This document shows, in pieces, positions 1-64,000 of a stretch of 64,000 nucleotides of DNA. The translations under genes were made by a program, and so were the position numbers. Numbering within the stretch: position 1 is the stretch's first letter; the number at the start of each line of letters is the position of its first letter. The notes below the pieces were generated by a model. It was not told the origin of the DNA. It was given only the letters and a program-made list of their open reading frames with translations, and did not search any database. The stretch is from Verrucomicrobiaceae bacterium (GTDB lineage: Bacteria; Pseudomonadota; Gammaproteobacteria; Pseudomonadales; CAMLJR01), in contig JAQGNY010000010.1 in assembly GCA_028293825.1 (NCBI GenBank), positions 384,008 to 448,007 on the forward strand, read 5' to 3'.

Positions 1-635
1 GTATTCCCGAACAACAGAAAATGCTGGCTCTGCTTGCCACTGGTTCGCGTTTCACAGAATCTTGGTCGGCGAAATCTGAGCAAATAGATTTTTACGATGT
101 GAAAGGCGATGTCGAGGCATTGCTTAAGTTGGCGCGTATCGATGAAGTCTCCTTTGCTCCGGCTTCTCATCCAGCGCTGCATCCCGGCCAGAGCGCGGCA
201 ATTCGGGTCGGTGAAAATACGATTGGTTGGGTCGGCGCTTTACATCCGCACATTCAAGCCAAGCTTGATCTGTCGATGCCCGTGTATTTGGCCGAAGTGC
301 AATGGTCTGCGATCGCCAGCGGCGAATTGTCCCGATTTGCGGAGTTATCGAAATTTCCTGAAGTGCGCCGCGATGTCGCAGTGCTGGTTGAGCGTGATGT
401 GTTAGCTGCGACCTTGCTTGATGCAGCTCGGCACGCGGCGGGTGAATTGCTTCGAGACCTCACGCTTTTTGACGTTTATCAAGGCAAAGGTATTGATCCG
501 CAAAGAAAAAGTTTAGCGTTTGGCTTGACGTTCCAGCATACATCACGCACTCTTACCGAAGATGAAATCAACGCTGCGGTTGAATCCGTGGTCAACGTTC
601 TGAAAACGCGCTTCGCGGCGGAGTTAAGGAATTAG
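1..635 (+). CDS. pheT: phenylalanine--tRNA ligase beta subunit, C-terminal part (5' end outside window)
   Basis: Frame is open from the window edge (same frame as ORF 21..635). The C-terminal sequence '...[38 protein letters not shown]...' is typical of the PheT anticodon-binding/FDX-ACB end. ihfA follows 2 nt later, the classical pheST-ihfA arrangement. Confidence 0.9.
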
Positions 636-637
636 TA

Positions 638-940
638 ATGACGGCTCTCACCAAAGCCGAAATGGCTGAAAAGCTTTTTGAAGAGCTCGGGCTGAATAAG
701 CGCGAGGCCAAAGAGCTGGTCGAGATTTTTTTCGAAGAGATTCGCACCTGCCTCGAAAACAACGAGCACGTCAAGTTGTCAGGTTTTGGCAACTTCGATT
801 TGCGCGACAAAAGCCAGCGGCCGGGACGTAATCCAAAAACCGGTGAGGAAATCCCGATTTCCGCGCGCCGTGTTGTCACCTTTCGGCCGGGTCAAAAACT
901 AAAAGCCAGAGTAGAGGCCTATGCTGGAACCAAGCCATAA
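638..940 (+). CDS. ihfA: integration host factor subunit alpha
   Basis: 100 aa with '[33 protein letters not shown]...[43 protein letters not shown]', a canonical IHF-alpha/HU-fold sequence. It sits directly after pheT. Confidence 0.95.
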
Positions 941-1277
941 CGATGAATTGCCAGTAATTCCGGCCAAGCGCTATTTCACCATTGGTGAAGTGAGTGAATT
1001 GTGCAGCGTAAAGCCCCATGTGCTGCGTTATTGGGAGCAAGAGTTTCCACAATTAAAGCCGGTTAAGCGTCGTGGTAATCGTCGCTATTATCAGCGTCAG
1101 GATGTATTGCTGATTCGGCAGATTCGCAGTTTGCTTTACGAGCAAGGCTATACAATCGGTGGAGCGCGCCAGCGCATGACCGATGGGCACGAAAATGCCG
1201 ATGAAATTCAATACGCCAATCTGATCAAGCAGATGATTGTCGAGCTTGAAGATGTTCTAAAAGTTTTGCAGAGTTAG
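921..1277 (+). CDS. MerR family transcriptional regulator (the conserved small MerR-like gene downstream of ihfA)
   Basis: 118 aa with the N-terminal HTH '[45 protein letters not shown]'. It overlaps the ihfA end by 20 nt, and the synteny ihfA-merR-like-tRNA-Pro is known from pseudomonads. Confidence 0.85.
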
Positions 1278-1363
1278 TTCACGAACTCCCATTCCGTGAG
1301 TTAAAATGGCGCCGCCTCGCGGCGTATGACTTTCGCAATTCTAGTAATACTTCGCAAGATCAT

Positions 1364-1440
<77 letters not shown>

Positions 1441-1746
1441 TTAACATATTGATAAATATAGGTATTTACCAATAAATTTACATCCCGGCGCACCCCCAGC
1501 TGCTGGAATCCATCTAAAAATTAGGTGTGCTCTATCAATCGCTTGATGGATTTGTTTAAAAAGTACCCAAATCACCTATTCCCCATATTTTCCCCATCGC
1601 AGCGGGTCGGCAGGTTTACGTTAAGTCGTCGCTGATCCTGCCGACCCTGTCACTACGGTGCCTTAGTTTTTTCCGGGCATCGGGTTTACATCGCGCGCCA
1701 CATAGTTTGCTACCTCATGTCTGCCGTTAACCGTGACTGGCTTTTG

Positions 1747-2124
1747 TTAGGGCGAGCGTTGCTGCGCCGGTGTCATCTTTCCATCGGCAATGGCTTGATC
1801 GATCAGTGGGGTAATTGCCGCTTCGCGTTTGCCGGACCGTTCGCTATTGAGCCCGGTTTGCAATTCGTATCTCTCGCGAGCACTAAATCGTGATCTGCGC
1901 GGGGAACAAATTTTTCGGGCGACGGCGATTGCGCTGAATTCAACGCGGTCTAATATATGCTTTTTTATTTCATCGATAGTGAGAACAAGATCGGCTTTAC
2001 TGGCTTCGTCTTTCAGGCTCAGCGCCTGACGAAACTGCGGCCATCGCGATCGGTAAATGTCCAGCCGGGATGAGTAACAGCCATGCCGGCGGTTGGGCTG
2101 CATCGGTAGCGGCGGATAATTCAA
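1747..2124 (-). CDS. hypothetical protein
   Basis: 125-aa ORF with no recognisable motif. It is the only sizeable ORF between the tRNA and the TcmP cassette. Confidence 0.3.
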   Translation of the reverse strand: MNYPPLPMQPNRRHGCYSSRLDIYRSRWPQFRQALSLKDEASKADLVLTIDEIKKHILDRVEFSAIAVARKICSPRRSRFSARERYELQTGLNSERSGKREAAITPLIDQAIADGKMTPAQQRSP

Positions 2125-2476
2125 AATTGAGAGCGATTCGATTCATGTCGCCATTGTGGAGAGGCTGCCGGCGTTCCGGTTCAAATCTTTGAGTGCTTTT
2201 GAGCGACGGTGTGTAGCCGCTTCACCTTACAAATCGGCTAAAAAGCGTATAGGTGACAGAAAAATCAGAATTGTGCGCGCACTGGCCAACATTACTTCTG
2301 CCTGAGCTAATATTCGGACATTAATTATTTCTCGCGATACTTAGATTGGCCGTACGTGCAAATAGAAGGGTAGAGGTATGCCTATAGCATGGCTGGAGCC
2401 GACGAAGAATAACAAATACGCTGCTATTCTCGATAACTAGCGCGGCTGATCGGTCAGTTTTATTAAGGGATATTCT

Positions 2477-3307
2477 ATGGAAAGCCATGAATTTGGTGGA
2501 GGTTGGACGGAACTAAAGCTCGATCTGTTAGAGAAATATTTGAAGGCCTACGGCATAGCGCTTAAAAATCAGAACTTCAAGCTGATCTATATTGATGCCT
2601 TCGCGGGGACTGGAGAAAGCCGCACTAAGGGCGAAAACGGGCATGATATGGAAGGGTCTGCACTCAGAGCTTTAAATTCGGAAGGCTTCTCTTCGTTTAT
2701 TTTTATCGAAGAAAACAAAAAGCGGTTTGCTAAGTTAAAAGCGCTTTGCGCAAGACCCGAACATTTGGAAAAAGATATCCATCTCTTTGCTGGGGACGCC
2801 AATCATATTCTGCGGGATTTTCTGAAAACCTTTGATTCAAGAGCGTGGCGCGCGGTGGTTTTTTTAGATCCCTACGGATTGAGTGTTAACTGGGAAACCC
2901 TTGAAGCTATAGCAGCAACTCATGCTATTGATGTTTGGTACCTATTTTCGATCAGTGGATTAGCGCGCAATGCTGCGAATAGGTGGGTGGCTGTAGACTC
3001 TGGAAAAGAAGCTGCAATTGATCGTGCACTTGGAACTCCAGAGTGGAGATCAGCCTTCTACAGTGATACAGGCCAAGGTAATTTGTTCGATTCTGACCCA
3101 CATGTCATAAGACACGCAGACATTGACGATTTAGAGCTCTATGTCAGAGCGCGTTTGAAAGTTCTTTTTCCCGAAGTCCTTTTACCAGTGAGACTACCGA
3201 AACGTGGAAGCCCGCTATACAGCTTGTTCTTTGCAATTGCCAACAAGTCACCTGCAGCAATTGGGTTAGCGAAGAACATAGCTGGCCATATTATTGACCA
3301 CGCTTAG
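2477..3307 (+). CDS. tcmP: three-Cys-motif partner protein TcmP (TIGR04474-like)
   Basis: 276 aa. Motifs are 'WTELKLDLLEKYLKAY', 'LIYIDAFAGTGES' and 'AVVFLDPYGLSVNW'. An AAGGGA box lies 7 nt upstream of the ATG. It lies next to a DUF5131 three-Cys gene, which is the defining context of the family. Assignment is from memory of the family pattern. Confidence 0.7.
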   Translation: MESHEFGGGWTELKLDLLEKYLKAYGIALKNQNFKLIYIDAFAGTGESRTKGENGHDMEGSALRALNSEGFSSFIFIEENKKRFAKLKALCARPEHLEKDIHLFAGDANHILRDFLKTFDSRAWRAVVFLDPYGLSVNWETLEAIAATHAIDVWYLFSISGLARNAANRWVAVDSGKEAAIDRALGTPEWRSAFYSDTGQGNLFDSDPHVIRHADIDDLELYVRARLKVLFPEVLLPVRLPKRGSPLYSLFFAIANKSPAAIGLAKNIAGHIIDHA

Positions 3308-3701
3308 CTATATCATCAGAGTTGGTATCAATGGCCTAGAGTTCTATGTCCGGCCTGATATATCACGACCAACCTTTGTTTTGCTGTGCGGTACGCAGTC
3401 ATGGATCGAGCTTTTTCATCGTTTGAGAAAGAAGCCTGCGCCTTGTCTGGATATCGCTTCCATTCCCTCGAAAAGTCCACAAACTGGGCGCAAGCTTAGT
3501 GTTGCGTGGCTTGTCGCGGATGAGGGCATAGCTGAACTTCGATAACCCGCCACGTGCCTAATAGAATTGATCATTGCAGGACAACGCAGGACTATCCAAG
3601 CAGAAGTAGGGCAGTCAATTATTGGCGGTGCAATTTAACAGTGGCGCTATAGGTTTTCTTGGAGCACGTTGGCTCATATAATGCTGTATGTATAACCAGC
3701 T

Positions 3702-4460
3702 ATGGATGATTTTGTGGCTACTAAAAGCAAGATTGAGTGGACTGAGCAAACTTGGAATCCAGTTACGGGCTGCACCAAAGTATCTCCGGGCTGCAAGAAC
3801 TGCTATGCGGAAGGCATGGCTCATCGGCTGCAAGCCATGGGCACGCCCGGTTATGAGAAGGGTTTTGATAAAATCACGCTTCTTCCTGAGCGGCTGAATC
3901 AGCCAGTTAAGCGCAAGCAGCCTACGTTATATTTTGTCAACTCAATGAGCGACCTCTTTCACGAGAGAGTGCCAGACTCTTTTATTGATGAGATATTTCT
4001 CGTCATTGCAGATACACCGCATCATTCGTATCAGATATTGACTAAGCGCGCCGAACGCATGCACGCATATTTCATGAATCGGTCGGTTCCGGATAACGCC
4101 TGGCTTGGAGTTTCTGTCGAAGATAAAAATTACGGCAAGCCACGCATACCCTACCTGCAGGACATTAAGGCGAAAACCCGATTTTTATCGATAGAGCCAC
4201 TATTAGAGGATGTTGGTCGAATTAGACTAAAGGGAATCCACTGGGTAATCGTTGGTGGGGAGTCAGGACCTCGTGCGCGACCCATGGATGAACGCTGGGC
4301 TATTAAGCTACGCGACCAATGTACTGCTGCTGGAGTGGACTTCTTTTTCAAGCAGTGGGGCGCATGGGGAGCTGATGGCATAAAGCGATCGAAGCGCGTT
4401 AACGGGCGTGTTCTAGATGGCAAGACTTGGGATGAAATCCCGATGATCAATCTCGCATAA
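3702..4460 (+). CDS. phage Gp37/Gp68 family protein (DUF5131, PF07505), three-Cys motif
   Basis: 252 aa. It has the hallmark N-terminus 'SKIEWTEQTWNPVTGCTKVSPGCKNCYAE' (C-x6-C-x2-C). Later boxes are 'FVNSMSDLFHE', 'ILTKR', 'FLSIEPLLE' and 'WVIVGGESGPRARP'. Confidence 0.85.
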   Translation: MDDFVATKSKIEWTEQTWNPVTGCTKVSPGCKNCYAEGMAHRLQAMGTPGYEKGFDKITLLPERLNQPVKRKQPTLYFVNSMSDLFHERVPDSFIDEIFLVIADTPHHSYQILTKRAERMHAYFMNRSVPDNAWLGVSVEDKNYGKPRIPYLQDIKAKTRFLSIEPLLEDVGRIRLKGIHWVIVGGESGPRARPMDERWAIKLRDQCTAAGVDFFFKQWGAWGADGIKRSKRVNGRVLDGKTWDEIPMINLA

Positions 4461-4474
4461 CCAGGTGATCATAA

Positions 4475-5782
4475 ATGAGCAAGGACGAAGAGAAGTATAC
4501 TTGGAACTGGCCTTCACAAATATTTCCAATTATCGACCCGCACAGCAAAATCAAGCATCAAATTATAGATGACTACCTGCAGGCCTATGTCCACGTCTTA
4601 ATGCGCAATGCGATGATCCCGCGCATGCGACTATCAATCATTGACGGCTTTTGCGGTGGCGGTCGTTATCGTGATGAAGATGGTTCCATTCACTATGGAT
4701 CTCCCATTATCGCTCTAAAATCCGTAAAGGAAGCAGTTTTTAAGCTGAATATTGGAAGACAATCTCCCAGAGAATTTACAACACAGAACTTCTTTGTTGA
4801 CATTAATAAAAACAATGCTGATTGTTTGAATTCGGTTTTAAAAGAACTTGATGAGGGGCACCGAATCGGTACAGATATTCACATTCACTGTGAAGACTTC
4901 TCGACAATATTGCCGCGCATACTTCCTAAAGTAAGAGCATTTGGTGATAGAGCTATTTTTCTCCTTGATCAGTACGCATATGGCGATGTGCCATTTGATG
5001 ACATTCAAACGATATTTAGGACAGTTAAAAATGCTGAGGTTTTGCTGACATTTAACATCGATGCGCTCATAACTTATTTGTCGGACAAACCCAGGAATAG
5101 GAAGGCGATAGCTAATATCGGTCTCGAAAGGCATATACCATGGGAAGATCTTAAATCTATTAAGGTTTCACATAAGCATGAATGGCAATATTTGATCCAG
5201 CGGTATTTGTCGAAAGGAATACTGGAAGAAAGCGGCGCCGAATTCATGACAATATTTTTTGTGACTCCCCTAGGTAAAAACTCAAGAACTTATTGGTTTA
5301 TTCATCTTGCAAACAGTTATCGCGCAAACGAGGTTATGAAATCGATACATTGGCAGTATGGGAATAATTTTTCCCATTCTTTATCCCCGTCACTTTTCGT
5401 TGGGTACGATGCCAATCGAGATATCAATGTTACTGACCAGCATGACCTTTCTCTAGGTGAAGAGCATCATTTTGACGGCGTTACGAGCCAGCGAATTCAA
5501 GCGGAGCTTTCTGAAATATTGCCAAGAGCAATTTATGAAACGGAAGAACAAACGTTTGAACACCTCATGCGAGGAATTGCCAATTTTACGATGGCCAATG
5601 AAGAGATAGTGAAGGGCTCACTTGAGGCTGTGATTGCAAGCGGTGATGTAGAAGTAAAGGATAAGACCGGCAAAACAATCCGTCGCAAAAGCTCTAGTAT
5701 TATCGGTTCCGACAGAATCGTAGCTTCCCCACAGAGGCCGCTGTTTTTTCTGCCAAGAACATTCAAAATCAAAAAGGACTGA
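4475..5782 (+). CDS. TcmP-like protein with long C-terminal extension
   Basis: 435 aa, starting 14 nt after the DUF5131 stop. The N-terminal ~230 aa repeat the TcmP pattern ('HSKIKHQIIDDYLQAY', 'LSIIDGFCGGGRY', 'AIFLLDQYAYGDVPF', 'EVLLTFNIDALITYL'). The last ~200 aa have no motif I recognise. Confidence 0.6.
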   Translation: MSKDEEKYTWNWPSQIFPIIDPHSKIKHQIIDDYLQAYVHVLMRNAMIPRMRLSIIDGFCGGGRYRDEDGSIHYGSPIIALKSVKEAVFKLNIGRQSPREFTTQNFFVDINKNNADCLNSVLKELDEGHRIGTDIHIHCEDFSTILPRILPKVRAFGDRAIFLLDQYAYGDVPFDDIQTIFRTVKNAEVLLTFNIDALITYLSDKPRNRKAIANIGLERHIPWEDLKSIKVSHKHEWQYLIQRYLSKGILEESGAEFMTIFFVTPLGKNSRTYWFIHLANSYRANEVMKSIHWQYGNNFSHSLSPSLFVGYDANRDINVTDQHDLSLGEEHHFDGVTSQRIQAELSEILPRAIYETEEQTFEHLMRGIANFTMANEEIVKGSLEAVIASGDVEVKDKTGKTIRRKSSSIIGSDRIVASPQRPLFFLPRTFKIKKD

Positions 5783-5928
5783 GGACTAAATAAAAATTTC
5801 AAGGCTAATGGAACCAAGGTTGGTATTGAATTGAACCGGCGAATCCACGAATCATTAACCACTGCCCTATACATAGTAGCTCTGCGCACTTCCGTCACTG
5901 TCATGGGTGGTATATTTTGGAGTGCACG

Positions 5929-6516
5929 ATGACGCTCTTTGATTTCTATGTAAGCTTGCGAAAGCACTTGTTGGATCAAATATCAGGTGTGGAGAACGCT
6001 AACACCAATTTGTACTGGGACGACACAACACCAAACTCCACGACCAAACGCCAGTTAGTGGCATTGCTCGATAAATACACCCTCCTTTCAAATAAGTTCG
6101 GTGTGTTTGTAGTTACTAGATACTCTCGGTGCGCAATCGAGTGGCATGTTAATTTTCCGACTGAAAACCGTTACGGTATATCTATAGATTATAAAGATCC
6201 GAGATTCGTCTGGAACGGCGATCAGTTGTTTCAAGGTGAAAGGTTATCAATTTGTCCCTGCTCTACAGATAACAAACTTTGCAGCAACCAAGTCATTGAC
6301 GATTTAATTTACGACACAGAATCAAACCATCTTGAATGCGAAAGAATTTTTCTAATTCTTCAAGATATCGCCAGCAGTATAGTTAAATCCGATAGTAATA
6401 TGCGTCGCTCAGGTATACGTGAGCATTTATTAAGAGCGGTTCTGCGAATTAATGACTCATTGTTACCGCAACCCATTGAAGAGTATATTTCGGAGGTTCA
6501 GAGAAAAAACAAATAG
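5929..6516 (+). CDS. hypothetical protein (last gene of the TcmP cassette)
   Basis: AT-rich ORF on the same strand. GGAG lies 6 nt upstream of the ATG at 5929 (the ORF track starts at 5917). It has several Cys ('SICPCSTDNKLCSNQ...LECERIF') but no family is recognised. Confidence 0.4.
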   Translation: MTLFDFYVSLRKHLLDQISGVENANTNLYWDDTTPNSTTKRQLVALLDKYTLLSNKFGVFVVTRYSRCAIEWHVNFPTENRYGISIDYKDPRFVWNGDQLFQGERLSICPCSTDNKLCSNQVIDDLIYDTESNHLECERIFLILQDIASSIVKSDSNMRRSGIREHLLRAVLRINDSLLPQPIEEYISEVQRKNK

Positions 6517-6552
6517 CTACCGCACGCTACAATGCATGCTCATGCCGAGCTT

Positions 6553-6789
6553 TTATTTCGCTAAAAATGACGTCGGCACTTTGGCCAAAATAGCGATTGA
6601 GTACACGGTTGTACTGGTTGATGCCATGGACGCATCATCAATCAGGCTGCAATTCTCGTAGACCTCATCCATCCGCTCGGCCAGTGCGGCCAGCCAGCTG
6701 GCGCCACTTTCTATGACGGCGAGCTGCGTTTTCGGGTTGCGATCAAGCACGCCGCCGGCGACCAAATAGGTTAAGTTGCGCGGCTTCAT
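6553..6789 (-). pseudogene. amidohydrolase-2 (PF04909-like) gene fragment
   Basis: 'LVAGGVLDRNPKTQLAVIESGASWLAALAERMDEVYE' matches the central 'GVFDRFPxLKxVxxExGxGWLPxxxxRxD' block of metal-dependent amidohydrolases. The N-terminal half is missing (replaced by the crotonase gene in another frame). The C-terminal part is cut at the islet edge. Confidence 0.5.
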
Positions 6790-7426
6790 GCAGCGTGCGT
6801 TTGGTCAATCGATTCGCAACGGGCGATAACTCGCATAAACTCTGCGCCCATTGCATCGCGCGCTCGTGCAGTTGCTCTTCGGCAACGACTTCATTGACCA
6901 GGCCAAATTCGAGGCATTGCGTCGACGTTAAACTGCCCGCTTCAATCATCAACCGATAGGCGCGTTTATAGCCAAGCGCGCGCACCAACTCCCACGTCAG
7001 TCCGCCGTCGGGTATTAATGCAATTTTGCTGAATGCTAATTGCAGGTATGCGGTCTCAGTCATGAGCGCAAGATCGGCGGCGGTGACGAGCGCACAACCA
7101 ATACCTGCCGCTGCGCCGTTAAATGCGACCATCACCACTTTTTCCATGCGCTGAATAGTGGAAAAAATGGGCGCGTATTCGCGCATGACCAGCGCTTCGA
7201 TGTTTTTTTTGCTGCCTTCTTTCAAATCGGCGCCGGCGCAGAATGTTTTGCCATTTGCCATTAATACGACTACGCGAATAGCTTCGTTTTGCTCGACCTC
7301 CTGTAACGTATCGAGCAAATCTTTTCGCAAGGTCGCGTTAAATGCGTTGCGGGCCTCGGGGCGATTCAACGTCACAACGGCAATCTGATTTTTATAATCC
7401 AGTGAGACAGTTTTTTGCGCGTTCAT
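6743..7426 (-). CDS. enoyl-CoA hydratase/isomerase family protein, probably C-terminally truncated
   Basis: 'IAVVTLNRPEARNAFNATL...VVVLMANGKTFCAGADLKE...VAFNGAAAGIGCALVTAADL' is crotonase-fold. The likely start is ATG 7426 (GGGGA upstream). The ORF ends in an unrelated 'FGRRRRA' tail where the amidohydrolase fragment begins, about 30 aa short of a normal crotonase. Confidence 0.7.
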   Translation of the reverse strand: MNAQKTVSLDYKNQIAVVTLNRPEARNAFNATLRKDLLDTLQEVEQNEAIRVVVLMANGKTFCAGADLKEGSKKNIEALVMREYAPIFSTIQRMEKVVMVAFNGAAAGIGCALVTAADLALMTETAYLQLAFSKIALIPDGGLTWELVRALGYKRAYRLMIEAGSLTSTQCLEFGLVNEVVAEEQLHERAMQWAQSLCELSPVANRLTKRTLHEAAQLNLFGRRRRA

Positions 7427-7473
7427 CGCTGTTATATCCCCGCAAAGTGAGCGCACATTACGCGCTCTAAGAA

Positions 7474-7588
7474 TTAATTAAGTCCTAGCACCACATGCGG
7501 ACCATAGGTTTCTTCCAGTTTACTGATTTCTTTTGGGCTTAAATCAATGCTGGGTGCGCGTAATGCGTCGTCGATAGAGAGCAAAGAT
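7474..7588 (-). pseudogene. aldo/keto reductase C-terminal remnant
   Basis: The minus-strand translation 'LSIDDALRAPSIDLSPKEISKLEETYGPHVVLGLN*' resembles the AKR C-terminus ('...L(S/T)xEExxxLExxYxPHxVxG'). It has a stop 3 codons upstream and no N-terminal body. Confidence 0.4.
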
Positions 7589-7778
7589 TAATGTATTCCA
7601 TTACGCACTCCGTCGATTGCTCGCGTTTCGATATTACGAAAAACTGCTGCGAAGAAACAGTCGCGTTTCTAGAGAGGTCTGTGCGGGCAATGAGCTAGGC
7701 GGATTGTTGTCCATCCCTGCGAGCGCGGACCCTCAACATTCGCCAGTTTTTATTTCCCAATGCGGCGGCCACTCGACA

Positions 7779-7968
7779 TCACGCTCGCAATTCACGCGTC
7801 CGATCTGCAGAACTGACGAGGGCGGCCCTTTCGTGATTTAGCACGTGCGCATAAGTTTGCGTGGTGATCACGATCGCTTTGGCCAAGTAGTTCCTGCACC
7901 GTGCAGATGTCGTACACCCGTAACATATTTTCCGCAGCGGCTCGTCGCTCAAGCGAATGAAAAATATT
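7779..7968 (-). pseudogene. tyrosine recombinase (XerC/D or IntI-like) C-terminal remnant with frameshift
   Basis: One minus frame reads 'HSLERRAAAENMLRVYDICTVQELLGQSD'. The next frame continues 'IVITTQTYAHVLNHERAALVSSADR'. Together they match box II 'HxLRHxxAxxxLxxGxDIRTVQELLGHxxxxTTQIYTHVLNxxxxxVxSPxD' including the catalytic Tyr. The catalytic-domain upstream part is absent. Confidence 0.6.
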
Positions 7969-8053
7969 TTCACTGCATGTCGAAATGGCTATGTCTCATT
8001 CGTCTAAAAAGACAACGTAAAAATTTGTTGCCTAACAATCTGGATAAGTCGTC

Positions 8054-8473
8054 ATGCAAAAAATGATTTTCATCAGCTTGCCTGTCACCGATCTCGACGC
8101 GTCGATAACCTTTTATAAAGCCCTCGGTTTTGTAAATAACCCTCAGTTTACCGACGACACCGCTGCCTGCATGGTCTGGAGCGAAGCCATTAACGTCATG
8201 CTGCTCACTCACGCAAAGTGGCGCACGTTTACCACTCGCCCCATTCCGCCATCGACTTCGAGCGAAGTAGCGCTTGGCTTGTCTTGCGACACTCGCGAAG
8301 CGGTCGATGCCATGAACGCGGCGGCAGCGGCAAACGGCGGAACACCCGACATCAATCCGATTGAGGATCACGGCTTTATGTACGGCCGCGACATGGCCGA
8401 TCCCGACGGTCACATTTGGGGCGCAATGTGGATGGACCCAACGGCAACCCCAGCAGACGACCCAACGAAATAA
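8054..8473 (+). CDS. VOC (glyoxalase/bleomycin-resistance) family protein
   Basis: 139 aa with 'MIFISLPVTDLDASITFYKALGF...GFMYGRDMADPDGHIWGAMWMDP', typical of small VOC proteins. Confidence 0.8.
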   Translation: MQKMIFISLPVTDLDASITFYKALGFVNNPQFTDDTAACMVWSEAINVMLLTHAKWRTFTTRPIPPSTSSEVALGLSCDTREAVDAMNAAAAANGGTPDINPIEDHGFMYGRDMADPDGHIWGAMWMDPTATPADDPTK

Positions 8474-8544
8474 ACCTGCGCGCACGTTGCTGTCATTTCC
8501 CAGACAGCGCACCGCCGACATCGAACCGTGAGAGGAATCAGGCA

Positions 8545-9183
8545 ATGAGCAAGGTATTTGTGAACATCGGACTGAGTCTTGACGGCTACATGGCACCCGA
8601 AGGGATGACCATCGAGAATTGGGATACGCCTGACTATAAGAATTGGGGCGCGCAGTGGGGTGCGTTGATGGGTTGGGTTCTGAAACAGCAATATTTCCGC
8701 GAGAACCTCCAGTTCGTCCCGGGCGGAGAGACCGGTCCGGTCAACGATATGCTCCGCAATACCATGGAGCGCAGCGGTGCCAACATCATGGGTAAACGCA
8801 TGTTCGAGCAAGGCGAATGCAGCTGGCCGGAGGAAGCGCCGTTTCACACGCCGGTGTACGTTCTTACTCACGAGAAACGCGAGCCGTGGGTGCGTCCGGG
8901 TGGGACCACGTTTTACTTCATTAACGACGGCGCCGAGCGTGCGCTGGAGTTGGCTCGAGAGTCTGCGGGCGGTCGCGACATTCGTATTTCGGGCGGAGCG
9001 GACGCGATACAGCAGTACTTGAATATGGGCGTCGTCGACGAGCTGGAAATTGCTCTGGCTCCATTGTTATTTGGCAGTGGCAGGCGCCTGTTCGAGAACG
9101 CGCACGAGAGCTTGCCGCAGTTTCGAATAGATAAGGTGCTCAATACTTCCGATGCGACGCACTTGCGCTATGTGCGCGCGTAA
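8545..9183 (+). CDS. dihydrofolate reductase family protein (RibD C-terminal domain-like)
   Basis: 'MSKVFVNIGLSLDGYMA...NIMGKRMFE...IRISGGADAIQQYLNMGVVDELEIALAPLLFGSGRRLFE'. ATG 8545 has AGAGGAA upstream. The longer ORF-track start at 8416 overlaps the previous gene and is unlikely. Confidence 0.8.
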   Translation: MSKVFVNIGLSLDGYMAPEGMTIENWDTPDYKNWGAQWGALMGWVLKQQYFRENLQFVPGGETGPVNDMLRNTMERSGANIMGKRMFEQGECSWPEEAPFHTPVYVLTHEKREPWVRPGGTTFYFINDGAERALELARESAGGRDIRISGGADAIQQYLNMGVVDELEIALAPLLFGSGRRLFENAHESLPQFRIDKVLNTSDATHLRYVRA

Positions 9184-9229
9184 AAAAGCGGGCAATTCCC
9201 TATGGGCGGCAGCGGAGTTTTTACAAAAT

Positions 9230-9596
9230 CCCGAATCAATAAATCGGCCTTACGATTCGTTGCGGCGGATGGCTTACCGATACCGCTTGGCTTCGCCATT
9301 TTTCCATGACGCTAAACTCGCCAATGATTCAGCGAGAAGCCCGCACTTGCTTGCACCAGCTATAAAATCCCGGCCTACGTTGCCGGTGTGACCGATATCA
9401 ATTTTTCCCGCTGATATGAACAACGCTTGGAGGAGGCGCTGACGAAAGCCGACCTTAACTACTCGATAGAAATATACCCAGCCAAACACGATTGGGTGTT
9501 TCCGCGACACGTAGGTTTATGACGCAGTCGAATCAGAACACCACTGGCAATCCATGATTAAATTATTCAACGAGACGTTAAAGCGAATACGATAAC
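9230..9596 (+). pseudogene. dienelactone hydrolase family pseudogene (C-terminal ~110 codons, multiple frameshifts and stops)
   Basis: Three frames read in succession. They are 'AYRYRLASPFFHDAKLANDSARSPHLLAPAIKSR', then 'YVAGVTDINFSR*YEQRLEEALTKADLNYSIEIYPAKHDWVFP', then 'VYDAVESEHHWQSMIKLFNETLKRIR*'. Together they match the DLH C-terminal pattern (FHGGxLxTDxPDSPH...YPGAxHGFxxPDxxVYDxxAAExxW). The N-terminal half is absent. Confidence 0.5.
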
Positions 9597-9827
9597 GTGC
9601 GATTAAAGGACGTCGCCGGCAGCGCTTGTTATTGTCGAATCACTATAGATATTTTTTTCATCGGATGGCCGCTGCATCAGCTATCGGGAAAATCATTTTT
9701 AGCGCGCGAATATCGACAGTGGCCGAAGTGTCGACGATCGAATAATTCACGGCAGCAGATCGGCCTTTGTAATTATTAACCTGCAGTAAAGCGGGAATAT
9801 CGAACCCATATCACCAGGAGAACCGGC

Positions 9828-10535
9828 ATGAACAATAAAACGAATTCGGCAACCGTGGCACCGGGACAATTCACTATCTATCACATCGAGGAACGTCGCT
9901 CCGAGCGCGTGATTTGGTTGCTGGAAGAATTAGGCCTGCCATACACCTTGTCGTTCAAGCCCGGCGATTTAATGGGCTCGATACAACTGGCGCGCGACGC
10001 GCATCAGATGGCGATGGTGCCGGTATTTACCGATGGCGATATCGCCATTGTCGAATCCGGCGCGATTCTCGATTACATCATGGCGCGCTACAGCAATGGC
10101 CAATTAAGCGTGCCCGCCAGCTCCGTCGATTTCCCGAAATATATTCAGTGGCTGCACTTCGCGGAAGGCTCGGCGGCATCGCGCATCATTCTGGATTTTC
10201 TGCTGCGCTCGGCGCTTCCGGAAGGTACTGAGCCGTCGTTCATCGTTGCGCGCAATCTCGGCGGCGCACGACGCGTAAGCACCGTCGCCGAAAATGCGCT
10301 GACCGACTCGCCGTATTTCGGCGGCGCCGCGTTTAGCGCAGCCGATATCATGATGGTGTTTCCAATGAAGCTGGCGTTCAGTTGGGGCTTGGAGGCGAGT
10401 GAGTTTCCGCATATCGCGCGCTGGCTGGAAGCGGTGCAAAAACGCCCCGCGTATCAACGCGCGGTGGCTGCCGGTTCGCCGAATGGTCCACTGCCATCGC
10501 AGCCGCAGATCAATCGAAAATTATTTGCAAAATGA
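9828..10535 (+). CDS. glutathione S-transferase family protein
   Basis: 235 aa. The N-terminal thioredoxin-like part is 'FTIYHIEERRSERVIWLLEELGLPYTL...VPVFTDGDIAIVESGAILDYI', followed by an alpha-helical C-domain. AGGAGA lies upstream of the ATG. Confidence 0.85.
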   Translation: MNNKTNSATVAPGQFTIYHIEERRSERVIWLLEELGLPYTLSFKPGDLMGSIQLARDAHQMAMVPVFTDGDIAIVESGAILDYIMARYSNGQLSVPASSVDFPKYIQWLHFAEGSAASRIILDFLLRSALPEGTEPSFIVARNLGGARRVSTVAENALTDSPYFGGAAFSAADIMMVFPMKLAFSWGLEASEFPHIARWLEAVQKRPAYQRAVAAGSPNGPLPSQPQINRKLFAK

Positions 10536-10803
10536 CATGCGAGAAATTGCGCTTCGCAAACCGTACGTAACTCGATGCCCGCTTTCGAGCGATTAAGCGT
10601 GCTAGCGGACGGTGCCAACAGCAGGCATCGCGCAATCTATATTTTTGATAATGCCGCAGACCTGAGCCGCGTGCCTCTGAACTCTGGTGTTGCGTAGATT
10701 CAATCGTGTTCAAGAGGCTTGGGGAGGGGACTTCTTTAGTAAACGATTGATGGAGATGCGTGGCGGCGAATGCGTCGCGCGATCGCCGCCTTGAGCTTTT
10801 CCG

Positions 10804-12120
10804 TTAAATATTATTATCCGCATAGGTGGCAAGAGTTAGGTGCGCTGTGCGCGTCGGCAAAACCTGGCCATTAAGAATAAAGTTCAGTTTGTAAGCCTCT
10901 CCAGTATGGCCGCGCTCCAAGGTCCCAATCAGAAAGCTTTTCTTGCCACTGCTGCCTGTTATCTCGACTGGCACCTCAGCCGATAGCCGAGGATTGTGGC
11001 TGCTGCCCAGTTGGGTCACCAGCTCACCGCCCGGTTGCTGATTGAGACCATTGCCGAGGTTGCGATAGTTAATCACCAACATAAAGACATTGCCGCCATC
11101 GGTGGGAACGAAGCGTTCGCCCTCGATAATTCCCGGCGTCAGTGAAGTTACGTGAATTTCAGGCTTCGCTGCCACGGCTGCTGCATCGGTTTTTGACGCC
11201 GCACCCGTGGAGCGCTCTGTTGCTGGCAACACGGCGGGCATGGGCGCTGGATTTATCGGTTTCGTATCCGATACTGCGGGTATTGCTTGCTGAGCCGTTG
11301 CAGTGGTGGCGGATGCTACGGATTGTGAAGACAGTGCAGGCGTTGCCGCTAACGCGTGTTCGGTGCCGACAGCAGAGTCAGCGATTGCCTGCTGTTGGTT
11401 TTGGGCCGGGTTTTTGTCTATGCGCGCGGCCAGCGACTGATAGCGCGGATCATAGACCAGCTCGGGAAATAACTTAGCGGCGAAGTTAAGCGAGTTGGCA
11501 GCAAGCGGCGCGTCCTCGGTCGCGCTTATTACCTCAAGCTCAGCAAGACTGTGCTCGCGCAATCGAACAAGAATTGAATTTACCTCGGCGTCGTGCGGAG
11601 CATTTGCCAGCCGTAACCGAAACACGGCCACTAGCTGTTGCAGCAGTTCAGGCCGGACACGCAGGCTGACTTCGGAAATCGGAACGGTTATTCCCGTCGC
11701 CGCCGCAACTTCGGCGGACGTAGTCGGCGCAGGCGCTTTTTGCAGACTTTTTGTAAATTGCGCCACCTCTCGCTCAGCCTGAGCGGCCGCCCCCATTATC
11801 GGAGTACGAAACGCAATGACCGCCAAAACCAGGCTGGCAGCGGCCAGCAAGAGGGCAAAGCGGGTGCGTTTGATGAGACGACTGCCATTGTGCCCGTCGT
11901 CAGAAAAGGAGTTCGGCAAGGTGCGTTTTGGTTGCGGCGCTATATGGTCTGTCAAATGCCGGGCCGCTGCAGGCTGCATCGCAGCCCGTTGGCGCTCAAT
12001 GGCGGAGGGGCGGCCGCTGTCAACATTGTCGCTACCCTGGGTGCTGGGTTGATTGCCGGCGTCAGCGAAATCCGCATGGGAGCCGGCTATATCGTCCGTA
12101 TCGTTCTGATCGTAATCCAT
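10804..12120 (-). CDS. hypothetical membrane-anchored protein
   Basis: 438-aa ORF. It has an acidic N-terminus, one hydrophobic helix ('FALLLAAASLVLAVIAF'), an Ala/Pro/Thr-rich linker and a beta-rich C-terminal domain. No family is recognised. Opposite-strand ORFs look like GC shadows. Confidence 0.55.
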   Translation of the reverse strand: MDYDQNDTDDIAGSHADFADAGNQPSTQGSDNVDSGRPSAIERQRAAMQPAAARHLTDHIAPQPKRTLPNSFSDDGHNGSRLIKRTRFALLLAAASLVLAVIAFRTPIMGAAAQAEREVAQFTKSLQKAPAPTTSAEVAAATGITVPISEVSLRVRPELLQQLVAVFRLRLANAPHDAEVNSILVRLREHSLAELEVISATEDAPLAANSLNFAAKLFPELVYDPRYQSLAARIDKNPAQNQQQAIADSAVGTEHALAATPALSSQSVASATTATAQQAIPAVSDTKPINPAPMPAVLPATERSTGAASKTDAAAVAAKPEIHVTSLTPGIIEGERFVPTDGGNVFMLVINYRNLGNGLNQQPGGELVTQLGSSHNPRLSAEVPVEITGSSGKKSFLIGTLERGHTGEAYKLNFILNGQVLPTRTAHLTLATYADNNI

Positions 12121-12498
12121 TGCTCGTCGCTACTCATCTAACAGCGGTCGGTTAAAAACAGCTCAGTGAAAAGTGGTCTTGAAAAGTGGTGCCAATCGCC
12201 AATGCAAAAATCGGGACAGGTATATCAAGCGCGCCCCATCTCGATTTTTCATTATCAATGCCGATAGATCGATCAATACATTCATCGCGATCACCCCGGC
12301 TTGCCTATCGAGACAAAAAACTGCACTTCCGCGCAGCCTAATCCTACTGCCAAGATCGCCGTACCTACCTCCAAACAAGGATGTCGAGTCTTTTTGCTCC
12401 GCTGTCCTCTCTTTTTAGGGGTATGACCCATCCGCGAGCTCCTCCATCGGAGCTTTTTCGTAGGAAGCCGGAGCTTTTATGGAGGATTACCTCGTTGT

Positions 12499-12560
12499 GA
12501 AGTGGGAGGGGGTTCCTCTAAGGTAGGTGGGGGTACTTCCGAGGTAGGGGGGAGTACCTC
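12499..12560 (+). repeat. three tandem ~21-nt G-rich repeats inside a GGAGG-rich divergent intergenic region
   Basis: The units are gaagtgggagggggttcctct / aaggtaggtgggggtacttcc / gaggtaggggggagtacctc. Further GGAGG/G-runs extend to ~12620, including a perfect TAAGGAGGTG at 12578-12587. Confidence 0.7.
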
Positions 12561-12724
12561 AATCAGAGGTCGAAGGATTAAGGAGGTGGGTAAAAGAGAT
12601 AAGTCGGAGTGAAGGGGAGGTAGTTATCCCAGCCCCAGATCCCTTCTTCCACAGCGTGCCGATAACCGTAAAATGCCTACTATCTCATCCGCCAAACAAG
12701 GTTAATAAACGCGTGATTCCAACA

Positions 12725-13558
12725 ATGACCAACGAGCTCTTCACAGCATCCGGCGTGCGCCTGCGAAAGCGTCGGCAAACGCCGGGCGCTATTAATTGGT
12801 TGTTACTACCGGGCGGACCCGGCATCGGGTCGGAAAGTCTCAATGAGCTGGCAGATTCGATCGATGTAGCGGGCACTATTTGGTTAGTCGATTTGCCCGG
12901 CGATGGTTCGAATAGCGCACCTAAAGCGCCTTCACCCGACTATTTTAAAACGTGGCCACATGTTCTTTATGAGGCGATCGATTTATTGCCGAACTGCGTT
13001 TATGTCGGTCATTCAACGGGCGGAATGTATCTACTATCGGTGCCCGATCTGGAGTCCAAGATTATCGGTTTAGTGCTTATTAGCACCGCACCGGATGCGA
13101 GCTGGCATCCTCGCTATGTAGAGATGACAAGGCAGAATCCGCTGCCAGAATTTGATGTGGCACTGCAGCAATATCAACAACAGCAAACTAACGAAACACT
13201 GCGCGAGATTGCCGTAGCATCGGCGTCTTGGAATTTTACGCCACAGGGTTTATCCGTCGGCCGCGATCTATTGGCGCGAATGCCCTATACCCTCGCGGCA
13301 GTCGAATGGTCAGATCGTCACTTCGATCATACGTACGTTGCGCAGTGGTGGCCGAAATCGCTACCCACGTTAATCGTGAGCGGGGCTGACGATCGAATTG
13401 TCGATCAAGCGCTGTGGGATAACCCCAGGTTCCAAGCAGACAATATTTTGCGGCGGTCTATTCGTGAAGCCGCCCACTTTCCGTGGATTGAGCAACCTGG
13501 CGCGGTGCGGGAGGCATTTGCAGATATGTCGGCACGTATTGTTATCCACGAGCAATAG
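12725..13558 (+). CDS. alpha/beta hydrolase
   Basis: 'WLLLPGGPGIGSE...LVDLPGDGSN...VYVGHSTGGMYLL...VSGADDRIV...AAHFPWIEQP' gives a nucleophile elbow GHSxG and a C-terminal His. The start at ATG 12725 is preferred over the GTG at 12656 (uncertain). Confidence 0.8.
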   Translation: MTNELFTASGVRLRKRRQTPGAINWLLLPGGPGIGSESLNELADSIDVAGTIWLVDLPGDGSNSAPKAPSPDYFKTWPHVLYEAIDLLPNCVYVGHSTGGMYLLSVPDLESKIIGLVLISTAPDASWHPRYVEMTRQNPLPEFDVALQQYQQQQTNETLREIAVASASWNFTPQGLSVGRDLLARMPYTLAAVEWSDRHFDHTYVAQWWPKSLPTLIVSGADDRIVDQALWDNPRFQADNILRRSIREAAHFPWIEQPGAVREAFADMSARIVIHEQ

Positions 13559-13821
13559 TCGGCCCCTCACGATTAACTCAACGAGTCAGTGTGAGACCGC
13601 AATTTCCTATTGCTGCAATCGTTACTATCGTCGCATGACAGTAATCGGCCATAACGGCGGGGCGATTTGAAGAGTAGAGGCTCAACCGGGGGACCCGTAG
13701 ATAAGTGGCTCAATTCAGACCGCATTTCCTCATCCCGCTGTTAATCGACCCAAGCTGGATTTTAGTTGTATCGCTTACTCAGCCGACCTACGGCGCACGT
13801 CACTCGCCTATATCGAGTTGC

Positions 13822-15288
13822 TCATGCAGGCTGCGGGTCTGCAGTCATAGGTTTGGCGGCGGGTTCCAGGTGAGAAACCACCCAGGGCAGCCGCAAGGTG
13901 GCGAGAAACAGCAGCGCATGCAGCGCGCAGAGAAGACTGAACGCTGCGACAAAGGCGCTAGCTGTCGCCGTGGGGGCGGGCACTGCCGCTAGGCGCCAAC
14001 CGAGGAACGTTGCACAGAGTGTCGTCAAGGTCGGACCACCCAGACGTTGAACAATGTTCATGGCGGTCGTCGCCATTGGCAGATCTTTGCGGGCCACTGC
14101 CGCATAACCCGAGGTGATCGCTGGAATACTGATGGCGCTGACGCCCACACCGCGAATGAACAGGCTCGCCGCCAGGACGGTAACGACGAGACCGTGCTGA
14201 GCCAGGAAGATAAGCGGCAGTGTTCCCACCAAGGCCAGCAGCGCACCGCAAGCCGCCAATTTACGGATGCCGAACCGGTTAGTAAGACGGCCCATGAACG
14301 GATAGGTGCAGATCATGCCCAGTCCCAGCGGCGCCAGTAGCCAGCCGGTGCGGCTCGGTGACAGGCTGCAGGCGTGGATGAGATAGATCGGAATCAACAT
14401 CTGACCGGCGAAGGAGATGCCGTTGGCCATGAACATAGCGGCGATCGAAGCGGAAAACCCCCTGACCCTGAACAGCCGAATATCGATTAGCGCCGCGTCG
14501 CCCTTGGCCCGCGCGGTGCGATAAAACAGCACAAACAGAGCAAGAGAGAGGATAAGAGCAATCGCACCCATCTGGTCGCCAAGATGGTCTGAGCCATAGA
14601 GAAACAACACCAGCCCCGGCGATAGCAGGGCCAATCCAAGGAGGTCGAGGCCGCGCGGCCGTGTCTCTGCCCGATCATTGGGAAGAAAGGCGGCCGCCAG
14701 CACGAGCGCCAGGATACCGACCGGCAGATTGATGAGAAAAAGCCAGCGCCAGGACGCGAACTGCAGGATGGCACCGGCGACGACCGGCCCCAGCAAAGGC
14801 GCGAGCAACACCGGCAACGCGGCGATGCTGATCACCTGTGCCATCTGCTTGCCAGCCACACGTGCCGTCACCATTTGCGACATCGGCGCCAGTAGTCCGC
14901 CGCTCATGCCCTGGAGTATACGGAATCCAATCAGTGAATTTGCGGACCACGCCAGCCCGCATAGCGTCGAAGAAAGGGTAAAGGCGGCGAAGCACCAAAG
15001 ATAAAGTGCTTTGGTGCCGATGCGGTCGACGAGCCAGGCGCTCAGCGGTAATGTCAGCGCCAGCGCCAACAGATAGCCGCTAGTCACCCATTGGATCGCG
15101 GTAAGACTGACGTGCAAATCGGCGGCGAGACTGGCGAGCGACACATTGACCACTGTGGCATCGAGTTGCGCCATGAACGAACCCGTGGCGGCGACGCTGA
15201 TTATTTTCCACATGGTGGGAGTAATTCGATCGGCGGCGGCAATACCTGCAGCCGGCGCCGCGTTAATGTCCTTTTGGAGCGAGTTCAT
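13822..15288 (-). CDS. MFS transporter, DHA2 (EmrB/QacA, 14-TMS) family
   Basis: 488 aa, highly hydrophobic. Motifs 'FMAQLDATVVNVSL', 'WLVDRIGTK' and 'LQGMSGGLLAP' are typical of DHA2 drug:H+ antiporters. Confidence 0.85.
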   Translation of the reverse strand: MNSLQKDINAAPAAGIAAADRITPTMWKIISVAATGSFMAQLDATVVNVSLASLAADLHVSLTAIQWVTSGYLLALALTLPLSAWLVDRIGTKALYLWCFAAFTLSSTLCGLAWSANSLIGFRILQGMSGGLLAPMSQMVTARVAGKQMAQVISIAALPVLLAPLLGPVVAGAILQFASWRWLFLINLPVGILALVLAAAFLPNDRAETRPRGLDLLGLALLSPGLVLFLYGSDHLGDQMGAIALILSLALFVLFYRTARAKGDAALIDIRLFRVRGFSASIAAMFMANGISFAGQMLIPIYLIHACSLSPSRTGWLLAPLGLGMICTYPFMGRLTNRFGIRKLAACGALLALVGTLPLIFLAQHGLVVTVLAASLFIRGVGVSAISIPAITSGYAAVARKDLPMATTAMNIVQRLGGPTLTTLCATFLGWRLAAVPAPTATASAFVAAFSLLCALHALLFLATLRLPWVVSHLEPAAKPMTADPQPA

Positions 15289-15842
15289 AGGCGATCGACA
15301 AGCCCGATAATCTCCTGCGTGGAACCCGTTTCGCCCAGTCGCGGAAAAATGTGGGCGACGCTGTGGTCGTGGGCTTCAAGGCTTAAATCAGTCATGGCAT
15401 CGAGCGCGAGGGTAATGTTGAATCCCAATTCATACGCGTGGCGAGCGGTGGACTCGACGCCCATGCTGGTAGCAATACCGAGGATCACTAACTGGGTAAC
15501 GCGCATCGCCCGTAGCTGTGCTTCGAGGTTGGTGTTCGTGAAGGCGCCCCAGGTCCTTTTAGTTATCAGCAAATCACTAGGCTGTACGTTCAACTGCGGT
15601 ATGAGGTCGGCCCAATCCGTCGGCAGTCCGTCAAGCTTGCGGTTTTGCTCGGTTCGACCCGGCGCAATGCCGGTGGCATTAACCAGCACGACGGGCAGAC
15701 CGCGACGCCGAAAAGCCGCGACCAATGCCATGACCGAGGTCAGCACTTTGTCGATGGGGTGGGCGGTAGCAAAACCAACGACGCCCTTCTGCAGGTCAAT
15801 GACCACAAGCGCGGTATTGTTATCGAGGGTGGTGACGGTCAT
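15285..15842 (-). CDS. isochorismatase family cysteine hydrolase
   Basis: 185 aa with 'ALVVIDLQKGVV...LPVVLVN...LLITKRTWGAFTNTNLEAQLRAMRVTQLVILGIATSMGVESTAR'. A 4-nt overlap with the downstream MFS gene suggests an operon. Confidence 0.85.
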   Translation of the reverse strand: MTVTTLDNNTALVVIDLQKGVVGFATAHPIDKVLTSVMALVAAFRRRGLPVVLVNATGIAPGRTEQNRKLDGLPTDWADLIPQLNVQPSDLLITKRTWGAFTNTNLEAQLRAMRVTQLVILGIATSMGVESTARHAYELGFNITLALDAMTDLSLEAHDHSVAHIFPRLGETGSTQEIIGLVDRL

Positions 15843-16320
15843 TTGTTGAGCCTTATTATTTTGGTGATTCGAGGAGGCACTTGCCTCTGTTTATGGTGTG
15901 CGAGGTGCGGCGCCCGCGTGGCAGAGCTGCAAGATCGTCTTTAAACACCGTATCGAACAGATCGATATTGTCGACACCAACGACGCGGACCGTGAATATC
16001 AGGCGCGCGGATGGGCGTCGAACAACCGCTGCCCATTGTAGAAGATGTCGATCAGCCCCGGGGCAAGGGCGAAGAGTTTGGTGATTCGGCACATTTAAAA
16101 ACTCCACTAAGTCAGGTAGCGCGGCATCCGCTGCAGAACAATTACTTTCCGCAGAACATCTGTTGCCATGTCGGCGAGCCTGATGAGAAATTCCATATAT
16201 CCCGTTGCTGTTCACCATTTTGTTGCCGGGAATCGGCTCAGGAATTTCGGCCGCCCAGATCCATCGACACTTAACTGATCTCAATCAGCCTGCATAACAC
16301 CAAATGCGCGGCCTTCGGGT

Positions 16321-17739
16321 TTACCGCTGATCTGTGTCCGCAGCGCGGGTCTGCGTGGAATTATCCCAGCCACCGCCAAGTGCTTGATACAAAGCGACTA
16401 GCGCGTTGAGTAAATCGGCACGAGTTTGAATCACCGACAACTCCGCGCCATACAAACCGCGCTGCGCGTCGAGCTGTTCAAGATACGGCGCATAACCCGC
16501 GCGGTAGCGGTTGGTGGCGACGCGCAGCGTTTCGGCGAGGGCGTTGCGTTGCGCCTCGGCATGTACGAATTGTTCGCGTAGTTTTTGTTCCGCCGCCAGA
16601 TTGTCCTCCACTTCGCGAAATGCGGTCAGCGCGGTTTTTTGATAGTTGAATGCCGCCTGATCGCGTCGCGCCAACGCCGTATCGACCTGTGCGTCGATGC
16701 GGCCGCCCTCGAAAATCGGCGCCAGCACGCTGCCGCCGAGCGACCACACCGTAATCGGATCGGGCAGTTCATTATTGAAAATGCGGCCGATCGACGCGCC
16801 GAGTTTAATCTGCGGCAGATACTGTTTGCGTGCCGCCGCAAGACTGGCATCGGTGCCGGCCAGCGTGTATTCGGCCTGTGCCAGATCGGGTCGCTGCCGC
16901 AACAGATCGGCGGGAATCGTGCCCGGCACCTGCGGTTGCGTCAGCGCGAACAAATCGCTGCCGCATTCGATGGCGGTGGGCGCAACACCAATCAAGATAC
17001 TGAGCGCATTTTCCTGCCGCGACACTGCCAGTTCTGCCTGCGGCACGGCCTGCGCGGCAGCTTCGAACTCGGCCTCGGCCTGGCGCAACTCCAGCGTTGA
17101 GGTGTAACCGACTTCGGCGCGACGGCGCGCCAGATTCAGCGCATCGTTGCGCGCTTGCAGCGTTTGCCGGGCGACGCCGAGTCGCGCATCCAGTGCGCGC
17201 AGTGTGATGTAGTTGCTGGTGGTTGCAGCGGCAACGCTGAGGCGCGTGGCCTCGCGGGCGGCGTCGCTGGCCAGATAGTTCGAGCGCGCGGCGCTGACGT
17301 TGTCGCGCACGCGGCCGAACAGATCGACTTCATAGGCCGCTGCGAATTGCGGCTCGGCGGTGTTGCCAATTAACGGTTCGCCAAAGGCGTCGATGTCGCG
17401 GCTGCGCTGCGCATCGACGCGCGCATCAAGCGTCGGAAACAGCTGCGAGCGCGACAGCTTTTCCTGCGCCCGCGCCTCGCGCACGCGCGCCGCCGCCAGT
17501 GCGATATCGACGTTGTGGGCCAGTGCGGTATCGACCAGTCGCTGCAGCACCGGATCATTGAAATTGCGCCACCAGTCGGAATCGATGGCTGGGCCATTGT
17601 CTGTCGGTGTACGCCAGGCAACCGGTGCGGTAACGCGCGCGTCTTCCGGCACCGACGGCGCGTGGCTGCACGCCAGCAATCCGCAGAGCGCCGCTGTCAT
17701 GCCGAGTTGGCGAAAGAGGCGCGCGTCAAAGCCGCTCAC
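16321..17739 (-). CDS. efflux transporter outer membrane factor lipoprotein (NodT/OprM family)
   Basis: 472 aa. It has a lipobox 'CGLLACS' and two OEP repeats ('LVDTALAHNVDIALAAARVREA...', 'RYRAGYAPYLEQLDAQRGLY...ALYQALGGGW'). A GTGA overlap links it to the upstream HlyD gene. Confidence 0.9.
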   Translation of the reverse strand: MSGFDARLFRQLGMTAALCGLLACSHAPSVPEDARVTAPVAWRTPTDNGPAIDSDWWRNFNDPVLQRLVDTALAHNVDIALAAARVREARAQEKLSRSQLFPTLDARVDAQRSRDIDAFGEPLIGNTAEPQFAAAYEVDLFGRVRDNVSAARSNYLASDAAREATRLSVAAATTSNYITLRALDARLGVARQTLQARNDALNLARRRAEVGYTSTLELRQAEAEFEAAAQAVPQAELAVSRQENALSILIGVAPTAIECGSDLFALTQPQVPGTIPADLLRQRPDLAQAEYTLAGTDASLAAARKQYLPQIKLGASIGRIFNNELPDPITVWSLGGSVLAPIFEGGRIDAQVDTALARRDQAAFNYQKTALTAFREVEDNLAAEQKLREQFVHAEAQRNALAETLRVATNRYRAGYAPYLEQLDAQRGLYGAELSVIQTRADLLNALVALYQALGGGWDNSTQTRAADTDQR

Positions 17740-19004
17740 TGCGGGTTTTCCTGCGTTGGATTTTGCTGTTCTTTCAGTTGCTGCGGCCTCTGTTCTTGCA
17801 GCCGGTTGCGGGTGTCGACGCTGGCTTCGACCGACATGCCGGGGCGCAGCCGGTCCGCCAGTGGCTGATCGGGGTCGATAGAAATACGCACCGCGATACG
17901 CTGCGCGACCTTGACGAAATTGCCGGTGGCATTGTCAGGGCGCAGCACTGCGAATTCGGAGCCGGCCGCCGGTGACAACTGCTCGACATGACCGTTGATG
18001 CGTTGATTGTCGAGCGCGTCGACACGAAACCGCACCGGTTGTCCGGGCACGATATGCGCGGTCTGTTCTTCCTTGTAATTGGCAATGACCCACACCTGCT
18101 GCGGCACCAGAAACATCAGCTGCGAGCCGGCGGTAACGTATTGGCCGACGCGCACGCCGATTTCGCTGAGACGGCCGGCGCGCGGCGCGATGATCGCGGT
18201 GTTGGCGAGATCGATTTCCGCTAGATGCAGCGCCGCTTCCGAATTGGCGACCGCCGCTTCCAGCCCAGCGCGATTGACGTCGACCGATTTCACATCCTGC
18301 CGCGCAATTTCGCGCGACGATTTCGCTTGCTCGACTGCCGCTGCGGCCTGATGCAGTGCGGCGACGGTCTGATCGCGCTCGCGCTGCGAGACCGAACCGT
18401 CCGTAACCAATTCGTCCACGCGTTTCAGATCGGCGCGCGCGCGTTCGAGTTGCGCCTGCGCATTGGCCAGCGCGGCGCCTTGCGCTTCCAGATTGGCGGC
18501 GCGCGATTGTTTGTTCTGCGTGTAATTGTTGAGATTGGCGAGCTGGCCGTCGCGCGCCGCGCGCGCCTGTTCGACGCGTTGCCGAAAGATACGGTCGTCG
18601 ATCTGCGCCAACGGTTGCCCGGCTTGCACGGTGTCGAAATCGCGCACGGCGACGGTGGTGATGTAGCCGCTCAATTGCGGGCTGACCACCGTGGTTTGCC
18701 CGCGCACATAGGCGTTGTCGGTGTTCTGAATATGGCCCGTAAAAGGCGGCAGCCGCCACGCGTATAACACCACCAGCACGCCGACCACCGCTAAAGTGAT
18801 GGCGACGATACTGCTGAACGCGTTGAGTTTGGGCGGCATCCACGCCGATGGGCCTTCCTGCGGCACCGGTTCGGGGCTGGCGATATCGGGCTGCGACGGC
18901 ACCGGTGGCAGCGGCGCCTGCTCGGATGGCGTGTTCGCGGTTTTGTCGCCGGCGGCATTATTTTTGGGACCATCGGGGTCGGGCGGAAAATTGTTTTCGT
19001 TCAT
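17736..19004 (-). CDS. HlyD/EmrA family membrane fusion protein
   Basis: 422 aa. It has one N-terminal TM helix, a long coiled coil ('AQLERARADLKRVDELV...') and beta-barrel/lipoyl motifs ('VSPQLSGYITTVAVRD', 'IIAPRAGRLSEIGVRVGQYV'). ATGA overlaps link it on both sides. Confidence 0.9.
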   Translation of the reverse strand: MNENNFPPDPDGPKNNAAGDKTANTPSEQAPLPPVPSQPDIASPEPVPQEGPSAWMPPKLNAFSSIVAITLAVVGVLVVLYAWRLPPFTGHIQNTDNAYVRGQTTVVSPQLSGYITTVAVRDFDTVQAGQPLAQIDDRIFRQRVEQARAARDGQLANLNNYTQNKQSRAANLEAQGAALANAQAQLERARADLKRVDELVTDGSVSQRERDQTVAALHQAAAAVEQAKSSREIARQDVKSVDVNRAGLEAAVANSEAALHLAEIDLANTAIIAPRAGRLSEIGVRVGQYVTAGSQLMFLVPQQVWVIANYKEEQTAHIVPGQPVRFRVDALDNQRINGHVEQLSPAAGSEFAVLRPDNATGNFVKVAQRIAVRISIDPDQPLADRLRPGMSVEASVDTRNRLQEQRPQQLKEQQNPTQENPQ

Positions 19005-20698
19005 GAGTTCTGCACTTTGTCTGTGGTCACGGGTTCTATCGTCACGGGGGTCACGGGCGATGCGGTGGAACTAGAGGCGGCGGCTTGGCGCAGCTGGCGG
19101 TGATAGCGAACATAGTGAATGCCGAACCAGATCAACGTCAGCGCGGCGAGTCCGCCGATCAGCAGGAAGGTGTCGTTGAAGGCGAGCACGTTGGCCTCGC
19201 GCGTGACCTGCTGCGCAAACAGCGCGCTGCCCTGCGCCTGACGCAGCGTCGGATCGCCGATCACTTTGCCGTAGGCGCCGGCGCTACTTTGCAGTCGCGC
19301 GGCGAAGGTCGGATTGGCCAGCGTCAGTGCGCTGACCAGTTCGTGCGACCAGTATTTTTCGCGCACCACCTGAAAGGTGCCGAGCAGTGCGCTGCCGAGC
19401 AAACCGCCGATGTTCTGGCAAATCCCGAACAGCGCGGAGAAGCTGACTACATAAGCCGGTCCCTGCGCCAGTGCACGGGTGAGGCCGATCAGCAATGCGG
19501 GGCCGAGGAAAAATACCGCAGCGAAGGCGAGCAGCGATTGGCTGATCAACATCTGCGCCGGCCGGGTCAGGTTATTCGAATGCGCGTCGAGCCAGGCGCC
19601 GATCATGATAAGGAAGATCGATACCAGAATCGGCCAGCCGAGATTGCTCGGGCTCAGCGTCAGCGCGCTCAGCAGCACGCCGAGAAACGTCACCAGCGAA
19701 ATCACCCAGAACAGGTCGATCATCTGATCATTGTTCAGCCCCAGCGCCTGCAGCAGACCGACCGAGCCGAACGTTTGTTCGGATAACAGCACGCGCATCG
19801 CCACCGCAACAATAGCAATGCGGATAATCGTCACGCTGCCGATCCAGCGCGTATTCAGCAGCGGATTCTTGCGGTGATGTTCGATCCACAGTGCCAGTGT
19901 CAGCATGACGATCGCACCGCACAGCGCGTAGCCGAGCCAGGCGGCCTCGGTCCACCACAGAATGCGGCCCTGGCCGAGCACCGCACTGAGCAGACCGACC
20001 CCGCCGACAAATAAAATAAAGGTCAGAAAGTCGAGTTTTTCGAACACCTTAATGCGCTCGCTCGGCGGCAGGCGCAGCAGCGTCACTCCCGCCAGCGATA
20101 GCATCGCCATGCCGAGCTCAAACATATACAGCGTGCGCCATTGGCCGAACTCGAGCAGGTCGGACGAAAAAATCCGCGCCAGTGGCGTCGCCAATTGCGG
20201 AATGCCAAGACCCAGCACCAGTCCTTTCAAACGCCACTTCGGCGGCATCGACTGCATCGAATACAGCAGGCCGAGCGTGCTCATCGCGCTGGCGGCGACG
20301 CCGCTGATCGCGCGCAACAGCAGTGCGCTGGCGAAGGTGTGCACCAGCAGATGCGCGCCAGTGGCGATGACGTAGAGGACGAGAAAAATACGCGCGAACC
20401 ACAGCAGGCCAAATTGCTGACGGAATTTGATCAGCAGCAGACTCATGCAGGCGTTGGTCATGATGTACGCGGTCGGCAGCCATGCGATTTCGTTGCTGTA
20501 GAGCCCCAGCGAACCCTGGATGTAGGTGAGGTTAACGCTGACCAGCGCGTTGCCGAGGCCGCCGGTGAGACCGACCAAGGCGCCGATCAGCAAATAGGCG
20601 ATACGCCGCCCGAGCGGGTGGTCCGGCGATGCCGGGGAGCCCGGTAGGGTCGGTCTTTCGTGCGGTTTGAATTGATATTCGCCGGTGGCGTTGCTCAT
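19001..20698 (-). CDS. MFS transporter (EmrB-like pump component of the tripartite system)
   Basis: 565 aa polytopic membrane protein. It is the first gene of the MFS-MFP-OMF operon, and the opposite-strand ORFs are GC shadows. Confidence 0.8.
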   Translation of the reverse strand: MSNATGEYQFKPHERPTLPGSPASPDHPLGRRIAYLLIGALVGLTGGLGNALVSVNLTYIQGSLGLYSNEIAWLPTAYIMTNACMSLLLIKFRQQFGLLWFARIFLVLYVIATGAHLLVHTFASALLLRAISGVAASAMSTLGLLYSMQSMPPKWRLKGLVLGLGIPQLATPLARIFSSDLLEFGQWRTLYMFELGMAMLSLAGVTLLRLPPSERIKVFEKLDFLTFILFVGGVGLLSAVLGQGRILWWTEAAWLGYALCGAIVMLTLALWIEHHRKNPLLNTRWIGSVTIIRIAIVAVAMRVLLSEQTFGSVGLLQALGLNNDQMIDLFWVISLVTFLGVLLSALTLSPSNLGWPILVSIFLIMIGAWLDAHSNNLTRPAQMLISQSLLAFAAVFFLGPALLIGLTRALAQGPAYVVSFSALFGICQNIGGLLGSALLGTFQVVREKYWSHELVSALTLANPTFAARLQSSAGAYGKVIGDPTLRQAQGSALFAQQVTREANVLAFNDTFLLIGGLAALTLIWFGIHYVRYHRQLRQAAASSSTASPVTPVTIEPVTTDKVQNS

Positions 20699-21156
20699 CG
20701 CGCAGTTATCTGCCTAAACACAACATTGGGTCTTAACAGCAAGATGGGACCTTAATGAGAGAGCGGAGAGCGAGTTACAGTAATTGACTTACTGCGGTGA
20801 GTCCATCGGCGCTAAGTGCGAAATCAAGCAAGCATCTACTCCGCTCTCCAGATATCAAACCGCTGAGCCCAGAAACAAACCAACGACCGATTTTCCCCGA
20901 TTCGTCCAGTTATGCCACCAATGATCTGACAGACGCGCACGGGTTGCTGATTGCGCACAATTGCCATTGCGCGTTGCATTCCAAATCAATTGTTTTGAAG
21001 CACATATCAATCGAATTTCGCCGAACGCTTTTGCCCCGTCGCTAGACTGGCGCCTGCAAAATCAGAGTGATGCGACAACGCATTCATCCATATGGTGTAA
21101 CGCCGAAAAATTTCGCGATTCGGCGCAGAGCCAATATAAAAATAATGGAGACACCC

Positions 21157-23484
21157 ATGAAGACTGCTTCAATCAATCTAATGTCCGTGGCGGCAATTGC
21201 ATCCACATCGCTTTTCCCCTTTGCTGCCAACGCGCAACAGAAAGAGCCCGAGGCACGCGCACAGCTGGAAGAGGTCTTCGTAACAGTGCGTCGAGAGACT
21301 GAAAACATTCAGTCGGTGCCGGTCTCGATTGTCGCTTTCAGTGCTGCAGCGCTGGAACAAAAAAACATTACGACTGCTGGCGATCTACAAACCGTAACGC
21401 CCGGTGTGTTTCTGGGCGGCAGCGGTATGAAAAACCCCAACGTCGTGTACTCGATTCGCGGTCAATCCAAAGCATTGGCTGGCCCGAGTTCACCGGCAGT
21501 CATTTCCTATTTTGCGGAAGTGCCGGAAATATCGATGGGCAGCACGGGCTCGCAGTACGATCTGGAATCCATCCAGGTATTGAAGGGGCCGCAAGGGACA
21601 TTGTTCGGTAGAAATACCACCGGCGGCGCCGTATTGATCTCACCGAAAGAGCCGACCTACACCTTTGGGGGGGATCTCTCGGTAAGCCTTGGTAATTACA
21701 ACGACCGCGAATTCAAGGGTGGCATCAGCATTCCCTTGATCGACAACAAATTAGCGATCCGCGTTGCCGGCGACGTGCAGAAGCGCGATGGGTTTGTGAA
21801 AGATATCGGCACCGATACCGATATTCAGAACATCAATAGCAAGGGTGGGCGTTTATCGGTGCTGTTCGATCCGGTCGAGGGCGTTTCGAACCTGGCCATT
21901 TTCGATTATTCCGAGGCCCACGAACGCTCCACCGCAACCGAGCTCGCCAACGTGGACCCGACGCCGACGAGCGTTGCCGGCCAGTTGGGATTTGGGCCCG
22001 ACCTGATCCAAAAATTCAAAGAGCAGCAGGCACTCGGTTTTTACAAGGTCAATTACAGCACGCCGCAATTTTCCAACATTCGCCGCACCGGGTTTACCGA
22101 TCGCCTGTCCATCGACCTCTCGGACAACTACGAGCTGATCAATATTTTTGGTTACCGTAAAAACATTCTGAACTACAACACGAATGTCGACGGTGTAGCG
22201 AACCTCGAGTCAACCTTTGTGCCCGGGCTGCCGGTGAAATTGATTTACGCCGAGAACTACGACAGCGCCAAACAGCTATCCGACGAGTTGCAAATTCGCG
22301 GTCGCGCCTTCGAGGAGAAGCTGGAATGGGTGGCCGGGTTGTTCTGGCTGAAGTCCGAGCCGACCGGTCCGGGCGGCACTCTGGTAGCTTTCGGCGAGCC
22401 ATTGGTAAGCTTGCTTACCGGTGCACCGGGCACGGCCGATTACAACTTCACGACGCAAACCAGCCGAGCTGTTTTCTTTAATGGCAAATACGATCTCGAC
22501 GAATGGCTGAGCGGGCTGCAGGCAAACATCGGTGTTCGTTATACCAAAGACAAAACGTCCTCATGCACCGGCGAGGCTCCGAATCCTGGCGACTTTGAGC
22601 TTAGCGACTGCAGTAATGGCAGCGGGCTGACTAACACCGCCACCATTACCACCAGCTCGAATGCAACCACTTGGAACCTTGGCCTGGAATGGCAGATTAA
22701 TCCCGATTTATTCACCTATATCGCAACGCGACACGGCTACCGCACCGGCGGTGCCAATGGCCCAACTCTGACCGGACCGCTCGCGCCGTATCAAACCTTC
22801 GACCCCGACACAGTGACCGATTTAGAGTTAGGCGTTCGCAATAACATGCATCTGGGAGACGCGTTGCTGCGTTCCAATATTTCAGTCTTCAGTGGCTGGT
22901 ATAAAGACGCGCAGATATCCCTCACCGGTTTAACCGCGTTTTTTAATCCGGCTCCCATGGGCGGCACTCTGCTGGTTAATGCAGGCAACACTCGCGTCAT
23001 GGGCGTGGATTTTATGTTTACGCTGGTGCCCACCGACCGTTGGACGATTGATGTGGGCGGTTCACTGCTCAAGCCCGATACGCTTAAAAATGATTTGCCC
23101 GACTTTTTGCGGCAAGAGCAATTCGTCGGTTCGGACCCCTCTCAAATTCCGTTTAACGGCGCCCCGAAGAAGAGCTTTACCAGCAGCGTCCGTTATGAGC
23201 TTCCACTCGCGGGTGATTTAGGCAAACTTGCCTTCGACGTGAATTATTACTTCAACGGGCAAATGGAATACGGCGCACAAACCATAGCGAGTTATGGCCT
23301 GTTAGGTGGCCGGATCGACTGGCGCAATATTGCCAAGAGCGGCGTGGACGTTGGCTTGTTCGGTCAAAACTTGGCGAACAAAGAATACTTCGGCAGCGGC
23401 GCCGCCGCGGGCGGCCTTGGCTTCGAAACATCGATGGTCGCAGCGCCGCGCATGTATGGCGTAGACGTGCGCTATCACTTTTAA
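21157..23484 (+). CDS. TonB-dependent receptor
   Basis: Signal peptide 'MKTASINLMSVAAIASTSLFPFAANA'. Plug motifs are 'LEEVFVTVRRETENIQSVPVSI' and 'IQVLKGPQGTLFGRNTTGGAV'. The beta-barrel ends '...GVDVRYHF'. GGAGA lies 5 nt upstream of ATG 21157. Confidence 0.9.
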   Translation: MKTASINLMSVAAIASTSLFPFAANAQQKEPEARAQLEEVFVTVRRETENIQSVPVSIVAFSAAALEQKNITTAGDLQTVTPGVFLGGSGMKNPNVVYSIRGQSKALAGPSSPAVISYFAEVPEISMGSTGSQYDLESIQVLKGPQGTLFGRNTTGGAVLISPKEPTYTFGGDLSVSLGNYNDREFKGGISIPLIDNKLAIRVAGDVQKRDGFVKDIGTDTDIQNINSKGGRLSVLFDPVEGVSNLAIFDYSEAHERSTATELANVDPTPTSVAGQLGFGPDLIQKFKEQQALGFYKVNYSTPQFSNIRRTGFTDRLSIDLSDNYELINIFGYRKNILNYNTNVDGVANLESTFVPGLPVKLIYAENYDSAKQLSDELQIRGRAFEEKLEWVAGLFWLKSEPTGPGGTLVAFGEPLVSLLTGAPGTADYNFTTQTSRAVFFNGKYDLDEWLSGLQANIGVRYTKDKTSSCTGEAPNPGDFELSDCSNGSGLTNTATITTSSNATTWNLGLEWQINPDLFTYIATRHGYRTGGANGPTLTGPLAPYQTFDPDTVTDLELGVRNNMHLGDALLRSNISVFSGWYKDAQISLTGLTAFFNPAPMGGTLLVNAGNTRVMGVDFMFTLVPTDRWTIDVGGSLLKPDTLKNDLPDFLRQEQFVGSDPSQIPFNGAPKKSFTSSVRYELPLAGDLGKLAFDVNYYFNGQMEYGAQTIASYGLLGGRIDWRNIAKSGVDVGLFGQNLANKEYFGSGAAAGGLGFETSMVAAPRMYGVDVRYHF

Positions 23485-23637
23485 CGGGTCTTTAATCTTT
23501 GGGTGACGTGTCTGAACTGCGGCATATTCGGCAGCGCGCCGGATTTGTCGGGGTTTGGGCGCAACATTCTCAAATATGATTGCTGGGTGGTCCTGCTGAG
23601 TTATCGCAGCAACCATCGATGTTGGAGTGATCTGCAA

Positions 23638-24423
23638 ATGAGCATGTGTCTACTGGGCAAGATTGCTGTAGTGACTGGCGCCGGGCGCGGTATCGGCCGG
23701 GCGATCGCTGAGCAATTCGCCGCCGAAGGAGCCAAGGTTGTCGTCGCCTCCCGCACAGCTGAGACGGTCGACGAGGTGGTGTCGGCCATTCGCAGTGCGG
23801 GTGGCGAGGCAATGGGTGTCCGCTGCGATGTAAGTGTCGTCAGTGATATCAACAGTGCCGTCGATTGCGCTGCCAAAACCTGGGGTGGCATCGACATCAT
23901 GGTCAACAACGCGCAAAGCTTTGGCACTAGAGAGAAGCCATTGTTGAAAACCGCGGACCGCGGCGTCGAAGAAGTTAGCGAAGAGGAGTGGGATTGGATC
24001 TACACCACCGGCCTCAAGGCCACACTGCGCTTCATGCAAGCCGTGTTTCCTCAGATGAAGGCTCGGGGCGGCGGCTCCATCATCAATTTTGGTTCGGCTC
24101 GGGGCATTTTATCCACGCCGATGACCTCTCCCTACAATGCCGCCAAGGAGGCTATCCGCAGCCTCAGCCGAACGGCAGCCAATGAATGGGGCGCTCACAA
24201 CATTCGCGTCAATGTGATTAACCCGGTCATCGATACCGATGCTTATCGGGAAGATATTTCCACTGAAGCGGGTCGCAAGGCCGTCGAAGCCATGATTCCG
24301 CTGCGCCGAGTCGGCACACCGCTGGAGGCCGCGCGGGTCGCGTTGTTTCTTGCAGGATCGGATTCAAGCTACATCACCGGCCAAAGTTTCGACGTTGACG
24401 GCGGGCTTGTGTCGCGCCCTTAG
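23638..24423 (+). CDS. SDR family oxidoreductase
   Basis: 'KIAVVTGAGRGIGRAIA' (TGxxxGxG), 'NNAQ', and 'YNAAKEA' (YxxxK). The start is ATG 23638 with GGAG upstream. Confidence 0.9.
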   Translation: MSMCLLGKIAVVTGAGRGIGRAIAEQFAAEGAKVVVASRTAETVDEVVSAIRSAGGEAMGVRCDVSVVSDINSAVDCAAKTWGGIDIMVNNAQSFGTREKPLLKTADRGVEEVSEEEWDWIYTTGLKATLRFMQAVFPQMKARGGGSIINFGSARGILSTPMTSPYNAAKEAIRSLSRTAANEWGAHNIRVNVINPVIDTDAYREDISTEAGRKAVEAMIPLRRVGTPLEAARVALFLAGSDSSYITGQSFDVDGGLVSRP

Positions 24424-24483
24424 CAGAATCCGACTTCCTTGGCGCACGAGCGCCTTATTCGTTATCCCAAGAAGGTAAAGACC

Positions 24484-25713
24484 ATGGAAAATCCGACATT
24501 GAATATGCCCCCCGCTGTACAAAATGCCTGGCAGGGGTATCTGGATGCGCTTGAATGCATCAGGGAATTTATCTACACCCGTGAGTTTTCCGATCGCCCC
24601 ATGGTGCGTAATCAGGCGACCCAATTCCTGATGCAGATGCAGGCGGCGTCTTACCAGTGGATTATTGCACCCCACGTCGACTATCCGCGTTTCTACCGTT
24701 ATTTATACGAGCCAATGAACTCGAACTGGGGCTTTCCATCGCCCGATTACGGCTATCGGTGGGGCTTCGTCGATGGCGCGCAGACCTATCGTATAAGCGG
24801 CAAGCGCAGCGACTGCGTGTTCCTCGACATCCAGGTCCAGCCGCTGTTCGGGATCGTGGAGGATGCCGAGTTCGTCAAGCTGCCGACGAAATCCTATCTT
24901 ATCGATGACATGCAATTGGAGGCCGATGGCAGTTTCGAGATTATCGCCAGCCCCAATCCCCATCCCGGCAACTGGATCAAGCTCGATCCCGAGCAGCACG
25001 TCATTGCGCTGTTCGTCCGCGAGACATTTTATGACTGGGGCAAGGCGCAGCCTTCCAAGATGTGGATCGACCGGCTCACCGACACGCCGGCGCGCCCGTT
25101 CCTGTCTGATGAGCCGACGCTAGTCGCAAAAATTGAACACGCTGCCCGCTTTGTTAAGTTCGTGGTCCGGGCGTGGGTGACGGCCGGGTTCGATCGGAGT
25201 TTGGCGGCGCAGGACCGTGAGTTCAACCGTTTTGCCATGCAGCATATCCCGGCCAATGCCGGCGGCAATCCGCTCGCCGTTTATCACAACATGATCTTTG
25301 CCTTGCAGGAAAACGAAGCGCTGATCATCGAAGTGGAAGCGCCAACCAGCCGCTACTGGAGCTTCGCCACAGCAAACCGTTACCTCCAGATCGCGGACTT
25401 TGTCTATCACCAGTCCAGTCTGAACGGGCATCAAGCGCGGCGAGACGCGGACGGCAAGTACCGTTTCGTCCTGTGCAAAGACGATATCGGCGCGCCGAAC
25501 TGGCTCGATCCGGTCGATACCGCGGAGCTGGGCATGATGCAGTTTCGCCAGTTTTACCAGGAGCAGGCCGTGGGGCTGCCGAAGGTGACCAGCGTCAAAT
25601 CGTCAGAAGCGTTTGCCGCGCTTCCTGCCGGCACCCCGTTCATTTCACCTGCGCAGCGGCGGACTCAGCTTGATCAGCGCAGTCGCGACGTACTGCAAAT
25701 CTATGGCTACTGA
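24484..25713 (+). CDS. DUF1214-like domain protein (tentative family), cytoplasmic paralog
   Basis: ~409 aa with no signal peptide. The C-terminal block 'NEALIIEVEAPTSRYWSF...DADGKYRFVLCKDDIGAPNWLD...GMMQFRQFY' fits the DUF1214 pattern as I recall it. It is a clear paralog of 62047..63507. Confidence 0.5.
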   Translation: MENPTLNMPPAVQNAWQGYLDALECIREFIYTREFSDRPMVRNQATQFLMQMQAASYQWIIAPHVDYPRFYRYLYEPMNSNWGFPSPDYGYRWGFVDGAQTYRISGKRSDCVFLDIQVQPLFGIVEDAEFVKLPTKSYLIDDMQLEADGSFEIIASPNPHPGNWIKLDPEQHVIALFVRETFYDWGKAQPSKMWIDRLTDTPARPFLSDEPTLVAKIEHAARFVKFVVRAWVTAGFDRSLAAQDREFNRFAMQHIPANAGGNPLAVYHNMIFALQENEALIIEVEAPTSRYWSFATANRYLQIADFVYHQSSLNGHQARRDADGKYRFVLCKDDIGAPNWLDPVDTAELGMMQFRQFYQEQAVGLPKVTSVKSSEAFAALPAGTPFISPAQRRTQLDQRSRDVLQIYGY

Positions 25714-25786
25714 ACGAATATTGAGCCGCCACGCAGCGGTTCTCTAAATTATAAATTTTTGCACGAGCCGAGGAGCTACAACAGGA

Positions 25787-26950
25787 ATGCTTACACAGTC
25801 AGGGTTTTTTGATGGCGCCGCGATTTTTGATCGTGTGGCGCAGGACACGGGTCTGAGCGCCTATGTCGATACGGCAGTTCGCCAACGGTTCATTGGCATC
25901 GTCGAGCAGTTCAACGAATTCGCCAAGCCGCGTCCAGACGCATTGGAAGGATCGCTACGCGATCTGCAGCGCATCGTCGAAATGCGGCTACAGGTCGCGC
26001 GCGACTGGGCCGAATATCCGGAAATCCTGGATGAAGAGATCGTGCAGCCGATGTTTGTCATGGGCTTCCCACGTGGCGGCACAACCTTGTCGCAAAAGCT
26101 ACTGTCGCTGGATTGGGGTCATCGCACCCCGCGCTACATGGACGGATTATTTCCGTCACCGCCGCCTGGCCTCGATCCCGATGCCGATGCCGAAGCGCTT
26201 AGAGCGACTGATATTTACACCCAGCACGTGATCGATCGCGAACCACTGGCACTGGTCTCCCATCCTTACTTCGATAAAGGTGCGATGGCCGAAGCAGAGG
26301 ACGAGTGGGCCGCTTGCCTCGACTTCCGCTTCGTCTATCCACTGCACTTCCAGAATACGCCCAACGTGCCCCCGACCTTGATGCCGGAGGACCCGCTCGC
26401 CCATTTTCAGTTCCAGAAAAAAATGATGCAGCAATTCCAGTGGAAGCGACCCACCCGCCGCTGGGTTGGAAAGGGCGTCCTGCATCACTACATCGCACCA
26501 TCGCTGTTCGAGGTCTTTCCGGACGCGATCGGCGTGTGGTGCCATCGCCCAATAGAGGAGCAGATTGCCTCGATCATTTCGATCAATAACATTTTCTACC
26601 AGCCGATTCGCGGCGCGGGTTGGGAGGAGAATCCAACCCAGATGGTGGAGGCGATGGAAGCCGGCGTGGAGGCGATGATCAACAGTCCCATGATGAACGA
26701 TCCGCGCATCTACCATCTGCGGTTTCGGGAGATGCTCAAGGATCCCGTTGCGGCGATCGCGGCTATTTACGAAGCACAAGGTCTGGAATTCACCTCCTAC
26801 TTTGAGAACCGCATCCGCACTTGGATGGAACATCCGGCCAACAAGGTGGATCGACATGGAAAATTCAGCCATTCCCCCGAGCAATACGGGCTCGACCGCA
26901 AAGAACTCGAGCGCATTTTCAAACCGTACAAGGATAAGTTTGGGCTGTGA
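25787..26950 (+). CDS. sulfotransferase family protein (Sulfotransfer_3-like)
   Basis: 387 aa. It has a 5'-PSB-like loop 'FVMGFPRGGTTLSQKLL' and a 3'-PB-like 'WCHRPIEEQIASIIS'. It is a close paralog of 58632..59789 (shared 'QFQWKxPTRRWVGKGVLH'). Confidence 0.75.
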   Translation: MLTQSGFFDGAAIFDRVAQDTGLSAYVDTAVRQRFIGIVEQFNEFAKPRPDALEGSLRDLQRIVEMRLQVARDWAEYPEILDEEIVQPMFVMGFPRGGTTLSQKLLSLDWGHRTPRYMDGLFPSPPPGLDPDADAEALRATDIYTQHVIDREPLALVSHPYFDKGAMAEAEDEWAACLDFRFVYPLHFQNTPNVPPTLMPEDPLAHFQFQKKMMQQFQWKRPTRRWVGKGVLHHYIAPSLFEVFPDAIGVWCHRPIEEQIASIISINNIFYQPIRGAGWEENPTQMVEAMEAGVEAMINSPMMNDPRIYHLRFREMLKDPVAAIAAIYEAQGLEFTSYFENRIRTWMEHPANKVDRHGKFSHSPEQYGLDRKELERIFKPYKDKFGL

Positions 26951-27122
26951 TTTGCCGGGCCTCTGGTGCCTGGTGATGCTCTGAGCATCGCGGCGCGTCG
27001 ACCGGCGAGCGCTGTCCATCGGACTCACGGCTGCATTCCGATTACGCCGGGAGGGTTAAAAAATCACAGCGGCCGCTGCAATGCGCACGACCGCTATCAG
27101 TGACTGCGAGGGCTGGCCGGAT

Positions 27123-29285
27123 ATGACACGCGAACAGAGTGCGACACCGTCGAAGCATGTGAAGTCTTTCTGCAGATTCTGCGGCGCCAGCTGTGGAACC
27201 GAGATGCAGATCGAGAACAACCGGATTGTTTCCATTCACGGCGACAAGGACCAGGCGATTGGCGAAGGCTATATGTGCTTCAAGGGGTTGCAGGCCGAAG
27301 CGGCACATCACGGTCCACAGCGTCTACTTCGTTCGCTGAAGCGGGGCGCAGACGGCGATCTCGCACCGGTGCCGCTGACGGACGCGCTCGACAAAATTGC
27401 CGTGAAGATCGGCGCCATAATCGATCGCCACGGGCCTCGCTCGGTAGCCGTGCTTGAAGGCGGAGGGTGTTATCTCACGTCGACAGCGCACGCCATGTAT
27501 CGCAGCTTCCTCGCGGCGGTCGGATCGGATCAAATTTTTACAGTCAATACGATCGACCAGTCGGGCCGAATGGTTGCGGTCGAGCGGATGGGTGTATGGC
27601 CCGCAGGATGTCAGCATCTCGATACATCCGATGTAATCCTCATCGTCGGTACAAACCCCCTCGTCGCTCATACGACGCCCGAATTCCTGACGACCAATCC
27701 TACGCGGCGGATCAAACAGGCAAAGGCGCGTGGCACCAAGATAATCTGTATTGACCCGAGACGCTGCGAGACGGCGCGCTACGCCGATCTGCATCTGCAG
27801 CCGTTACCGGGCGCCGATGGGTTGATACTCGGTGGGCTTATTCGCATCGTGCTTGCCGAAGGGTGGCACGACATCGAGTTCTGCCAACGCCATGTCGGAA
27901 CCGAGCGTCTCGACGATCTTGTCTCCGCCGTGCAGCCGTTCACCGAGGCGTTTGTCGCCGAGCGCGCCGGCCTTGCGCCCGGTCAGTTGCGCGCTGCGGC
28001 GGCGATGTTCGCGCGCGACGGCAAACGTGGGTCGGTTTTCACCGGCACTGGCACAGGCATGGGACCGTTCTCGAATCTAGCCCTTCACTTCGCACAAGCG
28101 CTCAACGTCATCTGCGGGCGATTCACCCGCGCGGGTGAGATGGCGGTGATCAGCCCGCAACAATCGGCTTATCCGCTGTATGCCGATGTTTATCCCGCAA
28201 CACGCTCCTGGGATGGCAAGCCGCCCAGCCGAACGAGAGGCGTTCGCCATCTGCTGGGCGAAAGGCTGACCGCGACATTGGCTGACGAAATTCTCGAACC
28301 CGGCCCTGAGAAGATCCGCGTGCTGATCGTCGACGGCGCCAATGCGGCCCAATGTGTTCCCGATCAGTTGCGCATGGTGGCAGCGCTTAAAGACCTTGAT
28401 CTTCTGGTCGTGATCGACCCGACGTTAACCATAACCGGCCAACTTGCCGATTACGTCATCGCGCCGACCATGTATTTCGAGCGGCCGGATTTGCCAATCG
28501 AATATTCGCAGCTCTTTCACAAGACGTTCCTGCAATATACGTCAGCGGTGCTTGATCCCCCGGCGGGATCCGAATTGATTGATGGCGCGCTTTTCTACTG
28601 GCATTTAGCCGCTCGGCTTGACCTTCAGCTCGACTTCAAAGGGGTGGCACTCGATATGTCCACGCCGCCCTCGGTAGACGACCTTATTGCCATCATGATG
28701 CGAAATGCATCGGTGTCGCTCGAAGAGCTCAAACAATATCCTTCCGGCCGGGAATTTAACCTTGCGCATGCCGTGGTGCTGCCGCCACCGGCGGATCAGA
28801 CGAACCGTTTCGACGTAATGCCCGCGGATGTCCAAGTGGAATGTCAAAAACTGCTGGAGCATGAGAAAGTATCGCGCCTTGGCGCGGGGTTTACCCATTT
28901 GCTGTCCAGCCGGCGCATGCGTGACTTCCATAACAGCACCGGCACCCAGATCGGCGCGGTCCTCAAGCGGTCGCCATACAATCCTGCGTTCCTGCACCCG
29001 GACGATTTAACCGACCTTGGTCTGCAGGACGGCGATCACATCAGGATCACATCCGAACATGGCTCAGTCGAAGCCATCGCCGCGCCGGACCCCGACCTGA
29101 GGCGGGGAGTGATGAATCTTTCGCACGGATGGGGAGGGTTGCCCAGCGAAAGCGAGGGTCGCGGCAGTTCGGTCAACCTGCTCACCAACGCCGTTGCACG
29201 GTACGAGTCCGTCAATGCGATGCCGTGGATATCCGCAATGCCCGTACGAGTTGAGCCATGCGGCGCTAAGCTCGCGGCGGTTTAG
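27123..29285 (+). CDS. molybdopterin-dependent oxidoreductase (MopB/DMSO-reductase superfamily), no Tat signal
   Basis: N-terminal Fe-S motif 'CRFCGASCGTEMQIENNRIVSIHGDKDQAIGEGYMCFKG' (C-x2-C-x3-C...C), plus a C-terminal molybdopterin dinucleotide-binding domain. The start is 27123 or 27081. Confidence 0.85.
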   Translation: MTREQSATPSKHVKSFCRFCGASCGTEMQIENNRIVSIHGDKDQAIGEGYMCFKGLQAEAAHHGPQRLLRSLKRGADGDLAPVPLTDALDKIAVKIGAIIDRHGPRSVAVLEGGGCYLTSTAHAMYRSFLAAVGSDQIFTVNTIDQSGRMVAVERMGVWPAGCQHLDTSDVILIVGTNPLVAHTTPEFLTTNPTRRIKQAKARGTKIICIDPRRCETARYADLHLQPLPGADGLILGGLIRIVLAEGWHDIEFCQRHVGTERLDDLVSAVQPFTEAFVAERAGLAPGQLRAAAAMFARDGKRGSVFTGTGTGMGPFSNLALHFAQALNVICGRFTRAGEMAVISPQQSAYPLYADVYPATRSWDGKPPSRTRGVRHLLGERLTATLADEILEPGPEKIRVLIVDGANAAQCVPDQLRMVAALKDLDLLVVIDPTLTITGQLADYVIAPTMYFERPDLPIEYSQLFHKTFLQYTSAVLDPPAGSELIDGALFYWHLAARLDLQLDFKGVALDMSTPPSVDDLIAIMMRNASVSLEELKQYPSGREFNLAHAVVLPPPADQTNRFDVMPADVQVECQKLLEHEKVSRLGAGFTHLLSSRRMRDFHNSTGTQIGAVLKRSPYNPAFLHPDDLTDLGLQDGDHIRITSEHGSVEAIAAPDPDLRRGVMNLSHGWGGLPSESEGRGSSVNLLTNAVARYESVNAMPWISAMPVRVEPCGAKLAAV

Positions 29286-29396
29286 CGCGAAGCGTGGTAG
29301 GCTCCGGCTCCGCCCTGAGCGGCGCCGCAGTTAAACGAAATAGTCAGTCCGACACTTGCCGGCGCTGCGAAGGAAAAATCACCGAAATAACAGGAA

Positions 29397-30785
29397 ATGG
29401 TCATGGGTTCGAATGAAACTGTAAGCAACCGCTACGACGAGGCGGGGTTGGAGCGGATCAAAGCACTGGTGGAAAAAGCCACCGGCGGCAAAATCGTACG
29501 GCTTGAACAGCAGGTGCGTTGGCGTCCGGCCTGGTTCGCCGACGTCGAGATCGACGGACGAATATTACCCGTGCACTTGCGCGGCAACCGCGTTGGCGAC
29601 GTGGCCATCTTCCCCGACCTGAAACGCGAAGCGGATATTATCGACGTGCTCCACGCGGGCGGCGTCCCGGTGCCACGCATCTACGGCTACTGCGCCGACC
29701 CGGAATGCATCGTCATGGACACGCTGCCCGGTACTCGCGATGTGTATGCCGCGACCAATTCGGACGATCAGCGCAAGGAAATCGGCCGCGCGCTGATGAG
29801 TGGGTTGGCTGTCATGCACCGGTTGCCGACTGAACCGTTCGCCGCCATCGGGCTCGACATTCCAGAAACCGCGCAGGATATCGCGCTGGCCGGGCTGCAC
29901 GCCTATATGCCGCTGTACCGTCGCACTAAGAGCAAGCCAGAGCCGTTGCTGGAATTCGTCATCCGCTGGCTGGAACGGAACTATCCCAAGCAGCGCACCC
30001 GCGCTAGTTTCGTCCAATTCGACTGCGGCCAGTTTCTGGTCGAAGACGGCCGCATGACCGGCTTCTACGACTTCGAGTTCGGCCTGATTAGCGATGCGCA
30101 TATGGATCTGGCGACGCTGGCGATGCGCGATAGCGTCGAGCCGATGGGCCGGCCGCTGCCGGAATTGTTCCGCTACTACGAGGAAGCGAGCGGCGAGCCT
30201 GTCGACCACGACATAGTGCAATATTACGTCGCGCAGTTCGCAACGCTGGGCACGATGCAGTTTGCCGGCACGGTCGGCAAACCCAACCCCGGCGACCCGC
30301 ACGCTGTATATCTGTCGTGGGATCTGTCGCTGCGCAAGGTCATTCTGTTCGCGATGTCGAAATTACTGAAAGTGGCTCTGCCCGATGCCGACGCCACGCC
30401 GATCGTACCCACGGCAGGCAAGAGCGGTACCGCCATCGCCGCACTGGTCGACACCATCCGGCAAGTGCACGGCGCTGCCCCGATCGACACCAATACGCTG
30501 GAGCAGGCGCTGGAACTGGCCGAATGGATCGAGAGGGACGACCGCTATGGCGATGAACTGCGCGCCCGGGATCTGGCTGACATCAATGCCTATCTGAAAG
30601 CAGAGTTCGCCAGCATCGACGATGCGCTGCCGGCGCTGGAGCGCCACGTACAGCAGGCTCCTGCCGAAGAAGACCTACCGCTGTTCAAGTTGCTCGCTAC
30701 AGTAGAACGGCGGCGGCATGCGGTATTCGAACCGATCAAGATCGGCTTCCACTTGCGGCATGTCGTTCCCCTCGAAACCCGCTGA
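29397..30785 (+). CDS. phosphotransferase (APH/choline-kinase-like) family protein
   Basis: 462 aa with kinase-like blocks 'IVRLEQQVRWRPAWFADVEIDGR...', 'VQFDCGQFLVEDGRMTGFYDFEFGLISDAHMDLA'. An alternative start is ATG 29403. Confidence 0.7.
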   Translation: MVMGSNETVSNRYDEAGLERIKALVEKATGGKIVRLEQQVRWRPAWFADVEIDGRILPVHLRGNRVGDVAIFPDLKREADIIDVLHAGGVPVPRIYGYCADPECIVMDTLPGTRDVYAATNSDDQRKEIGRALMSGLAVMHRLPTEPFAAIGLDIPETAQDIALAGLHAYMPLYRRTKSKPEPLLEFVIRWLERNYPKQRTRASFVQFDCGQFLVEDGRMTGFYDFEFGLISDAHMDLATLAMRDSVEPMGRPLPELFRYYEEASGEPVDHDIVQYYVAQFATLGTMQFAGTVGKPNPGDPHAVYLSWDLSLRKVILFAMSKLLKVALPDADATPIVPTAGKSGTAIAALVDTIRQVHGAAPIDTNTLEQALELAEWIERDDRYGDELRARDLADINAYLKAEFASIDDALPALERHVQQAPAEEDLPLFKLLATVERRRHAVFEPIKIGFHLRHVVPLETR

Positions 30786-30883
30786 TCGCAGCTGGCCGGG
30801 AGTACCAAAGTACCCCGGCCGTTGCCTTTCCAAAAGCGTCGCTTTTCCAACGTCTTTTCCAAAAATGCACGAGGAGATCATCC

Positions 30884-31231
30884 ATGTCTGAACTATCCAA
30901 ACAAGACATCGAGCAGTTCATCACCAACCAGTACCAATTGTGGAGTGAAAACCGGGTCGACGAGATGATGGCTCTGATCCGCGCCATCGCGCCGAATGGA
31001 TTTACGATTGAATACATCGGTGCGCCCCCGATCGAGGGAGAGAAGGCCATGGCCGAGATGATCGCGAACTACGCAGGTAAGATTCGGACACAGTTAGTCC
31101 GACTGCTGATCAACGGCAATGAGGCCGCCGCGGTAATAGACAATGTCCGCAACGAAAGCGGCGAAGTAAAACCAAGCGTCGAGACTTATGTGTTCGAAAA
31201 CGGCCGGATGCACGCTCGCTACTATCATTGA
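30884..31231 (+). CDS. SnoaL-like / NTF2-fold protein
   Basis: 115 aa. 'IEQFITNQYQLWSENRVDEMMALI...' shows the size and pattern of nuclear transport factor 2 family proteins. GAGGAG lies upstream. Confidence 0.6.
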   Translation: MSELSKQDIEQFITNQYQLWSENRVDEMMALIRAIAPNGFTIEYIGAPPIEGEKAMAEMIANYAGKIRTQLVRLLINGNEAAAVIDNVRNESGEVKPSVETYVFENGRMHARYYH

Positions 31232-31549
31232 GTTTCCATTGCTCAGTAGAAAGCACGGTGGAATCGGTAGTAGCTGTCGAAGCCGCTAGTCGCGGTCATC
31301 TTGACCGGCTCGCGCTGGGAAAGTCTGGACGCCGGTTTATGCTTAAGGTCCTAAGTGGGCCGATTTTGCGGTAATCAATAGACCGCTTCCGTCCCACACA
31401 CACTTTGATTAAGACTTAATAGCCGCGCCGGTGGTTTCGAAAGATGCGTCGCGGGTGAATCTGGACTATCGTCGCGCTTAAATGGGAGTGCGCATTTCCG
31501 CTGTCGATGACAGTGCGCGAAAAAAAACGTTAAAAAGCCAGGAGCTGAA

Positions 31550-32740
31550 ATGATTCATAGCGAAGTCGCGCGGGCGGAAAAGCCGCTCACGGTGCAATCA
31601 GAGCTTGCCGAAGCTGAGGCCTTTACCGGTCTCAAAGATTGGGGAAGCGATCTCGCGTTTCTCGAGGGGCTTAGCATCTTGATCGACGCCATCGAAGATA
31701 TGAAGCCGACCGTGGAATTCCGCACTACGACAAAGGGCCGCATTCAACATGTATTGCGGACGCGTCTGCACCTGCGTGAAGACGAGCGCAATCATCCCGA
31801 AATTACCGCTGCGGACATTAAAAAGGTCCTCGTAGTTACGGGCCTGCCGCGTTCTGGCACCACCGTCACATTCGATCTTCTGGCGCAAGATCCAGCCAAC
31901 CGCTGGCCGCGCGAATGGGAAACTTATGCGCCCTGGCCGGCGCCCGAGCTTGCCACTATCGACACCGATCCACGCATTGACGTCTTGAATAACCTGTTCA
32001 AGCATCTATTGGAAGTGGCGCCGGAATTTGCCACGGTACAACGCTTGGATTGCCGGCAGCCCGGCGAATGCAATCACATCATGATGATGAACTTCGACGG
32101 CACTGATTGGTGGGCCGAAATGGGGGTGCCCAAGCACCTTGCATGGTCCAGTTCACAGCCGTCCGAGGGCATGTATCGCTCGCACAAACGGGTGTTGCAG
32201 CAGTTGCAATGGAAGGGCGGAACCGGGCGCTGGCTGATCAAGGCGCCGCAGCATATGTTCGATCTGCCCGGCCTGATTAAAAGCTATCCCGAAGCGGATA
32301 TCGTTTGGACCCACCGCGACCCGATTTCCACAGTCTCGTCACTGTCCAGCATGGTGTCGATGCTGCAAAAGGCATTCGGAGCGCCGGTCGATTTGAAGCG
32401 TATCGGCGCGGAAATCAGCGACGTCTGGATTACCGGCGTGCTGCGCGGCATGGAGTCACGCGAAGCCAATCCCGACATCGAACGCCGCATAATCGATATC
32501 CCTCATCGCGATGTGATCAAGCAGCCGGCTGCGGTGGTACGCCGCATTTACGACAAGTTCGGCCTGCCGTTCACTGACGATTTGCAGCGTCGTATCGATA
32601 CCTTTATCAATGAAAGCGACAACGCGCAGCGGCTCGGCAAACACAGCCACCACCCAGCGGAATTTGGGATCGACCCGGATCAGGTGCGTGAACGTCTCGC
32701 TCCCTATTACAAACGCTTCGGCGATCTATTGACCTATTGA
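31550..32740 (+). CDS. sulfotransferase family protein
   Basis: 396 aa. It has 'VVTGLPRSGTTVTFDLL' (5'-PSB), 'WTHRDPISTVSSLSS' (3'-PB) and 'LQWKGGTGRWLIKAPQH'. AGGAG lies upstream. Confidence 0.8.
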   Translation: MIHSEVARAEKPLTVQSELAEAEAFTGLKDWGSDLAFLEGLSILIDAIEDMKPTVEFRTTTKGRIQHVLRTRLHLREDERNHPEITAADIKKVLVVTGLPRSGTTVTFDLLAQDPANRWPREWETYAPWPAPELATIDTDPRIDVLNNLFKHLLEVAPEFATVQRLDCRQPGECNHIMMMNFDGTDWWAEMGVPKHLAWSSSQPSEGMYRSHKRVLQQLQWKGGTGRWLIKAPQHMFDLPGLIKSYPEADIVWTHRDPISTVSSLSSMVSMLQKAFGAPVDLKRIGAEISDVWITGVLRGMESREANPDIERRIIDIPHRDVIKQPAAVVRRIYDKFGLPFTDDLQRRIDTFINESDNAQRLGKHSHHPAEFGIDPDQVRERLAPYYKRFGDLLTY

Positions 32741-33311
32741 TTAGCTGTCGTGCGATCTTTGCTCATGATCGATTTCCACCAATGGGCGCGCTGCAGTCCT
32801 GAGCCTAGTCGGCATACGTGGAACGGGCGCTAAGTTATTCAGCTTAGTGCCCGCCTCGCAATATCCTCTCGACCCCGTGCGGTTTTCAATGCGGTGGGCC
32901 GTCTATCTGAAACCGTTTCGGGTGGTGAGGTTGAGATAAGGTAGATATTAATCGCCTCAAATATCCCAAAGTTTTCGATGAACGAAGCAGCATCTGTTCT
33001 AGGGATGAGTAATTCGTTTCAATTCATGAGTACGCATAGTCGACCCCTATTGCCAGTTGCGACTCCATGCAAGCTGCTCATTGCAGACACTCAAAAGGTT
33101 GATCGAAGTTGCCTCTTGTACGGGCGAGTTCGGTATCGCGTACAACGCCACATTAACGGACATTGGTTACTGCGGAGTGCTTGCTGCACAGAGGTAGCGT
33201 GGCGCTAGTCGGCGACGATTGCTTAAAAGCACAAGCCGGCTGAAAAACCCGGATAATAGCGGCCAAATTGTTTTGCTAGCTATTGTGGCTTGTTATTTTT
33301 GGAAACGCTCA

Positions 33312-35543
33312 ATGGAAATCAAGGTTAACTTTCTCGACAACCTTCGTCTTGAAGCCAAGTTCGATGACTTCACGGTGGTGTCAGATCAACCCATCCGCTA
33401 CAAGGGCGATGGCTCGGCTCCCGGTCCGTTCGATTACTTTCTTGCTTCATCGGCTTTGTGTGCGGCTTACTTTGTGAAGTTGTACTGCGCAACCCGCAAT
33501 ATCCCCACCGACAATATTCGCCTGTCGCAAAACAACATTGTTGATCCGGAAAATCGCTACAAACAGATTTTTAAAATTCAGGTCGAATTGCCGGCGGATA
33601 TCTCGGCCAAAGATCGCCAAGGAATTTTGCGCTCCATCGACCGCTGTACGGTGAAAAAAGTCGTACAAGCGGGCCCTGAATTTGTTATCGAAGATGTCGA
33701 AAATTTAGATGCCGATGCACAGGCATTGCTGATGCCTTCTTCTAATTCAGGGGTGGTGTCTGAGACTAGCACCTATATTGCGGGCAAGGATCTGCCGCTG
33801 GAACAAACCATCGCCACTATGTCGGGAATTTTGGCCGGCTTGGGCATGAAGATTGAAATCGCTTCGTGGCGCAATATCGTTCCTAATGTCTGGTCGCTGC
33901 ATATTCGCGATGCGCATTCACCGATGTGTTTTACCAATGGCAAAGGCGCCACCAAAGAAGGCGCCTTAGCGTCGGCGTTAGGCGAATTTATCGAGCGGTT
34001 GAATTGCAACTTTTTCTACAACGATCAGTTTTGGGGGGAGGACATCGCCAACGCGGCGTTTGTGCATTACCCGAACGAGCGCTGGTTTCAGCCGGGATCC
34101 AACGATGCATTGCCGGCTGAAATTCTCGACGAATATTGCCTGAATATTTATAACCCCGATGGCGCGTTGCTTGGCTCGCATTTGTACGACACCAATTCCG
34201 GCAATGTGCAACGCGGTATCTGTTCGCTGCCGTATGTGCGCCAGTCGGACGGCGAGGTGGTGTATTTCCCGTCGAACCTGATTGAAAACCTATTCCTCAG
34301 TAATGGCATGAGTGCCGGCAATACGCTGGCCGAAGCACAGGTGCAGTGCCTATCGGAAATTTTCGAGCGCGCGGTAAAGCGCGAAATTCTGGAAGGTGAA
34401 ATCGCACTGCCGGATGTGCCGCAAAAAGTGCTCGCGAAATACCCCGGTATTCTGGCCGGCATTGAGGGTTTGGAAGAGCAGGGCTTTCCGGTGCTGGTGA
34501 AGGATGCGTCGCTCGGCGGGGTGTACCCAGTGATGTGCGTTACCTTGATGAACCCGCGCACTGGCGGTGTGTTTGCTTCGTTCGGGGCGAATCCAAGTTT
34601 TGAGGTCGCACTGGAACGCAGTCTTACGGAATTGCTGCAGGGCCGCAGTTTTGAAGGCCTGAACGATTTACCTCAGCCTACTTTTCAAAGTGAGGCCGTT
34701 ACTGAGCCGAATAATTTCGTCGAACACTTTATTGATTCGAGCGGTGTGGTGTCGTGGCGCTTCTTCAGTGCCAAAGCCGATTTCGATTTTGTTGAGTGGG
34801 ACTTTACTAGTAACAGCGAGTCCGGCCAGGTCGAAAACTCCAATGCCGAAGAAGCCGCGACGCTGTTCGGAATTCTCGAAGACATGGGCAAAGAAATTTA
34901 CATGGCGGTGTATGAGCATTTAGGCGCACCGGCCTGCCGCATTTTGGTTCCGGATTATTCGGAGATTTATCCGTTGGAGGATTTGATCTGGGATAACACC
35001 AACAAAGCACTGTCGTTCCGCGCCGATATTTTGAACTTGCATCGCCTCGACGACGCCAGCCTGGAAGCATTGGTTGAGCGTTTAGAAGACAGTGAACTGG
35101 ATGATTACACCGACATACCCACATTGATCGGCATCGAATTTGACGACAATACAGCCTGGGGTCAGTTAACGATTCTGGAGCTAAAGCTGCTGATCAATCT
35201 CGCCTTGCAGAAATTTGAAGCGGCGAAAGAACTGGTGGAAACGTTCCTTCAATTTAACGACAACACCGCCGAGCGCGGATTGTTTTATCAGGCATTAAAT
35301 GTGGTGTTGGAGGCGCTGCTGGATGATGACCTGGAACTGGACGACTATGCGGTTAATTTCCGCCGCATGTTTGGCAACTCGCGGATGGACGCGGTGATGG
35401 GTTCAGTGGACGGCAGCGTGCGCTTCTTCGGTTTAACACCTACGAGCATGAAATTGGAAGGGCTCGATAGACACCAGCGTCTAATCGACAGCTACAAAAA
35501 ACTGCACACAGCGCGGACTAATGTGGCGGCTTTATCCAGTTAG
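33312..35543 (+). CDS. ycaO: OsmC domain / YcaO domain fusion protein
   Basis: The N-terminal ~140 aa are OsmC-like ('GSAPGPFDYFLASSALCAAYFVKLYC...SIDRCTVKKVV'). An E. coli-type YcaO body follows ('FTNGKGATKEGALASALGEFIERLNCNFF', 'NGMSAGNTLAEAQVQCLSEIFERAV'). It ends with a helical C-terminal domain. The start is ATG 33312 (the ORF-track start at 33219 adds a non-homologous leader). Confidence 0.85.
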   Translation: MEIKVNFLDNLRLEAKFDDFTVVSDQPIRYKGDGSAPGPFDYFLASSALCAAYFVKLYCATRNIPTDNIRLSQNNIVDPENRYKQIFKIQVELPADISAKDRQGILRSIDRCTVKKVVQAGPEFVIEDVENLDADAQALLMPSSNSGVVSETSTYIAGKDLPLEQTIATMSGILAGLGMKIEIASWRNIVPNVWSLHIRDAHSPMCFTNGKGATKEGALASALGEFIERLNCNFFYNDQFWGEDIANAAFVHYPNERWFQPGSNDALPAEILDEYCLNIYNPDGALLGSHLYDTNSGNVQRGICSLPYVRQSDGEVVYFPSNLIENLFLSNGMSAGNTLAEAQVQCLSEIFERAVKREILEGEIALPDVPQKVLAKYPGILAGIEGLEEQGFPVLVKDASLGGVYPVMCVTLMNPRTGGVFASFGANPSFEVALERSLTELLQGRSFEGLNDLPQPTFQSEAVTEPNNFVEHFIDSSGVVSWRFFSAKADFDFVEWDFTSNSESGQVENSNAEEAATLFGILEDMGKEIYMAVYEHLGAPACRILVPDYSEIYPLEDLIWDNTNKALSFRADILNLHRLDDASLEALVERLEDSELDDYTDIPTLIGIEFDDNTAWGQLTILELKLLINLALQKFEAAKELVETFLQFNDNTAERGLFYQALNVVLEALLDDDLELDDYAVNFRRMFGNSRMDAVMGSVDGSVRFFGLTPTSMKLEGLDRHQRLIDSYKKLHTARTNVAALSS

Positions 35544-35572
35544 GATCTGTTAAAACCGATGTTGATCGAATT

Positions 35573-35595
35573 CGCGGAAGGGAATCACTTCCGCG
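35573..35595 (+). terminator. hairpin downstream of the OsmC-YcaO gene
   Basis: cgcggaag-ggaatca-cttccgcg, an 8-bp perfect stem 30 nt after the stop. Only an A/T-rich tract follows, not a clean T-run. Confidence 0.35.
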
Positions 35596-35606
35596 CAATT
35601 AAAAAT

Positions 35607-36215
35607 TCAACTCACATGAATATCGGCGGCCAATAATGCATGCAATTTTCCACCTTCACATTTGTAGACTCGATCAGCGCAACTGAAAAAACGGTCATCG
35701 TGACTTATCGCGATGATCGTGTGTCCTCAATCTCGAAGTAGCGGTAACAATTTGCGGTAAAAGAAATCCCGATACGCTGGGTCCTGATCGGCTGCCCATT
35801 CATCTAATAATAAAAATGGTTTTTGCTCTAAGTGAGCAAGCAATAATGCCAAGCGTTTGCGCTGACCCTGCGAGCTTCGTATTGCCAATAATGCCGTTGC
35901 CGATGCTGACCTTATGGTCGAGCTTTAAAACGCCGAGAAAATTATCCACAATTTCCTGAACCCAGGTATTGTCGGGGCCGAGCAGGCGCCGAAAAAGATG
36001 AAAGACCGCAAAGACCGCAGAAAACTGATTGCGATGCCAGGCGCGGTGCGCGTCGTCGTTTTCAAAATTATTCAGCACCACGGAGCCACTGATGGGTCGA
36101 TTCAGGCTCGCGATTAATTTCGCGAGCGTGGATTATCCACTGCCATTACCACCCACTAAAAAAATAATTTCACTCGCTTCGATTTGTAAAGAAATCGGCC
36201 CCAAGCGGAACGCAT
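35607..36215 (-). pseudogene. cyclic-peptide/siderophore-type ABC exporter, ATPase-domain remnant
   Basis: The minus strand reads 'EIIFLVGGNGSG*STLAKLI' (Walker A Lys codon is TAA). After a frameshift it reads '[33 protein letters not shown]' (signature plus Walker B). It then reads 'LLRD*GHTIIAISHDDRFF' (in-frame TGA). The whole transmembrane domain is missing. Confidence 0.75.
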
Positions 36216-36221
36216 AGTCAG

Positions 36222-36696
36222 GACGGCGGGTTTGTGGAGAACGCGGCCAGCTCGAAATTATCGGGTGCGGAGCTGGAGGTTCGTTATTTACCTTTTAGCA
36301 ATACCGAAATTTGGGCAAATTATGGTTACTTAAAAACAGAGTTTCGTAATTATGTCGACAGCGAAGGCACCGACTGTTCCGGCAAAGAGTTTCCTTATTC
36401 AGCCCGTCAAACAGCGGCGGTGGGATTAACGCAGCACTTTGCTGATGGCATTTACTACAGTGAGTCGGCAAGAGTTCGCGGTGGTTACTGCACCGATGAA
36501 ACTAATGAAGTGAAGTTGTCGGGAATAGGCACAGTGAACATGAAACTGGGCTATCTACACAGCAGTGGTTTCGATGTATTCGTGTATGCCGAATAATTTA
36601 TTCGATCGCGATCACGTAACTTATTATCTGCCGAGCAAAGGCTCCAAAATCGGCCAGCCCTTTACGGCAGGCATCACTGGCGAATATCACTTCTAA
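36222..36696 (+). pseudogene. TonB-dependent receptor C-terminal remnant with frameshift
   Basis: 'SSKLSGAELEVRYLPFSNTEIWANYGYLKTEF...' is followed, after a 1-nt shift at the TAA (36594-36596), by 'NLFDRDHVTYYLPSKGSKIGQPFTAGITGEYHF*', a canonical TBDR terminal strand ending in F. It abuts the ABC remnant head-to-head. Confidence 0.7.
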
Positions 36697-36910
36697 TGTG
36701 TAAAGGTGGCAAACAGCCCCTTTTTTTCCTTTTACAAAGCAACTATAAAATTTAACCAGATAAGTGGAATCGGACTTCGCTTTTAGGCCTCAACTACCGC
36801 CGTTACATTTCGTAAAAGTTATTCCTGTGTGTAACGAATTTTTATTTTCGAGTTGGAGTGGGTAAACACTTTGTTGCGTTGAGTATTTGGTGTGCTCTGA
36901 TTTCTCTACG

Positions 36911-37624
36911 CTAGCGCGCGAGAGTTAGTGCCCAGCTTGCGCTCAGCTCGATATGATTGCCGCTGCGGTTCGAGTTCAGCACATATTTCGCATCGTCGTC
37001 GCTATACGTCCAGCGCAAATGCCAGTCGGTATGCCATTGCTGTGTTTTCACGCCCACCCAAAAATAATTGTAATTGCTATCCCACTTGCCGGCGCCGTGC
37101 GAGCGACCATAACCAAGTTCGCCATCGAGCGTCGGTGACAACGCTAACTGACGTTCGATTTCGACGTTCCATGCCGACCAACCCAATTGTCGGTAGTTCT
37201 CGCTGTATGCGAATTGCATCGCGACGTTGTCGCGGTAAAACAAATTAGCGCGCCACTCCTGATAATTTTGCGCTTCCAGGCGATCGTTATTGAAACCTTT
37301 AATCCAGGCGCGGCTGAGCGACCATTGCCAGTTGGTAGTAAATGCGGCGGCGTAACCGGCGTTGAAATCCAGCTGCCATTCGCGCGCTATTGAATGGTCG
37401 TAATGATTTTGAATGTCCGTCTGTCCGGCCCACGTATCCAAAAACCAGCCGTCGCGCTGCGCAAGCGCGAGCGCGCCAATGACCACCGGCCCGGAATTGC
37501 GTGAGGCAACGCCGCGATACACGTATTGCGAGGCGATGCTGACGTAGGCATCGGCGCTCACTGCGGCGGGCGGCGCAGGTGCGTCGTCTACGACGGCGGG
37601 ATTTAAAAGAGCGCTAAACGGCAC
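36911..37624 (-). CDS. TorF-family putative porin (TIGR02001/Gcw_chp-like), no signal peptide in the ORF
   Basis: 'SADAYVSIASQYVYRGVASRNSGPVVIGALALAQRDGWFLDTWAG...' with Trp/Tyr-rich beta-strand periodicity to the end. The ORF opens with GTG only 8 codons after an in-frame stop, so no export signal is encoded. Confidence 0.55.
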   Translation of the reverse strand: MPFSALLNPAVVDDAPAPPAAVSADAYVSIASQYVYRGVASRNSGPVVIGALALAQRDGWFLDTWAGQTDIQNHYDHSIAREWQLDFNAGYAAAFTTNWQWSLSRAWIKGFNNDRLEAQNYQEWRANLFYRDNVAMQFAYSENYRQLGWSAWNVEIERQLALSPTLDGELGYGRSHGAGKWDSNYNYFWVGVKTQQWHTDWHLRWTYSDDDAKYVLNSNRSGNHIELSASWALTLAR

Positions 37625-37648
37625 ACGATCCCTTGTTAACGATTTTTA

Positions 37649-38875
37649 TCAGGGTGTCATTGCGGTTGCTTGCGTTAACCACAGTTTAAGTTTCTCCAAT
37701 GTTTGCGCGGCCGATAGTCGTTGTTCGCCCTGGCGCAACAGCGCCGATATTCCCGTTACTCGCGCCGCAGCCATGGAGCTGCCGGAAAAAAAATCATAAT
37801 GCCCGCCAGGACTGGTACTTAATAATTCACTCGCCGCAGCTTCCACCAGCGTACTGTCTTTGCTGGGCATTTTTATCAAGAAACCGGTTTGTGCCGATTC
37901 CGCAACCGCAATGACACCAACGACCTCGGCAGGGAATGCGTCGCGCGCACTGCGGGCGGCGACAATGAGCGTACGCCGGGCGAGGGCGATTTGCAGCAAC
38001 TGCGTGAGCAGTGGATCGGACGGGCCACCAAGGCTCAGATTTATCACATCGGCATTATTTTCGATGGCGAAGCTCAACGCTTTTGCCAGTGTGAAAGAAT
38101 TGCAGCGCGCGGCAATCTCCCCGCGTTTCAACTGCCAGCATGCCTTCAACGCCAGGATATCGGCATCGGGCGCCAGACCTGCGATACCAATCCCGTTATT
38201 GGCAGTGGCCGCAATAATTCCAGCTACGGCGGTGCCGTGAATATCGGTATCGAAATGCTCACCACTACTATCGTCGTCGACAAAATTACGCGCGATGCGA
38301 ATGCGATTTTGCAAATCCGGATGGGTGCGGTCGATGCCGGTATCGATGATGGCTACACGCACACCGCGCCCGGTCGAGCGTAAATGCCATTGCTGGATCT
38401 GTTCGGCATCGCGTCCATATTGCAATGCGAAATACGGATCGGCATTGCTCGCCTGTACGTCACGCGCCTGCACATAAAAGGTTTGCTGCGGTTGCGCCAA
38501 GCGAATGCGCTTGTCCTGATGCAGCTGCGTTAGCAATAGCTGTGAATCGATATTCTTCGCTACCGCCATCACCGCGCAATACACACCGAGCAGGCGTATC
38601 GGCCAGCCATCGACTTTTTTTAATGCGTAATCGTGTTCGAGGCTGCGCACAATACTCGCGGTCGCAGGCGAAATTTGGTAACCGGGATGGTGATAGCCGC
38701 GTTGTGGCACTGCGGGAATTTCGCTGTCGTCGAGCGTGACCAGCAATAGCGTCTCTGTACTATCGCTATTCGTACTTGCATAAGCTGCTGTTGCTCCAAA
38801 CCAGCAAAGCGCGGCGATTAAAAATCGCCTGAGCTTTGTTGAAATAAACCTCGAAACCAGCATCGAAATCAACAT
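37649..38875 (-). CDS. S8 family (subtilisin-like) serine peptidase
   Basis: Signal peptide 'FLIAALCWFGATAAYA'. The catalytic triad blocks are 'VRVAIIDTGIDRTHPDL' (D), 'DIHGTAVAGIIAA' (H) and 'FSGSSMAAARVTG' (S). A propeptide-like N-terminal region ends '...LHQDKRIRLAQPQQTF'. Confidence 0.9.
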   Translation of the reverse strand: MLISMLVSRFISTKLRRFLIAALCWFGATAAYASTNSDSTETLLLVTLDDSEIPAVPQRGYHHPGYQISPATASIVRSLEHDYALKKVDGWPIRLLGVYCAVMAVAKNIDSQLLLTQLHQDKRIRLAQPQQTFYVQARDVQASNADPYFALQYGRDAEQIQQWHLRSTGRGVRVAIIDTGIDRTHPDLQNRIRIARNFVDDDSSGEHFDTDIHGTAVAGIIAATANNGIGIAGLAPDADILALKACWQLKRGEIAARCNSFTLAKALSFAIENNADVINLSLGGPSDPLLTQLLQIALARRTLIVAARSARDAFPAEVVGVIAVAESAQTGFLIKMPSKDSTLVEAAASELLSTSPGGHYDFFSGSSMAAARVTGISALLRQGEQRLSAAQTLEKLKLWLTQATAMTP

Positions 38876-39570
38876 TGCACTGGCTCGACCAAGGCGACGG
38901 CGGGATGCAGCCGCAGGCGCTGCAAACTTACCGCGGGCTCACTCACGTGCAATGTATACACGCCGTGCGCGCTGGGCCCATTAACTATTTGCGCGTTCAC
39001 CGCTTGCAGCAGCGCTTGCAAATCCGTCGCGGAAAAATTATCGCTGAAGCGAATACGCAACTGTCCGCAACTTGCTGGCACGCTGCTATTTGCAAGTGTT
39101 CGATAGGCCGGAGGTGCTTGGTTGTACCACGCCAATACAACAGCGATTAGTAGCGTCGCGGCGCTCGCTAACGGCAATCGATACACTTTTAGTTTGCGCG
39201 CACCATCCGAATACAGCGCACTTGTTTGTTCATCAGTGTCTTGCGCCGCCACTGGTTTTTTAAAGAGGACAATGTTTGCCGCGCGCGACGGTTTTGTGTC
39301 GATCCGCGCCAACAATTTATCAAAGGATTTTTGCTCGCGAGCCGACTCGATTGGGTCCTGCAACGGAACGCTTTGGTAAGGTGCGGGCTCGATCGCTATC
39401 GCTTTATGAAAATGCGTTTGCAATCTGCGTGCAAACTCGAGTTCCTCGCGGCACAGCGGGCACTGCGCTAAATGCGCGTCAACCGCCGTGGTGCGCTCCG
39501 CAGACAGTTTTTGCTGCGAATACGCCGGTAATAAATTTAAAAATTCGACATGGCCGTCGCGGAATTTCAT
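38869..39570 (-). CDS. anti-sigma factor (zf-HC2), single-pass membrane protein
   Basis: 'AVDAHLAQCPLCREELEFARRL' is a zf-HC2 motif. It has the TM helix 'LASAATLLIAVVLAWY'. An ATGA overlap links it to the sigma gene, and it overlaps the S8 gene start by 7 nt. Confidence 0.8.
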   Translation of the reverse strand: MKFRDGHVEFLNLLPAYSQQKLSAERTTAVDAHLAQCPLCREELEFARRLQTHFHKAIAIEPAPYQSVPLQDPIESAREQKSFDKLLARIDTKPSRAANIVLFKKPVAAQDTDEQTSALYSDGARKLKVYRLPLASAATLLIAVVLAWYNQAPPAYRTLANSSVPASCGQLRIRFSDNFSATDLQALLQAVNAQIVNGPSAHGVYTLHVSEPAVSLQRLRLHPAVALVEPVQC

Positions 39571-40166
39571 AACGCGTCACCGTAGGACAGAGGGCGAGCT
39601 TCAAGTAATTGTTTGAGACGTTTGCGGGCGTAGTGCAAACGCGTTTTAACGGTACCTATCGGACACTCCATCATCCGGGCGATTTCTTCGCAGGAATAGC
39701 CGAAATAATAAGTCAGCTCCAGCGTCTGTTGATGCTCTGCAGAAAGTTGCTGCAGACTGACCGCCAGATCGCTATCGCCTGTGTTGAATGGCGTTTTTGG
39801 CTCCGGCATGTCGTGGGTTTCATGCGCTGCTATTTGTTGTTCTAAAAGACTTTGCTGTTCTAAAAAAATTTGCTGGCGCCGCCATTGATCGCGCCAGCGA
39901 TAACTCTTGCGTGTTGCTATGCCGAGCACCCAGGTCGTTACGCGTGATTCACCGCGAAACTCGCCGGCTTTTTCCCACACCACCCACATGACGTCGTTCA
40001 GCAATTCATCGACGGCATCGATGCGTCCCACCAAGCGCAATAAATACCTGCTCAGTGGCGGATACAACGCGTGATAAAGCGCCCGAAACGCGGTTTTATC
40101 GCGCAGCGTAACCCGCTGTAGAAGCTCACGCAGTTCTTCATCGGTATGACCGCTCTTTGAATCCAT
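39567..40166 (-). CDS. RNA polymerase ECF-type sigma-70 factor
   Basis: Region 2 is 'AFRALYHALYPPLSRYLLRL...DELLNDVMWVVWEKAGEF'. Region 4 is 'LSAEHQQTLELTYYFGYSCEEIARMMECPIGTVKTRLHYARKRL'. The start is ATG 40166. Confidence 0.9.
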   Translation of the reverse strand: MDSKSGHTDEELRELLQRVTLRDKTAFRALYHALYPPLSRYLLRLVGRIDAVDELLNDVMWVVWEKAGEFRGESRVTTWVLGIATRKSYRWRDQWRRQQIFLEQQSLLEQQIAAHETHDMPEPKTPFNTGDSDLAVSLQQLSAEHQQTLELTYYFGYSCEEIARMMECPIGTVKTRLHYARKRLKQLLEARPLSYGDAL

Positions 40167-40360
40167 GCGAGCCCCGCGAGCTATGAGCAATTGTGTGCAG
40201 CTATTAGCGATTAGTGCGGGTTTTCACGCGCCGGGTTCAACACTAGAAAAATATTTTTCGATTGAACTCGAAGCCTGTCGCTCGCGCACTTACAGAGCGA
40301 ACCGATCTGTTTATTGTCAGCCGAATTTCGGTCTGCAGACGCATGCCGGTGCGCATTTGA

Positions 40361-40391
40361 TCATCGAACTTTACTAATCATCGAGCTTTAC
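40361..40391 (+). promoter_or_regulatory. 17-nt-period direct repeat upstream of the TIGR03118-like gene
   Basis: tcatcgaactttac (40361-40374) and tcatcgagctttac (40378-40391) match 13/14. They lie 50-80 nt upstream of ATG 40441, inside the divergent sigma/propeller intergenic region. Confidence 0.3.
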
Positions 40392-40440
40392 GGGCGTCGC
40401 TACAACTTGGTTTTTAAATCGATAATTCAGGAGAAATATC

Positions 40441-41589
40441 ATGCAGGAATTCAAATTCGCGCGCGCAGTGGCCGCGTCGGCGCTGTTGTCGACGGCACTA
40501 CTGTCGATGGGAACCGCGACTCACGCGGTGGCCGAAGGATTTTTCGATCAGCACAATTTCTACGAGCCGCACAATCTGGTATCGGACGGCATTACACCCG
40601 CCGACCATACCGATGCCAATCTGGTGAACCCCTGGGGAATTGCCTTTAATCCGACTGGCCCGGTATGGATATCCAACAATCATTCGGGAACATCAACGTT
40701 GTACGACGGCGATGGCAATATCGTGCCGTTGGTCGTGAAGATCCCCGGTCCCATAACGACCGCAGATCCGGGTGCGCCCACCGGGATTATTTTTAGCGGC
40801 GGCACCAATTTTGTTGTGACAGTTGGAAGTGCCAGCGGCCCGAGCCGTTTTATCTTTGCGACCGAGCAAGGCACCATCGCCGGTTGGGCGCCGAATGTCG
40901 ATCTGACGCACGCAATTACCATAGTTGATAACTCGAAACACAATGCCATCTATAAGGGACTGACATTGAGCGCCGGTGGTAATGGCAGTTTGTTGTATGC
41001 CACCGATTTCCATAACAACAAAATCGATGTCTTCGACGGTAATTTCAAACCGGTCGCGGTGACTGGGAAATTTTTCGATCCCTACATTCCAGCGGGTTTT
41101 GCGCCGTTCGGTATTCAGACGATCGGCGGCAATATTTATGTCACCTATGCCAAACAGGATGCCGATAAGGAAGACGATGTGCGTGGCCGTGGTTTCGGAT
41201 TTATCGATGTGTTCGACCCTAATGGTTATCTACTGCATCGCGTCGCGTCGCGGGGGGCACTTAACGCACCATGGGGATTGGCAGTGGCACCGGCAGGTTT
41301 TGGTCGATTCTCTAATTGCCTGCTGGTCGGCAATTTTGGCGACGGGCGTATCAGCGCCTTCGATTTGGTTACCGGTCTGTTTGTCGGCCAACTACGCGGC
41401 GCTGATCATCGACCATTAGAAATCGAAGGACTGTGGGGGTTGGCATTTGGTAACGGTTTTGCTGCGCAACCGGTGAACACATTGTATTTCACTGCCGGAC
41501 CGCTTGATGAAGAGCACGGTATATACGGTCGCATCAGCGTTAAATCGCGGCCGGACTACGATTCGCGTTTCGATCGCGAAGACTTTTAA
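40441..41589 (+). CDS. TIGR03118 family protein (secreted beta-propeller-like, function unknown)
   Basis: Signal peptide 'AASALLSTALLSMGTATHAVA'. Motifs are 'NLVSDG...ANLVNPWGIAFNPTGPVWISNNHSGTSTLYDGDG', 'FATEQGTIAGW' and 'NAPWGLAVAPAGFG...LLVGNFGDGRISAFD', as I recall for TIGR03118. Confidence 0.6.
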   Translation: MQEFKFARAVAASALLSTALLSMGTATHAVAEGFFDQHNFYEPHNLVSDGITPADHTDANLVNPWGIAFNPTGPVWISNNHSGTSTLYDGDGNIVPLVVKIPGPITTADPGAPTGIIFSGGTNFVVTVGSASGPSRFIFATEQGTIAGWAPNVDLTHAITIVDNSKHNAIYKGLTLSAGGNGSLLYATDFHNNKIDVFDGNFKPVAVTGKFFDPYIPAGFAPFGIQTIGGNIYVTYAKQDADKEDDVRGRGFGFIDVFDPNGYLLHRVASRGALNAPWGLAVAPAGFGRFSNCLLVGNFGDGRISAFDLVTGLFVGQLRGADHRPLEIEGLWGLAFGNGFAAQPVNTLYFTAGPLDEEHGIYGRISVKSRPDYDSRFDREDF

Positions 41590-41663
41590 TTAATTCAGTT
41601 AAGTTTGCTGCGAAGGAAGACAATTTCTGTGCAGAAGTTTGATTGAACAAGGACTGATAAAAC

Positions 41664-41689
41664 GCTGCCGACCCGGTATGGTCGGCAGC
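41664..41689 (+). terminator. GC-rich hairpin after the TIGR03118-like gene
   Basis: gctgccgacc-cggtat-ggtcggcagc, a 10-bp perfect stem. A T-rich tract starts ~12 nt later. Confidence 0.4.
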
Positions 41690-42336
41690 GCATTTGCCAT
41701 TATTTTTGAACGGCGCAGGATTTCGGTTTTGGCTTTGATCGGATACTTCTGAGCTCTAAAAATCTGAACTGCAAGGTTGACGCGAAAAGAATTTTCACTG
41801 ACAAAACTAGCCATTTTTTAGGCTTCTTTCAATCCTAATCCATCCAGTAAATTGTAGCGTGCCGACTCGATAAGGACGTCATGTCCGCCTATGTTTAAGA
41901 TTTGCTGACTCGGTTTTTAACTTCATTCCATCTGAATAAGCACATCACAGCCGGCGTTTTTTACAGGCTGCGAAACAAAAGGCTGCTGGGCTTTTTCGTC
42001 TTCAGCCACAGCTAATTCATGCGGATATCTGGCCGCAATGCTCGGTAAAAAAGCAGGCATTCGCATGGGGAATTCAGCGCTGCTCTGCGGGCTGCTCAGG
42101 TCGAGGGCCGGCGAATATTTAATTTTTACGTACAGCAGAACTTGGCTTTTACCGCTATCAGTTCGTAAGCCAAACTTGTCGGATTGCGTATCCACTTCCA
42201 TTTTTTTAAAAAAAATCGACCGAGTGCGGCCAACGGCATTAAAGTCGCTGTCACTAAACGTTCCAATGCGGATATCGATGGCATCTGATATGTCACTTGA
42301 AAGCGAAAATTTTAGGTCCACTAATGGAGAGCTGAA

Positions 42337-43152
42337 ATGACCACACCCAAATTTTGCCGAGTCGCAATTATTGTGAACGACATGGGCAGTTTTGTAAGCG
42401 ATGCCACTACGCTTCTTGGGCTGGAATTCATCGCACCGTCGATCGGTAATGAGTTTCCAGCTATTAAGGTGCTTTTCGGAGAGCATGGTTTAGAGCCGAT
42501 TCAGGTACTGCAGGATGTTGCGTTCGCGCGCGACGGACGTCTGATCGAAGTCGCTATTGATGTCGCCGACGCCGAAGCAACAAAAATAAAATTTAAGGCG
42601 GCAGGTTACCAGCCGGTGGTCAGCAACTTTCTTCCCGCGCCGAACGCTCACGAATATTTATTCGGACGTGATTTTCACGGACTCCCCGTTATGGTGTGTA
42701 CCGCCGGAGATAATGAAAAACAAATGCGTGTCGATGGTCCCTTTCGGGAGCTCGACGCGGCGCCTGCGCCGAAAATCGGCTGCGTTAGCGTGATCGTCGA
42801 CAGCATCGACGTTGTCAGCCGCGATTTCCACAAACTCTTTGGAATGACATTCGTCGAAACAGATGCCGGCGGTCTGGGCGCGCGCGCCGTTGTGGGCTCG
42901 CACCGCGTCAAGCTGATCGAAGGGCCGACGGATGCGTTGATGCAAGAATTTGAGCCGCCGTTGGCGGCTATCGAGTTCATGTTTGACGATGTCGAAGCGA
43001 CGCGTGAAAAGCTAGAGGCCGCCGGCTATCCGGTCAAATACACGCGAGCGCTTAACAGCGGTGGCAATGCCTATTATTTCGGTGCTGTATTTCAACGGAT
43101 GCCACTGGGCATATATCCGACAACCGCCGATGCCGAAATTCTCGGCTGTTGA
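42337..43152 (+). CDS. two-domain VOC (glyoxalase/dioxygenase-like) family protein
   Basis: 271 aa. Repeated beta-alpha-beta-beta-beta modules begin 'FCRVAIIVNDMGSFVSDATTLLGLEF' and 'IGCVSVIVDSIDVVSRDFHKLFGMTF'. GGAGAG lies 6 nt upstream of the ATG. Confidence 0.65.
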   Translation: MTTPKFCRVAIIVNDMGSFVSDATTLLGLEFIAPSIGNEFPAIKVLFGEHGLEPIQVLQDVAFARDGRLIEVAIDVADAEATKIKFKAAGYQPVVSNFLPAPNAHEYLFGRDFHGLPVMVCTAGDNEKQMRVDGPFRELDAAPAPKIGCVSVIVDSIDVVSRDFHKLFGMTFVETDAGGLGARAVVGSHRVKLIEGPTDALMQEFEPPLAAIEFMFDDVEATREKLEAAGYPVKYTRALNSGGNAYYFGAVFQRMPLGIYPTTADAEILGC

Positions 43153-44147
43153 ACGAGTGGTGGTCTTTCTCAAGGCGGTGTTTAGCCATGAATCCAGTTG
43201 AAATAAGAACAAGAGACGGCACCTGTCTGAGCTATGTATTTCGGTCGAAGGATGATGGCGGCTGCTGGCCAGCCGTCATCACTACGCAACTTATTAGTGT
43301 CAGTGGTGGCGCATACATGCCTTGAGAAATTTAATAAAGATATTTCGTAGTTGGATCGTGTCTAGATAAAAGATATTTTCTGTTAAAAAAATATTAAATT
43401 CGCAGAGACCATATTTAAATTTTTGAGAAAAAATTAAGTTTTAAAAAACCAATGGAATTGAAGTCTAGCTCTGTCCGATTTCATTTAGTCCCCTTAGTAA
43501 TTTCCCTTCTGTATAAATACCATGACAGGGGTGATGCATTAATTTCGGGCTAAAACGGATTGTGGAATAGATGCGTGGATCGGAGTTGTAGTTTCCCCCA
43601 CCAGCAATCCAGTCGTCGCAGTAATTTAACAATTGTGTGAGAAATCTAATCCAGCCAAATATCTTAGCTTCATCGCGGTTTAATCGAAACCATTCTCAAT
43701 GAAGTCCGCAGCGTTGCCTTGGCTGTCCTAAATGTCGCAATTTTATAATCACCGGAGTTGGTGCTATGGCGCTTTTTAGAAGATGTATAGCCAGATGATA
43801 TCAATTTCTTAAAGTTTCCTTATTTCCTCTATTCAGTCCCAACATTAATTCTTCATTGCAGCTTCAGCGTAGGGGTTGCACAAAACTAATACTATGTTAG
43901 TTTAAAAGCTGATTAGCTGTCAGCTATGAGTGGTATTGCTGAATCATATAAAAAGACGCCCGAGCGGTGACAGGGCGCCACTGGGTTTCGCCAATCGTTC
44001 AGGGATCTGGGCGGTAGTTCGGCGACACCAAGTAATTCTATTTTTTTATTTCACATAAAAGTTCAAGAACTCTTCTCCGGTGGTTGGCCGCACAACCGAT
44101 GGCTACTGCTAATAAAAATTAATAATTTAATTCTGGAGGTTATTGAA

Positions 44148-46610
44148 GTGAAACGATCATCCGTTCGCAGTTTATTAACTGTCGGCACCGGCGCGTTTGT
44201 AGTTGTTGCGGGCCTACCGGTGGCACAAGCGCAAACCCAATCCGCTGGGTTGGAAGAGGTCTTCGTTACCGCGCGTAAGCGCGAAGAGGGCGTGCAGGCC
44301 GTTCCTATCTCGATCACTGCGTTGTCCGGTGAAGCATTAGATCAACGGGGTGTACGTGATTTAGAAAGTCTTAATTCGGTAATCCCAGGATTTCATTTCG
44401 GGGTTGAAGGTGGGAAGGGCAATACCTCGGTAATTTTGCGTGGCCTTTCTAAAATTCCGTTGGGCGAGGGCGTATCGTCCGTCGTGACTTATTTTGCCAA
44501 CATCGCGCTGCCACCTCATGGCGGCAATATTCCAACCTACGACATCGCAAATATCCAAGTGCTAAAAGGTCCTCAAGGCACATTGTTCGGACGCAATACA
44601 TTGGGTGGTGCGGTGGTGATTACGCCGGTAGCGCCGACGTATGAATTCGGCGGCTATATCAAAGGTGATTACGGCACCAAGAATTTCCGCAGTCTCGAAG
44701 GCGCGGTGAACGTGCCGATTGTGGAAGATAAAGTTGCGGTGCGTGTTGCTGGACAAATTCGGCGCCAAGACGGCTTGGTTAAAAATATCACCGGCGGGCC
44801 TGACACCAATAATACCCATCAAAATAATTACCGCATTTCGTTGCTGCTTAACCCGATCGATAATCTCGAAAGCACAACTGTTTACGACCACACCACCGCT
44901 ATCGAACGCAGCGGCGGTGAGCATCTGTACTCGGTCCAACCTGGATTTTTCCCGAGTGCACCCGCATTTTTGCCGGGTGGTGGCGTTGATGTTGCTAATC
45001 CGCAAACGCAGCTATTTGGCCTCGGCCAATTAATCATTCCCCAGCTGAATGCCTCGCTTGCTGCACAACACGCCGCAGGCTTTTGGTCGGGCGCGCCGCA
45101 TTTAACTAACGGCGGCAATGAAAACGAAAATCTATGGGGCATCGCTAACGATACCTCTTATGACACCGGCGTCGTGACGGTGCGCAATATCTTCGGCTAT
45201 CGACGCGTTAATCAATTCGAAAATCTCGACACGGCGAATGTCGGCAATATCACGCTGCCTTTAGGGCCCGGCGGTTCGGCAATTCCGTTTGTGATTTTCG
45301 ATGCCGCGCAGGAGTTGAAGCGTGAATACTTGTCCGATGAATTTCAACTTTTCGGCAACGCGTTTGACGATAAATTGGATTGGATTGTCGGCGCGTTCTA
45401 CAACAAAGATCAAAATACCGGGCCTAGTGGTTCGACGTTCACCCAGTTTTCGGCCGGTGGTGAACATGCTCCTGCTATTGCCGCCTTGGTGAAAAACGAA
45501 AACAAATCAATCTTCGGGCAGATCGGGCTCGATATCTCTCAATGGACCGTCGAGGGGCTGAAATTTAACGCCGGTTTACGTGAGTCCTGGGACAGCGTTT
45601 GGGCCTGCGGCGGCTCATTAAATCCGGATGAATTACTGAGCGTGGGTGAGTGTAAAGACAATGCGGGGAATGTCGGAGCGGACCCCGTTACCGGCGCACC
45701 TATCGCAGTGGGAATTACCACCACCAGCGGCAAAGATTTGAGCTGGACGATCGGATTCGATTGGCAGATTTCTCCCGATACATTGGCGTACATCACCAGT
45801 CGACGCGGCTATCGCGGCGTCAACGTCAACACACCGCTGTTCCAAACGCCGTTTACCACCGGCGGTACCGGTTGTCTTACAACCACCGGCGCTTGCCCCA
45901 ATCTGACTTCGTTTCAAAAAGTTGATCCTGAAAAGCTCACCGATCTTGAGTTGGGTGTGAAAAATGACTGGGCTGTCGGTGATGTCAAAGGCCGACTTAA
46001 CGTCGCCACGTTTGTTTCTAAATACGACAAGGCCGTGCAATTTCTCAATGTTCAGGCGCTGGGTATTCCAAACGGCACACCCGACACACCGACCAACTCA
46101 TCGGTCGGTGTGAACGCGGCCAATCTCACTATTTGGGGTGTCGAGGCCGATCTTACAGTGATCCCGGTCGATAGTTTGACGGTGACTTTTTCCGGCGCTT
46201 ATACCGAAGAGCACATCGACAAAGTGGTAACGCCCAGCGGCGGCTTATCGTTGAGTGCATCACAGATCACCTTGCCGAGTCCGAAATTTTCCGGGACTCT
46301 CGCTGCGGCGTGGACACTGCCAGTTCATCCGTTGGAGGGCGACGTGATCGTGAGCGGCGATTATTTTCACACCGATAAATATAGTGGGCAGGGCGGGCAG
46401 AATTTGCCGGGGTATGAGTTGGCTAACTTCCGACTGGATTGGAAAGGCATCGCTCAAACCAAGTTGGATTTAGAGGCCTATCTCAATAACGCATTCGATA
46501 CCCATTATTACGCGAGCCCAGATGTATTCTTGGGCAACGGTTTTCCCGTTCAAGTTCTTATCCAAGGGCTGCCGCGCGAATGGGGCGTGCAAGCTAAATA
46601 CAGTTTTTAA
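44148..46610 (+). CDS. TonB-dependent receptor
   Basis: GTG start with GGAGG 8 nt upstream. Signal peptide 'LLTVGTGAFVVVAGLPVAQA'. The plug has 'LEEVFVTARKREEGVQAVPISI' and 'IQVLKGPQGTLFGRNTLGGAV', and the terminal strand is '...GVQAKYSF'. Confidence 0.9.
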   Translation: MKRSSVRSLLTVGTGAFVVVAGLPVAQAQTQSAGLEEVFVTARKREEGVQAVPISITALSGEALDQRGVRDLESLNSVIPGFHFGVEGGKGNTSVILRGLSKIPLGEGVSSVVTYFANIALPPHGGNIPTYDIANIQVLKGPQGTLFGRNTLGGAVVITPVAPTYEFGGYIKGDYGTKNFRSLEGAVNVPIVEDKVAVRVAGQIRRQDGLVKNITGGPDTNNTHQNNYRISLLLNPIDNLESTTVYDHTTAIERSGGEHLYSVQPGFFPSAPAFLPGGGVDVANPQTQLFGLGQLIIPQLNASLAAQHAAGFWSGAPHLTNGGNENENLWGIANDTSYDTGVVTVRNIFGYRRVNQFENLDTANVGNITLPLGPGGSAIPFVIFDAAQELKREYLSDEFQLFGNAFDDKLDWIVGAFYNKDQNTGPSGSTFTQFSAGGEHAPAIAALVKNENKSIFGQIGLDISQWTVEGLKFNAGLRESWDSVWACGGSLNPDELLSVGECKDNAGNVGADPVTGAPIAVGITTTSGKDLSWTIGFDWQISPDTLAYITSRRGYRGVNVNTPLFQTPFTTGGTGCLTTTGACPNLTSFQKVDPEKLTDLELGVKNDWAVGDVKGRLNVATFVSKYDKAVQFLNVQALGIPNGTPDTPTNSSVGVNAANLTIWGVEADLTVIPVDSLTVTFSGAYTEEHIDKVVTPSGGLSLSASQITLPSPKFSGTLAAAWTLPVHPLEGDVIVSGDYFHTDKYSGQGGQNLPGYELANFRLDWKGIAQTKLDLEAYLNNAFDTHYYASPDVFLGNGFPVQVLIQGLPREWGVQAKYSF

Positions 46611-46631
46611 ACAGATTCACAATACGCTTCT

Positions 46632-46657
46632 CTGATCTTTACCCGGCCTTTGCGCCG
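46632..46657 (+). terminator. rho-independent terminator
   Basis: cccggc-ctttgc-gccggg followed by TTTTTTTATTTT, 22 nt after the TBDR stop. Confidence 0.8.
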
Positions 46658-46832
46658 GGTTTTTTTATTTTCAACATACCGCAAATTATTTCTTCCAGAA
46701 TTCTGTTCGCTCTTTAAATAATATTCGATAGAGCATCCCGCACCTTTAGCGGAAATTGAAAAATATCTATTGAAGGCGACAGATAGTGCGTAAAGTCAGC
46801 GCCTACATAAACCGATTTGAGTTTTCGCTGCC

Positions 46833-47738
46833 ATGCAAGATCACGCTAAAGCGCTCGAAAAATTAAAAAGCAGTGCGATGGGCGCCGCTACAGTCCGCGC
46901 GTTCGCCGCGCTGGAACCCGATGAAAAAATTCGCAATCCCGATTATTTAGCGCGTGAACTGCTCGATCCAGCTATGCGGCCAGAACTTGATGCTCCGCAA
47001 AAAATAGAGGCGTTTCGCGCACAATTAGAGCAAATTTTGCCGGGCGCTTATCACTTTCAGAATGCCCGTACGCTGCATATCGATGCTTGTCTTAAGCAAG
47101 CGATTGACGAGGGTTTTAAGCAGGTCGTTATTCTCGGCGCAGGGTTCGATACGCGTGCCTACCGTTTCGGTAATGAAAAAAATAACGTGCATTTTTTTGA
47201 GGTGGATCTGCCCGAATTACAAATCGATAAGACAGATAAAATTACAGCGCTGCTTGGCGCTCGCCCCAACTATATCGAATACATTGCGCTGAACTTCAAC
47301 ACACAACCACTCGACAATATTCTGCAAGCGTCGGGCTATGACGCGACGCTGCCGACCTTTTTTATATGGGAGGGCGTTTCGTACTATCTCGCCGCATCCG
47401 GTGTGGATGCGACGCTGGGGTTTGTCAGCAAATACGGTGCGTCAGGCAGTCGAATTATTTTCGATTACATGCCGCGCGCCATGGTGGACGGCAGCGGCGA
47501 TTATTACGGTGGCGCCGAATCGCGCGCGTACATGGCTAAATTTGGCGAGCCCTTGTTATTCGGTATTGAGGATGGCGCAGTCGAAAGCTTTCTGCGCCAT
47601 CAAGGTTTCGAGCCGGCATCTTTTTTCTCAAATATAGAGCTTGAGAATAAATATTTGATCGACAGCCACAGCAATTTGCATGGCCGTATTTCCGGCTACG
47701 TACGCATGGTTGAAGCCGTAGTGCGCAAAGAAAGATGA
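46833..47738 (+). CDS. class I SAM-dependent methyltransferase, LCMT/TIGR00027-like
   Basis: 301 aa. 'RNPDYLARELL...HIDACLKQAIDEGFKQVVILGAGFDTRAYRF...FEVDLPE...FIWEGVSYYL' is the pattern of the leucine carboxyl/O-methyltransferase (PF04072) family. Confidence 0.8.
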   Translation: MQDHAKALEKLKSSAMGAATVRAFAALEPDEKIRNPDYLARELLDPAMRPELDAPQKIEAFRAQLEQILPGAYHFQNARTLHIDACLKQAIDEGFKQVVILGAGFDTRAYRFGNEKNNVHFFEVDLPELQIDKTDKITALLGARPNYIEYIALNFNTQPLDNILQASGYDATLPTFFIWEGVSYYLAASGVDATLGFVSKYGASGSRIIFDYMPRAMVDGSGDYYGGAESRAYMAKFGEPLLFGIEDGAVESFLRHQGFEPASFFSNIELENKYLIDSHSNLHGRISGYVRMVEAVVRKER

Positions 47739-48263
47739 GCTGAGAAAGATGGGCTGAGAAAATTGAGCTGACCAATCTGGTTAAGAATAGCGGCGCTGCT
47801 GCGGTCGCAGTTTAGCCGTAGCCGCGCAGTTCTCTCTTTGCGGATATCCCGTTCCGCGCAATAATTTTATCAACTCGCCCCGATCTGAAATCGTCACCCA
47901 TTGCTATTGCCGCCAAGTGATTTTCGCATTTGAACTCGCTGCGCACGACTTCATATTTCCGACTTATCTGACCCGATTATTACGGATGCGCACGCGGCGA
48001 CGCCTGTTAGCGAGTCCTGTAATTGCGCGTATCCGTGCACTTATTCCGATTGATGCGTATTTTTTAACCAATTTCTGCTTGTTAAGGCATTCAACTTAAA
48101 AAAATTGTCATGTTTGGAGGTCGTCAGCAAATTGCCTTTATCATTGCTCTGGTTTTTATTGGTGGGCGTATGGAAATACTGAGGCGCTGAAAGGGCGGCG
48201 CATCGATAAGCAGTATTTTTAGCAGTCTCGTGGTAAGGGTTATAACGTGGTTGAGACAAAAAA

Positions 48264-49172
48264 ATGCAGTTAGCTCCTGAGGAAATATTTTCATACGACC
48301 GTCAAATGTACCGGCAACTCGATGCCAATCTGCACGGGCGTAACTACGATGTACATGTCTCCGAGTTGGATTGGAGCGAAGCGGGGCAGGGTTCTATAAG
48401 TCTCGACTCTTCCTGCATGTTATCGCTGACTTATTACAAGCCGGACGCAACGTGGGAAGGTGCCTATACCAGCCCGTCTAGTAGCGATTTTCATACGGTT
48501 GGCAATTTAGTCTTTGTGCCGCCACGAACCACGCTGCATTGCCGCTGGGATGAAAATCGGCAGCAATCCGTAGCCTGTATTTTTGATGTGGATCGCATCA
48601 GCGCACTGAACGGTTTTGAGTGCGATTGGACCAGCATCGATCTTGCGCGCACGCTGGACGTGCAAAATCCATTTCTTATCGCATCGTTAAAGCGCCTCGC
48701 GGAAGAGGCAGCGACGCCCAGCTTCGCCAGCGAATTGCAGGCAGATTGCACGCTGGTATTGTTAACTCTGGAATTGCGCCGCCATTTTCTCGGTTTACAT
48801 AAAGAAGAAAAGCCGGCATCCGGAAAATTGAGCAGCCGGCAGATACGCGCACTCAATGAATTGCTCGACAGCTCAGCGGAAGTTGGACCGAATTTAAGTA
48901 GTCTTGCGCAAGCGTGCGATGTAACGGCGCGACAACTGCCGAATTTAATCAAGCGCACATACGGAATTACACTGCGCGATTACGTAGCAAACGCGCGTTT
49001 TAAGAAAGCAAAAGATTATCTGTTTGATCATAAATTGATGATTAAGCAAGTAGCACATTTATGCGGTTTCAAAAGTGCTGCGGCATTTTCGGCAGCTTTT
49101 CATAAGCAGACTGGCGCGACGCCGCAAGAGTTTCGTGAAGCTATTGGTCGCCGCTTGAAATTGTCGCACTGA
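48264..49172 (+). CDS. AraC family transcriptional regulator
   Basis: The C-terminal double HTH is 'LSSLAQACDVTARQLPNLIKRTYGITLRDYVANARFKKAKDYL...IKQVAHLCGFKSAAAFSAAFHKQTGATPQEFR'. Confidence 0.9.
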   Translation: MQLAPEEIFSYDRQMYRQLDANLHGRNYDVHVSELDWSEAGQGSISLDSSCMLSLTYYKPDATWEGAYTSPSSSDFHTVGNLVFVPPRTTLHCRWDENRQQSVACIFDVDRISALNGFECDWTSIDLARTLDVQNPFLIASLKRLAEEAATPSFASELQADCTLVLLTLELRRHFLGLHKEEKPASGKLSSRQIRALNELLDSSAEVGPNLSSLAQACDVTARQLPNLIKRTYGITLRDYVANARFKKAKDYLFDHKLMIKQVAHLCGFKSAAAFSAAFHKQTGATPQEFREAIGRRLKLSH

Positions 49173-49217
49173 ACAGCGCTTAGTTTTAATTTTCAGTATC
49201 GCTGAAAATAAAATTAG

Positions 49218-49248
49218 CGATAGTGATTGTATTTGATCGATAGTCATT
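49218..49248 (+). promoter_or_regulatory. direct-repeat operator candidate 1 (two CGATAGT half-sites 20 nt apart)
   Basis: cgatagtgatt (49218) and cgatagtcatt (49238), between the AraC gene and the TBDR gene. Confidence 0.4.
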
Positions 49249-49474
49249 TCATTTGTCAGCGCGGCCCCTGCTGATTTACTGTGGCCGTGAATGAAATGCT
49301 TCATTTTGTTCTCCAGTTTGCCCGACTTTGCGTCGGGCTTTTTATACGCCCCTTTTGCACTGCCCATCTTGTAGTTGTCGACTTTTAATACATTGCTTTC
49401 ACTTACCGTCCTTAAAGTATTTGCAAGCGCCTTCTTTTTTTAAATTTCCGATTTTTCCATGTGCTGAAAACTTG

Positions 49475-49505
49475 CGATAGTCGATGTAAATTTTCGATAG
49501 TGATT
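49475..49505 (+). promoter_or_regulatory. direct-repeat operator candidate 2 (two CGATAGT half-sites 20 nt apart)
   Basis: cgatagtcgat (49475) and cgatagtgatt (49495). The half-site spacing is the same as in candidate 1, and it lies ~230 nt upstream of the TBDR start. Confidence 0.4.
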
Positions 49506-49730
49506 TTCTTTGCCCGTATTTTTCGTCTGGTTTAGAGTCGTGCGGCGCAAGTAACCTGATTTACACCAAGAAATTAGTCTGCCGTTTCCATGTCGTGGCG
49601 GAAAAATAATTCTAAACGCAAAAATTGTTCGCAATAATTTCACCTTCGCGCTGGCAACCTGGCTGTAGGCGTAGTAGGCGAAATCTTTTTAAAGTTGCAA
49701 TAAAAAAAACAAATAGTGGAGAAAGTCTGA

Positions 49731-52085
49731 ATGAAATGGTTTCAAGAAAAACTGATTTCTGTAACTGCATTGGCATCAACTTCGTTGGCGTTTGCAGTGA
49801 CCGCTCATGCGCAAACAGTCGAGACTGATACGCGCGCAAAAATTGACGAAGTGCAAGTTACCGCGCGTCGCGAAGCCGAAAGCATTCAATCGGTGCCGGT
49901 ATCGGTAATCGCATTAAGTGGCGATATTTTGCGGCAGAAAAACGTTTCCTCATCTGAAGATGTGCAACTGGTTGCCCCCGGCGTATTTATGAGCGGCTCG
50001 GGCGGTCGGCAAAACGTGGTTTATTCGATCCGTGGACAATCCAAAGCATTATCGGGCCCGAGCTCGCCGGCAGTTATCGCGTATTTCGCTGAAGTGCCCG
50101 AGGTTTCTTTTGGCAGCGCGGTGAGTCAATACGACTTGGCTTCAGTGCAAGTATTGAAGGGCCCACAAGGCACTTTGTTCGGTCGCAATACACTCGGTGG
50201 CGCAGTGCTTTATACGCCGGCCGCACCGACTTATACCTTTGGCGGCGATCTCTCCGTTGCGATCGGTAATTACAATAATCGTGAATTTAAAGGCGCGATC
50301 AACGTGCCGATAATTGACGACAAATTAGCCGTGCGTTTGGCTGGCGATGTGCATCGCCGCAACGGTTGGGCAAAAGACATTGGTACCGATACCGATCTTG
50401 AAGATATCAATTCGAAAGCATTTCGCTTATCGGTGTTGTTCGATCCGATCGAAGGTGTTTCCAATACATTGGTTCTCGACTATTACAAATCCCGCGATAA
50501 CGGTTTTGAATCTCTGTTATCGGGCGTCAATCCCGATGCTCAGCTGCCGAGTGCGTTTGGGCTCGGCCCAGCGTTCGCTCAACAATATGCTGAGCAGCAA
50601 GGGCGTGACGAATACCACGTTAATTACAATTTTAAACAGTTCACCAAAAACGAGCGCTTCGGTGCGACCGATCGGCTGGAAGTGAATCTTGCGCCCGGTT
50701 ATGACCTGATTAATATTTTCGGTTATCGCAGTACGCAGCTCTCTTACAACACCAATGTCGACGGCATGGCGAATATTGCATCGACCGTGGCGCCGGGTGT
50801 TCCGGTTAAATTTATATTGGGCGATTTGTACGACAACACTCACCAATATTCCGATGAGCTGCAACTGCGCGGTTTATCGTTTAGCGATAAGCTGGATTGG
50901 TTGGCCGGTTTGTTCTGGCTCAAATCGGAGCCGTCCGGTGTAGGTGGCAATTTAGTCGCATTTGCTTATCCACTATTGCCGCCAACGTCCGGTTACACAT
51001 TTATCACGCAAACCAGTAAAGCCGTTTTCTTAAATGGCAAATACGATCTGGGTGACTTTGTCGAAGGTGTCAAATTCAACGCCGGGATTCGTTACACCAA
51101 GGACAAAACCGAAGCGTGTACGGGCTCTAGTGATGTCTCCGGTGTATATGATGATGGCGATTGTAAGCATGGCGTAGCGGGCCTGATCAATCCCAGCAGC
51201 AACACCGCAGAATCCAATGCCACCACATGGAACATCGGCTTGGATTGGCAAATTGATCCCGATTTGTTTTCGTATATCGTCGCTCGTCACGGCTATCGCG
51301 CCGGCGGTGTAAATGGTCCGACACTCGGCGGTAAATTAGCTACGTATCAAACCTTCGATCCCGACACAGTGACCGATGTCGAAGTCGGCGTGCGCTCCGA
51401 TGTGCATTTCGGCGATGCGTTGCTGCGTTCGAACGTATCGGTATTCAGCGGCTGGTATGACAAAGTTCAATTGCCAATTTCCGGGTTGAGCTCGCAAGCG
51501 ACCGGCGCGGGTTGTAATGCGTCGGGTAATCCTGATGGCGATTGCATAGCATCGAACGATCCTGCCGGCGGCACATTGTTAGTGAATGCAGGAAAGACGC
51601 GCGTATCCGGCGTCGATTACGATTTCACGTTTGTACCGGACGATCATTGGACATTCAATGTGAGCGGTACTTTCTTAAAACTTGAAACGCGCAGCATGGA
51701 TATTCCCGACTTTCTGTTGCCGTATTTAGCGAATGCGAAAGAGCTGCCATTTAATAACGCAGCGAAGAAAACGGTTACCAGCGCCATTCAATATCAATTC
51801 CCACTGCGTAATAACATGGGTGACGTTGCCCTTAACCTGAACTATTACTGGACAGGTGAAATGGCAATTTCCAGTGATGTAATTCCGTCGTACGGCGTAT
51901 TCAACGGCCGCGTCGATTGGAATAATGTTGCGCAAGGCCCGGTCGATCTCAGCCTGTTCGCTAAAAACATCGGCGATAAAGTCTACGAGACCGGCGGTGT
52001 TGCCTCTGGCGGCACGCTCGGCTTGAACACGCGTATGGTTGGTGCACCGCGTACTTACGGTGTGGAAGCGCGCTATCGCTTCTAA
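49731..52085 (+). CDS. TonB-dependent receptor (close paralog of 21157..23484)
   Basis: Signal peptide 'LISVTALASTSLAFAVTAHA'. It shares long identical runs with the 21-kb TBDR ('VVYSIRGQSKAL', 'QVLKGPQGTLFGRNT', 'PTYTFGGDLSV') and ends '...GVEARYRF'. Confidence 0.9.
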   Translation: MKWFQEKLISVTALASTSLAFAVTAHAQTVETDTRAKIDEVQVTARREAESIQSVPVSVIALSGDILRQKNVSSSEDVQLVAPGVFMSGSGGRQNVVYSIRGQSKALSGPSSPAVIAYFAEVPEVSFGSAVSQYDLASVQVLKGPQGTLFGRNTLGGAVLYTPAAPTYTFGGDLSVAIGNYNNREFKGAINVPIIDDKLAVRLAGDVHRRNGWAKDIGTDTDLEDINSKAFRLSVLFDPIEGVSNTLVLDYYKSRDNGFESLLSGVNPDAQLPSAFGLGPAFAQQYAEQQGRDEYHVNYNFKQFTKNERFGATDRLEVNLAPGYDLINIFGYRSTQLSYNTNVDGMANIASTVAPGVPVKFILGDLYDNTHQYSDELQLRGLSFSDKLDWLAGLFWLKSEPSGVGGNLVAFAYPLLPPTSGYTFITQTSKAVFLNGKYDLGDFVEGVKFNAGIRYTKDKTEACTGSSDVSGVYDDGDCKHGVAGLINPSSNTAESNATTWNIGLDWQIDPDLFSYIVARHGYRAGGVNGPTLGGKLATYQTFDPDTVTDVEVGVRSDVHFGDALLRSNVSVFSGWYDKVQLPISGLSSQATGAGCNASGNPDGDCIASNDPAGGTLLVNAGKTRVSGVDYDFTFVPDDHWTFNVSGTFLKLETRSMDIPDFLLPYLANAKELPFNNAAKKTVTSAIQYQFPLRNNMGDVALNLNYYWTGEMAISSDVIPSYGVFNGRVDWNNVAQGPVDLSLFAKNIGDKVYETGGVASGGTLGLNTRMVGAPRTYGVEARYRF

Positions 52086-52102
52086 GCTTTAACGTTGTTG
52101 AT

Positions 52103-52137
52103 ATGCGGCTTAACGTAAGTTAAGCCGCATTTTTTTT
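52103..52137 (+). terminator. rho-independent terminator
   Basis: atgcggcttaac-gtaa-gttaagccgcat (12-bp perfect stem) followed by TTTTTTT. Confidence 0.85.
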
Positions 52138-52388
52138 GTCTGCTCTTAACGCGGTTTTTATAAGTTTGTTAATTGGGTATTACTGATTGAGAAATTTACC
52201 CTACGGTCCCGAATGTATTATTTTCGTACAGAGCAACTGCTAAACTGCAGCGGCCAATGAATTCATACAGATCTGATCGCAGCTATAAAAATAGCGCCTA
52301 TAAAAATTATTGATCGTGGCGCGGATTAAATAGAAAGCACGTCCATTATTTTAAGTCCTTAAAACCATTTTGAGCCTCGGAGAGTGTC

Positions 52389-53888
52389 ATGGTTAAAAAC
52401 CATAATGAGCCTGACAATAAATTGCATACGGTTGCACTTAGCAGTGGATTAATTGAAGGATTTCTCGATCGAGGCGCGTTGGTATTCTTAGGTATTCCGT
52501 ACGGCGCCTCCACGGCCGATGAATTTCGCTTTCAACCGCCTCGACCTGCATTGCCATGGTCAGGAGTGCGAAAAGCAAACGCGTTTGGCCCTAAATGCCC
52601 GCAGCCACCGTTGCCATTGCCGCCAGGATTTCGCGATTTAATTCTGTTTGCCGACTTACCGCAAAGCGAAGATTGTCTGAACCTCAATGTATGGACTGCG
52701 GCGGCGGAGGTTAAAACTCCGCGCCCCGTAGTCGTATGGCTGCACGGCGGCGCCTTTACGTCCGGTACCGGTGCCGAACCGGATTACGACGGAGCGAATC
52801 TGGCGACGCGTAACGATGTTGTTGTCGTTACGTTAAATCATCGCCTCAATGTGTTTGGATTTCTTGATCTCAGCCAATCGGGCATCGACGCGTTCAGCAA
52901 ATCGGCGAATGCCGGCATGCTGGATATCGTGCTCGCGCTCGAGTGGATTAAAAACAATATCGCTCAATTTGGCGGCGACCCGGCTAACGTTACTGTGTTC
53001 GGGCAATCCGGTGGCGGCGTTAAAGTGAGCACGTTGTTATCAATGCCAGCTGCACAGCGGTTGTTCCAAAAAGCGGTTGTACAAAGCGCGCATTTACTCG
53101 ATATCAGCACCGTTGCTCACAGCGCAGAGATATCCAAGGACGTGCTGAAAAAACTTGAAATTACTGCGCAAAATGTCGCGGCGCTGCAAGCGCTTTCGGT
53201 CGAACAACTGTTGCAGGCGACCGCCGATGTTCAATTCACGCCGACGGTCGATGGCACGGTGGTGATAGCACAACCAATGGCTGCATCGTTGCACCTTGAT
53301 GTGCCGGTCATTATCGGTTGGACCGCCGACGAGATGACGGTTTTTCTGCTGCCTGATCCTCACTTCGCTCACATCGATGAAGCTGCTTTGCGTGCTCGCG
53401 TTGCAGAAATGGTGGGGGCGGAGCGAGCTGACGCAGCCATTGCGAATTACCGTGAAAAAGCACCGGATGATTCGCCCGGTTATTTATTGGCGAGTTTTCT
53501 CACAGATCAAGTTTTTATGAGAAATGCATTAACACTCGCGGATCGAAAATTGAAGCAGGGCGGCGCCGCGGTTTTTTTGTATCGGCTCGACTGGCGTTCG
53601 CCGGTACTTGCTGGCGCGTTGCGCGCCACTCACGGTATCGATATGGCGATGTGGTTCGATAACTGCGAGCGAAAATCGTCTTTGATTAATAGCGACAGCG
53701 AGGCGATTGCACTGGGCAAATATCTCAGCGGCGCGCTGGTGGCATTTGCGCACACCGGTAAACCGAACTCTTCGGCTTTACCCAGCTGGCCTGCCTACAC
53801 GCATCAGGATCGTCAGACTCTAATTTTCGATATCACACCGCAAGTAATTTCAGACCCGATGCAACAATCGCGTGATTTTTTAAAATGA
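52389..53888 (+). CDS. carboxylesterase/lipase family protein (type B, para-nitrobenzyl esterase-like)
   Basis: 'FLGIPYGAS...EDCLNLNVWT...PVVVWLHGGAFTSGTG...VTLNHRLNVFGF...GNAGMLD...FGGDPANVTVFGQSGGG'. These blocks include the GxSxG nucleophile and oxyanion HGG. Confidence 0.9.
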   Translation: MVKNHNEPDNKLHTVALSSGLIEGFLDRGALVFLGIPYGASTADEFRFQPPRPALPWSGVRKANAFGPKCPQPPLPLPPGFRDLILFADLPQSEDCLNLNVWTAAAEVKTPRPVVVWLHGGAFTSGTGAEPDYDGANLATRNDVVVVTLNHRLNVFGFLDLSQSGIDAFSKSANAGMLDIVLALEWIKNNIAQFGGDPANVTVFGQSGGGVKVSTLLSMPAAQRLFQKAVVQSAHLLDISTVAHSAEISKDVLKKLEITAQNVAALQALSVEQLLQATADVQFTPTVDGTVVIAQPMAASLHLDVPVIIGWTADEMTVFLLPDPHFAHIDEAALRARVAEMVGAERADAAIANYREKAPDDSPGYLLASFLTDQVFMRNALTLADRKLKQGGAAVFLYRLDWRSPVLAGALRATHGIDMAMWFDNCERKSSLINSDSEAIALGKYLSGALVAFAHTGKPNSSALPSWPAYTHQDRQTLIFDITPQVISDPMQQSRDFLK

Positions 53889-53917
53889 AAGTTGGTCGTC
53901 TGCAATAACTGCGCAAA

Positions 53918-53955
53918 GCTCTGCTGGATTTTTAATATAAAAACTCCAGCAGAGC
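53918..53955 (+). terminator. long hairpin after the carboxylesterase gene
   Basis: gctctgctgga-(16-nt A/T loop)-tccagcagagc, an 11-bp perfect stem 30 nt after the stop. No 3' T-run, so terminator function is uncertain. Confidence 0.35.
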
Positions 53956-54210
53956 ACTCGCAATAAACCCCAATACTTAAATTAAATACCCCACCTCGTT
54001 TTCAACTCGATAATTATTTTAATTTCACTCGGGTAACAATTCTAAGACTTAAAAAGCAGGCGAAACTTAATGCGATGCCAGCTTAGATTTCGCATCAAAT
54101 CGATTGCATTTGTGAATGCGCCGTCAATCAGATGCTAGCTGTTTCTTCACCTTGTCCTGCGAATGAGTCTGGATCTCAGAAAGCCTACTTCTCATCGATC
54201 TCACCATTTC

Positions 54211-54281
54211 ATTGTCAAGCTGGAGTGAACAGCCCATTGCGGCTGTTGCGGATTATCACGTCGTGAACGTGCTGTTACGAT
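54211..54281 (+). promoter_or_regulatory. conserved 71-nt intergenic element, copy A
   Basis: It aligns without gaps to 58390-58460 with 46/71 identities. Three perfect blocks sit at identical spacing (attgtcaagctg / attatca / gctgttacgat). An internal hairpin is aacagcc-cattgc-ggctgtt. Confidence 0.55.
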
Positions 54282-54605
54282 GAATTTCAAGCTATGACCA
54301 ACGCGCAATAAAAATTATTTCCGCTGTTGCGATTGCTGCTTTTTATTTGCGTATAGACATTGCTGCCTTATTTATGCGCTGGAACAGGCGTGCATAGAGC
54401 GCAGTTGTAAATAATTGTACAAATAGAAAGTTAGATCTAATCGCAGTGAAATTTATAAAGCTATCTATGCCATTGAGCGAAGGTTATCTCGATCGCTTGA
54501 TGCTTTGTCGTGGTTGTTAAAAGTGATAAAAAACTTATTGCGAGTGCCATGTCACTTAAAGATTTTTAAAGAATTCATAAAAAAATAATTGAGGTAGAAA
54601 TAATC

Positions 54606-56960
54606 ATGCACAATCGGAAAACTTTACTTTGTTTTACCGCTTTATCCACGACAGCGTTCGTTTGTATTGGTGCGGTAGCGGCTGAATCGAGCGCTCCGAA
54701 TGGTCAGCTCGATGAAATTATCGTGACCTCGCGCAGAACCAGTGAAACGTTGCAAACCACACCGGTTGCAGTAACGGCGATTAACGCGGCCGAGTTGGAT
54801 CGCCGTCAAGTATCGCAATTGGCCGACTTGCAACGCTCGACACCGAATCTAAGTATCGGCGGAGCCGGCACCGGTCCTGCGTCGATTGTTTATTTGGCGA
54901 TACGCGGCGAAGCGCAAAATGCGCCTGGTTCAACATCGGATCCGGCGGTGGGTATTTATGTCGATGGCGTTTATTACGGACGCCCGGTTATCGGCAATCT
55001 CGGCGTGCTCGACTTAGCGAGCGCAGAAATTTTGCGCGGACCGCAGGGCACATTGTTCGGTCGCAATACTACCGGCGGCGCGCTAAATCTCACCACACAG
55101 CAACCGACTAATAAATTCGAAGGTTATGTTAAAGCGGGTATTGGCAACTACAACCAACGGCAAACGGATGTGGTCGTTAATATTCCGTTAAAAGACGACG
55201 AATTGGCGGCGCGCTTCGCCGTGCGTTACGACGAGCGCGATGGCTACGGAAACAATCCAATTACCGGCAAAGATTTAGGCGATATCGATACCGAATCTTT
55301 TGCGCGCGCCACAATACGTTGGTCGCCAACTGATTTGCCGCTGACATTAACGGTTACCAGCGATTACACGCATTACAAAGATAACGGAACGATGTATGCC
55401 TCGTTTGTGAATCCGACGCACGTTGTCGTTCCGGCCGGTGGTTTTGGCCCTGGAACGCCCGCCGTGACGACTGCAGATTTGTTGGCGATGGGCGGCGTTT
55501 CAAATCCGACCTAATACAACGGTACCAAGAGTAAGTTTTATTCGTCGTATGGCGCACCGACTACCGGCAATTCGCAAATCGATAATCTGTTTAATAGAAA
55601 TTTAGCGAAGGGCAGCGCGGCGACATTGGAACTCGATCTCGGCGCGGTCGATGTGAAATCGATAACGGCTTACCGTGATTCGGATACCAGAAACTCTTCG
55701 GATATCGATGGCACGCCCGCCAATTTGGTGGGGGCCACTGGCATTTTTCAACAGCATCAATTCAGTGAAGAGTTGCAATTATCCGGCACAGTCGATGAGC
55801 TGGATTGGATAGGCGGATTCTTCTACTTCGATGAAGGCGGACACGAAGTTTCCGTATCGCAAGTGTTGGGTGTACTCGGTTCGCCATTTAATCTAAGCGA
55901 CGCCAGCTTTCGCGCGAAATCGACCGGCATTTTCGGTCAACTTATTTATCATCTTACCGACAGTCTGCGCGCCACGGTTGGCGCTCGATACACATGGGAC
56001 GAGCGCGAAATTAATCGACACGGTTTAACCGATATCGCCGCTGGTATTTGCGCGGTGGGAGTTAATATCGGCACGGCAGCTGGTAGCGATTGTAATGATC
56101 CACACAGTGCGCGTTTTCACTATCCGGCCTGGACCGCAGGCTTGGATTATCAATTGGCGGAAGATTTATTCGTTTACGCAAAAACCAGCGGCGCGGCGTT
56201 GGCGGGCGGATTTAATTCGCGCGTTACACCGCCTGGCTACGACGCATTCGCGCCCGAAAAAGTAAAAGATATAGAGATGGGTTTTAAAGCCGATTTGCTG
56301 GACCGCAAGTTGCGCACGAATACCGCTCTCTTCTATTCGTGGCGTAACAATGTTCAAAATATCGTGAACGAATTAAACAATGGGCAGTTAACGCAGTATC
56401 AGCGCAACGCCGGCAAGGTCGAGGCTTACGGAGCGGAATTCGAAGGCACCTTGTTGCCGTGGGACGGAATGGAAATTACCACTGCCGCCGCTTATTTGCA
56501 CGCGGCGTACGTTAAGGGCAGCTTTGAGGTTAATGGTTTGGGCGGCCCGGTCGATCGCAGCGACGAACGCGTGAATCAAGCACCAAAATGGACTGCCAGC
56601 TTGGGCGCCACCCAGTCGTTCGATAGCTTATGGGGCCGGCCTTCGTTCCACATCGATTACTCGTACGTGGCATCGCGTTCGTATTATCAAGACACACCCG
56701 ATCCCAATAATCCGGCGCAATCGCCTGCCGAATATGCGGAAGCGAATCGTCTGGGTGTGCTCGGTGGGTACGGTGTGTTTAACGCGCGTATCGGTCTTAA
56801 TGTCGATGAGCCCGATATCGAGGTTTCATTTTGGGCGCGTAATTTAACTGATACGAAATATTATCAGAATGAATTTAACAGCTGGACCGGGTTGGGTATT
56901 GCTGCTGAATACCAAGGTACGCCACGCACTTACGGCATGACGGTGGGCTATCACTGGTAA
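54606..56960 (+). pseudogene. TonB-dependent receptor interrupted by one in-frame TAA (55512-55514)
   Basis: ORFs 54606..55514 (signal peptide, plug 'LDEIIVTSRRTSETLQTTPVAV', 'ILRGPQGTLFGRNTTGGAL') and 55626..56960 (barrel, ends 'GMTVGYHW') are in the same frame. The 111 nt between them contain no other stop. Confidence 0.8.
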
Positions 56961-57000
56961 CAAAAGCTATCGCGATGTTCTGTGCAATAAATTCTCCTTT

Positions 57001-57029
57001 AGGCCAGCGTAGAAGTTGGCCTTTTTTTA
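57001..57029 (+). terminator. rho-independent terminator
   Basis: aggccagc-gtagaa-gttggcct (8 bp including one G-T) followed by a T-run, 40 nt after the TBDR stop. Confidence 0.7.
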
Positions 57030-57305
57030 TTTCTTTATTGTTGCTTTGGAAGTGATCTGCAATATGCCGGGCGCTTGGATATTCACATTAATAGATCACG
57101 CCAGCGGTAATTTTACGTTTCGACAAATTAAGTTTTAATCCGCCGCCGTTTTCCCTTTGATCAAATAGTTTTTCCCGTGCTCTGATCGGTTTTGATTTAG
57201 ATTGGCGCGGTGTTCGGATTGATCAGATAACGCTGAAGTGAATCGCACTTACGTGGTATACCAATGCTGCGGTTGCGTTTCAAAAATAAAAATAGAGGAC
57301 TTGTT

Positions 57306-58259
57306 GTGCGAGCTACTGAATTTTCGGAATTACAAGCGTTCGGATTGGTGGCCAAATATAAAAGCTTTGTTGGTGCGGCGGATCAGCTCGGTATATCGCG
57401 CTCTGCTGTCACGCAAATAATTCAAAGTTTAGAGCGGCGCCTTGGCATGCGATTGCTTAACCGCACCACGCGCAGCGTATCGCCAACGCAGGCTGGGCAA
57501 GAATTGCTTGCTCGATTAGAGCCAGCATTAGCCGCGTTGGGGTCGGCCGTCAGCGATATGGAACAATTTCGCGATATTCCCGCCGGCGTGGTGCGCATTG
57601 CAGCTTCGCCGTTGGGCGCGAAGCTGCATCTGGAACCCATCATTGCAGGATTTCGCGAAGCCTATTCCGACGTTGTGCTCGATATCACCATCGATAATGC
57701 TGAGTATCACGATTGTGTGTCGGAAGGGTTCGATGCGGTGGTCGGTCTCGGTTGTCATATCGATAAAGACATGGTCGCGCTCGAACTCGGTGGACCGCTG
57801 CATTTGCGCGTCGTCGCATCGCCTGCCTACATCGCGCTGCACGGTATGCCCGCGACACCGCAGGATTTGCAAAATCATAATTGCATCGGCTTAAGAAAAA
57901 CTGGTCAGGCCGAATCGTTGAGTTGGCCGTTCGTCAGTGACGGCCAGCCTTTTTCCGTGCCGATTAATAAACCGATGATGGTCAACGATGAGCTTTTTGC
58001 GCTCGATGCGGCTGTTAAAGGTGCGGGTATTTTGTTGTGTGCAAAAGAAATGTCGGAGCATCTTATTCGCGATGGGCAACTGTGCTCACTGTTGGAATCT
58101 TGGTGCGTGGATTGGCCCGGTTTCTACTTGTATTACCCGAAGCACCAGCATACGCCGGTAGCCTTTCGCGTATTTAAGGATTACATTCGCAACGCTGAAA
58201 ATACGCATGCAATCGAGAATAAATCGGTGGCAGATATGCGCCGCTATCGATCGCGTTAA
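57306..58259 (+). CDS. LysR family transcriptional regulator
   Basis: 'FSELQAFGLVAKYKSFVGAADQLGISRSAVTQIIQSLERRLGMRLLNRTTRSVSPTQAG' is an N-terminal wHTH, followed by a LysR substrate-binding domain. The GTG 57306 start (AGAGGA 7 nt upstream) is preferred over ATG 57264. Confidence 0.85.
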   Translation: MRATEFSELQAFGLVAKYKSFVGAADQLGISRSAVTQIIQSLERRLGMRLLNRTTRSVSPTQAGQELLARLEPALAALGSAVSDMEQFRDIPAGVVRIAASPLGAKLHLEPIIAGFREAYSDVVLDITIDNAEYHDCVSEGFDAVVGLGCHIDKDMVALELGGPLHLRVVASPAYIALHGMPATPQDLQNHNCIGLRKTGQAESLSWPFVSDGQPFSVPINKPMMVNDELFALDAAVKGAGILLCAKEMSEHLIRDGQLCSLLESWCVDWPGFYLYYPKHQHTPVAFRVFKDYIRNAENTHAIENKSVADMRRYRSR

Positions 58260-58389
58260 TTGCACCCGTAAAATAATAATTCCTTTTAGCTGCGATTGCT
58301 TGACGCTGAAAATTACGGTTATTAATTAATTCTAAATTGGCTACGTTGTCGCTTTTGAAGCGGATATCGATTTTTTAAACGCACACTCG

Positions 58390-58460
58390 ATTGTCAAGCT
58401 GAGCTAAACAACGTATTCCAGTTGCCGTCCATTATCAGCAACCGTGCACGCTGTTACGAT
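58390..58460 (+). promoter_or_regulatory. conserved 71-nt intergenic element, copy B
   Basis: See copy A. It lies between the LysR gene and the sulfotransferase gene, 172 nt upstream of ATG 58632. Confidence 0.55.
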
Positions 58461-58631
58461 AACGACATATAAACAGTGATGAAGACACCGACCGGTAATT
58501 GCAGCACAGAACAATAAAGCTGCAGCTACCAGTGTGAGTAGTGTTGCTAATCGCACGTTGGAAAAAATAGATAGAAGTACTAAAGCGATACCAAATACCT
58601 AGTTCATTAAAAATAATAAGAGGATTTTACT

Positions 58632-59789
58632 ATGGGCCTCCATCAGCTCGACGCAGAGAAAATTTTACGGAGCTCTGCCTCTGAAGCAGGACTTGTGCAG
58701 TACATCGATGAGGGAATTCGCGCACGATTTTCATACGTGATTAATCTGCTCAACGAATTTGGTAGCCTCACCGATGAGGAATATCCGCCGGCCTTACACC
58801 AACTTAAAAGTATGGTGAAGCAGCGCTTGCTGGTCGCTCGTGATTGGGCTCTGCATCCGGAAATTCTCGATGAAGAAATAACGCAGCCGTTTTTTGTTAT
58901 CGGCAACGCGCGTGCCGGCACCACGTTTACGCAAATGTTATTGACGTGGGACGAAGGCCATCGAACACCGTTATATCGCGATGTGCGTCATCCATCGCCA
59001 CCGCGCGGCCTTGATCCCGCTGCAGATGCTGCCGCGTTGGAAGAAGAAAATAATTACGTGCGGTCTATGGTCGAGCGCTCGCCGCAGATGATGTCGGCGC
59101 ATCCGTATCTCGACCAGGGCGGCAATGGTGAAGCGGAAGACGAAGATGTTTATTCGCTCGATTTCAATATGGTTTATCCGCTGCAGTTATTGAATGTAGC
59201 CACTATGCCGCAAGCGCTAGTGCCGCCCGATCCGTTGCAGGCTCTGAAATTTCACAAAAATATGTTGAAGCAATTTCAGTGGAAAACACCGACACGGCGC
59301 TGGGTAGGTAAAGGTGTATTGCATCAGTACGTCATACCTACGTTGCTGCAGGTTTATCCCGATGCTGTTTGTTTTTGGACGCATCGTGCGCCGGAAGAAT
59401 TTATCGCATCGTTACTGGCGTTATTGGAAATACAGTACAAACCGTTTAATGGCGGTCGCTACAGCGTGCAGCCGCAAGAGATGGCTGAGCAATTAAAAGC
59501 GGGCATCGACTATTTCTTGAAAAGCGAAGCGACCTACGATTCGCGCATTCATCACATTCGTTTTCGCGATTTGGTTAAAGATCCGATAGCGGTGATCGCG
59601 CCTATTTATGAAAAAGCTGGAATTCCTTTTACCAAGAAATACGAGCAGACGCTGCGCGATCGTTTGGCGAGCTCGGATTACCGCGCCAATCGTTACGGAA
59701 AATTCGACTATACGTTGGAAAAATATGGCTTGAATCGCGAGGTATTACGCAAACAATTTTCCGAATACTGCGATCGATTCGAACTGTAA
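58632..59789 (+). CDS. sulfotransferase family protein (paralog of 25787..26950)
   Basis: 385 aa with 'FFVIGNARAGTTFTQMLL', 'WTHRAPEEFIASLLA' and 'QFQWKTPTRRWVGKGVLH'. Confidence 0.75.
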   Translation: MGLHQLDAEKILRSSASEAGLVQYIDEGIRARFSYVINLLNEFGSLTDEEYPPALHQLKSMVKQRLLVARDWALHPEILDEEITQPFFVIGNARAGTTFTQMLLTWDEGHRTPLYRDVRHPSPPRGLDPAADAAALEEENNYVRSMVERSPQMMSAHPYLDQGGNGEAEDEDVYSLDFNMVYPLQLLNVATMPQALVPPDPLQALKFHKNMLKQFQWKTPTRRWVGKGVLHQYVIPTLLQVYPDAVCFWTHRAPEEFIASLLALLEIQYKPFNGGRYSVQPQEMAEQLKAGIDYFLKSEATYDSRIHHIRFRDLVKDPIAVIAPIYEKAGIPFTKKYEQTLRDRLASSDYRANRYGKFDYTLEKYGLNREVLRKQFSEYCDRFEL

Positions 59790-59817
59790 ATGGCTCAAAA
59801 TAATTGAGCGGGTGCGT

Positions 59818-60876
59818 ATGAAAATTCGAGTGGTTCACTGCGGAACTGGAAATATTGGACGAGAAGCATTACGCGGCATTCTGCATCATCCCGATCTTGA
59901 GCTGGTCGGCCATTACGTCAATTCGCCCAGCAAGATTGGAATTGATTCGGGCACGCTAATCGGGGAGGCGCCGACTGGAATTATCGCAACCAATAATTGG
60001 GATGAGTTGTTGGATTTGAACGCCGATTGCCTTTCGTATTTTGGCGATTGCATGGGCCGCGAGTTGGAAGCGGTGACCGACATTTGTCGATTTCTCGAAC
60101 GCGGCACTAATGCGGTTACGTTGTCGGTATTTCCATGGGCGCATCCGGCGAGCTGTCCGCCGCAATTTCGCGATCCGGTGGACGCCGCCTGTAGCAAAGG
60201 TAATAGCACGGCGTATTTCACCGGTATCGATCCCGGCTTTGCGACAACCGATTTAGCGATTGCCGCGCTGGCTTTTGCCGATGAGGTTGACTGCGTTCGA
60301 GTCACTGAATTGGGTTGGTGGGGCGATTACACGGCGGAATATGTGTGTCGTGAATATTTTGGTTTTGGACAGAAGCCGGGCTTTAAACCGCTGCTTGTCA
60401 CCGGCGGATTTATGCGGCAAATGTGGGCGCCCACGCTGCATGAAATTGCGGATGCGCTCGGCGTAAAAATCGATGATTGGAAAGAGCTCTACGAAACCGA
60501 TTCGCTCGATCACGATATCGAAACGGGGTTTGGAACTGTACACGCCCGCACTGCCGCGGCGGTTCACTTTGAGCTGCAGGCTTTTTCGGGCGGGCGGCCG
60601 ATTGCTATTGTCGAGCATAACGATCTGGTCGGTCGCGGCGCCGGCAGTCAGTGGCGATTGCCGTTTGGTCCGGGTGATGTTTCGTACCGCATCGAAATCG
60701 AAGGCAACCCCAATTACACACTGGAATTAAATATGGATTATGACCCCGGTATCAAAATGACGGCGATGCCGCCGATAAATTCGATTCCTACCGTGTGCGC
60801 GGCAACGCCTGGATTGAAGGGTCCGCTCGATATTCCGCGCTATTGGTCGCGCAATGTGCGGCGCACAGTAAATTAA
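59818..60876 (+). CDS. NAD(P)-binding DapB-like / amine dehydrogenase-like family protein
   Basis: 'MKIRVVHCGTGNIGREALRGILHHPDLELVGHYV' is an N-terminal Rossmann of the dihydrodipicolinate-reductase-like family. It is ~352 aa. Confidence 0.6.
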   Translation: MKIRVVHCGTGNIGREALRGILHHPDLELVGHYVNSPSKIGIDSGTLIGEAPTGIIATNNWDELLDLNADCLSYFGDCMGRELEAVTDICRFLERGTNAVTLSVFPWAHPASCPPQFRDPVDAACSKGNSTAYFTGIDPGFATTDLAIAALAFADEVDCVRVTELGWWGDYTAEYVCREYFGFGQKPGFKPLLVTGGFMRQMWAPTLHEIADALGVKIDDWKELYETDSLDHDIETGFGTVHARTAAAVHFELQAFSGGRPIAIVEHNDLVGRGAGSQWRLPFGPGDVSYRIEIEGNPNYTLELNMDYDPGIKMTAMPPINSIPTVCAATPGLKGPLDIPRYWSRNVRRTVN

Positions 60877-60944
60877 TTAGATCATTAATTATAAATAGAA
60901 AAATAACGAAACTTATCTTTGTCATTTTCTGGGAGAACGAAATA

Positions 60945-62009
60945 GTGACTTATCGCATTGTTCACTGGGCTACCGGTCATACCGGAAAAATGGTTATCCG
61001 CGCAACGGCGGAACGTCCCGATTACAAAGCCGTGGCTGGATTTGTTTACAGCCAAGAAAAAGTCGGCAAGGATCTCGGCGATATTTGCGGCATCGAAAAG
61101 TTGGGGGTTATCGCCACTAATGACCGCGATGAAATTTTAAAAACCGAAGCGGATTGCGTTTTGTTTTTAGCGGGCGCTGAAGTCGATGTGCCGCAAAGCT
61201 TGCTCGATGTGTGTGCGCTGTTGGAATCGGGTAAAAATGTAATCGCCACCGCGGCACAATATATTTATCCAAAGTCGATGGGTGCGGATTTCGAAGCAGC
61301 TATACAAACGGCTTGCAAGAAGGGCGGCAGCACTTTTCATGGTCTTGGCATCATGCCGGGGTTTTTTGCAGAATCGTTGCCACTGTTGCTATCGCGATTG
61401 GCGCGCCGTGTCGATAAGCTCAACGCGTATGAAACATTGGCTTACGATAAATACCCCAGCAAATATCAGATGTTTGATTTGATGGGCTTCGGTTACGAGC
61501 CGAATGATCCGACACCTGTATTTTCGAATGTCGATTTGGTCGGAGACACGTGGCGGCATTCGGCGATGTTAATGGCAGATACGTTGGGTCTTAAATACGA
61601 CCGCATCGAAAACTTCCGCAATGTTGCCGTGACCGATCGCGATTTGCATGTGGCGTGCGGCACCATTCCGAAAGGTACTGTCGGCGCGATGAATTTTGGC
61701 GTGCGCGTAATCGCCGATGGCAAAACGCGAATCGTACTGCAGCATTACACACGAATGGCGGAACATTTAGCGCCGGAATGGCCGAGCGGTGACGGCTGGA
61801 CAGTGCTAATGGAAGGTGAGCCATCGATTTCCGCAAAAATTGAAATCGGTACGGAAGGCAGCATTATGCCGACTGACGATGCATGCATGGCGACCGGCAT
61901 GCATGCTATCCATGCCGTGCCGTATGTGATTGCAGCGAAACCCGGCATTTTGACGTTGGCCGATGTGCCGCCGGTGTGGGGTGTCGACGCATTTCATGTC
62001 GGCGCATAA
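60945..62009 (+). CDS. NAD(P)-binding DapB-like family protein (tandem paralog)
   Basis: GTG 60945 has GGGAGA upstream. 'TYRIVHWATGHTGKMVIRATAERPDYKAVAGFVY' has the same architecture and length as the preceding gene. Confidence 0.6.
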   Translation: MTYRIVHWATGHTGKMVIRATAERPDYKAVAGFVYSQEKVGKDLGDICGIEKLGVIATNDRDEILKTEADCVLFLAGAEVDVPQSLLDVCALLESGKNVIATAAQYIYPKSMGADFEAAIQTACKKGGSTFHGLGIMPGFFAESLPLLLSRLARRVDKLNAYETLAYDKYPSKYQMFDLMGFGYEPNDPTPVFSNVDLVGDTWRHSAMLMADTLGLKYDRIENFRNVAVTDRDLHVACGTIPKGTVGAMNFGVRVIADGKTRIVLQHYTRMAEHLAPEWPSGDGWTVLMEGEPSISAKIEIGTEGSIMPTDDACMATGMHAIHAVPYVIAAKPGILTLADVPPVWGVDAFHVGA

Positions 62010-62046
62010 AGTTTTAAAAATTAAGCGAATGGTTGTGAAGGAGTTG

Positions 62047-63507
62047 ATGTTGGAAAAAATTAAATTAATTCCGCTATCGACTGTCAATGCAGTGCCGGGT
62101 GATCAATTGATAACGCGACGCTCGGCGCTCCATTGGTCTGCAGCAACGTTAATTTTTGCAGCAATAAATTCAATTTCCAAAGCATCGGCATCGGTTAAAC
62201 CGAATGACACCGACCTTAAACGGATTGCGCGTGATATGACTGAAAAATCGATGCAACCAAGCAGCGCGTTGGCGACTAAGCAGCAGCGGTTAACCGAGCG
62301 GCGTGCGCTGGATATTTTTTCGAGTGCTACCGTTAAATCGGCAATGGCGAAAACCTTGGCGAGCTTTATTGCCGACCCCAATGCCAAACTCGCCGATCAG
62401 AAGCAGTTAATGCAGCAGAGCGTTAATGAACATTATTTTCATAGCTCGCTGATGGCCGCGAGCGAAACACCACGCAGTCCTGCATTTATTTGGTGTATCG
62501 CGCTGCCGCATCAATGGATGGGGTTGGATGTGCCTGGCAGTCGTTTTGGTCATGACAACACAGATAACGCTTACCGTATTGCGGCGATCGAGCCAACTTT
62601 GCAGTACAAAATTACCGGACATTTTGCTGGGCCGCGTCCATGCGATTTTAGTATCTGTGTGCTTCCCAGGCAGGTGGGCGACGATATCGCCGCCGATGTG
62701 AAAGCAATTATCGCGATCGACGAAATCGATGTGGATGCGGAAGGCTATTTTTCGATAACGGTCGATGCCTCTGCCACCGCAGGTCGACGTAATCATCTGT
62801 GCATTGCTGATGGCAAAGTTTTATTCGCGCGCGATACGCTGGCAAATTGGGAGGTGGAGCGTGCCAGTGAATTAAATATCCAACGCACCGATGGCCCCAC
62901 AGTGGATGATTTCGACGCGACGCAAGCAGTCACTCGCGCAGCCGCATTAGGCGCAACCATTGCGAATTTCTTTTTAAAAAATGTTCAGCACGGCATGTTC
63001 GAGCGCGCACCGATTAATACCATTCCTGTTCCGGTGCCGTCGGGTCCGCGCGGTGGTTTAACAACGCAGCTTGGCACTGTGGGGTTTTATACGCTGAATA
63101 ATGATGAGGCGCTGGTGATCAGCGCCGATCGACTCGGTGCGCGTTATCTGGGTATTCAAATTATCGATATGTGGATGGTCTCTTACGAATACAGCCAACA
63201 CACCAGTAGTTTGAATCACGAGCAAGCTGTCGCTAATGCGGACGGTCGCTATCGCTGGGTGGTTTCAGCGCAAGATCCCGGTGTTTTAAATTGGCTGGAT
63301 AGCGGCGGTAATGCGCACGGTAACGTGCTTATGCGTTGGCAAAAATTGCCAGCGGGAATCGATATAAATAATTGCGTTTCTGCCCAGATCGTAAAACTCA
63401 GTGCGCTGCGTGAAGTGCTACCCCCTGATACTCAGTATCTTGATGCGCAGGCGCGAGAAGAGCAGCGAGCACGGCGATTGCAAAGTTATCAATGGCGTGT
63501 TGTTTGA
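62047..63507 (+). CDS. DUF1214-like domain protein with Tat-like signal (exported paralog of 24484..25713)
   Basis: 'ITRRSALHWSAATLIFAAINSISKASA' is a twin-arginine-like leader. The C-terminal block 'NDEALVISADRLGARYLGI...NADGRYRWVVSAQDPGVLNWLD...VLMRWQKL' is homologous to the 24.5-kb protein. The start is 62047 or 62029. Confidence 0.5.
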   Translation: MLEKIKLIPLSTVNAVPGDQLITRRSALHWSAATLIFAAINSISKASASVKPNDTDLKRIARDMTEKSMQPSSALATKQQRLTERRALDIFSSATVKSAMAKTLASFIADPNAKLADQKQLMQQSVNEHYFHSSLMAASETPRSPAFIWCIALPHQWMGLDVPGSRFGHDNTDNAYRIAAIEPTLQYKITGHFAGPRPCDFSICVLPRQVGDDIAADVKAIIAIDEIDVDAEGYFSITVDASATAGRRNHLCIADGKVLFARDTLANWEVERASELNIQRTDGPTVDDFDATQAVTRAAALGATIANFFLKNVQHGMFERAPINTIPVPVPSGPRGGLTTQLGTVGFYTLNNDEALVISADRLGARYLGIQIIDMWMVSYEYSQHTSSLNHEQAVANADGRYRWVVSAQDPGVLNWLDSGGNAHGNVLMRWQKLPAGIDINNCVSAQIVKLSALREVLPPDTQYLDAQAREEQRARRLQSYQWRVV

Positions 63508-64000
63508 ACGCTGTTAAGTTTCTTTGGTTTTTTGTGTTGGTCTATTGAGGTCAGCATTCATTTATTTTATGTCCAGTCGATGCACTTGTTTTCCTCCCTG
63601 CGCGATATCGTTTGCGGCGAAGATTTTTATTTGTTCGCACCCGTAATTGCAACTCTTACTTAAATAATATTTCTATGATTTAGCTGGATTATAAAAAATA
63701 AATAGTTGGTGAGATTTATTATTAATAGTTGATGTTGAAACCTAAAGTTTAAATAACGCAATAAGAATAACTGTTTTTATAGTTGGTGCTGTGGATTTCG
63801 TTGAAATTTTCTTTCGGAAAATTTTATTTTTCCTCATTTGAAACTATTTACCTGTATTTGCCGTCGAGTTAAATAATTATTGTTGCTTGCCAAGTGCGCC
63901 CGAGTATTCTGCTTGCTGCTGTACGTGCATAGGTGATCAATGAATAACAATAAAAAAATAGACTCCTCAAATTACGATCGTCGCTCCGAATGGAAGCCAT

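Follow-up and report, generated by a model that had tools for sequence, protein, structure and literature searches.

The question raised by this locus is why a TonB-dependent receptor (TBDR1) should be followed, on the same strand, by genes for two sulfotransferases (STs), a DUF1214-like protein, a molybdenum enzyme, and an APH-family phosphotransferase. In the window (the whole 64-kb stretch of DNA that we analysed), Pfam upheld the gene families that an earlier note had read from positions 21157–32740, save that its SnoaL-like call concerns a 115-aa protein without a Pfam match, which is taken up below; the receptor is followed by seven genes, not by eight as that note had counted (Table 1). 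The N-termini, read directly, bear out its statement that none of the genes following the receptor in this locus encodes a signal peptide, and these gene products are cytoplasmic. Intergenic gaps within the eight-gene locus measure 60–318 nt.

Table 1. Coordinates of the features discussed, as positions in the window
Feature	Position	Strand	Basis or remark
OEP-HlyD-MFS tripartite efflux pump	16321–20698	-	Pfam; divergent from TBDR1; context only
OEP	16321–17739	-	Pfam
HlyD-type adaptor	17736–19004	-	Pfam
MFS	19001–20698	-	Pfam
TBDR1 (TonB-dependent receptor)	21157–23484	+	Pfam Plug and barrel; signal peptide present
SDR (short-chain dehydrogenase/reductase)	23638–24423	+	PF13561, 192 bits
DUF1214-like, cytoplasmic, 6ANS / Rv3531c type	24484–25713	+	PF06742, 32 bits (cut-off 25)
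ST1 (sulfotransferase 1; Sulfotransfer_3, mycobacterial Stf type)	25787–26950	+	PF13469, 63 bits
Mo/W-bisPGD enzyme, cytoplasmic, N-terminal 4Fe-4S motif	27081–29285	+	Three Pfam domains
APH-family phosphotransferase, C-terminal extension of ~200 aa	29397–30785	+	PF01636, 69 bits
115-aa protein, NTF2 / ketosteroid-isomerase-like fold	30884–31231	+	AF2 model, Foldseek
ST2 (sulfotransferase 2)	31550–32740	+	PF13469, 102 bits
TBDR3	49731–52085	+	Paralogue of TBDR1, 58% identity
ST3 (sulfotransferase 3)	58632–59789	+	PF13469, 73 bits
DapB_N/DAP_DH_C-type dehydrogenase genes (two)	59812–60876, 60795–62009	+	Pfam
Distant DUF1214-like paralogue	61963–63507	+	Profile match, 178 bits

The PAPS-type motifs that had been pointed out in both sulfotransferases are real: GxxRxGTT, and HR(D/P)P followed by Ser, are invariant in 16 diverse homologues. 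ST1 matches PDB 2Z6V (E = 5e-29) and 2ZQ5 (E = 9e-18); the mycobacterial stf0–stf3 are listed in PMC3141025. ST2 is 27% identical to ST1 and stands behind a gap of 318 nt, and its closest paralogue, at 51% identity on contig C27, has a DUF1214-like gene as its partner. ST3 is about 45–46% identical to ST1. The 4.3-Mb genome holds 10 sulfotransferase paralogues, one of them at the head of a PAPS-supply operon with APS kinase, ATP sulfurylase, and a DHH/DHHA1 phosphoesterase; this APS kinase gene is the only one in the genome.

The partnership that recurs most strongly is that of the sulfotransferase with the DUF1214-like protein. Within the genome that contains the window, eight of the 10 sulfotransferase genes have a DUF1214-like gene within 3 kb, where 0.18 would be expected (0 of 2000 permutations reach this count), and the adjacent pairs, all same-strand, show seven gaps of 28–126 nt. 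Across 40 relatives, ~41 of 69 DUF1214-like matches have a PF13469 gene within ~2.5 kb (hand count). We also compared 80 DUF1214-like loci spanning Alpha-, Beta-, and Gammaproteobacteria, Myxococcota, Binatia, Acidobacteriota, and Actinomycetota: A sulfotransferase gene is found within 1.5 kb in 49 of them and an SDR gene within the same distance in 31 (6 of 11 in our genome). Co-divergence of the two partners within the genome is modest, with one pair driving the signal (Mantel r = 0.58, P ~ 0.02); ST1 and ST3 are 45% identical, their DUF1214-like partners ~21%.

The conserved unit is the sulfotransferase plus the DUF1214-like protein, with or without the SDR. The TBDR does not belong to it, since the unit also occurs in Gram-positive Actinomycetota, which have no TBDR. 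The core of TBDR, DUF1214-like protein, and sulfotransferase that the earlier note had proposed does not survive this comparison, a TBDR lying within 10 kb in only eight of the 80 loci, and linkage between sulfotransferase and TBDR genes in our genome is weak (4 of 10 vs. 1.3 expected; 82 of 2000 permutations reach it). What had been claimed as a functional unit rather than chance adjacency holds for the sulfotransferase/DUF1214-like pair, whose recurrence is far beyond chance, and hardly for the link to the receptor; similarly, it is this module, and not the eight genes as a block, that is conserved in other genomes. Paralogues of the set are present at 49.7 and 58.6–63.5 kb, as the note had said, but in a looser arrangement than it described: TBDR3 and ST3 are 6.5 kb apart, with an esterase gene, a split TBDR, and a LysR gene between them. 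The order ST, DapB-like, DUF1214-like seen at 58632–63507 is repeated in two of the loci from other genomes (L014 and L015).

A precedent for the triad comes from the cholesterol regulon of mycobacteria. KstR binds the Rv3531c/Rv3532 operator (PMC1995591). In a Mycobacterium genome we found this published operator with one mismatch and, right behind it, genes for a DUF1214-like protein, an SDR, and an orthologue of Stf1 aligning over its full length with PDB 2ZQ5 (804 bits, ~92% identity by hand count). The triad in the window is therefore of the type of the uncharacterised Rv3531c–Rv3529c operon, in which the genes for a DUF1214-like protein (Rv3531c), an SDR (Rv3530c), and a Sulfotransfer_3 protein (Rv3529c, stf1) with the same PAPS motifs as the window sulfotransferases are adjacent on one strand, the likeness being demonstrated in a close relative that has the published operator. 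PMC6429209 gives the status of Rv3529c and Rv3530c on cholesterol as not confirmed or predicted essential, and a requirement for growth on cholesterol is listed for Rv3531c. Relative to the proteins of the operon, those of the window are distant paralogues, not orthologues (ST1 is ~20% identical to the Stf1 orthologue). The gene order in the window (SDR, DUF1214-like, ST) also differs from that of the operon, to which the window adds the TBDR, the Mo enzyme, the APH protein, the NTF2 protein, and a second sulfotransferase. No KstR-like operator was found in the 64-kb window. The genome has a single KshA-like gene, and its annotated regions showed no complete steroid-ring pathway; these findings, and the listing of Rv3529c and Rv3530c, weigh against the catabolic reading proposed below. 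We found no description in the literature of the receptor/ST/DUF1214/kinase combination, in agreement with the earlier statement that no characterised pathway has this composition, although the KstR-regulated operon is a precedent for the core triad.

That the sulfotransferase/DUF1214-like pair occurs in the mycobacterial cholesterol regulon, and in many further bacteria as well, suggests that the degradation of greasy alcohols includes a sulfation step not yet described. We tentatively favour, at slightly less than even chances, a modular utilisation locus in which an imported hydrophobic alcohol would be degraded in the cytoplasm with sulfate and phosphate as leaving groups. TBDR1 would import a hydrophobic hydroxylated compound, perhaps from among the sterols, bile alcohols, or isoprenoids. 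In a first module, of the Rv3531c–Rv3530c–Rv3529c type, the sulfotransferase would put the sulfate of PAPS on a hydroxyl; the DUF1214-like protein, as its obligate partner, would handle the sulfate ester, most likely expelling or displacing sulfate to leave either an alkene or an alcohol that is inverted or shifted; and the SDR would oxidise or reduce a neighbouring position. A known counterpart is the sulfotransferase-thioesterase chain termination of CurM and OLS, where PAPS-dependent activation of a hydroxyl is followed by elimination by the partner enzyme. That system is biosynthetic, lies within a polyketide synthase, and uses a thioesterase, whereas the window has a DUF1214-like partner in what appears to be a catabolic context. 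If our reading is true, it adds a new sulfation step to the breakdown of hydrophobic alcohols.

The mycobacterial Stf enzymes known so far are likewise biosynthetic (Stf0 starts sulfolipid-1, and Stf3 leads to sulfated menaquinone S881). Together with the dedicated PAPS-supply operon and the efflux pump that adjoins the locus, this would suit sulfotransferases that, helped by the DUF1214-like protein, produce an endogenous sulfated lipid or signalling metabolite, the TBDR being a mere neighbour. We regard this as quite unlikely, given the catabolic neighbours in the 80 loci (luciferase-like monooxygenase, 19; enoyl-CoA hydratase, 16; P450, 13; acyl-CoA synthetase, 11; CoA-transferase, 9), among which Zn-ADH is also found, in 19 loci. 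The mycobacterial copy is under the control of a repressor of cholesterol catabolism, nearby regulators are of the TetR, LysR, and AraC types, and ten paralogues in 4.3 Mb, often beside importers, suit a diversity of substrates better than a single product.

For the DUF1214-like protein at 24484, the closest structure is 6ANS, an uncharacterised Burkholderia cenocepacia protein (E = 1.5e-33; 25% identity), and its AF2 model (pLDDT 92.6) has the same fold (TM 0.79–0.88). The DUF1254-DUF1214 proteins VPA0106 and VPA0735, also uncharacterised, match only loosely (TM 0.42–0.46). Since the structural comparison yielded no characterised relative among its matches, a lyase or hydrolase role for this protein is a guess.

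The remaining genes suggest a second module. The 115-aa protein has, according to its AF2 model only (pLDDT 92.2), an NTF2/SnoaL fold, with ketosteroid isomerase, LEH, and SnoaL structures at TM 0.70–0.76 (Foldseek), so that the SnoaL-like call stands as to fold; NCBI names its orthologue in Sphingobium baderi an "NTF2 family protein." In the APH protein, the D(F/V)E motif and catalytic Asp are retained. Most of its homologues carry Arg at beta3, in place of the normal kinase Lys, which counts against a kinase reading. The structures nearest to the Mo enzyme are FdhF and acetylene hydratase (E = 1e-35 to 1e-29), and a T(I/V)DQ motif is conserved at the position of the formate dehydrogenase Cys/Sec ligand. 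Its N-terminus contains no Tat (twin-arginine) motif; position 27123 is a possible alternative to the start at 27081.

APH genes are strongly linked to TBDR genes in our genome (5 of 7 within 3 kb vs. 0.5 expected). A Mo enzyme is near an APH gene in 3 of 8 cases, and Mo-enzyme paralogues adjoin APH, SDR, or NTF2 genes. The subfamily of TBDR1 comprises seven paralogues (44%–59% identity), confined among 40 relatives to this genome, and five of the seven adjoin APH, Mo-enzyme, or sulfotransferase genes. In the second module the APH-like kinase, the NTF2/ketosteroid-isomerase-fold protein, and the cytoplasmic Mo enzyme would perform an ATP version of the chemistry of the first: A hydroxyl would be phosphorylated and then eliminated or isomerised, with a water-dependent hydroxylation or dehydrogenation as the last step. 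The oxygen-independent activation of sterol side chains in Sterolibacterium denitrificans (S25DH, 25-hydroxysteroid kinase, lyase, S26DH) follows a similar logic, in that a kinase turns the alcohol into a leaving group and elimination and Mo-dependent hydroxylation follow; the 25-hydroxysteroid kinase, a phosphotransferase, prepares a steroid alcohol for elimination before the Mo hydroxylase acts (PMC8449060), and in the window an APH-type kinase stands alongside a Mo-bisPGD enzyme. However, S25DH and S26DH are DMSO-reductase-family enzymes of type II, whereas the window enzyme consists of one cytoplasmic subunit and is nearest to FdhF and acetylene hydratase, and the S. denitrificans route has no sulfation step.

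As judged from its sequence, the locus was acquired horizontally. GC content is 55%–60% at the locus and ~48%–52% across most of the remaining window; the host is a marine bacterium. In 12 genomes of the same genus we found no orthologue of the genes shared with Sphingobium baderi (CP013264; locus L003), the best match to ST1 being ≤35%. S. baderi is an alphaproteobacterium, of a class other than that of the host. Its orthologues of the DUF1214-like protein, ST1, APH, and NTF2 genes (82%, 80%, 82%, and 76% protein identity, respectively; ~77% DNA identity) have the same order and strand as in the window and lie downstream of a TBDR. There, an amidase replaces the SDR, ST and APH have no Mo enzyme between them, a second sulfotransferase is missing, and the TBDR is only 30% identical to TBDR1.

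The eight-gene locus is thus a mosaic of recurring modules, not a single conserved unit. This mosaic might even have been joined by chance through transfer and rearrangement, the TBDR, SDR–DUF1214-like–ST, Mo enzyme, APH–NTF2, and ST2 serving separate substrates. Several observations fit such a reading: Only four of the eight genes are common to the nearest relative, with the Mo enzyme breaking into their row; of the 80 DUF1214-like loci, four have APH and none the Mo enzyme; and the gaps flanking the Mo enzyme and ST2 (130–318 nt) permit separate promoters. We nevertheless consider it unlikely, because the same families come together again in unrelated genomes: Mo enzyme, APH, ST, three DUF1214-like genes, DapB-like, and a second Mo enzyme form one string in L014; APH, ST, DapB-like, and DUF1214-like genes are together in L015; and ST, DUF1214-like, SDR, TBDR, and APH genes are together in L057 and L059. 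The DUF1214-like, ST, APH, and NTF2 genes also co-travel between Sphingobium and this genome, and one protein cluster is a fusion of a DUF1214-like domain with a SnoaL/LEH domain.

The efflux pump may be linked to the TBDR1 locus; it falls in a GC-rich block shared with it, and a pump of the same type adjoins an APH/Mo-enzyme island on contig C1 of this genome. Pumps in these two places, and the fact that APH relatives phosphorylate and inactivate antibiotics, would agree with a phase II-like detoxification, in which sulfation and phosphorylation conjugate a hydrophobic toxin (an antibiotic, a phenolic, or a steroid-like compound) for export. This seems to us rather improbable: An importer in the locus, and beside five of the seven APH paralogues, is hard to square with disposal, and the beta-oxidation-type neighbours elsewhere and the cholesterol requirement listed for Rv3531c point to nutrient use, as in the utilisation locus that we favour.

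The distant DUF1214-like paralogue at 61963 is 24%–26% identical to that at 24484 (tblastn). Its homologues in L014 and L015 lack a Tat-like leader; the gene in the window, whose product has an N-terminus reading RRSALHW...ASA, may encode a Tat signal, provided that the first start is used.

Seven genes follow the TonB-dependent receptor gene TBDR1, separated up to the second sulfotransferase gene (ST2) by intergenic gaps of 153, 60, 73, 130-172, 111, 98, and 318 nt; an unrelated OsmC-YcaO fusion gene comes next. The earlier note had counted eight same-strand genes, of which the common strand stands but not the number. Its gene identities agree with Pfam, the exception being a 115-aa open reading frame (ORF) without a Pfam match, for which a SnoaL-like/NTF2 fold comes from an AlphaFold2 (AF2) model and Foldseek. 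The N-termini, read directly, show no signal peptide in any of the seven genes and no twin-arginine leader in the molybdopterin (Mo-bisPGD) oxidoreductase (here, the Mo enzyme), which bears out the cytoplasmic location proposed for these products. A promoter and terminator scan of 20.6-33.4 kb gave fewer matches than shuffled sequences and is therefore uninformative, and the short palindromes 5′ of TBDR1 and 5′ of ST2 are unremarkable.

Features of the sulfotransferase locus and of related genes further along the window (bit scores are for Pfam matches)
Feature	Coordinates	Strand	Evidence
TBDR1	21157-23484	+	Pfam Plug and barrel; N-terminus reads as a signal peptide
Short-chain dehydrogenase/reductase (SDR)	23638-24423 (best start 23638)	+	Pfam
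DUF1214-like gene	24484-25713	+	PF06742, partial match, 32.1 bits (cut-off 25)
ST1	25787-26950	+	PF13469, 63.4 bits (cut-off 27)
Mo-bisPGD enzyme	27081-29285	+	Three domains (4Fe-4S, molybdopterin, dinucleotide-binding): PF04879, 43.8 bits; PF00384, 76.8 bits; PF01568, 57.0 bits
APH-family phosphotransferase	29397-30785	+	PF01636, 68.6 bits (cut-off 23.2)
115-aa ORF	30884-31231	+	No Pfam match; NTF2-like fold from AF2 model
ST2	31550-32740	+	PF13469, 102.4 bits (cut-off 27)
TBDR3	49731-52085	+	
ST3	58632-59789	+	PF13469, 73.0 bits (cut-off 27)
Two DapB_N/DAP_DH_C-type dehydrogenase ORFs	59812-62009	+	Pfam
Distant DUF1214-like gene	61963-63507	+	Paralogue of the gene at 24484

A fourth receptor gene in the window is broken in two, with the Plug encoded at 54606-55514 and the barrel at 55626-56960, and is probably a frameshifted or interrupted pseudogene. 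As called, the two DapB-like ORFs share ~80 nt, which makes a later start of the second probable. The gene order sulfotransferase, DapB-like, DUF1214-like is kept in two unrelated genomes (loci L014 and L015).

The genome that contains the window (4.34 Mb) has 10 sulfotransferase genes and 11 DUF1214-like genes. Eight of the 10 sulfotransferase genes have a same-strand DUF1214-like partner, seven at gaps of 28-126 nt and one at 2.5 kb, against 0.18 pairs expected at random; none of 2000 permutations reached this number. An SDR gene lies within 1.5 kb of six of the 11 DUF1214-like genes (0.8 expected). Among 40 relatives of the same order, a PF13469 match is found within ~2.5 kb of ~41 of 69 DUF1214-like matches (hand count). 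Across the Gammaproteobacteria, with one genome taken per family, the DUF1214-like protein is present in only four of 150 other families, where a sulfotransferase lies near three of the five copies, and the remaining two copies are on contigs without a sulfotransferase match, one of them clearly cut at the contig end.

We also counted gene families by six-frame HMM searches in 80 public DUF1214-like loci, whose hosts include Proteobacteria (Sphingomonadaceae, Hyphomonadaceae, Steroidobacteraceae, Hydrocarboniphaga, Zhongshania, and Halieaceae) as well as Myxococcota, Binatia, Acidobacteriota, Acidimicrobiia, Mycobacterium, Rhodococcus/Prescottella, and Streptomycetaceae. A sulfotransferase gene occurs within 1.5 kb of the DUF1214-like gene in 49 loci (56 when the whole locus is considered) and an SDR gene in 31 (46). 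The corresponding counts are four (eight) for TonB-dependent receptors, one (four) for APH-family genes, and zero (zero) for Mo enzymes. When three further foreign loci (L014-L016) are added to the 80, the two partners are on the same strand in 55 of 60 pairs. Their distance matrices correlate (r = 0.65, 68 pairs), a value confounded by phylogeny, and the co-divergence within the genome of the window (r = 0.58, P ~ 0.02) derives largely from one pair.

The conserved unit is thus a sulfotransferase with a DUF1214-like protein, often joined by an SDR, and not the eight genes. We consider it very probable that the sulfotransferase and the DUF1214-like protein act together. The earlier note had proposed a functional unit of receptor, DUF1214-like protein, and sulfotransferase, recurring at 49.7 kb and 58.6-63.5 kb. 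A unit does exist; however, it has fewer members and a far wider distribution than proposed, and the receptor, which had been placed in the core set, is linked in this genome mainly with the kinase module (APH genes near receptors in five of seven cases). The alternative that the locus consists of independent modules merely located side by side fits the scarcity of kinases and Mo enzymes in the 80 loci, but not the repeated co-occurrence of the same families in unrelated genomes, and we regard it as unlikely.

The sulfotransferases themselves look functional from their sequences, with sulfuryl transfer as the predicted activity. ST1 is of the mycobacterial Stf1/Stf9 type, as shown by its similarity to the Stf structures 2Z6V (E = 4.8e-29) and 2ZQ5 (E = 9e-18). 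Across 16 aligned sequences that are 20-80% identical to it, the 5′-phosphosulfate loop (G93, R96, G98, T99, and T100, ST1 numbering) and the 3′-phosphate motif (H253, R254, and S262) are invariant, as are E171, K229, and H233; the PAPS motifs previously noted in ST1 and ST2 are therefore upheld. APS kinase is clearly encoded only once in the genome (C19:51887-52342, 234.6 bits; the next match scores 21.5 bits), on contig C19 between the tenth sulfotransferase paralogue and an ATP sulfurylase gene. A DHH/DHHA1 phosphoesterase gene follows, of a family that includes pAp phosphatases. The region C19:46500-58500 (L115) thus carries on one strand genes for a PHO4-type permease, PPK2, the sulfotransferase, APS kinase, ATP sulfurylase, and the phosphoesterase, and a LysR gene stands divergently among them. 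This cluster has the look of an operon for supplying and recycling PAPS, associated with this sulfotransferase family, and its gene content indicates that the cell can make PAPS.

The neighbors of the unit were censused by de novo clustering of ORFs in the 80 loci, followed by Pfam searches with cluster representatives. The recurrent families are Zn-dependent dehydrogenases (19), luciferase-like monooxygenases (19), enoyl-CoA hydratases (16), P450s (13), acyl-CoA synthetases (11), Amidohydro_2 proteins (10), and family III CoA-transferases (nine). These are enzymes of the catabolism of lipids and hydrophobic compounds, not of envelope or secondary-metabolite synthesis. A biosynthetic role, in which the locus makes a sulfated metabolite, would be in keeping with the PAPS supply, but it sits poorly with this census and seems improbable.

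A regulatory connection with catabolism comes from mycobacteria. In M. tuberculosis, KstR was shown in 2007 to bind an operator between Rv3531c and Rv3532 (PMC1995591). We searched 300 genomes of the genus Mycobacterium for the published operator and found it, with one mismatch, in a close relative (genome G394, locus L100). Straight after the operator come a full-length DUF1214-like gene (E = 9e-81), an SDR gene, and a sulfotransferase gene. The product of the last covers the 384-residue chain of PDB 2ZQ5, which is Stf1 (Rv3529c), end to end (804 bits, ~92% identity by our own count). The four sulfotransferases of M. tuberculosis are encoded by stf0-stf3 (PMC3141025). The operator and the gene order together indicate that Rv3531c-Rv3530c-Rv3529c is a DUF1214-like/SDR/sulfotransferase triad under KstR, the repressor of cholesterol catabolism, and Rv3531c, its DUF1214-like gene, is listed as required for growth on cholesterol. 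The earlier note knew of no characterized pathway with this composition: the literature we searched likewise holds no link between DUF1214 and sulfotransferases, but the triad itself belongs to an operon of the KstR-regulon type.

The same three families, including an Stf-type sulfotransferase, are adjacent on one strand at 23638-26950 in the window, with gaps of 60 and 73 nt. This cassette is a distant paralogue of the mycobacterial operon. Its genes are not orthologues of the mycobacterial ones: ST1 is only ~20% identical to the Stf1 orthologue. No KstR-type operator was found in the window beyond chance level, the single match being at 1.2 kb.

To our knowledge, the DUF1214 family has solved structures but no known function. 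The protein encoded at 24484-25713 matches PDB 6ANS, an uncharacterized protein of Burkholderia cenocepacia (E = 1.5e-33), and its AF2 model (pLDDT 92.6) shares the 6ANS fold with TM scores of 0.79-0.88. The Vibrio DUF1254-DUF1214 proteins VPA0106 and VPA0735 match it loosely (TM 0.42-0.46). Exported proteins of the VPA0735 type should, we assume, carry an N-terminal export signal; given these TM scores and the lack of a signal peptide, we rejected membership in that group. The distant paralogue at 61963 may carry a Tat signal: translation from its first start would give a well-formed twin-arginine leader (RRSALHW...ASA; region 61963-62240). An internal Met ~90 codons into this gene would give a cytoplasmic protein, as in the L014 and L015 relatives.

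The family comprises 4,133 clusters (50% identity) at E values up to 0.001 and 1,215 at E values up to 1e-30. One cluster representative (P0317, 539 aa) fuses a DUF1214-like region (residues 7-392) to a SnoaL_2/LEH-like domain (413-521), which links two families that are both represented in the window locus. Four unusually long proteins among the best 150 cluster representatives have no sulfotransferase domain; a SnoaL domain lies at the C-terminus of one, and another matches STN weakly. No fusion of sulfotransferase and DUF1214-like protein was seen in 96 loci or in the genome of the window, and three long open frames that seemed fused proved to be overlapping separate frames. Our literature searches found no paper joining DUF1214 with sulfotransferases, none on DUF1214 with DUF1254, and only irrelevant papers for DUF1214 alone.

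The 3′ part of the locus belongs to a second association. The AF2 model of the 115-aa protein (pLDDT 92.2) is an NTF2-like α+β cone, for which Foldseek finds ketosteroid isomerases as the best matches (TM 0.70-0.76), together with LEH-type epoxide hydrolases and SnoaL-like proteins; on this predicted structure, we assign it to the NTF2-like superfamily (ketosteroid isomerase/LEH/SnoaL). Sequence-level searches of the PDB with this protein and with the APH protein matched neither. The APH group (16 homologues) keeps the catalytic Asp in D[AC]xxGQF and the metal-binding D[FV]E motif; the position of the ATP-anchoring β3 Lys, placed by sequence alignment alone in this stretch, is occupied by Arg in most members, the window protein among them, whereas a smaller number have Lys. 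In the Mo-enzyme group, the 4Fe-4S motif CxxCxxxC...C is conserved. Among solved structures, FdhF and acetylene hydratase come closest, though only with E = 1e-35 to 1e-29. In the alignment, the Asp of a conserved T(I/V)DQ(S/A/P) motif stands opposite the Cys of the FdhF Cys-His ligand motif, so that the Cys/Sec metal ligand followed by His that marks the formate dehydrogenase/nitrate reductase subgroup appears to be absent from the window enzyme, whereas a nitrate-reductase-like paralogue on C19 retains the ligand Cys. The subfamily may thus be an Asp-liganded or otherwise unusual Mo-bisPGD clade.

Mo-enzyme paralogues (41-43% identity) and APH paralogues (28-38%) recur together in this genome. 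On contig C1, a cluster contains two SDRs, APH, Y_phosphatase3, Mo enzyme, DapB-like, TetR, and tannase-like genes and receptors, with a KshA-like Rieske oxygenase, an arylamine N-acetyltransferase, and an OEP-HlyD-MFS pump directly upstream. The clusters on two other contigs comprise a receptor, APH, two SDRs, Mo enzyme, and TetR genes (C17), and two SDRs, Mo enzyme, AraC, SnoaL_3, an NTF2 paralogue, a second Mo enzyme, and a receptor (C49). APH genes lie within 3 kb of a receptor gene in five of seven cases (0.5 expected; 0 of 2000 permutations), and Mo-enzyme genes within 3 kb of an APH gene in three of eight (0.12 expected). The association of sulfotransferase genes with receptors within 8 kb is weaker (four of 10 against 1.3 expected; 82 of 2000 permutations). 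The TBDR1 subfamily has seven paralogues (44-59% identity), found among the 40 relatives only in this genome (best elsewhere, 35%), and five of the seven adjoin APH, Mo-enzyme, or sulfotransferase genes.

Similar strings recur in other genomes: L014 carries in one string a Mo enzyme, APH, sulfotransferase, two DUF1214-like genes, a second sulfotransferase, a third DUF1214-like gene, a DapB-like gene, and a second Mo enzyme; L015 has APH, sulfotransferase, DapB-like, DUF1214-like, APH, and SnoaL genes next to P450s; and L016 has SnoaL/LEH, AraC, receptor, DUF1214-like, sulfotransferase, SDR, and DUF1214-like genes. The C1 island (C1:57600-72000; L116, L103) additionally holds luciferase-like monooxygenase and GntR genes, and its Mo enzyme is flanked by a kinase and a phosphatase.

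Tripartite OEP/HlyD/MFS efflux pumps adjoin both the sulfotransferase/kinase locus (16321-20698) and the APH/Mo-enzyme island (C1:53340-57585; L116 13340-17585). Detoxification coupled to the neighboring pump would give this adjacency a role, but the catabolic company of the unit elsewhere points another way, and we think such a function quite unlikely.

We tentatively favor, with somewhat less than even confidence, an importer joined to sulfate and phosphate processing of a hydrophobic hydroxylated compound. The receptor would import the compound, and the SDR would adjust a carbinol or ketone in the cytoplasm; the sulfotransferase would place sulfate on a hydroxyl, and its DUF1214-like partner would process the resulting ester. 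The APH-type kinase and the NTF2-fold protein would carry out the equivalent chemistry with phosphate, and the Mo enzyme a hydroxylation or dehydrogenation independent of oxygen. Such leaving groups have precedents in LvaA/LvaC, ACAD10/11, and the CurM sulfotransferase-thioesterase pair. A further precedent is found in Sterolibacterium, where a phosphotransferase, the 25-hydroxysteroid kinase, acts ahead of a Mo hydroxylase (PMC8449060). We do not claim the steroid nucleus as the substrate, since apart from one KshA-like Rieske gene no ring-degradation genes were found in the annotated flanking regions.

A bolder joint claim is that sulfation is a transient, activating catabolic step both here and in the ~1,200-4,100 DUF1214-like clusters across phyla. 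On this view, the substrate would resemble a sterol or isoprenoid, and the Stf-type sulfotransferase would esterify one of its unreactive alcohols, secondary or tertiary, with sulfate; the cytoplasmic DUF1214-like proteins would then form a new family of enzymes that remove this sulfate by elimination or displacement. We hold this to be rather doubtful as a whole; if true, it would also account for the Rv3531c-Rv3529c operon, an orphan within the mycobacterial cholesterol regulon. The near-obligatory pairing, which spans marine Gammaproteobacteria to that regulon, implies a concrete, testable function for both partners and suggests that sulfate esters are used in degradation, a use that textbooks do not list. 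The non-pathogenic Sphingobium baderi combined with expression in E. coli offers a tractable route to the function of DUF1214 and of the mycobacterial operon. Given the listing of Rv3531c among genes needed on cholesterol, such work could clear up a point in steroid catabolism.

The closest relatives of the window proteins are those of S. baderi (DUF1214-like, 82% identity; ST1, 80%; APH, 82%; NTF2, 76%), and the DNA aligns in two blocks of 76-78% identity; slightly closer copies (85-87%) are on short metagenome contigs. The S. baderi locus has the order receptor, amidase, DUF1214-like, sulfotransferase, APH, NTF2. It differs from the window in having an amidase in place of the SDR, a receptor of only 30% identity, and neither a Mo enzyme nor a second sulfotransferase. 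Twelve genomes of the genus to which the genome of the window belongs contain nothing above 35% identity to ST1, and strong DUF1214-like profile matches in two genomes (G002 and G014) were rejected as orthologues, being paralogues of ~36% identity. The GC content is 55-63% in a block at ~14-32.7 kb and about 48-52% in most of the remaining window, with values of 46-53% over most of the window. Because the Sphingobium relatives are closest, the same-genus genomes hold nothing closer than 35%, and the GC content differs, our conclusion is horizontal acquisition of the locus followed by rearrangement. This gives an example, relevant to marine carbon cycling, of how receptor-rich oligotrophs build importer-plus-enzyme cassettes for hydrophobic substrates through horizontal transfer. 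Besides the whole locus, the GC-rich block (14000-32700) takes in the efflux pump as well as MFS and isochorismatase genes; foreign relatives were found for its 24.5-31.2 kb part only. The host is probably a relative of the Spongiibacteraceae: a Zhongshania locus is syntenic with another contig of the same genome, at 68-74% DNA identity.

Follow-up and report, generated by a model that had tools for sequence, protein, structure and literature searches.

Within the window, i.e. the whole stretch of 64,000 nucleotides analysed here (C55:384008-448007 of genome G000), a 71-nt stretch of non-coding DNA recurs upstream of two genes, one encoding a TonB-dependent receptor and the other a sulfotransferase. 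The preliminary description of this DNA had offered two readings of the element, either a cis-regulatory RNA in the manner of a riboswitch leader or a composite operator shared by a regulon. Hence, the question raised by this locus is what kind of element has been kept in front of these genes and which factor reads it. Our analysis points to selectively maintained cis-regulatory DNA, most probably the LysR-dependent extended -10 promoter of four operons.

A 71-bp element shared by two loci of the window

The two copies and the genes downstream of them are located as follows.

54211..54281, plus strand: copy A of the 71-bp module (R2 model 69.6 bits, E 7e-21; 46/71 identities to copy B)
54606..56960, plus strand: TonB-dependent receptor gene downstream of copy A (two same-frame open reading frames; Plug and barrel domains)
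58390..58460, plus strand: copy B of the 71-bp module (R2 model 59.3 bits, E 1.2e-17)
58632..64000, plus strand: copy B operon (Sulfotransfer_3, two DapB-like oxidoreductases, a 514-aa DUF1214-related protein and a second sulfotransferase)

The likeness of copies A and B is genuine and far beyond chance. Realignment without gaps confirmed the 46 identities over 71 positions and the three perfect blocks (positions 1-12, 42-48 and 61-71) counted in the preliminary description, and the binomial probability of at least 46 of 71 identities at local base composition is 1.2e-11. In an ungapped scan of both strands of the 4.34 Mb genome with copy A, copy B scored 46 identities and everything else 39 or fewer. 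The flanks show no similarity on either side, the likeness stopping sharply at both ends. Measured to the gene starts at 54606 and 58632, the distances are 324 and 171 nt, in essential agreement with the 325 and 172 nt given earlier. A weaker third relative, suspected at 49169-49230, did not hold up: the model built from seven sequences matches it in its first part only (4.0 bits, E 2.1), the distance from its TGT to its ACA falls short by 5 nt, and it was discarded as a chance-level candidate.

The TonB-dependent receptor gene (54606-56960) carries one in-frame stop at 55512-55514, with both open reading frames in the same frame. Since the module of copy A is fully intact, an inactivation of this gene, if real, would be recent. 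In the copy B operon, the tandem DapB_N/DAP_DH_C-like genes (59812-62009) are paralogues sharing 28% identity; as their longest open reading frames overlap by about 80 nt, the second one probably starts further downstream. The second sulfotransferase gene of this operon starts at about 63940 and runs past the end of the window.

Further copies in the genome and on metagenome contigs

Additional copies, for which the preliminary description had proposed to search, were found in G000 by a block-spacing scan followed by profile searches (two, on contigs C33 and C20) and on metagenome contigs (three).

C33:84214-84283, plus strand: copy C, from the block-spacing scan and profile search
C20:55841-55772, minus strand: copy D, from the block-spacing scan and profile search
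L100 1744-1814: copy E (35 bits, E 1.5e-10)
L104 437-507: copy F, preceded by the C-terminus of a LysR gene
L105 46-116: copy G, upstream of the orthologous sulfotransferase gene

A model built from all seven copies retrieves copies A to D only from G000, the next match having an E value of 0.26. All seven lie upstream of TonB-receptor or Sulfotransfer_3/DUF1214 operons and are co-oriented with them, so that the orientation noted earlier for copies A and B holds throughout. The operon behind copy D comprises genes for EthD, a TonB receptor, an SDR, SnoaL_2, Sulfotransfer_3, DUF1214 and a further SDR, and the sulfotransferase gene behind copy C is cut off by the end of contig C33. The proteins encoded behind different copies are only distantly related, with 28% identity between the TonB receptors of loci A and D and 23% between the sulfotransferases of loci B and D. 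The predicted leaders between module and start codon measure about 165-350 nt and are not conserved between orthologous copies (54282-54605, 58461-58631, L100 1815-2012).

The ends of contigs C55 (447947-448157) and C33 (84638-84848) share a stretch of 211 nt at 94% identity, whose last 127 nt are also shared with the start of contig C3 (C3:1-1206). These common ends indicate two near-identical sulfotransferase gene copies that were collapsed in the assembly, one driven by copy C and the other located behind the final gene of the operon that copy B precedes.

The three orthologous copies on L100, L104 and L105 score 29-35 bits (E 1e-8 to 1e-10). On L100, a metagenome contig of 4.3 kb, the order is LysR, 195 nt, element, 198 nt, Sulfotransfer_3 and DUF1214-like gene. 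When the intergenic regions holding copies E, F and G are aligned, the 71-bp element is the sole conserved island. Similarly, the genes following copies C and E are orthologous (74% protein identity), and the intergenic DNA cannot be aligned outside the element; judged from these alignments, the conservation of copies C and E is a phylogenetic footprint.

Beyond these organisms, the element was not found in 12 species of the same genus and about 140 other related genomes (species representatives). BLAST searches of 40 related genomes with each 71-mer gave chance matches only, and the strict three-block pattern had no match in the genome contigs. A looser pattern, applied to genome and metagenome contigs, returned matches within coding sequences of AT-rich organisms, which were rejected as chance. 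Among them, the match on L097 and L098, two identical contigs of 1897 nt, lies within an apparent helicase-type gene and the one on L099 within a membrane-protein open reading frame, both judged by eye. A literature search on the DUF1214/sulfotransferase/TonB-dependent cassette yielded nothing relevant.

Anatomy of the element

Alignment of the seven copies (A-G) allows the element to be dissected into a dyad and two promoter-like hexamers, located in the window as follows.

54212..54232, no strand assigned: copy A dyad, read as LysR recognition site (TGT-N13-ACA with Y6-N11-A18)
58391..58411, no strand assigned: copy B dyad, TTGTcaAGCTgAGCTaaACAA, with 8/10 symmetric pairs the best of the genomic copies
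54253..54258, plus strand: predicted -35 TTATCA of copy A, in the ATTATC block, 17 nt before the -10
58432..58437, plus strand: predicted -35 TTATCA of copy B, from the seven-copy alignment
54273..54281, plus strand: predicted extended -10 TGtTACGAT of copy A
58452..58460, plus strand: predicted extended -10 TGtTACGAT of copy B, from the seven-copy alignment

Mean information amounts to 1.2 bits within the element as compared to 0.47 bits in the flanks. Invariant in all seven copies are ATTGT (positions 1-5), C10, T16, A18, A19, A21, T27 and T28, followed by ATTATC (42-47), TGTTA (63-67) and AT (70-71). Positions 2-22 form an imperfect palindrome of 19-21 bp, TGTT-n-AG-N5-CT-n-AACA, centred on position 12. 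Counted over ten sites, the pairs 3/21, 4/20, 5/19 and 8/16 are complementary in 8-10 of them, or in 7-10 if pair 6/18 is included. The latter pair provides a T6-N11-A18 motif in five of the seven copies (seven of the ten sites), copies A and B having C6 instead. By its letters, this part of the element is an imperfect palindrome with the T-N11-A core expected of a binding site for LysR-type regulators.

The predicted -35 hexamer TTATCR (positions 43-48) matches the consensus at four of six positions and is overlapped by the invariant ATTATC, which includes two bases that deviate from the -35 consensus. A plain promoter leaves the invariance of these non-consensus bases unexplained. Positions 63-71 read as an extended -10, TG-T-TAnnAT, whose TG, T, A, A and T are the same in every copy and which varies solely at two non-TATAAT positions (CG, GG or GC); its hexamer likewise matches at four of six positions. 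Six copies have a spacer of 17 nt between both hexamers, copy D one of 16 nt, and the only other indel, in copy C, falls between dyad and -35. The element thereby displays the putative features of a sigma-70 extended -10 promoter, i.e. TG, TAnnnT and a -35-like hexamer 16-18 nt upstream. A simple promoter scan did not list these hexamers, as each matches at just four of six positions. Such weak hexamers suit an activator-dependent promoter, yet they also lower the confidence in the assignment. Additionally, block 3 resembles the left half-site of the dyad (TGTTA) and could therefore be a protein contact instead of, or besides, a -10.

From the extended -10, transcription is predicted to start at about 54287-54289 for copy A and 58466-58468 for copy B. 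With a start about 7 nt past position 71, the centre of the dyad would fall at about -66.

Linkage to LysR-type regulators

The candidate binding protein is encoded between the gene behind copy A and copy B.

57306..58259, plus strand: LysR-type regulator gene, candidate binder (GTG start at 57306, longest open reading frame from 57264; Pfam HTH_1 and LysR_substrate)

Copy B begins 130 nt after the stop of this gene (58259). Altogether, LysR genes occur in five of the seven loci, namely immediately before copies B, E and F, downstream of the gene behind copy A and at the far end of the operon behind copy D, which bears out the tie to the adjacent LysR regulator suggested in the preliminary description. 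A linked regulator gene, as expected for promoters of LysR-type regulators, can thus be assigned to the module from gene order, although none of these genes is divergent, their placement being co-directional or distal. The element-linked LysR proteins are 57-88% identical where compared. The window protein shares 61% identity with the paralogue encoded on C20, where the copy D operon ends, its sole close paralogue in G000. Of the LysR homologues in a large protein collection, that of L100 is the closest, with 57% identity to the window protein and 70% to the C20 paralogue, and the LysR C-terminus on L104 is 88% identical to the L100 protein. All three full-length element-linked proteins have the recognition helix SRSxVTQ(I/T)IQxLE in common, which is replaced by SPSALSQTIRxLE in LysR homologues of 45-48% identity. 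In the related genomes that are free of the element, no close orthologue of the window LysR (above 40% identity) was found. For copy C, no LysR gene is located nearby on the contig, and a GntR-family gene lies about 1 kb upstream.

Sulfotransferase orthologues of 61-70% identity were sampled on seven further contigs, where both the element and a LysR neighbour are absent and where, in most cases, a divergent TetR-family gene adjoins the sulfotransferase gene. The element, hence, travels with the LysR regulator and not with the sulfotransferase gene. The pair of Sulfotransfer_3 and DUF1214 genes, often accompanied by TonB receptor, SDR and EthD genes, constitutes a cassette that is widely conserved (L106, L107, L108, L110, L111, L112). 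It looks as if its regulator had been swapped, with TetR in most sampled lineages and LysR plus the 71-bp module here.

Regarding the LysR genes themselves, both paralogues (57150-57311; C20 ~46010-46165) have a GTG start and, about 50 nt before it, carry TGTGGTATA with an A/T-rich stretch behind; from its sequence, TGTGGTATA may be their own extended -10 promoter. The LysR box was not seen upstream of either paralogue, so that autoregulation through this box is not evident, and comparison of the regions upstream of the three LysR genes revealed no clear common box.

The same box is also encountered in more distant organisms. In G038, G035 and G127, each belonging to a family other than that of the window genome, a box of the form ATTGT(T/G)nnGC-N5-T(G/A)AAyn abuts the start codons of LysR genes in a divergent arrangement.

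G038, L056/L114 ~1501-1560: distant box
G035, L115 1501-1551, minus strand: distant box
G127, L083 near 1490: distant box

The LysR proteins of G038 and G127 are 36% identical to the window protein; that of G035 is less closely related and falls short of the E 1e-45 cut-off. Against the model of the seven copies, the site in G038 reaches 32 bits (E 2.3e-7), and both G038 and G035 have a -10-like hexamer at the element's own distance from the box. The divergent neighbour on the target side is an aldo/keto-reductase-like gene in these two genomes. This distribution suggests that the box is older than the 71-bp module.

Comparison with known LysR-type systems

Canonical LysR-type promoters combine a palindromic T-N11-A site near -65 with contacts around -35 (PMC4834489; PMC2724274). 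The element resembles such classical promoters in that its palindromic T-N11-A site would lie about 66 nt before the predicted start, its conserved bases overlap the predicted -35, the regulator gene resides in the same locus and the basal -35 is weak, as expected for activator dependence; its conserved span is 71 bp as compared to a typical LysR-bound stretch of 50-60 bp. It differs from them in conservation that reaches through the -10, with one type of module serving four operons. Moreover, the regulator gene is not divergent here; it is either co-directional, in the order LysR, element, target, or located at the far end of the operon, and as a consequence the promoter of the regulator gene itself is not overlapped by the box.

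Among solved structures in the PDB, CrgA of Neisseria meningitidis (3HHG) matches the window LysR best, over its full length (E 1.8e-32). CrgA protects a 63-bp region between crgA and mdaB that contains two T-N11-A boxes 15 bp apart (PMC2724274). This footprint is comparable to the 71-bp conserved span, whereas a single conserved T-N11-A (positions 6/18) is found in the element, in a box of unrelated sequence; a search of the seven-copy alignment for a second such box found none. A further point of comparison is PltR, for which a regulon-specific lys box of 22 bp is reported (PMC3382589). Both systems have a dyad of about 20 bp that belongs to one clade of LysR-type regulators and lies upstream of an operon activated by them, in our case by prediction, while sequence, organism and target genes differ.

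Alternative explanations

The reading as a transcribed, structured cis-regulatory RNA, in which blocks 1 and 3 would close around a hairpin, would account for the partial complementarity of these blocks and for the co-orientation of the element with its downstream genes, and copy A can indeed form a hairpin of 7 bp. The hairpin described earlier is thus real in copy A and, shortened to 4 bp, in copy B. It is not conserved in copies C to G, however, and is 52% paired over all seven. The proposed helices as a whole are 70% paired as compared to 69% in column shuffles, and the observed covariation was matched by 64 of 500 shuffles, so that in the covariation check called for in the preliminary description neither pairing nor covariation rose above shuffled alignments. 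The pair G4:C68 is broken in five of the seven copies, and ATTGT never changes in compensation. RNAalifold gave -3.08 kcal/mol with a positive, i.e. unfavourable, covariation term, single-sequence folds have z-scores of 0.01-1.07, and the minimum-energy fold is a different one in each copy. Additionally, no relevant match was obtained in Rfam at E values up to 1, and no conserved promoter able to transcribe the element was seen upstream of it. With neither a covarying structure nor stability or an Rfam family to characterise it as a riboswitch, the element is very improbable as a regulatory RNA. At least equally improbable is that it represents a small mobile repeat of the MITE type or the remnant of a decayed gene, both of which the preliminary description had allowed for, or a chance likeness. 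Several copies in one genome, weakly inverted ends and the absence from the related genomes searched would fit a mobile repeat. The genome, however, holds just four copies, each oriented alike with respect to operons of related function, and the flanks show no target-site duplications; terminal inverted repeats combined with such duplications, or many context-free copies, as typical of MITEs, were not found. Orthologous copies elsewhere have diverged between the blocks and kept the blocks themselves. Variation is without 3-nt periodicity, no reading frame conserved across the copies was seen, and the genome-wide probability of a chance likeness is about 1e-4.

More weight has to be given to a DNA control region that is read by another factor, such as an AraC- or GntR-type regulator or an alternative sigma factor, or at which LysR represses, even though we regard this as unlikely. 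The window holds an AraC-family gene (48264-49172) as well as a pair of ECF sigma and anti-sigma genes, and copy C has the GntR-family gene and not a LysR gene in its vicinity. TGAACA (positions 16-21) resembles -35 motifs of ECF sigma factors and might serve as -35 for an alternative sigma factor, and in copy B CGTC is found 16 nt downstream of AAAC. A CGT-type -10 at the distance required for ECF sigma factors is absent from the other six copies, however, and an ECF-type promoter (AAC-N16-CGT) was rejected, as it fits copy B only. TGAACA, moreover, forms a dyad with TGTT in 7-10 of the ten sites, which fits a dimeric DNA-binding protein, and it is LysR genes, not AraC or ECF genes, that accompany the element on the independent contigs L100 and L104 and adjoin the box in G038, G035 and G127. 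Two further promoter candidates were discarded. A sigma-54 motif looked for by eye downstream of copy A gave one candidate with a wrong GG-to-GC spacing, and a minus-strand promoter using the perfect TTGACA in block 1 has no matching -10 in copy A. On the minus strand of copy B (58370-58397), TTGACA is followed after 16 nt by AAAAAT (promoter score 10/12); this may represent a divergent promoter that copy B alone possesses, or a coincidence.

Proposed function and implications

We consider it probable that the 71-bp element is a LysR-type promoter-operator module acting at the level of DNA, present four times in this genome, in which each part has a role of its own. The alternative of a composite operator common to a regulon, as raised in the preliminary description, is supported to this extent, with a LysR dyad joined to a -35/extended -10 promoter. 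The dyad at positions 2-22 with its T-N11-A core would be the recognition site of a LysR-type regulator, the candidates being the product of the gene at 57306-58259 and the C20 paralogue (61% identity). Positions ~38-48 (GGATTATCR), overlapping the weak -35 (TTATCR), would provide a secondary contact for activation, and positions 63-71 would act as extended -10 17 nt after the -35, with transcription predicted to start some 7 nt past the element and the dyad centred at about -66. The copies, their pattern of conservation, the dyad, the spacings and the linkage to genes are observed directly, whereas the start of transcription and the binding of this regulator are predicted. We infer that the bound regulator activates, rather than represses, the downstream TonB-receptor and sulfotransferase/DUF1214/oxidoreductase operons, probably triggered by a small-molecule inducer.

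A more far-reaching version, in which the 71-bp unit is a portable cassette that was copied in front of operons and, at the same time, an unusually long LysR operator extending from -76 to -10, appears rather improbable to us. It builds on the observation that the downstream genes are old paralogues (28% and 23% identical), yet 30 block positions are identical between copies A and B, so that the module may have been copied rather than inherited together with them. As block 3 repeats the half-site TGTTA, the DNA contacts of a LysR oligomer resembling CrgA, possibly of higher order, might extend from -76 to the -10. If true, copying of the module before different operons would recruit these operons into one LysR regulon.

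The LysR box and its regulon are new, whereas the kind of element is already well known; the mechanism is textbook and, hence, the general interest modest. For the probable LysR-dependent module itself, the analysis provides a concrete predicted operator and promoter for an uncharacterised clade of LysR-type regulators. It also defines the likely regulon, consisting of TonB-dependent receptors and the Sulfotransfer_3/DUF1214/SDR/EthD/SnoaL cassettes of marine proteobacteria. As these cassettes are widespread and of unknown function, the inducer of the LysR regulator would offer a route to their substrate.
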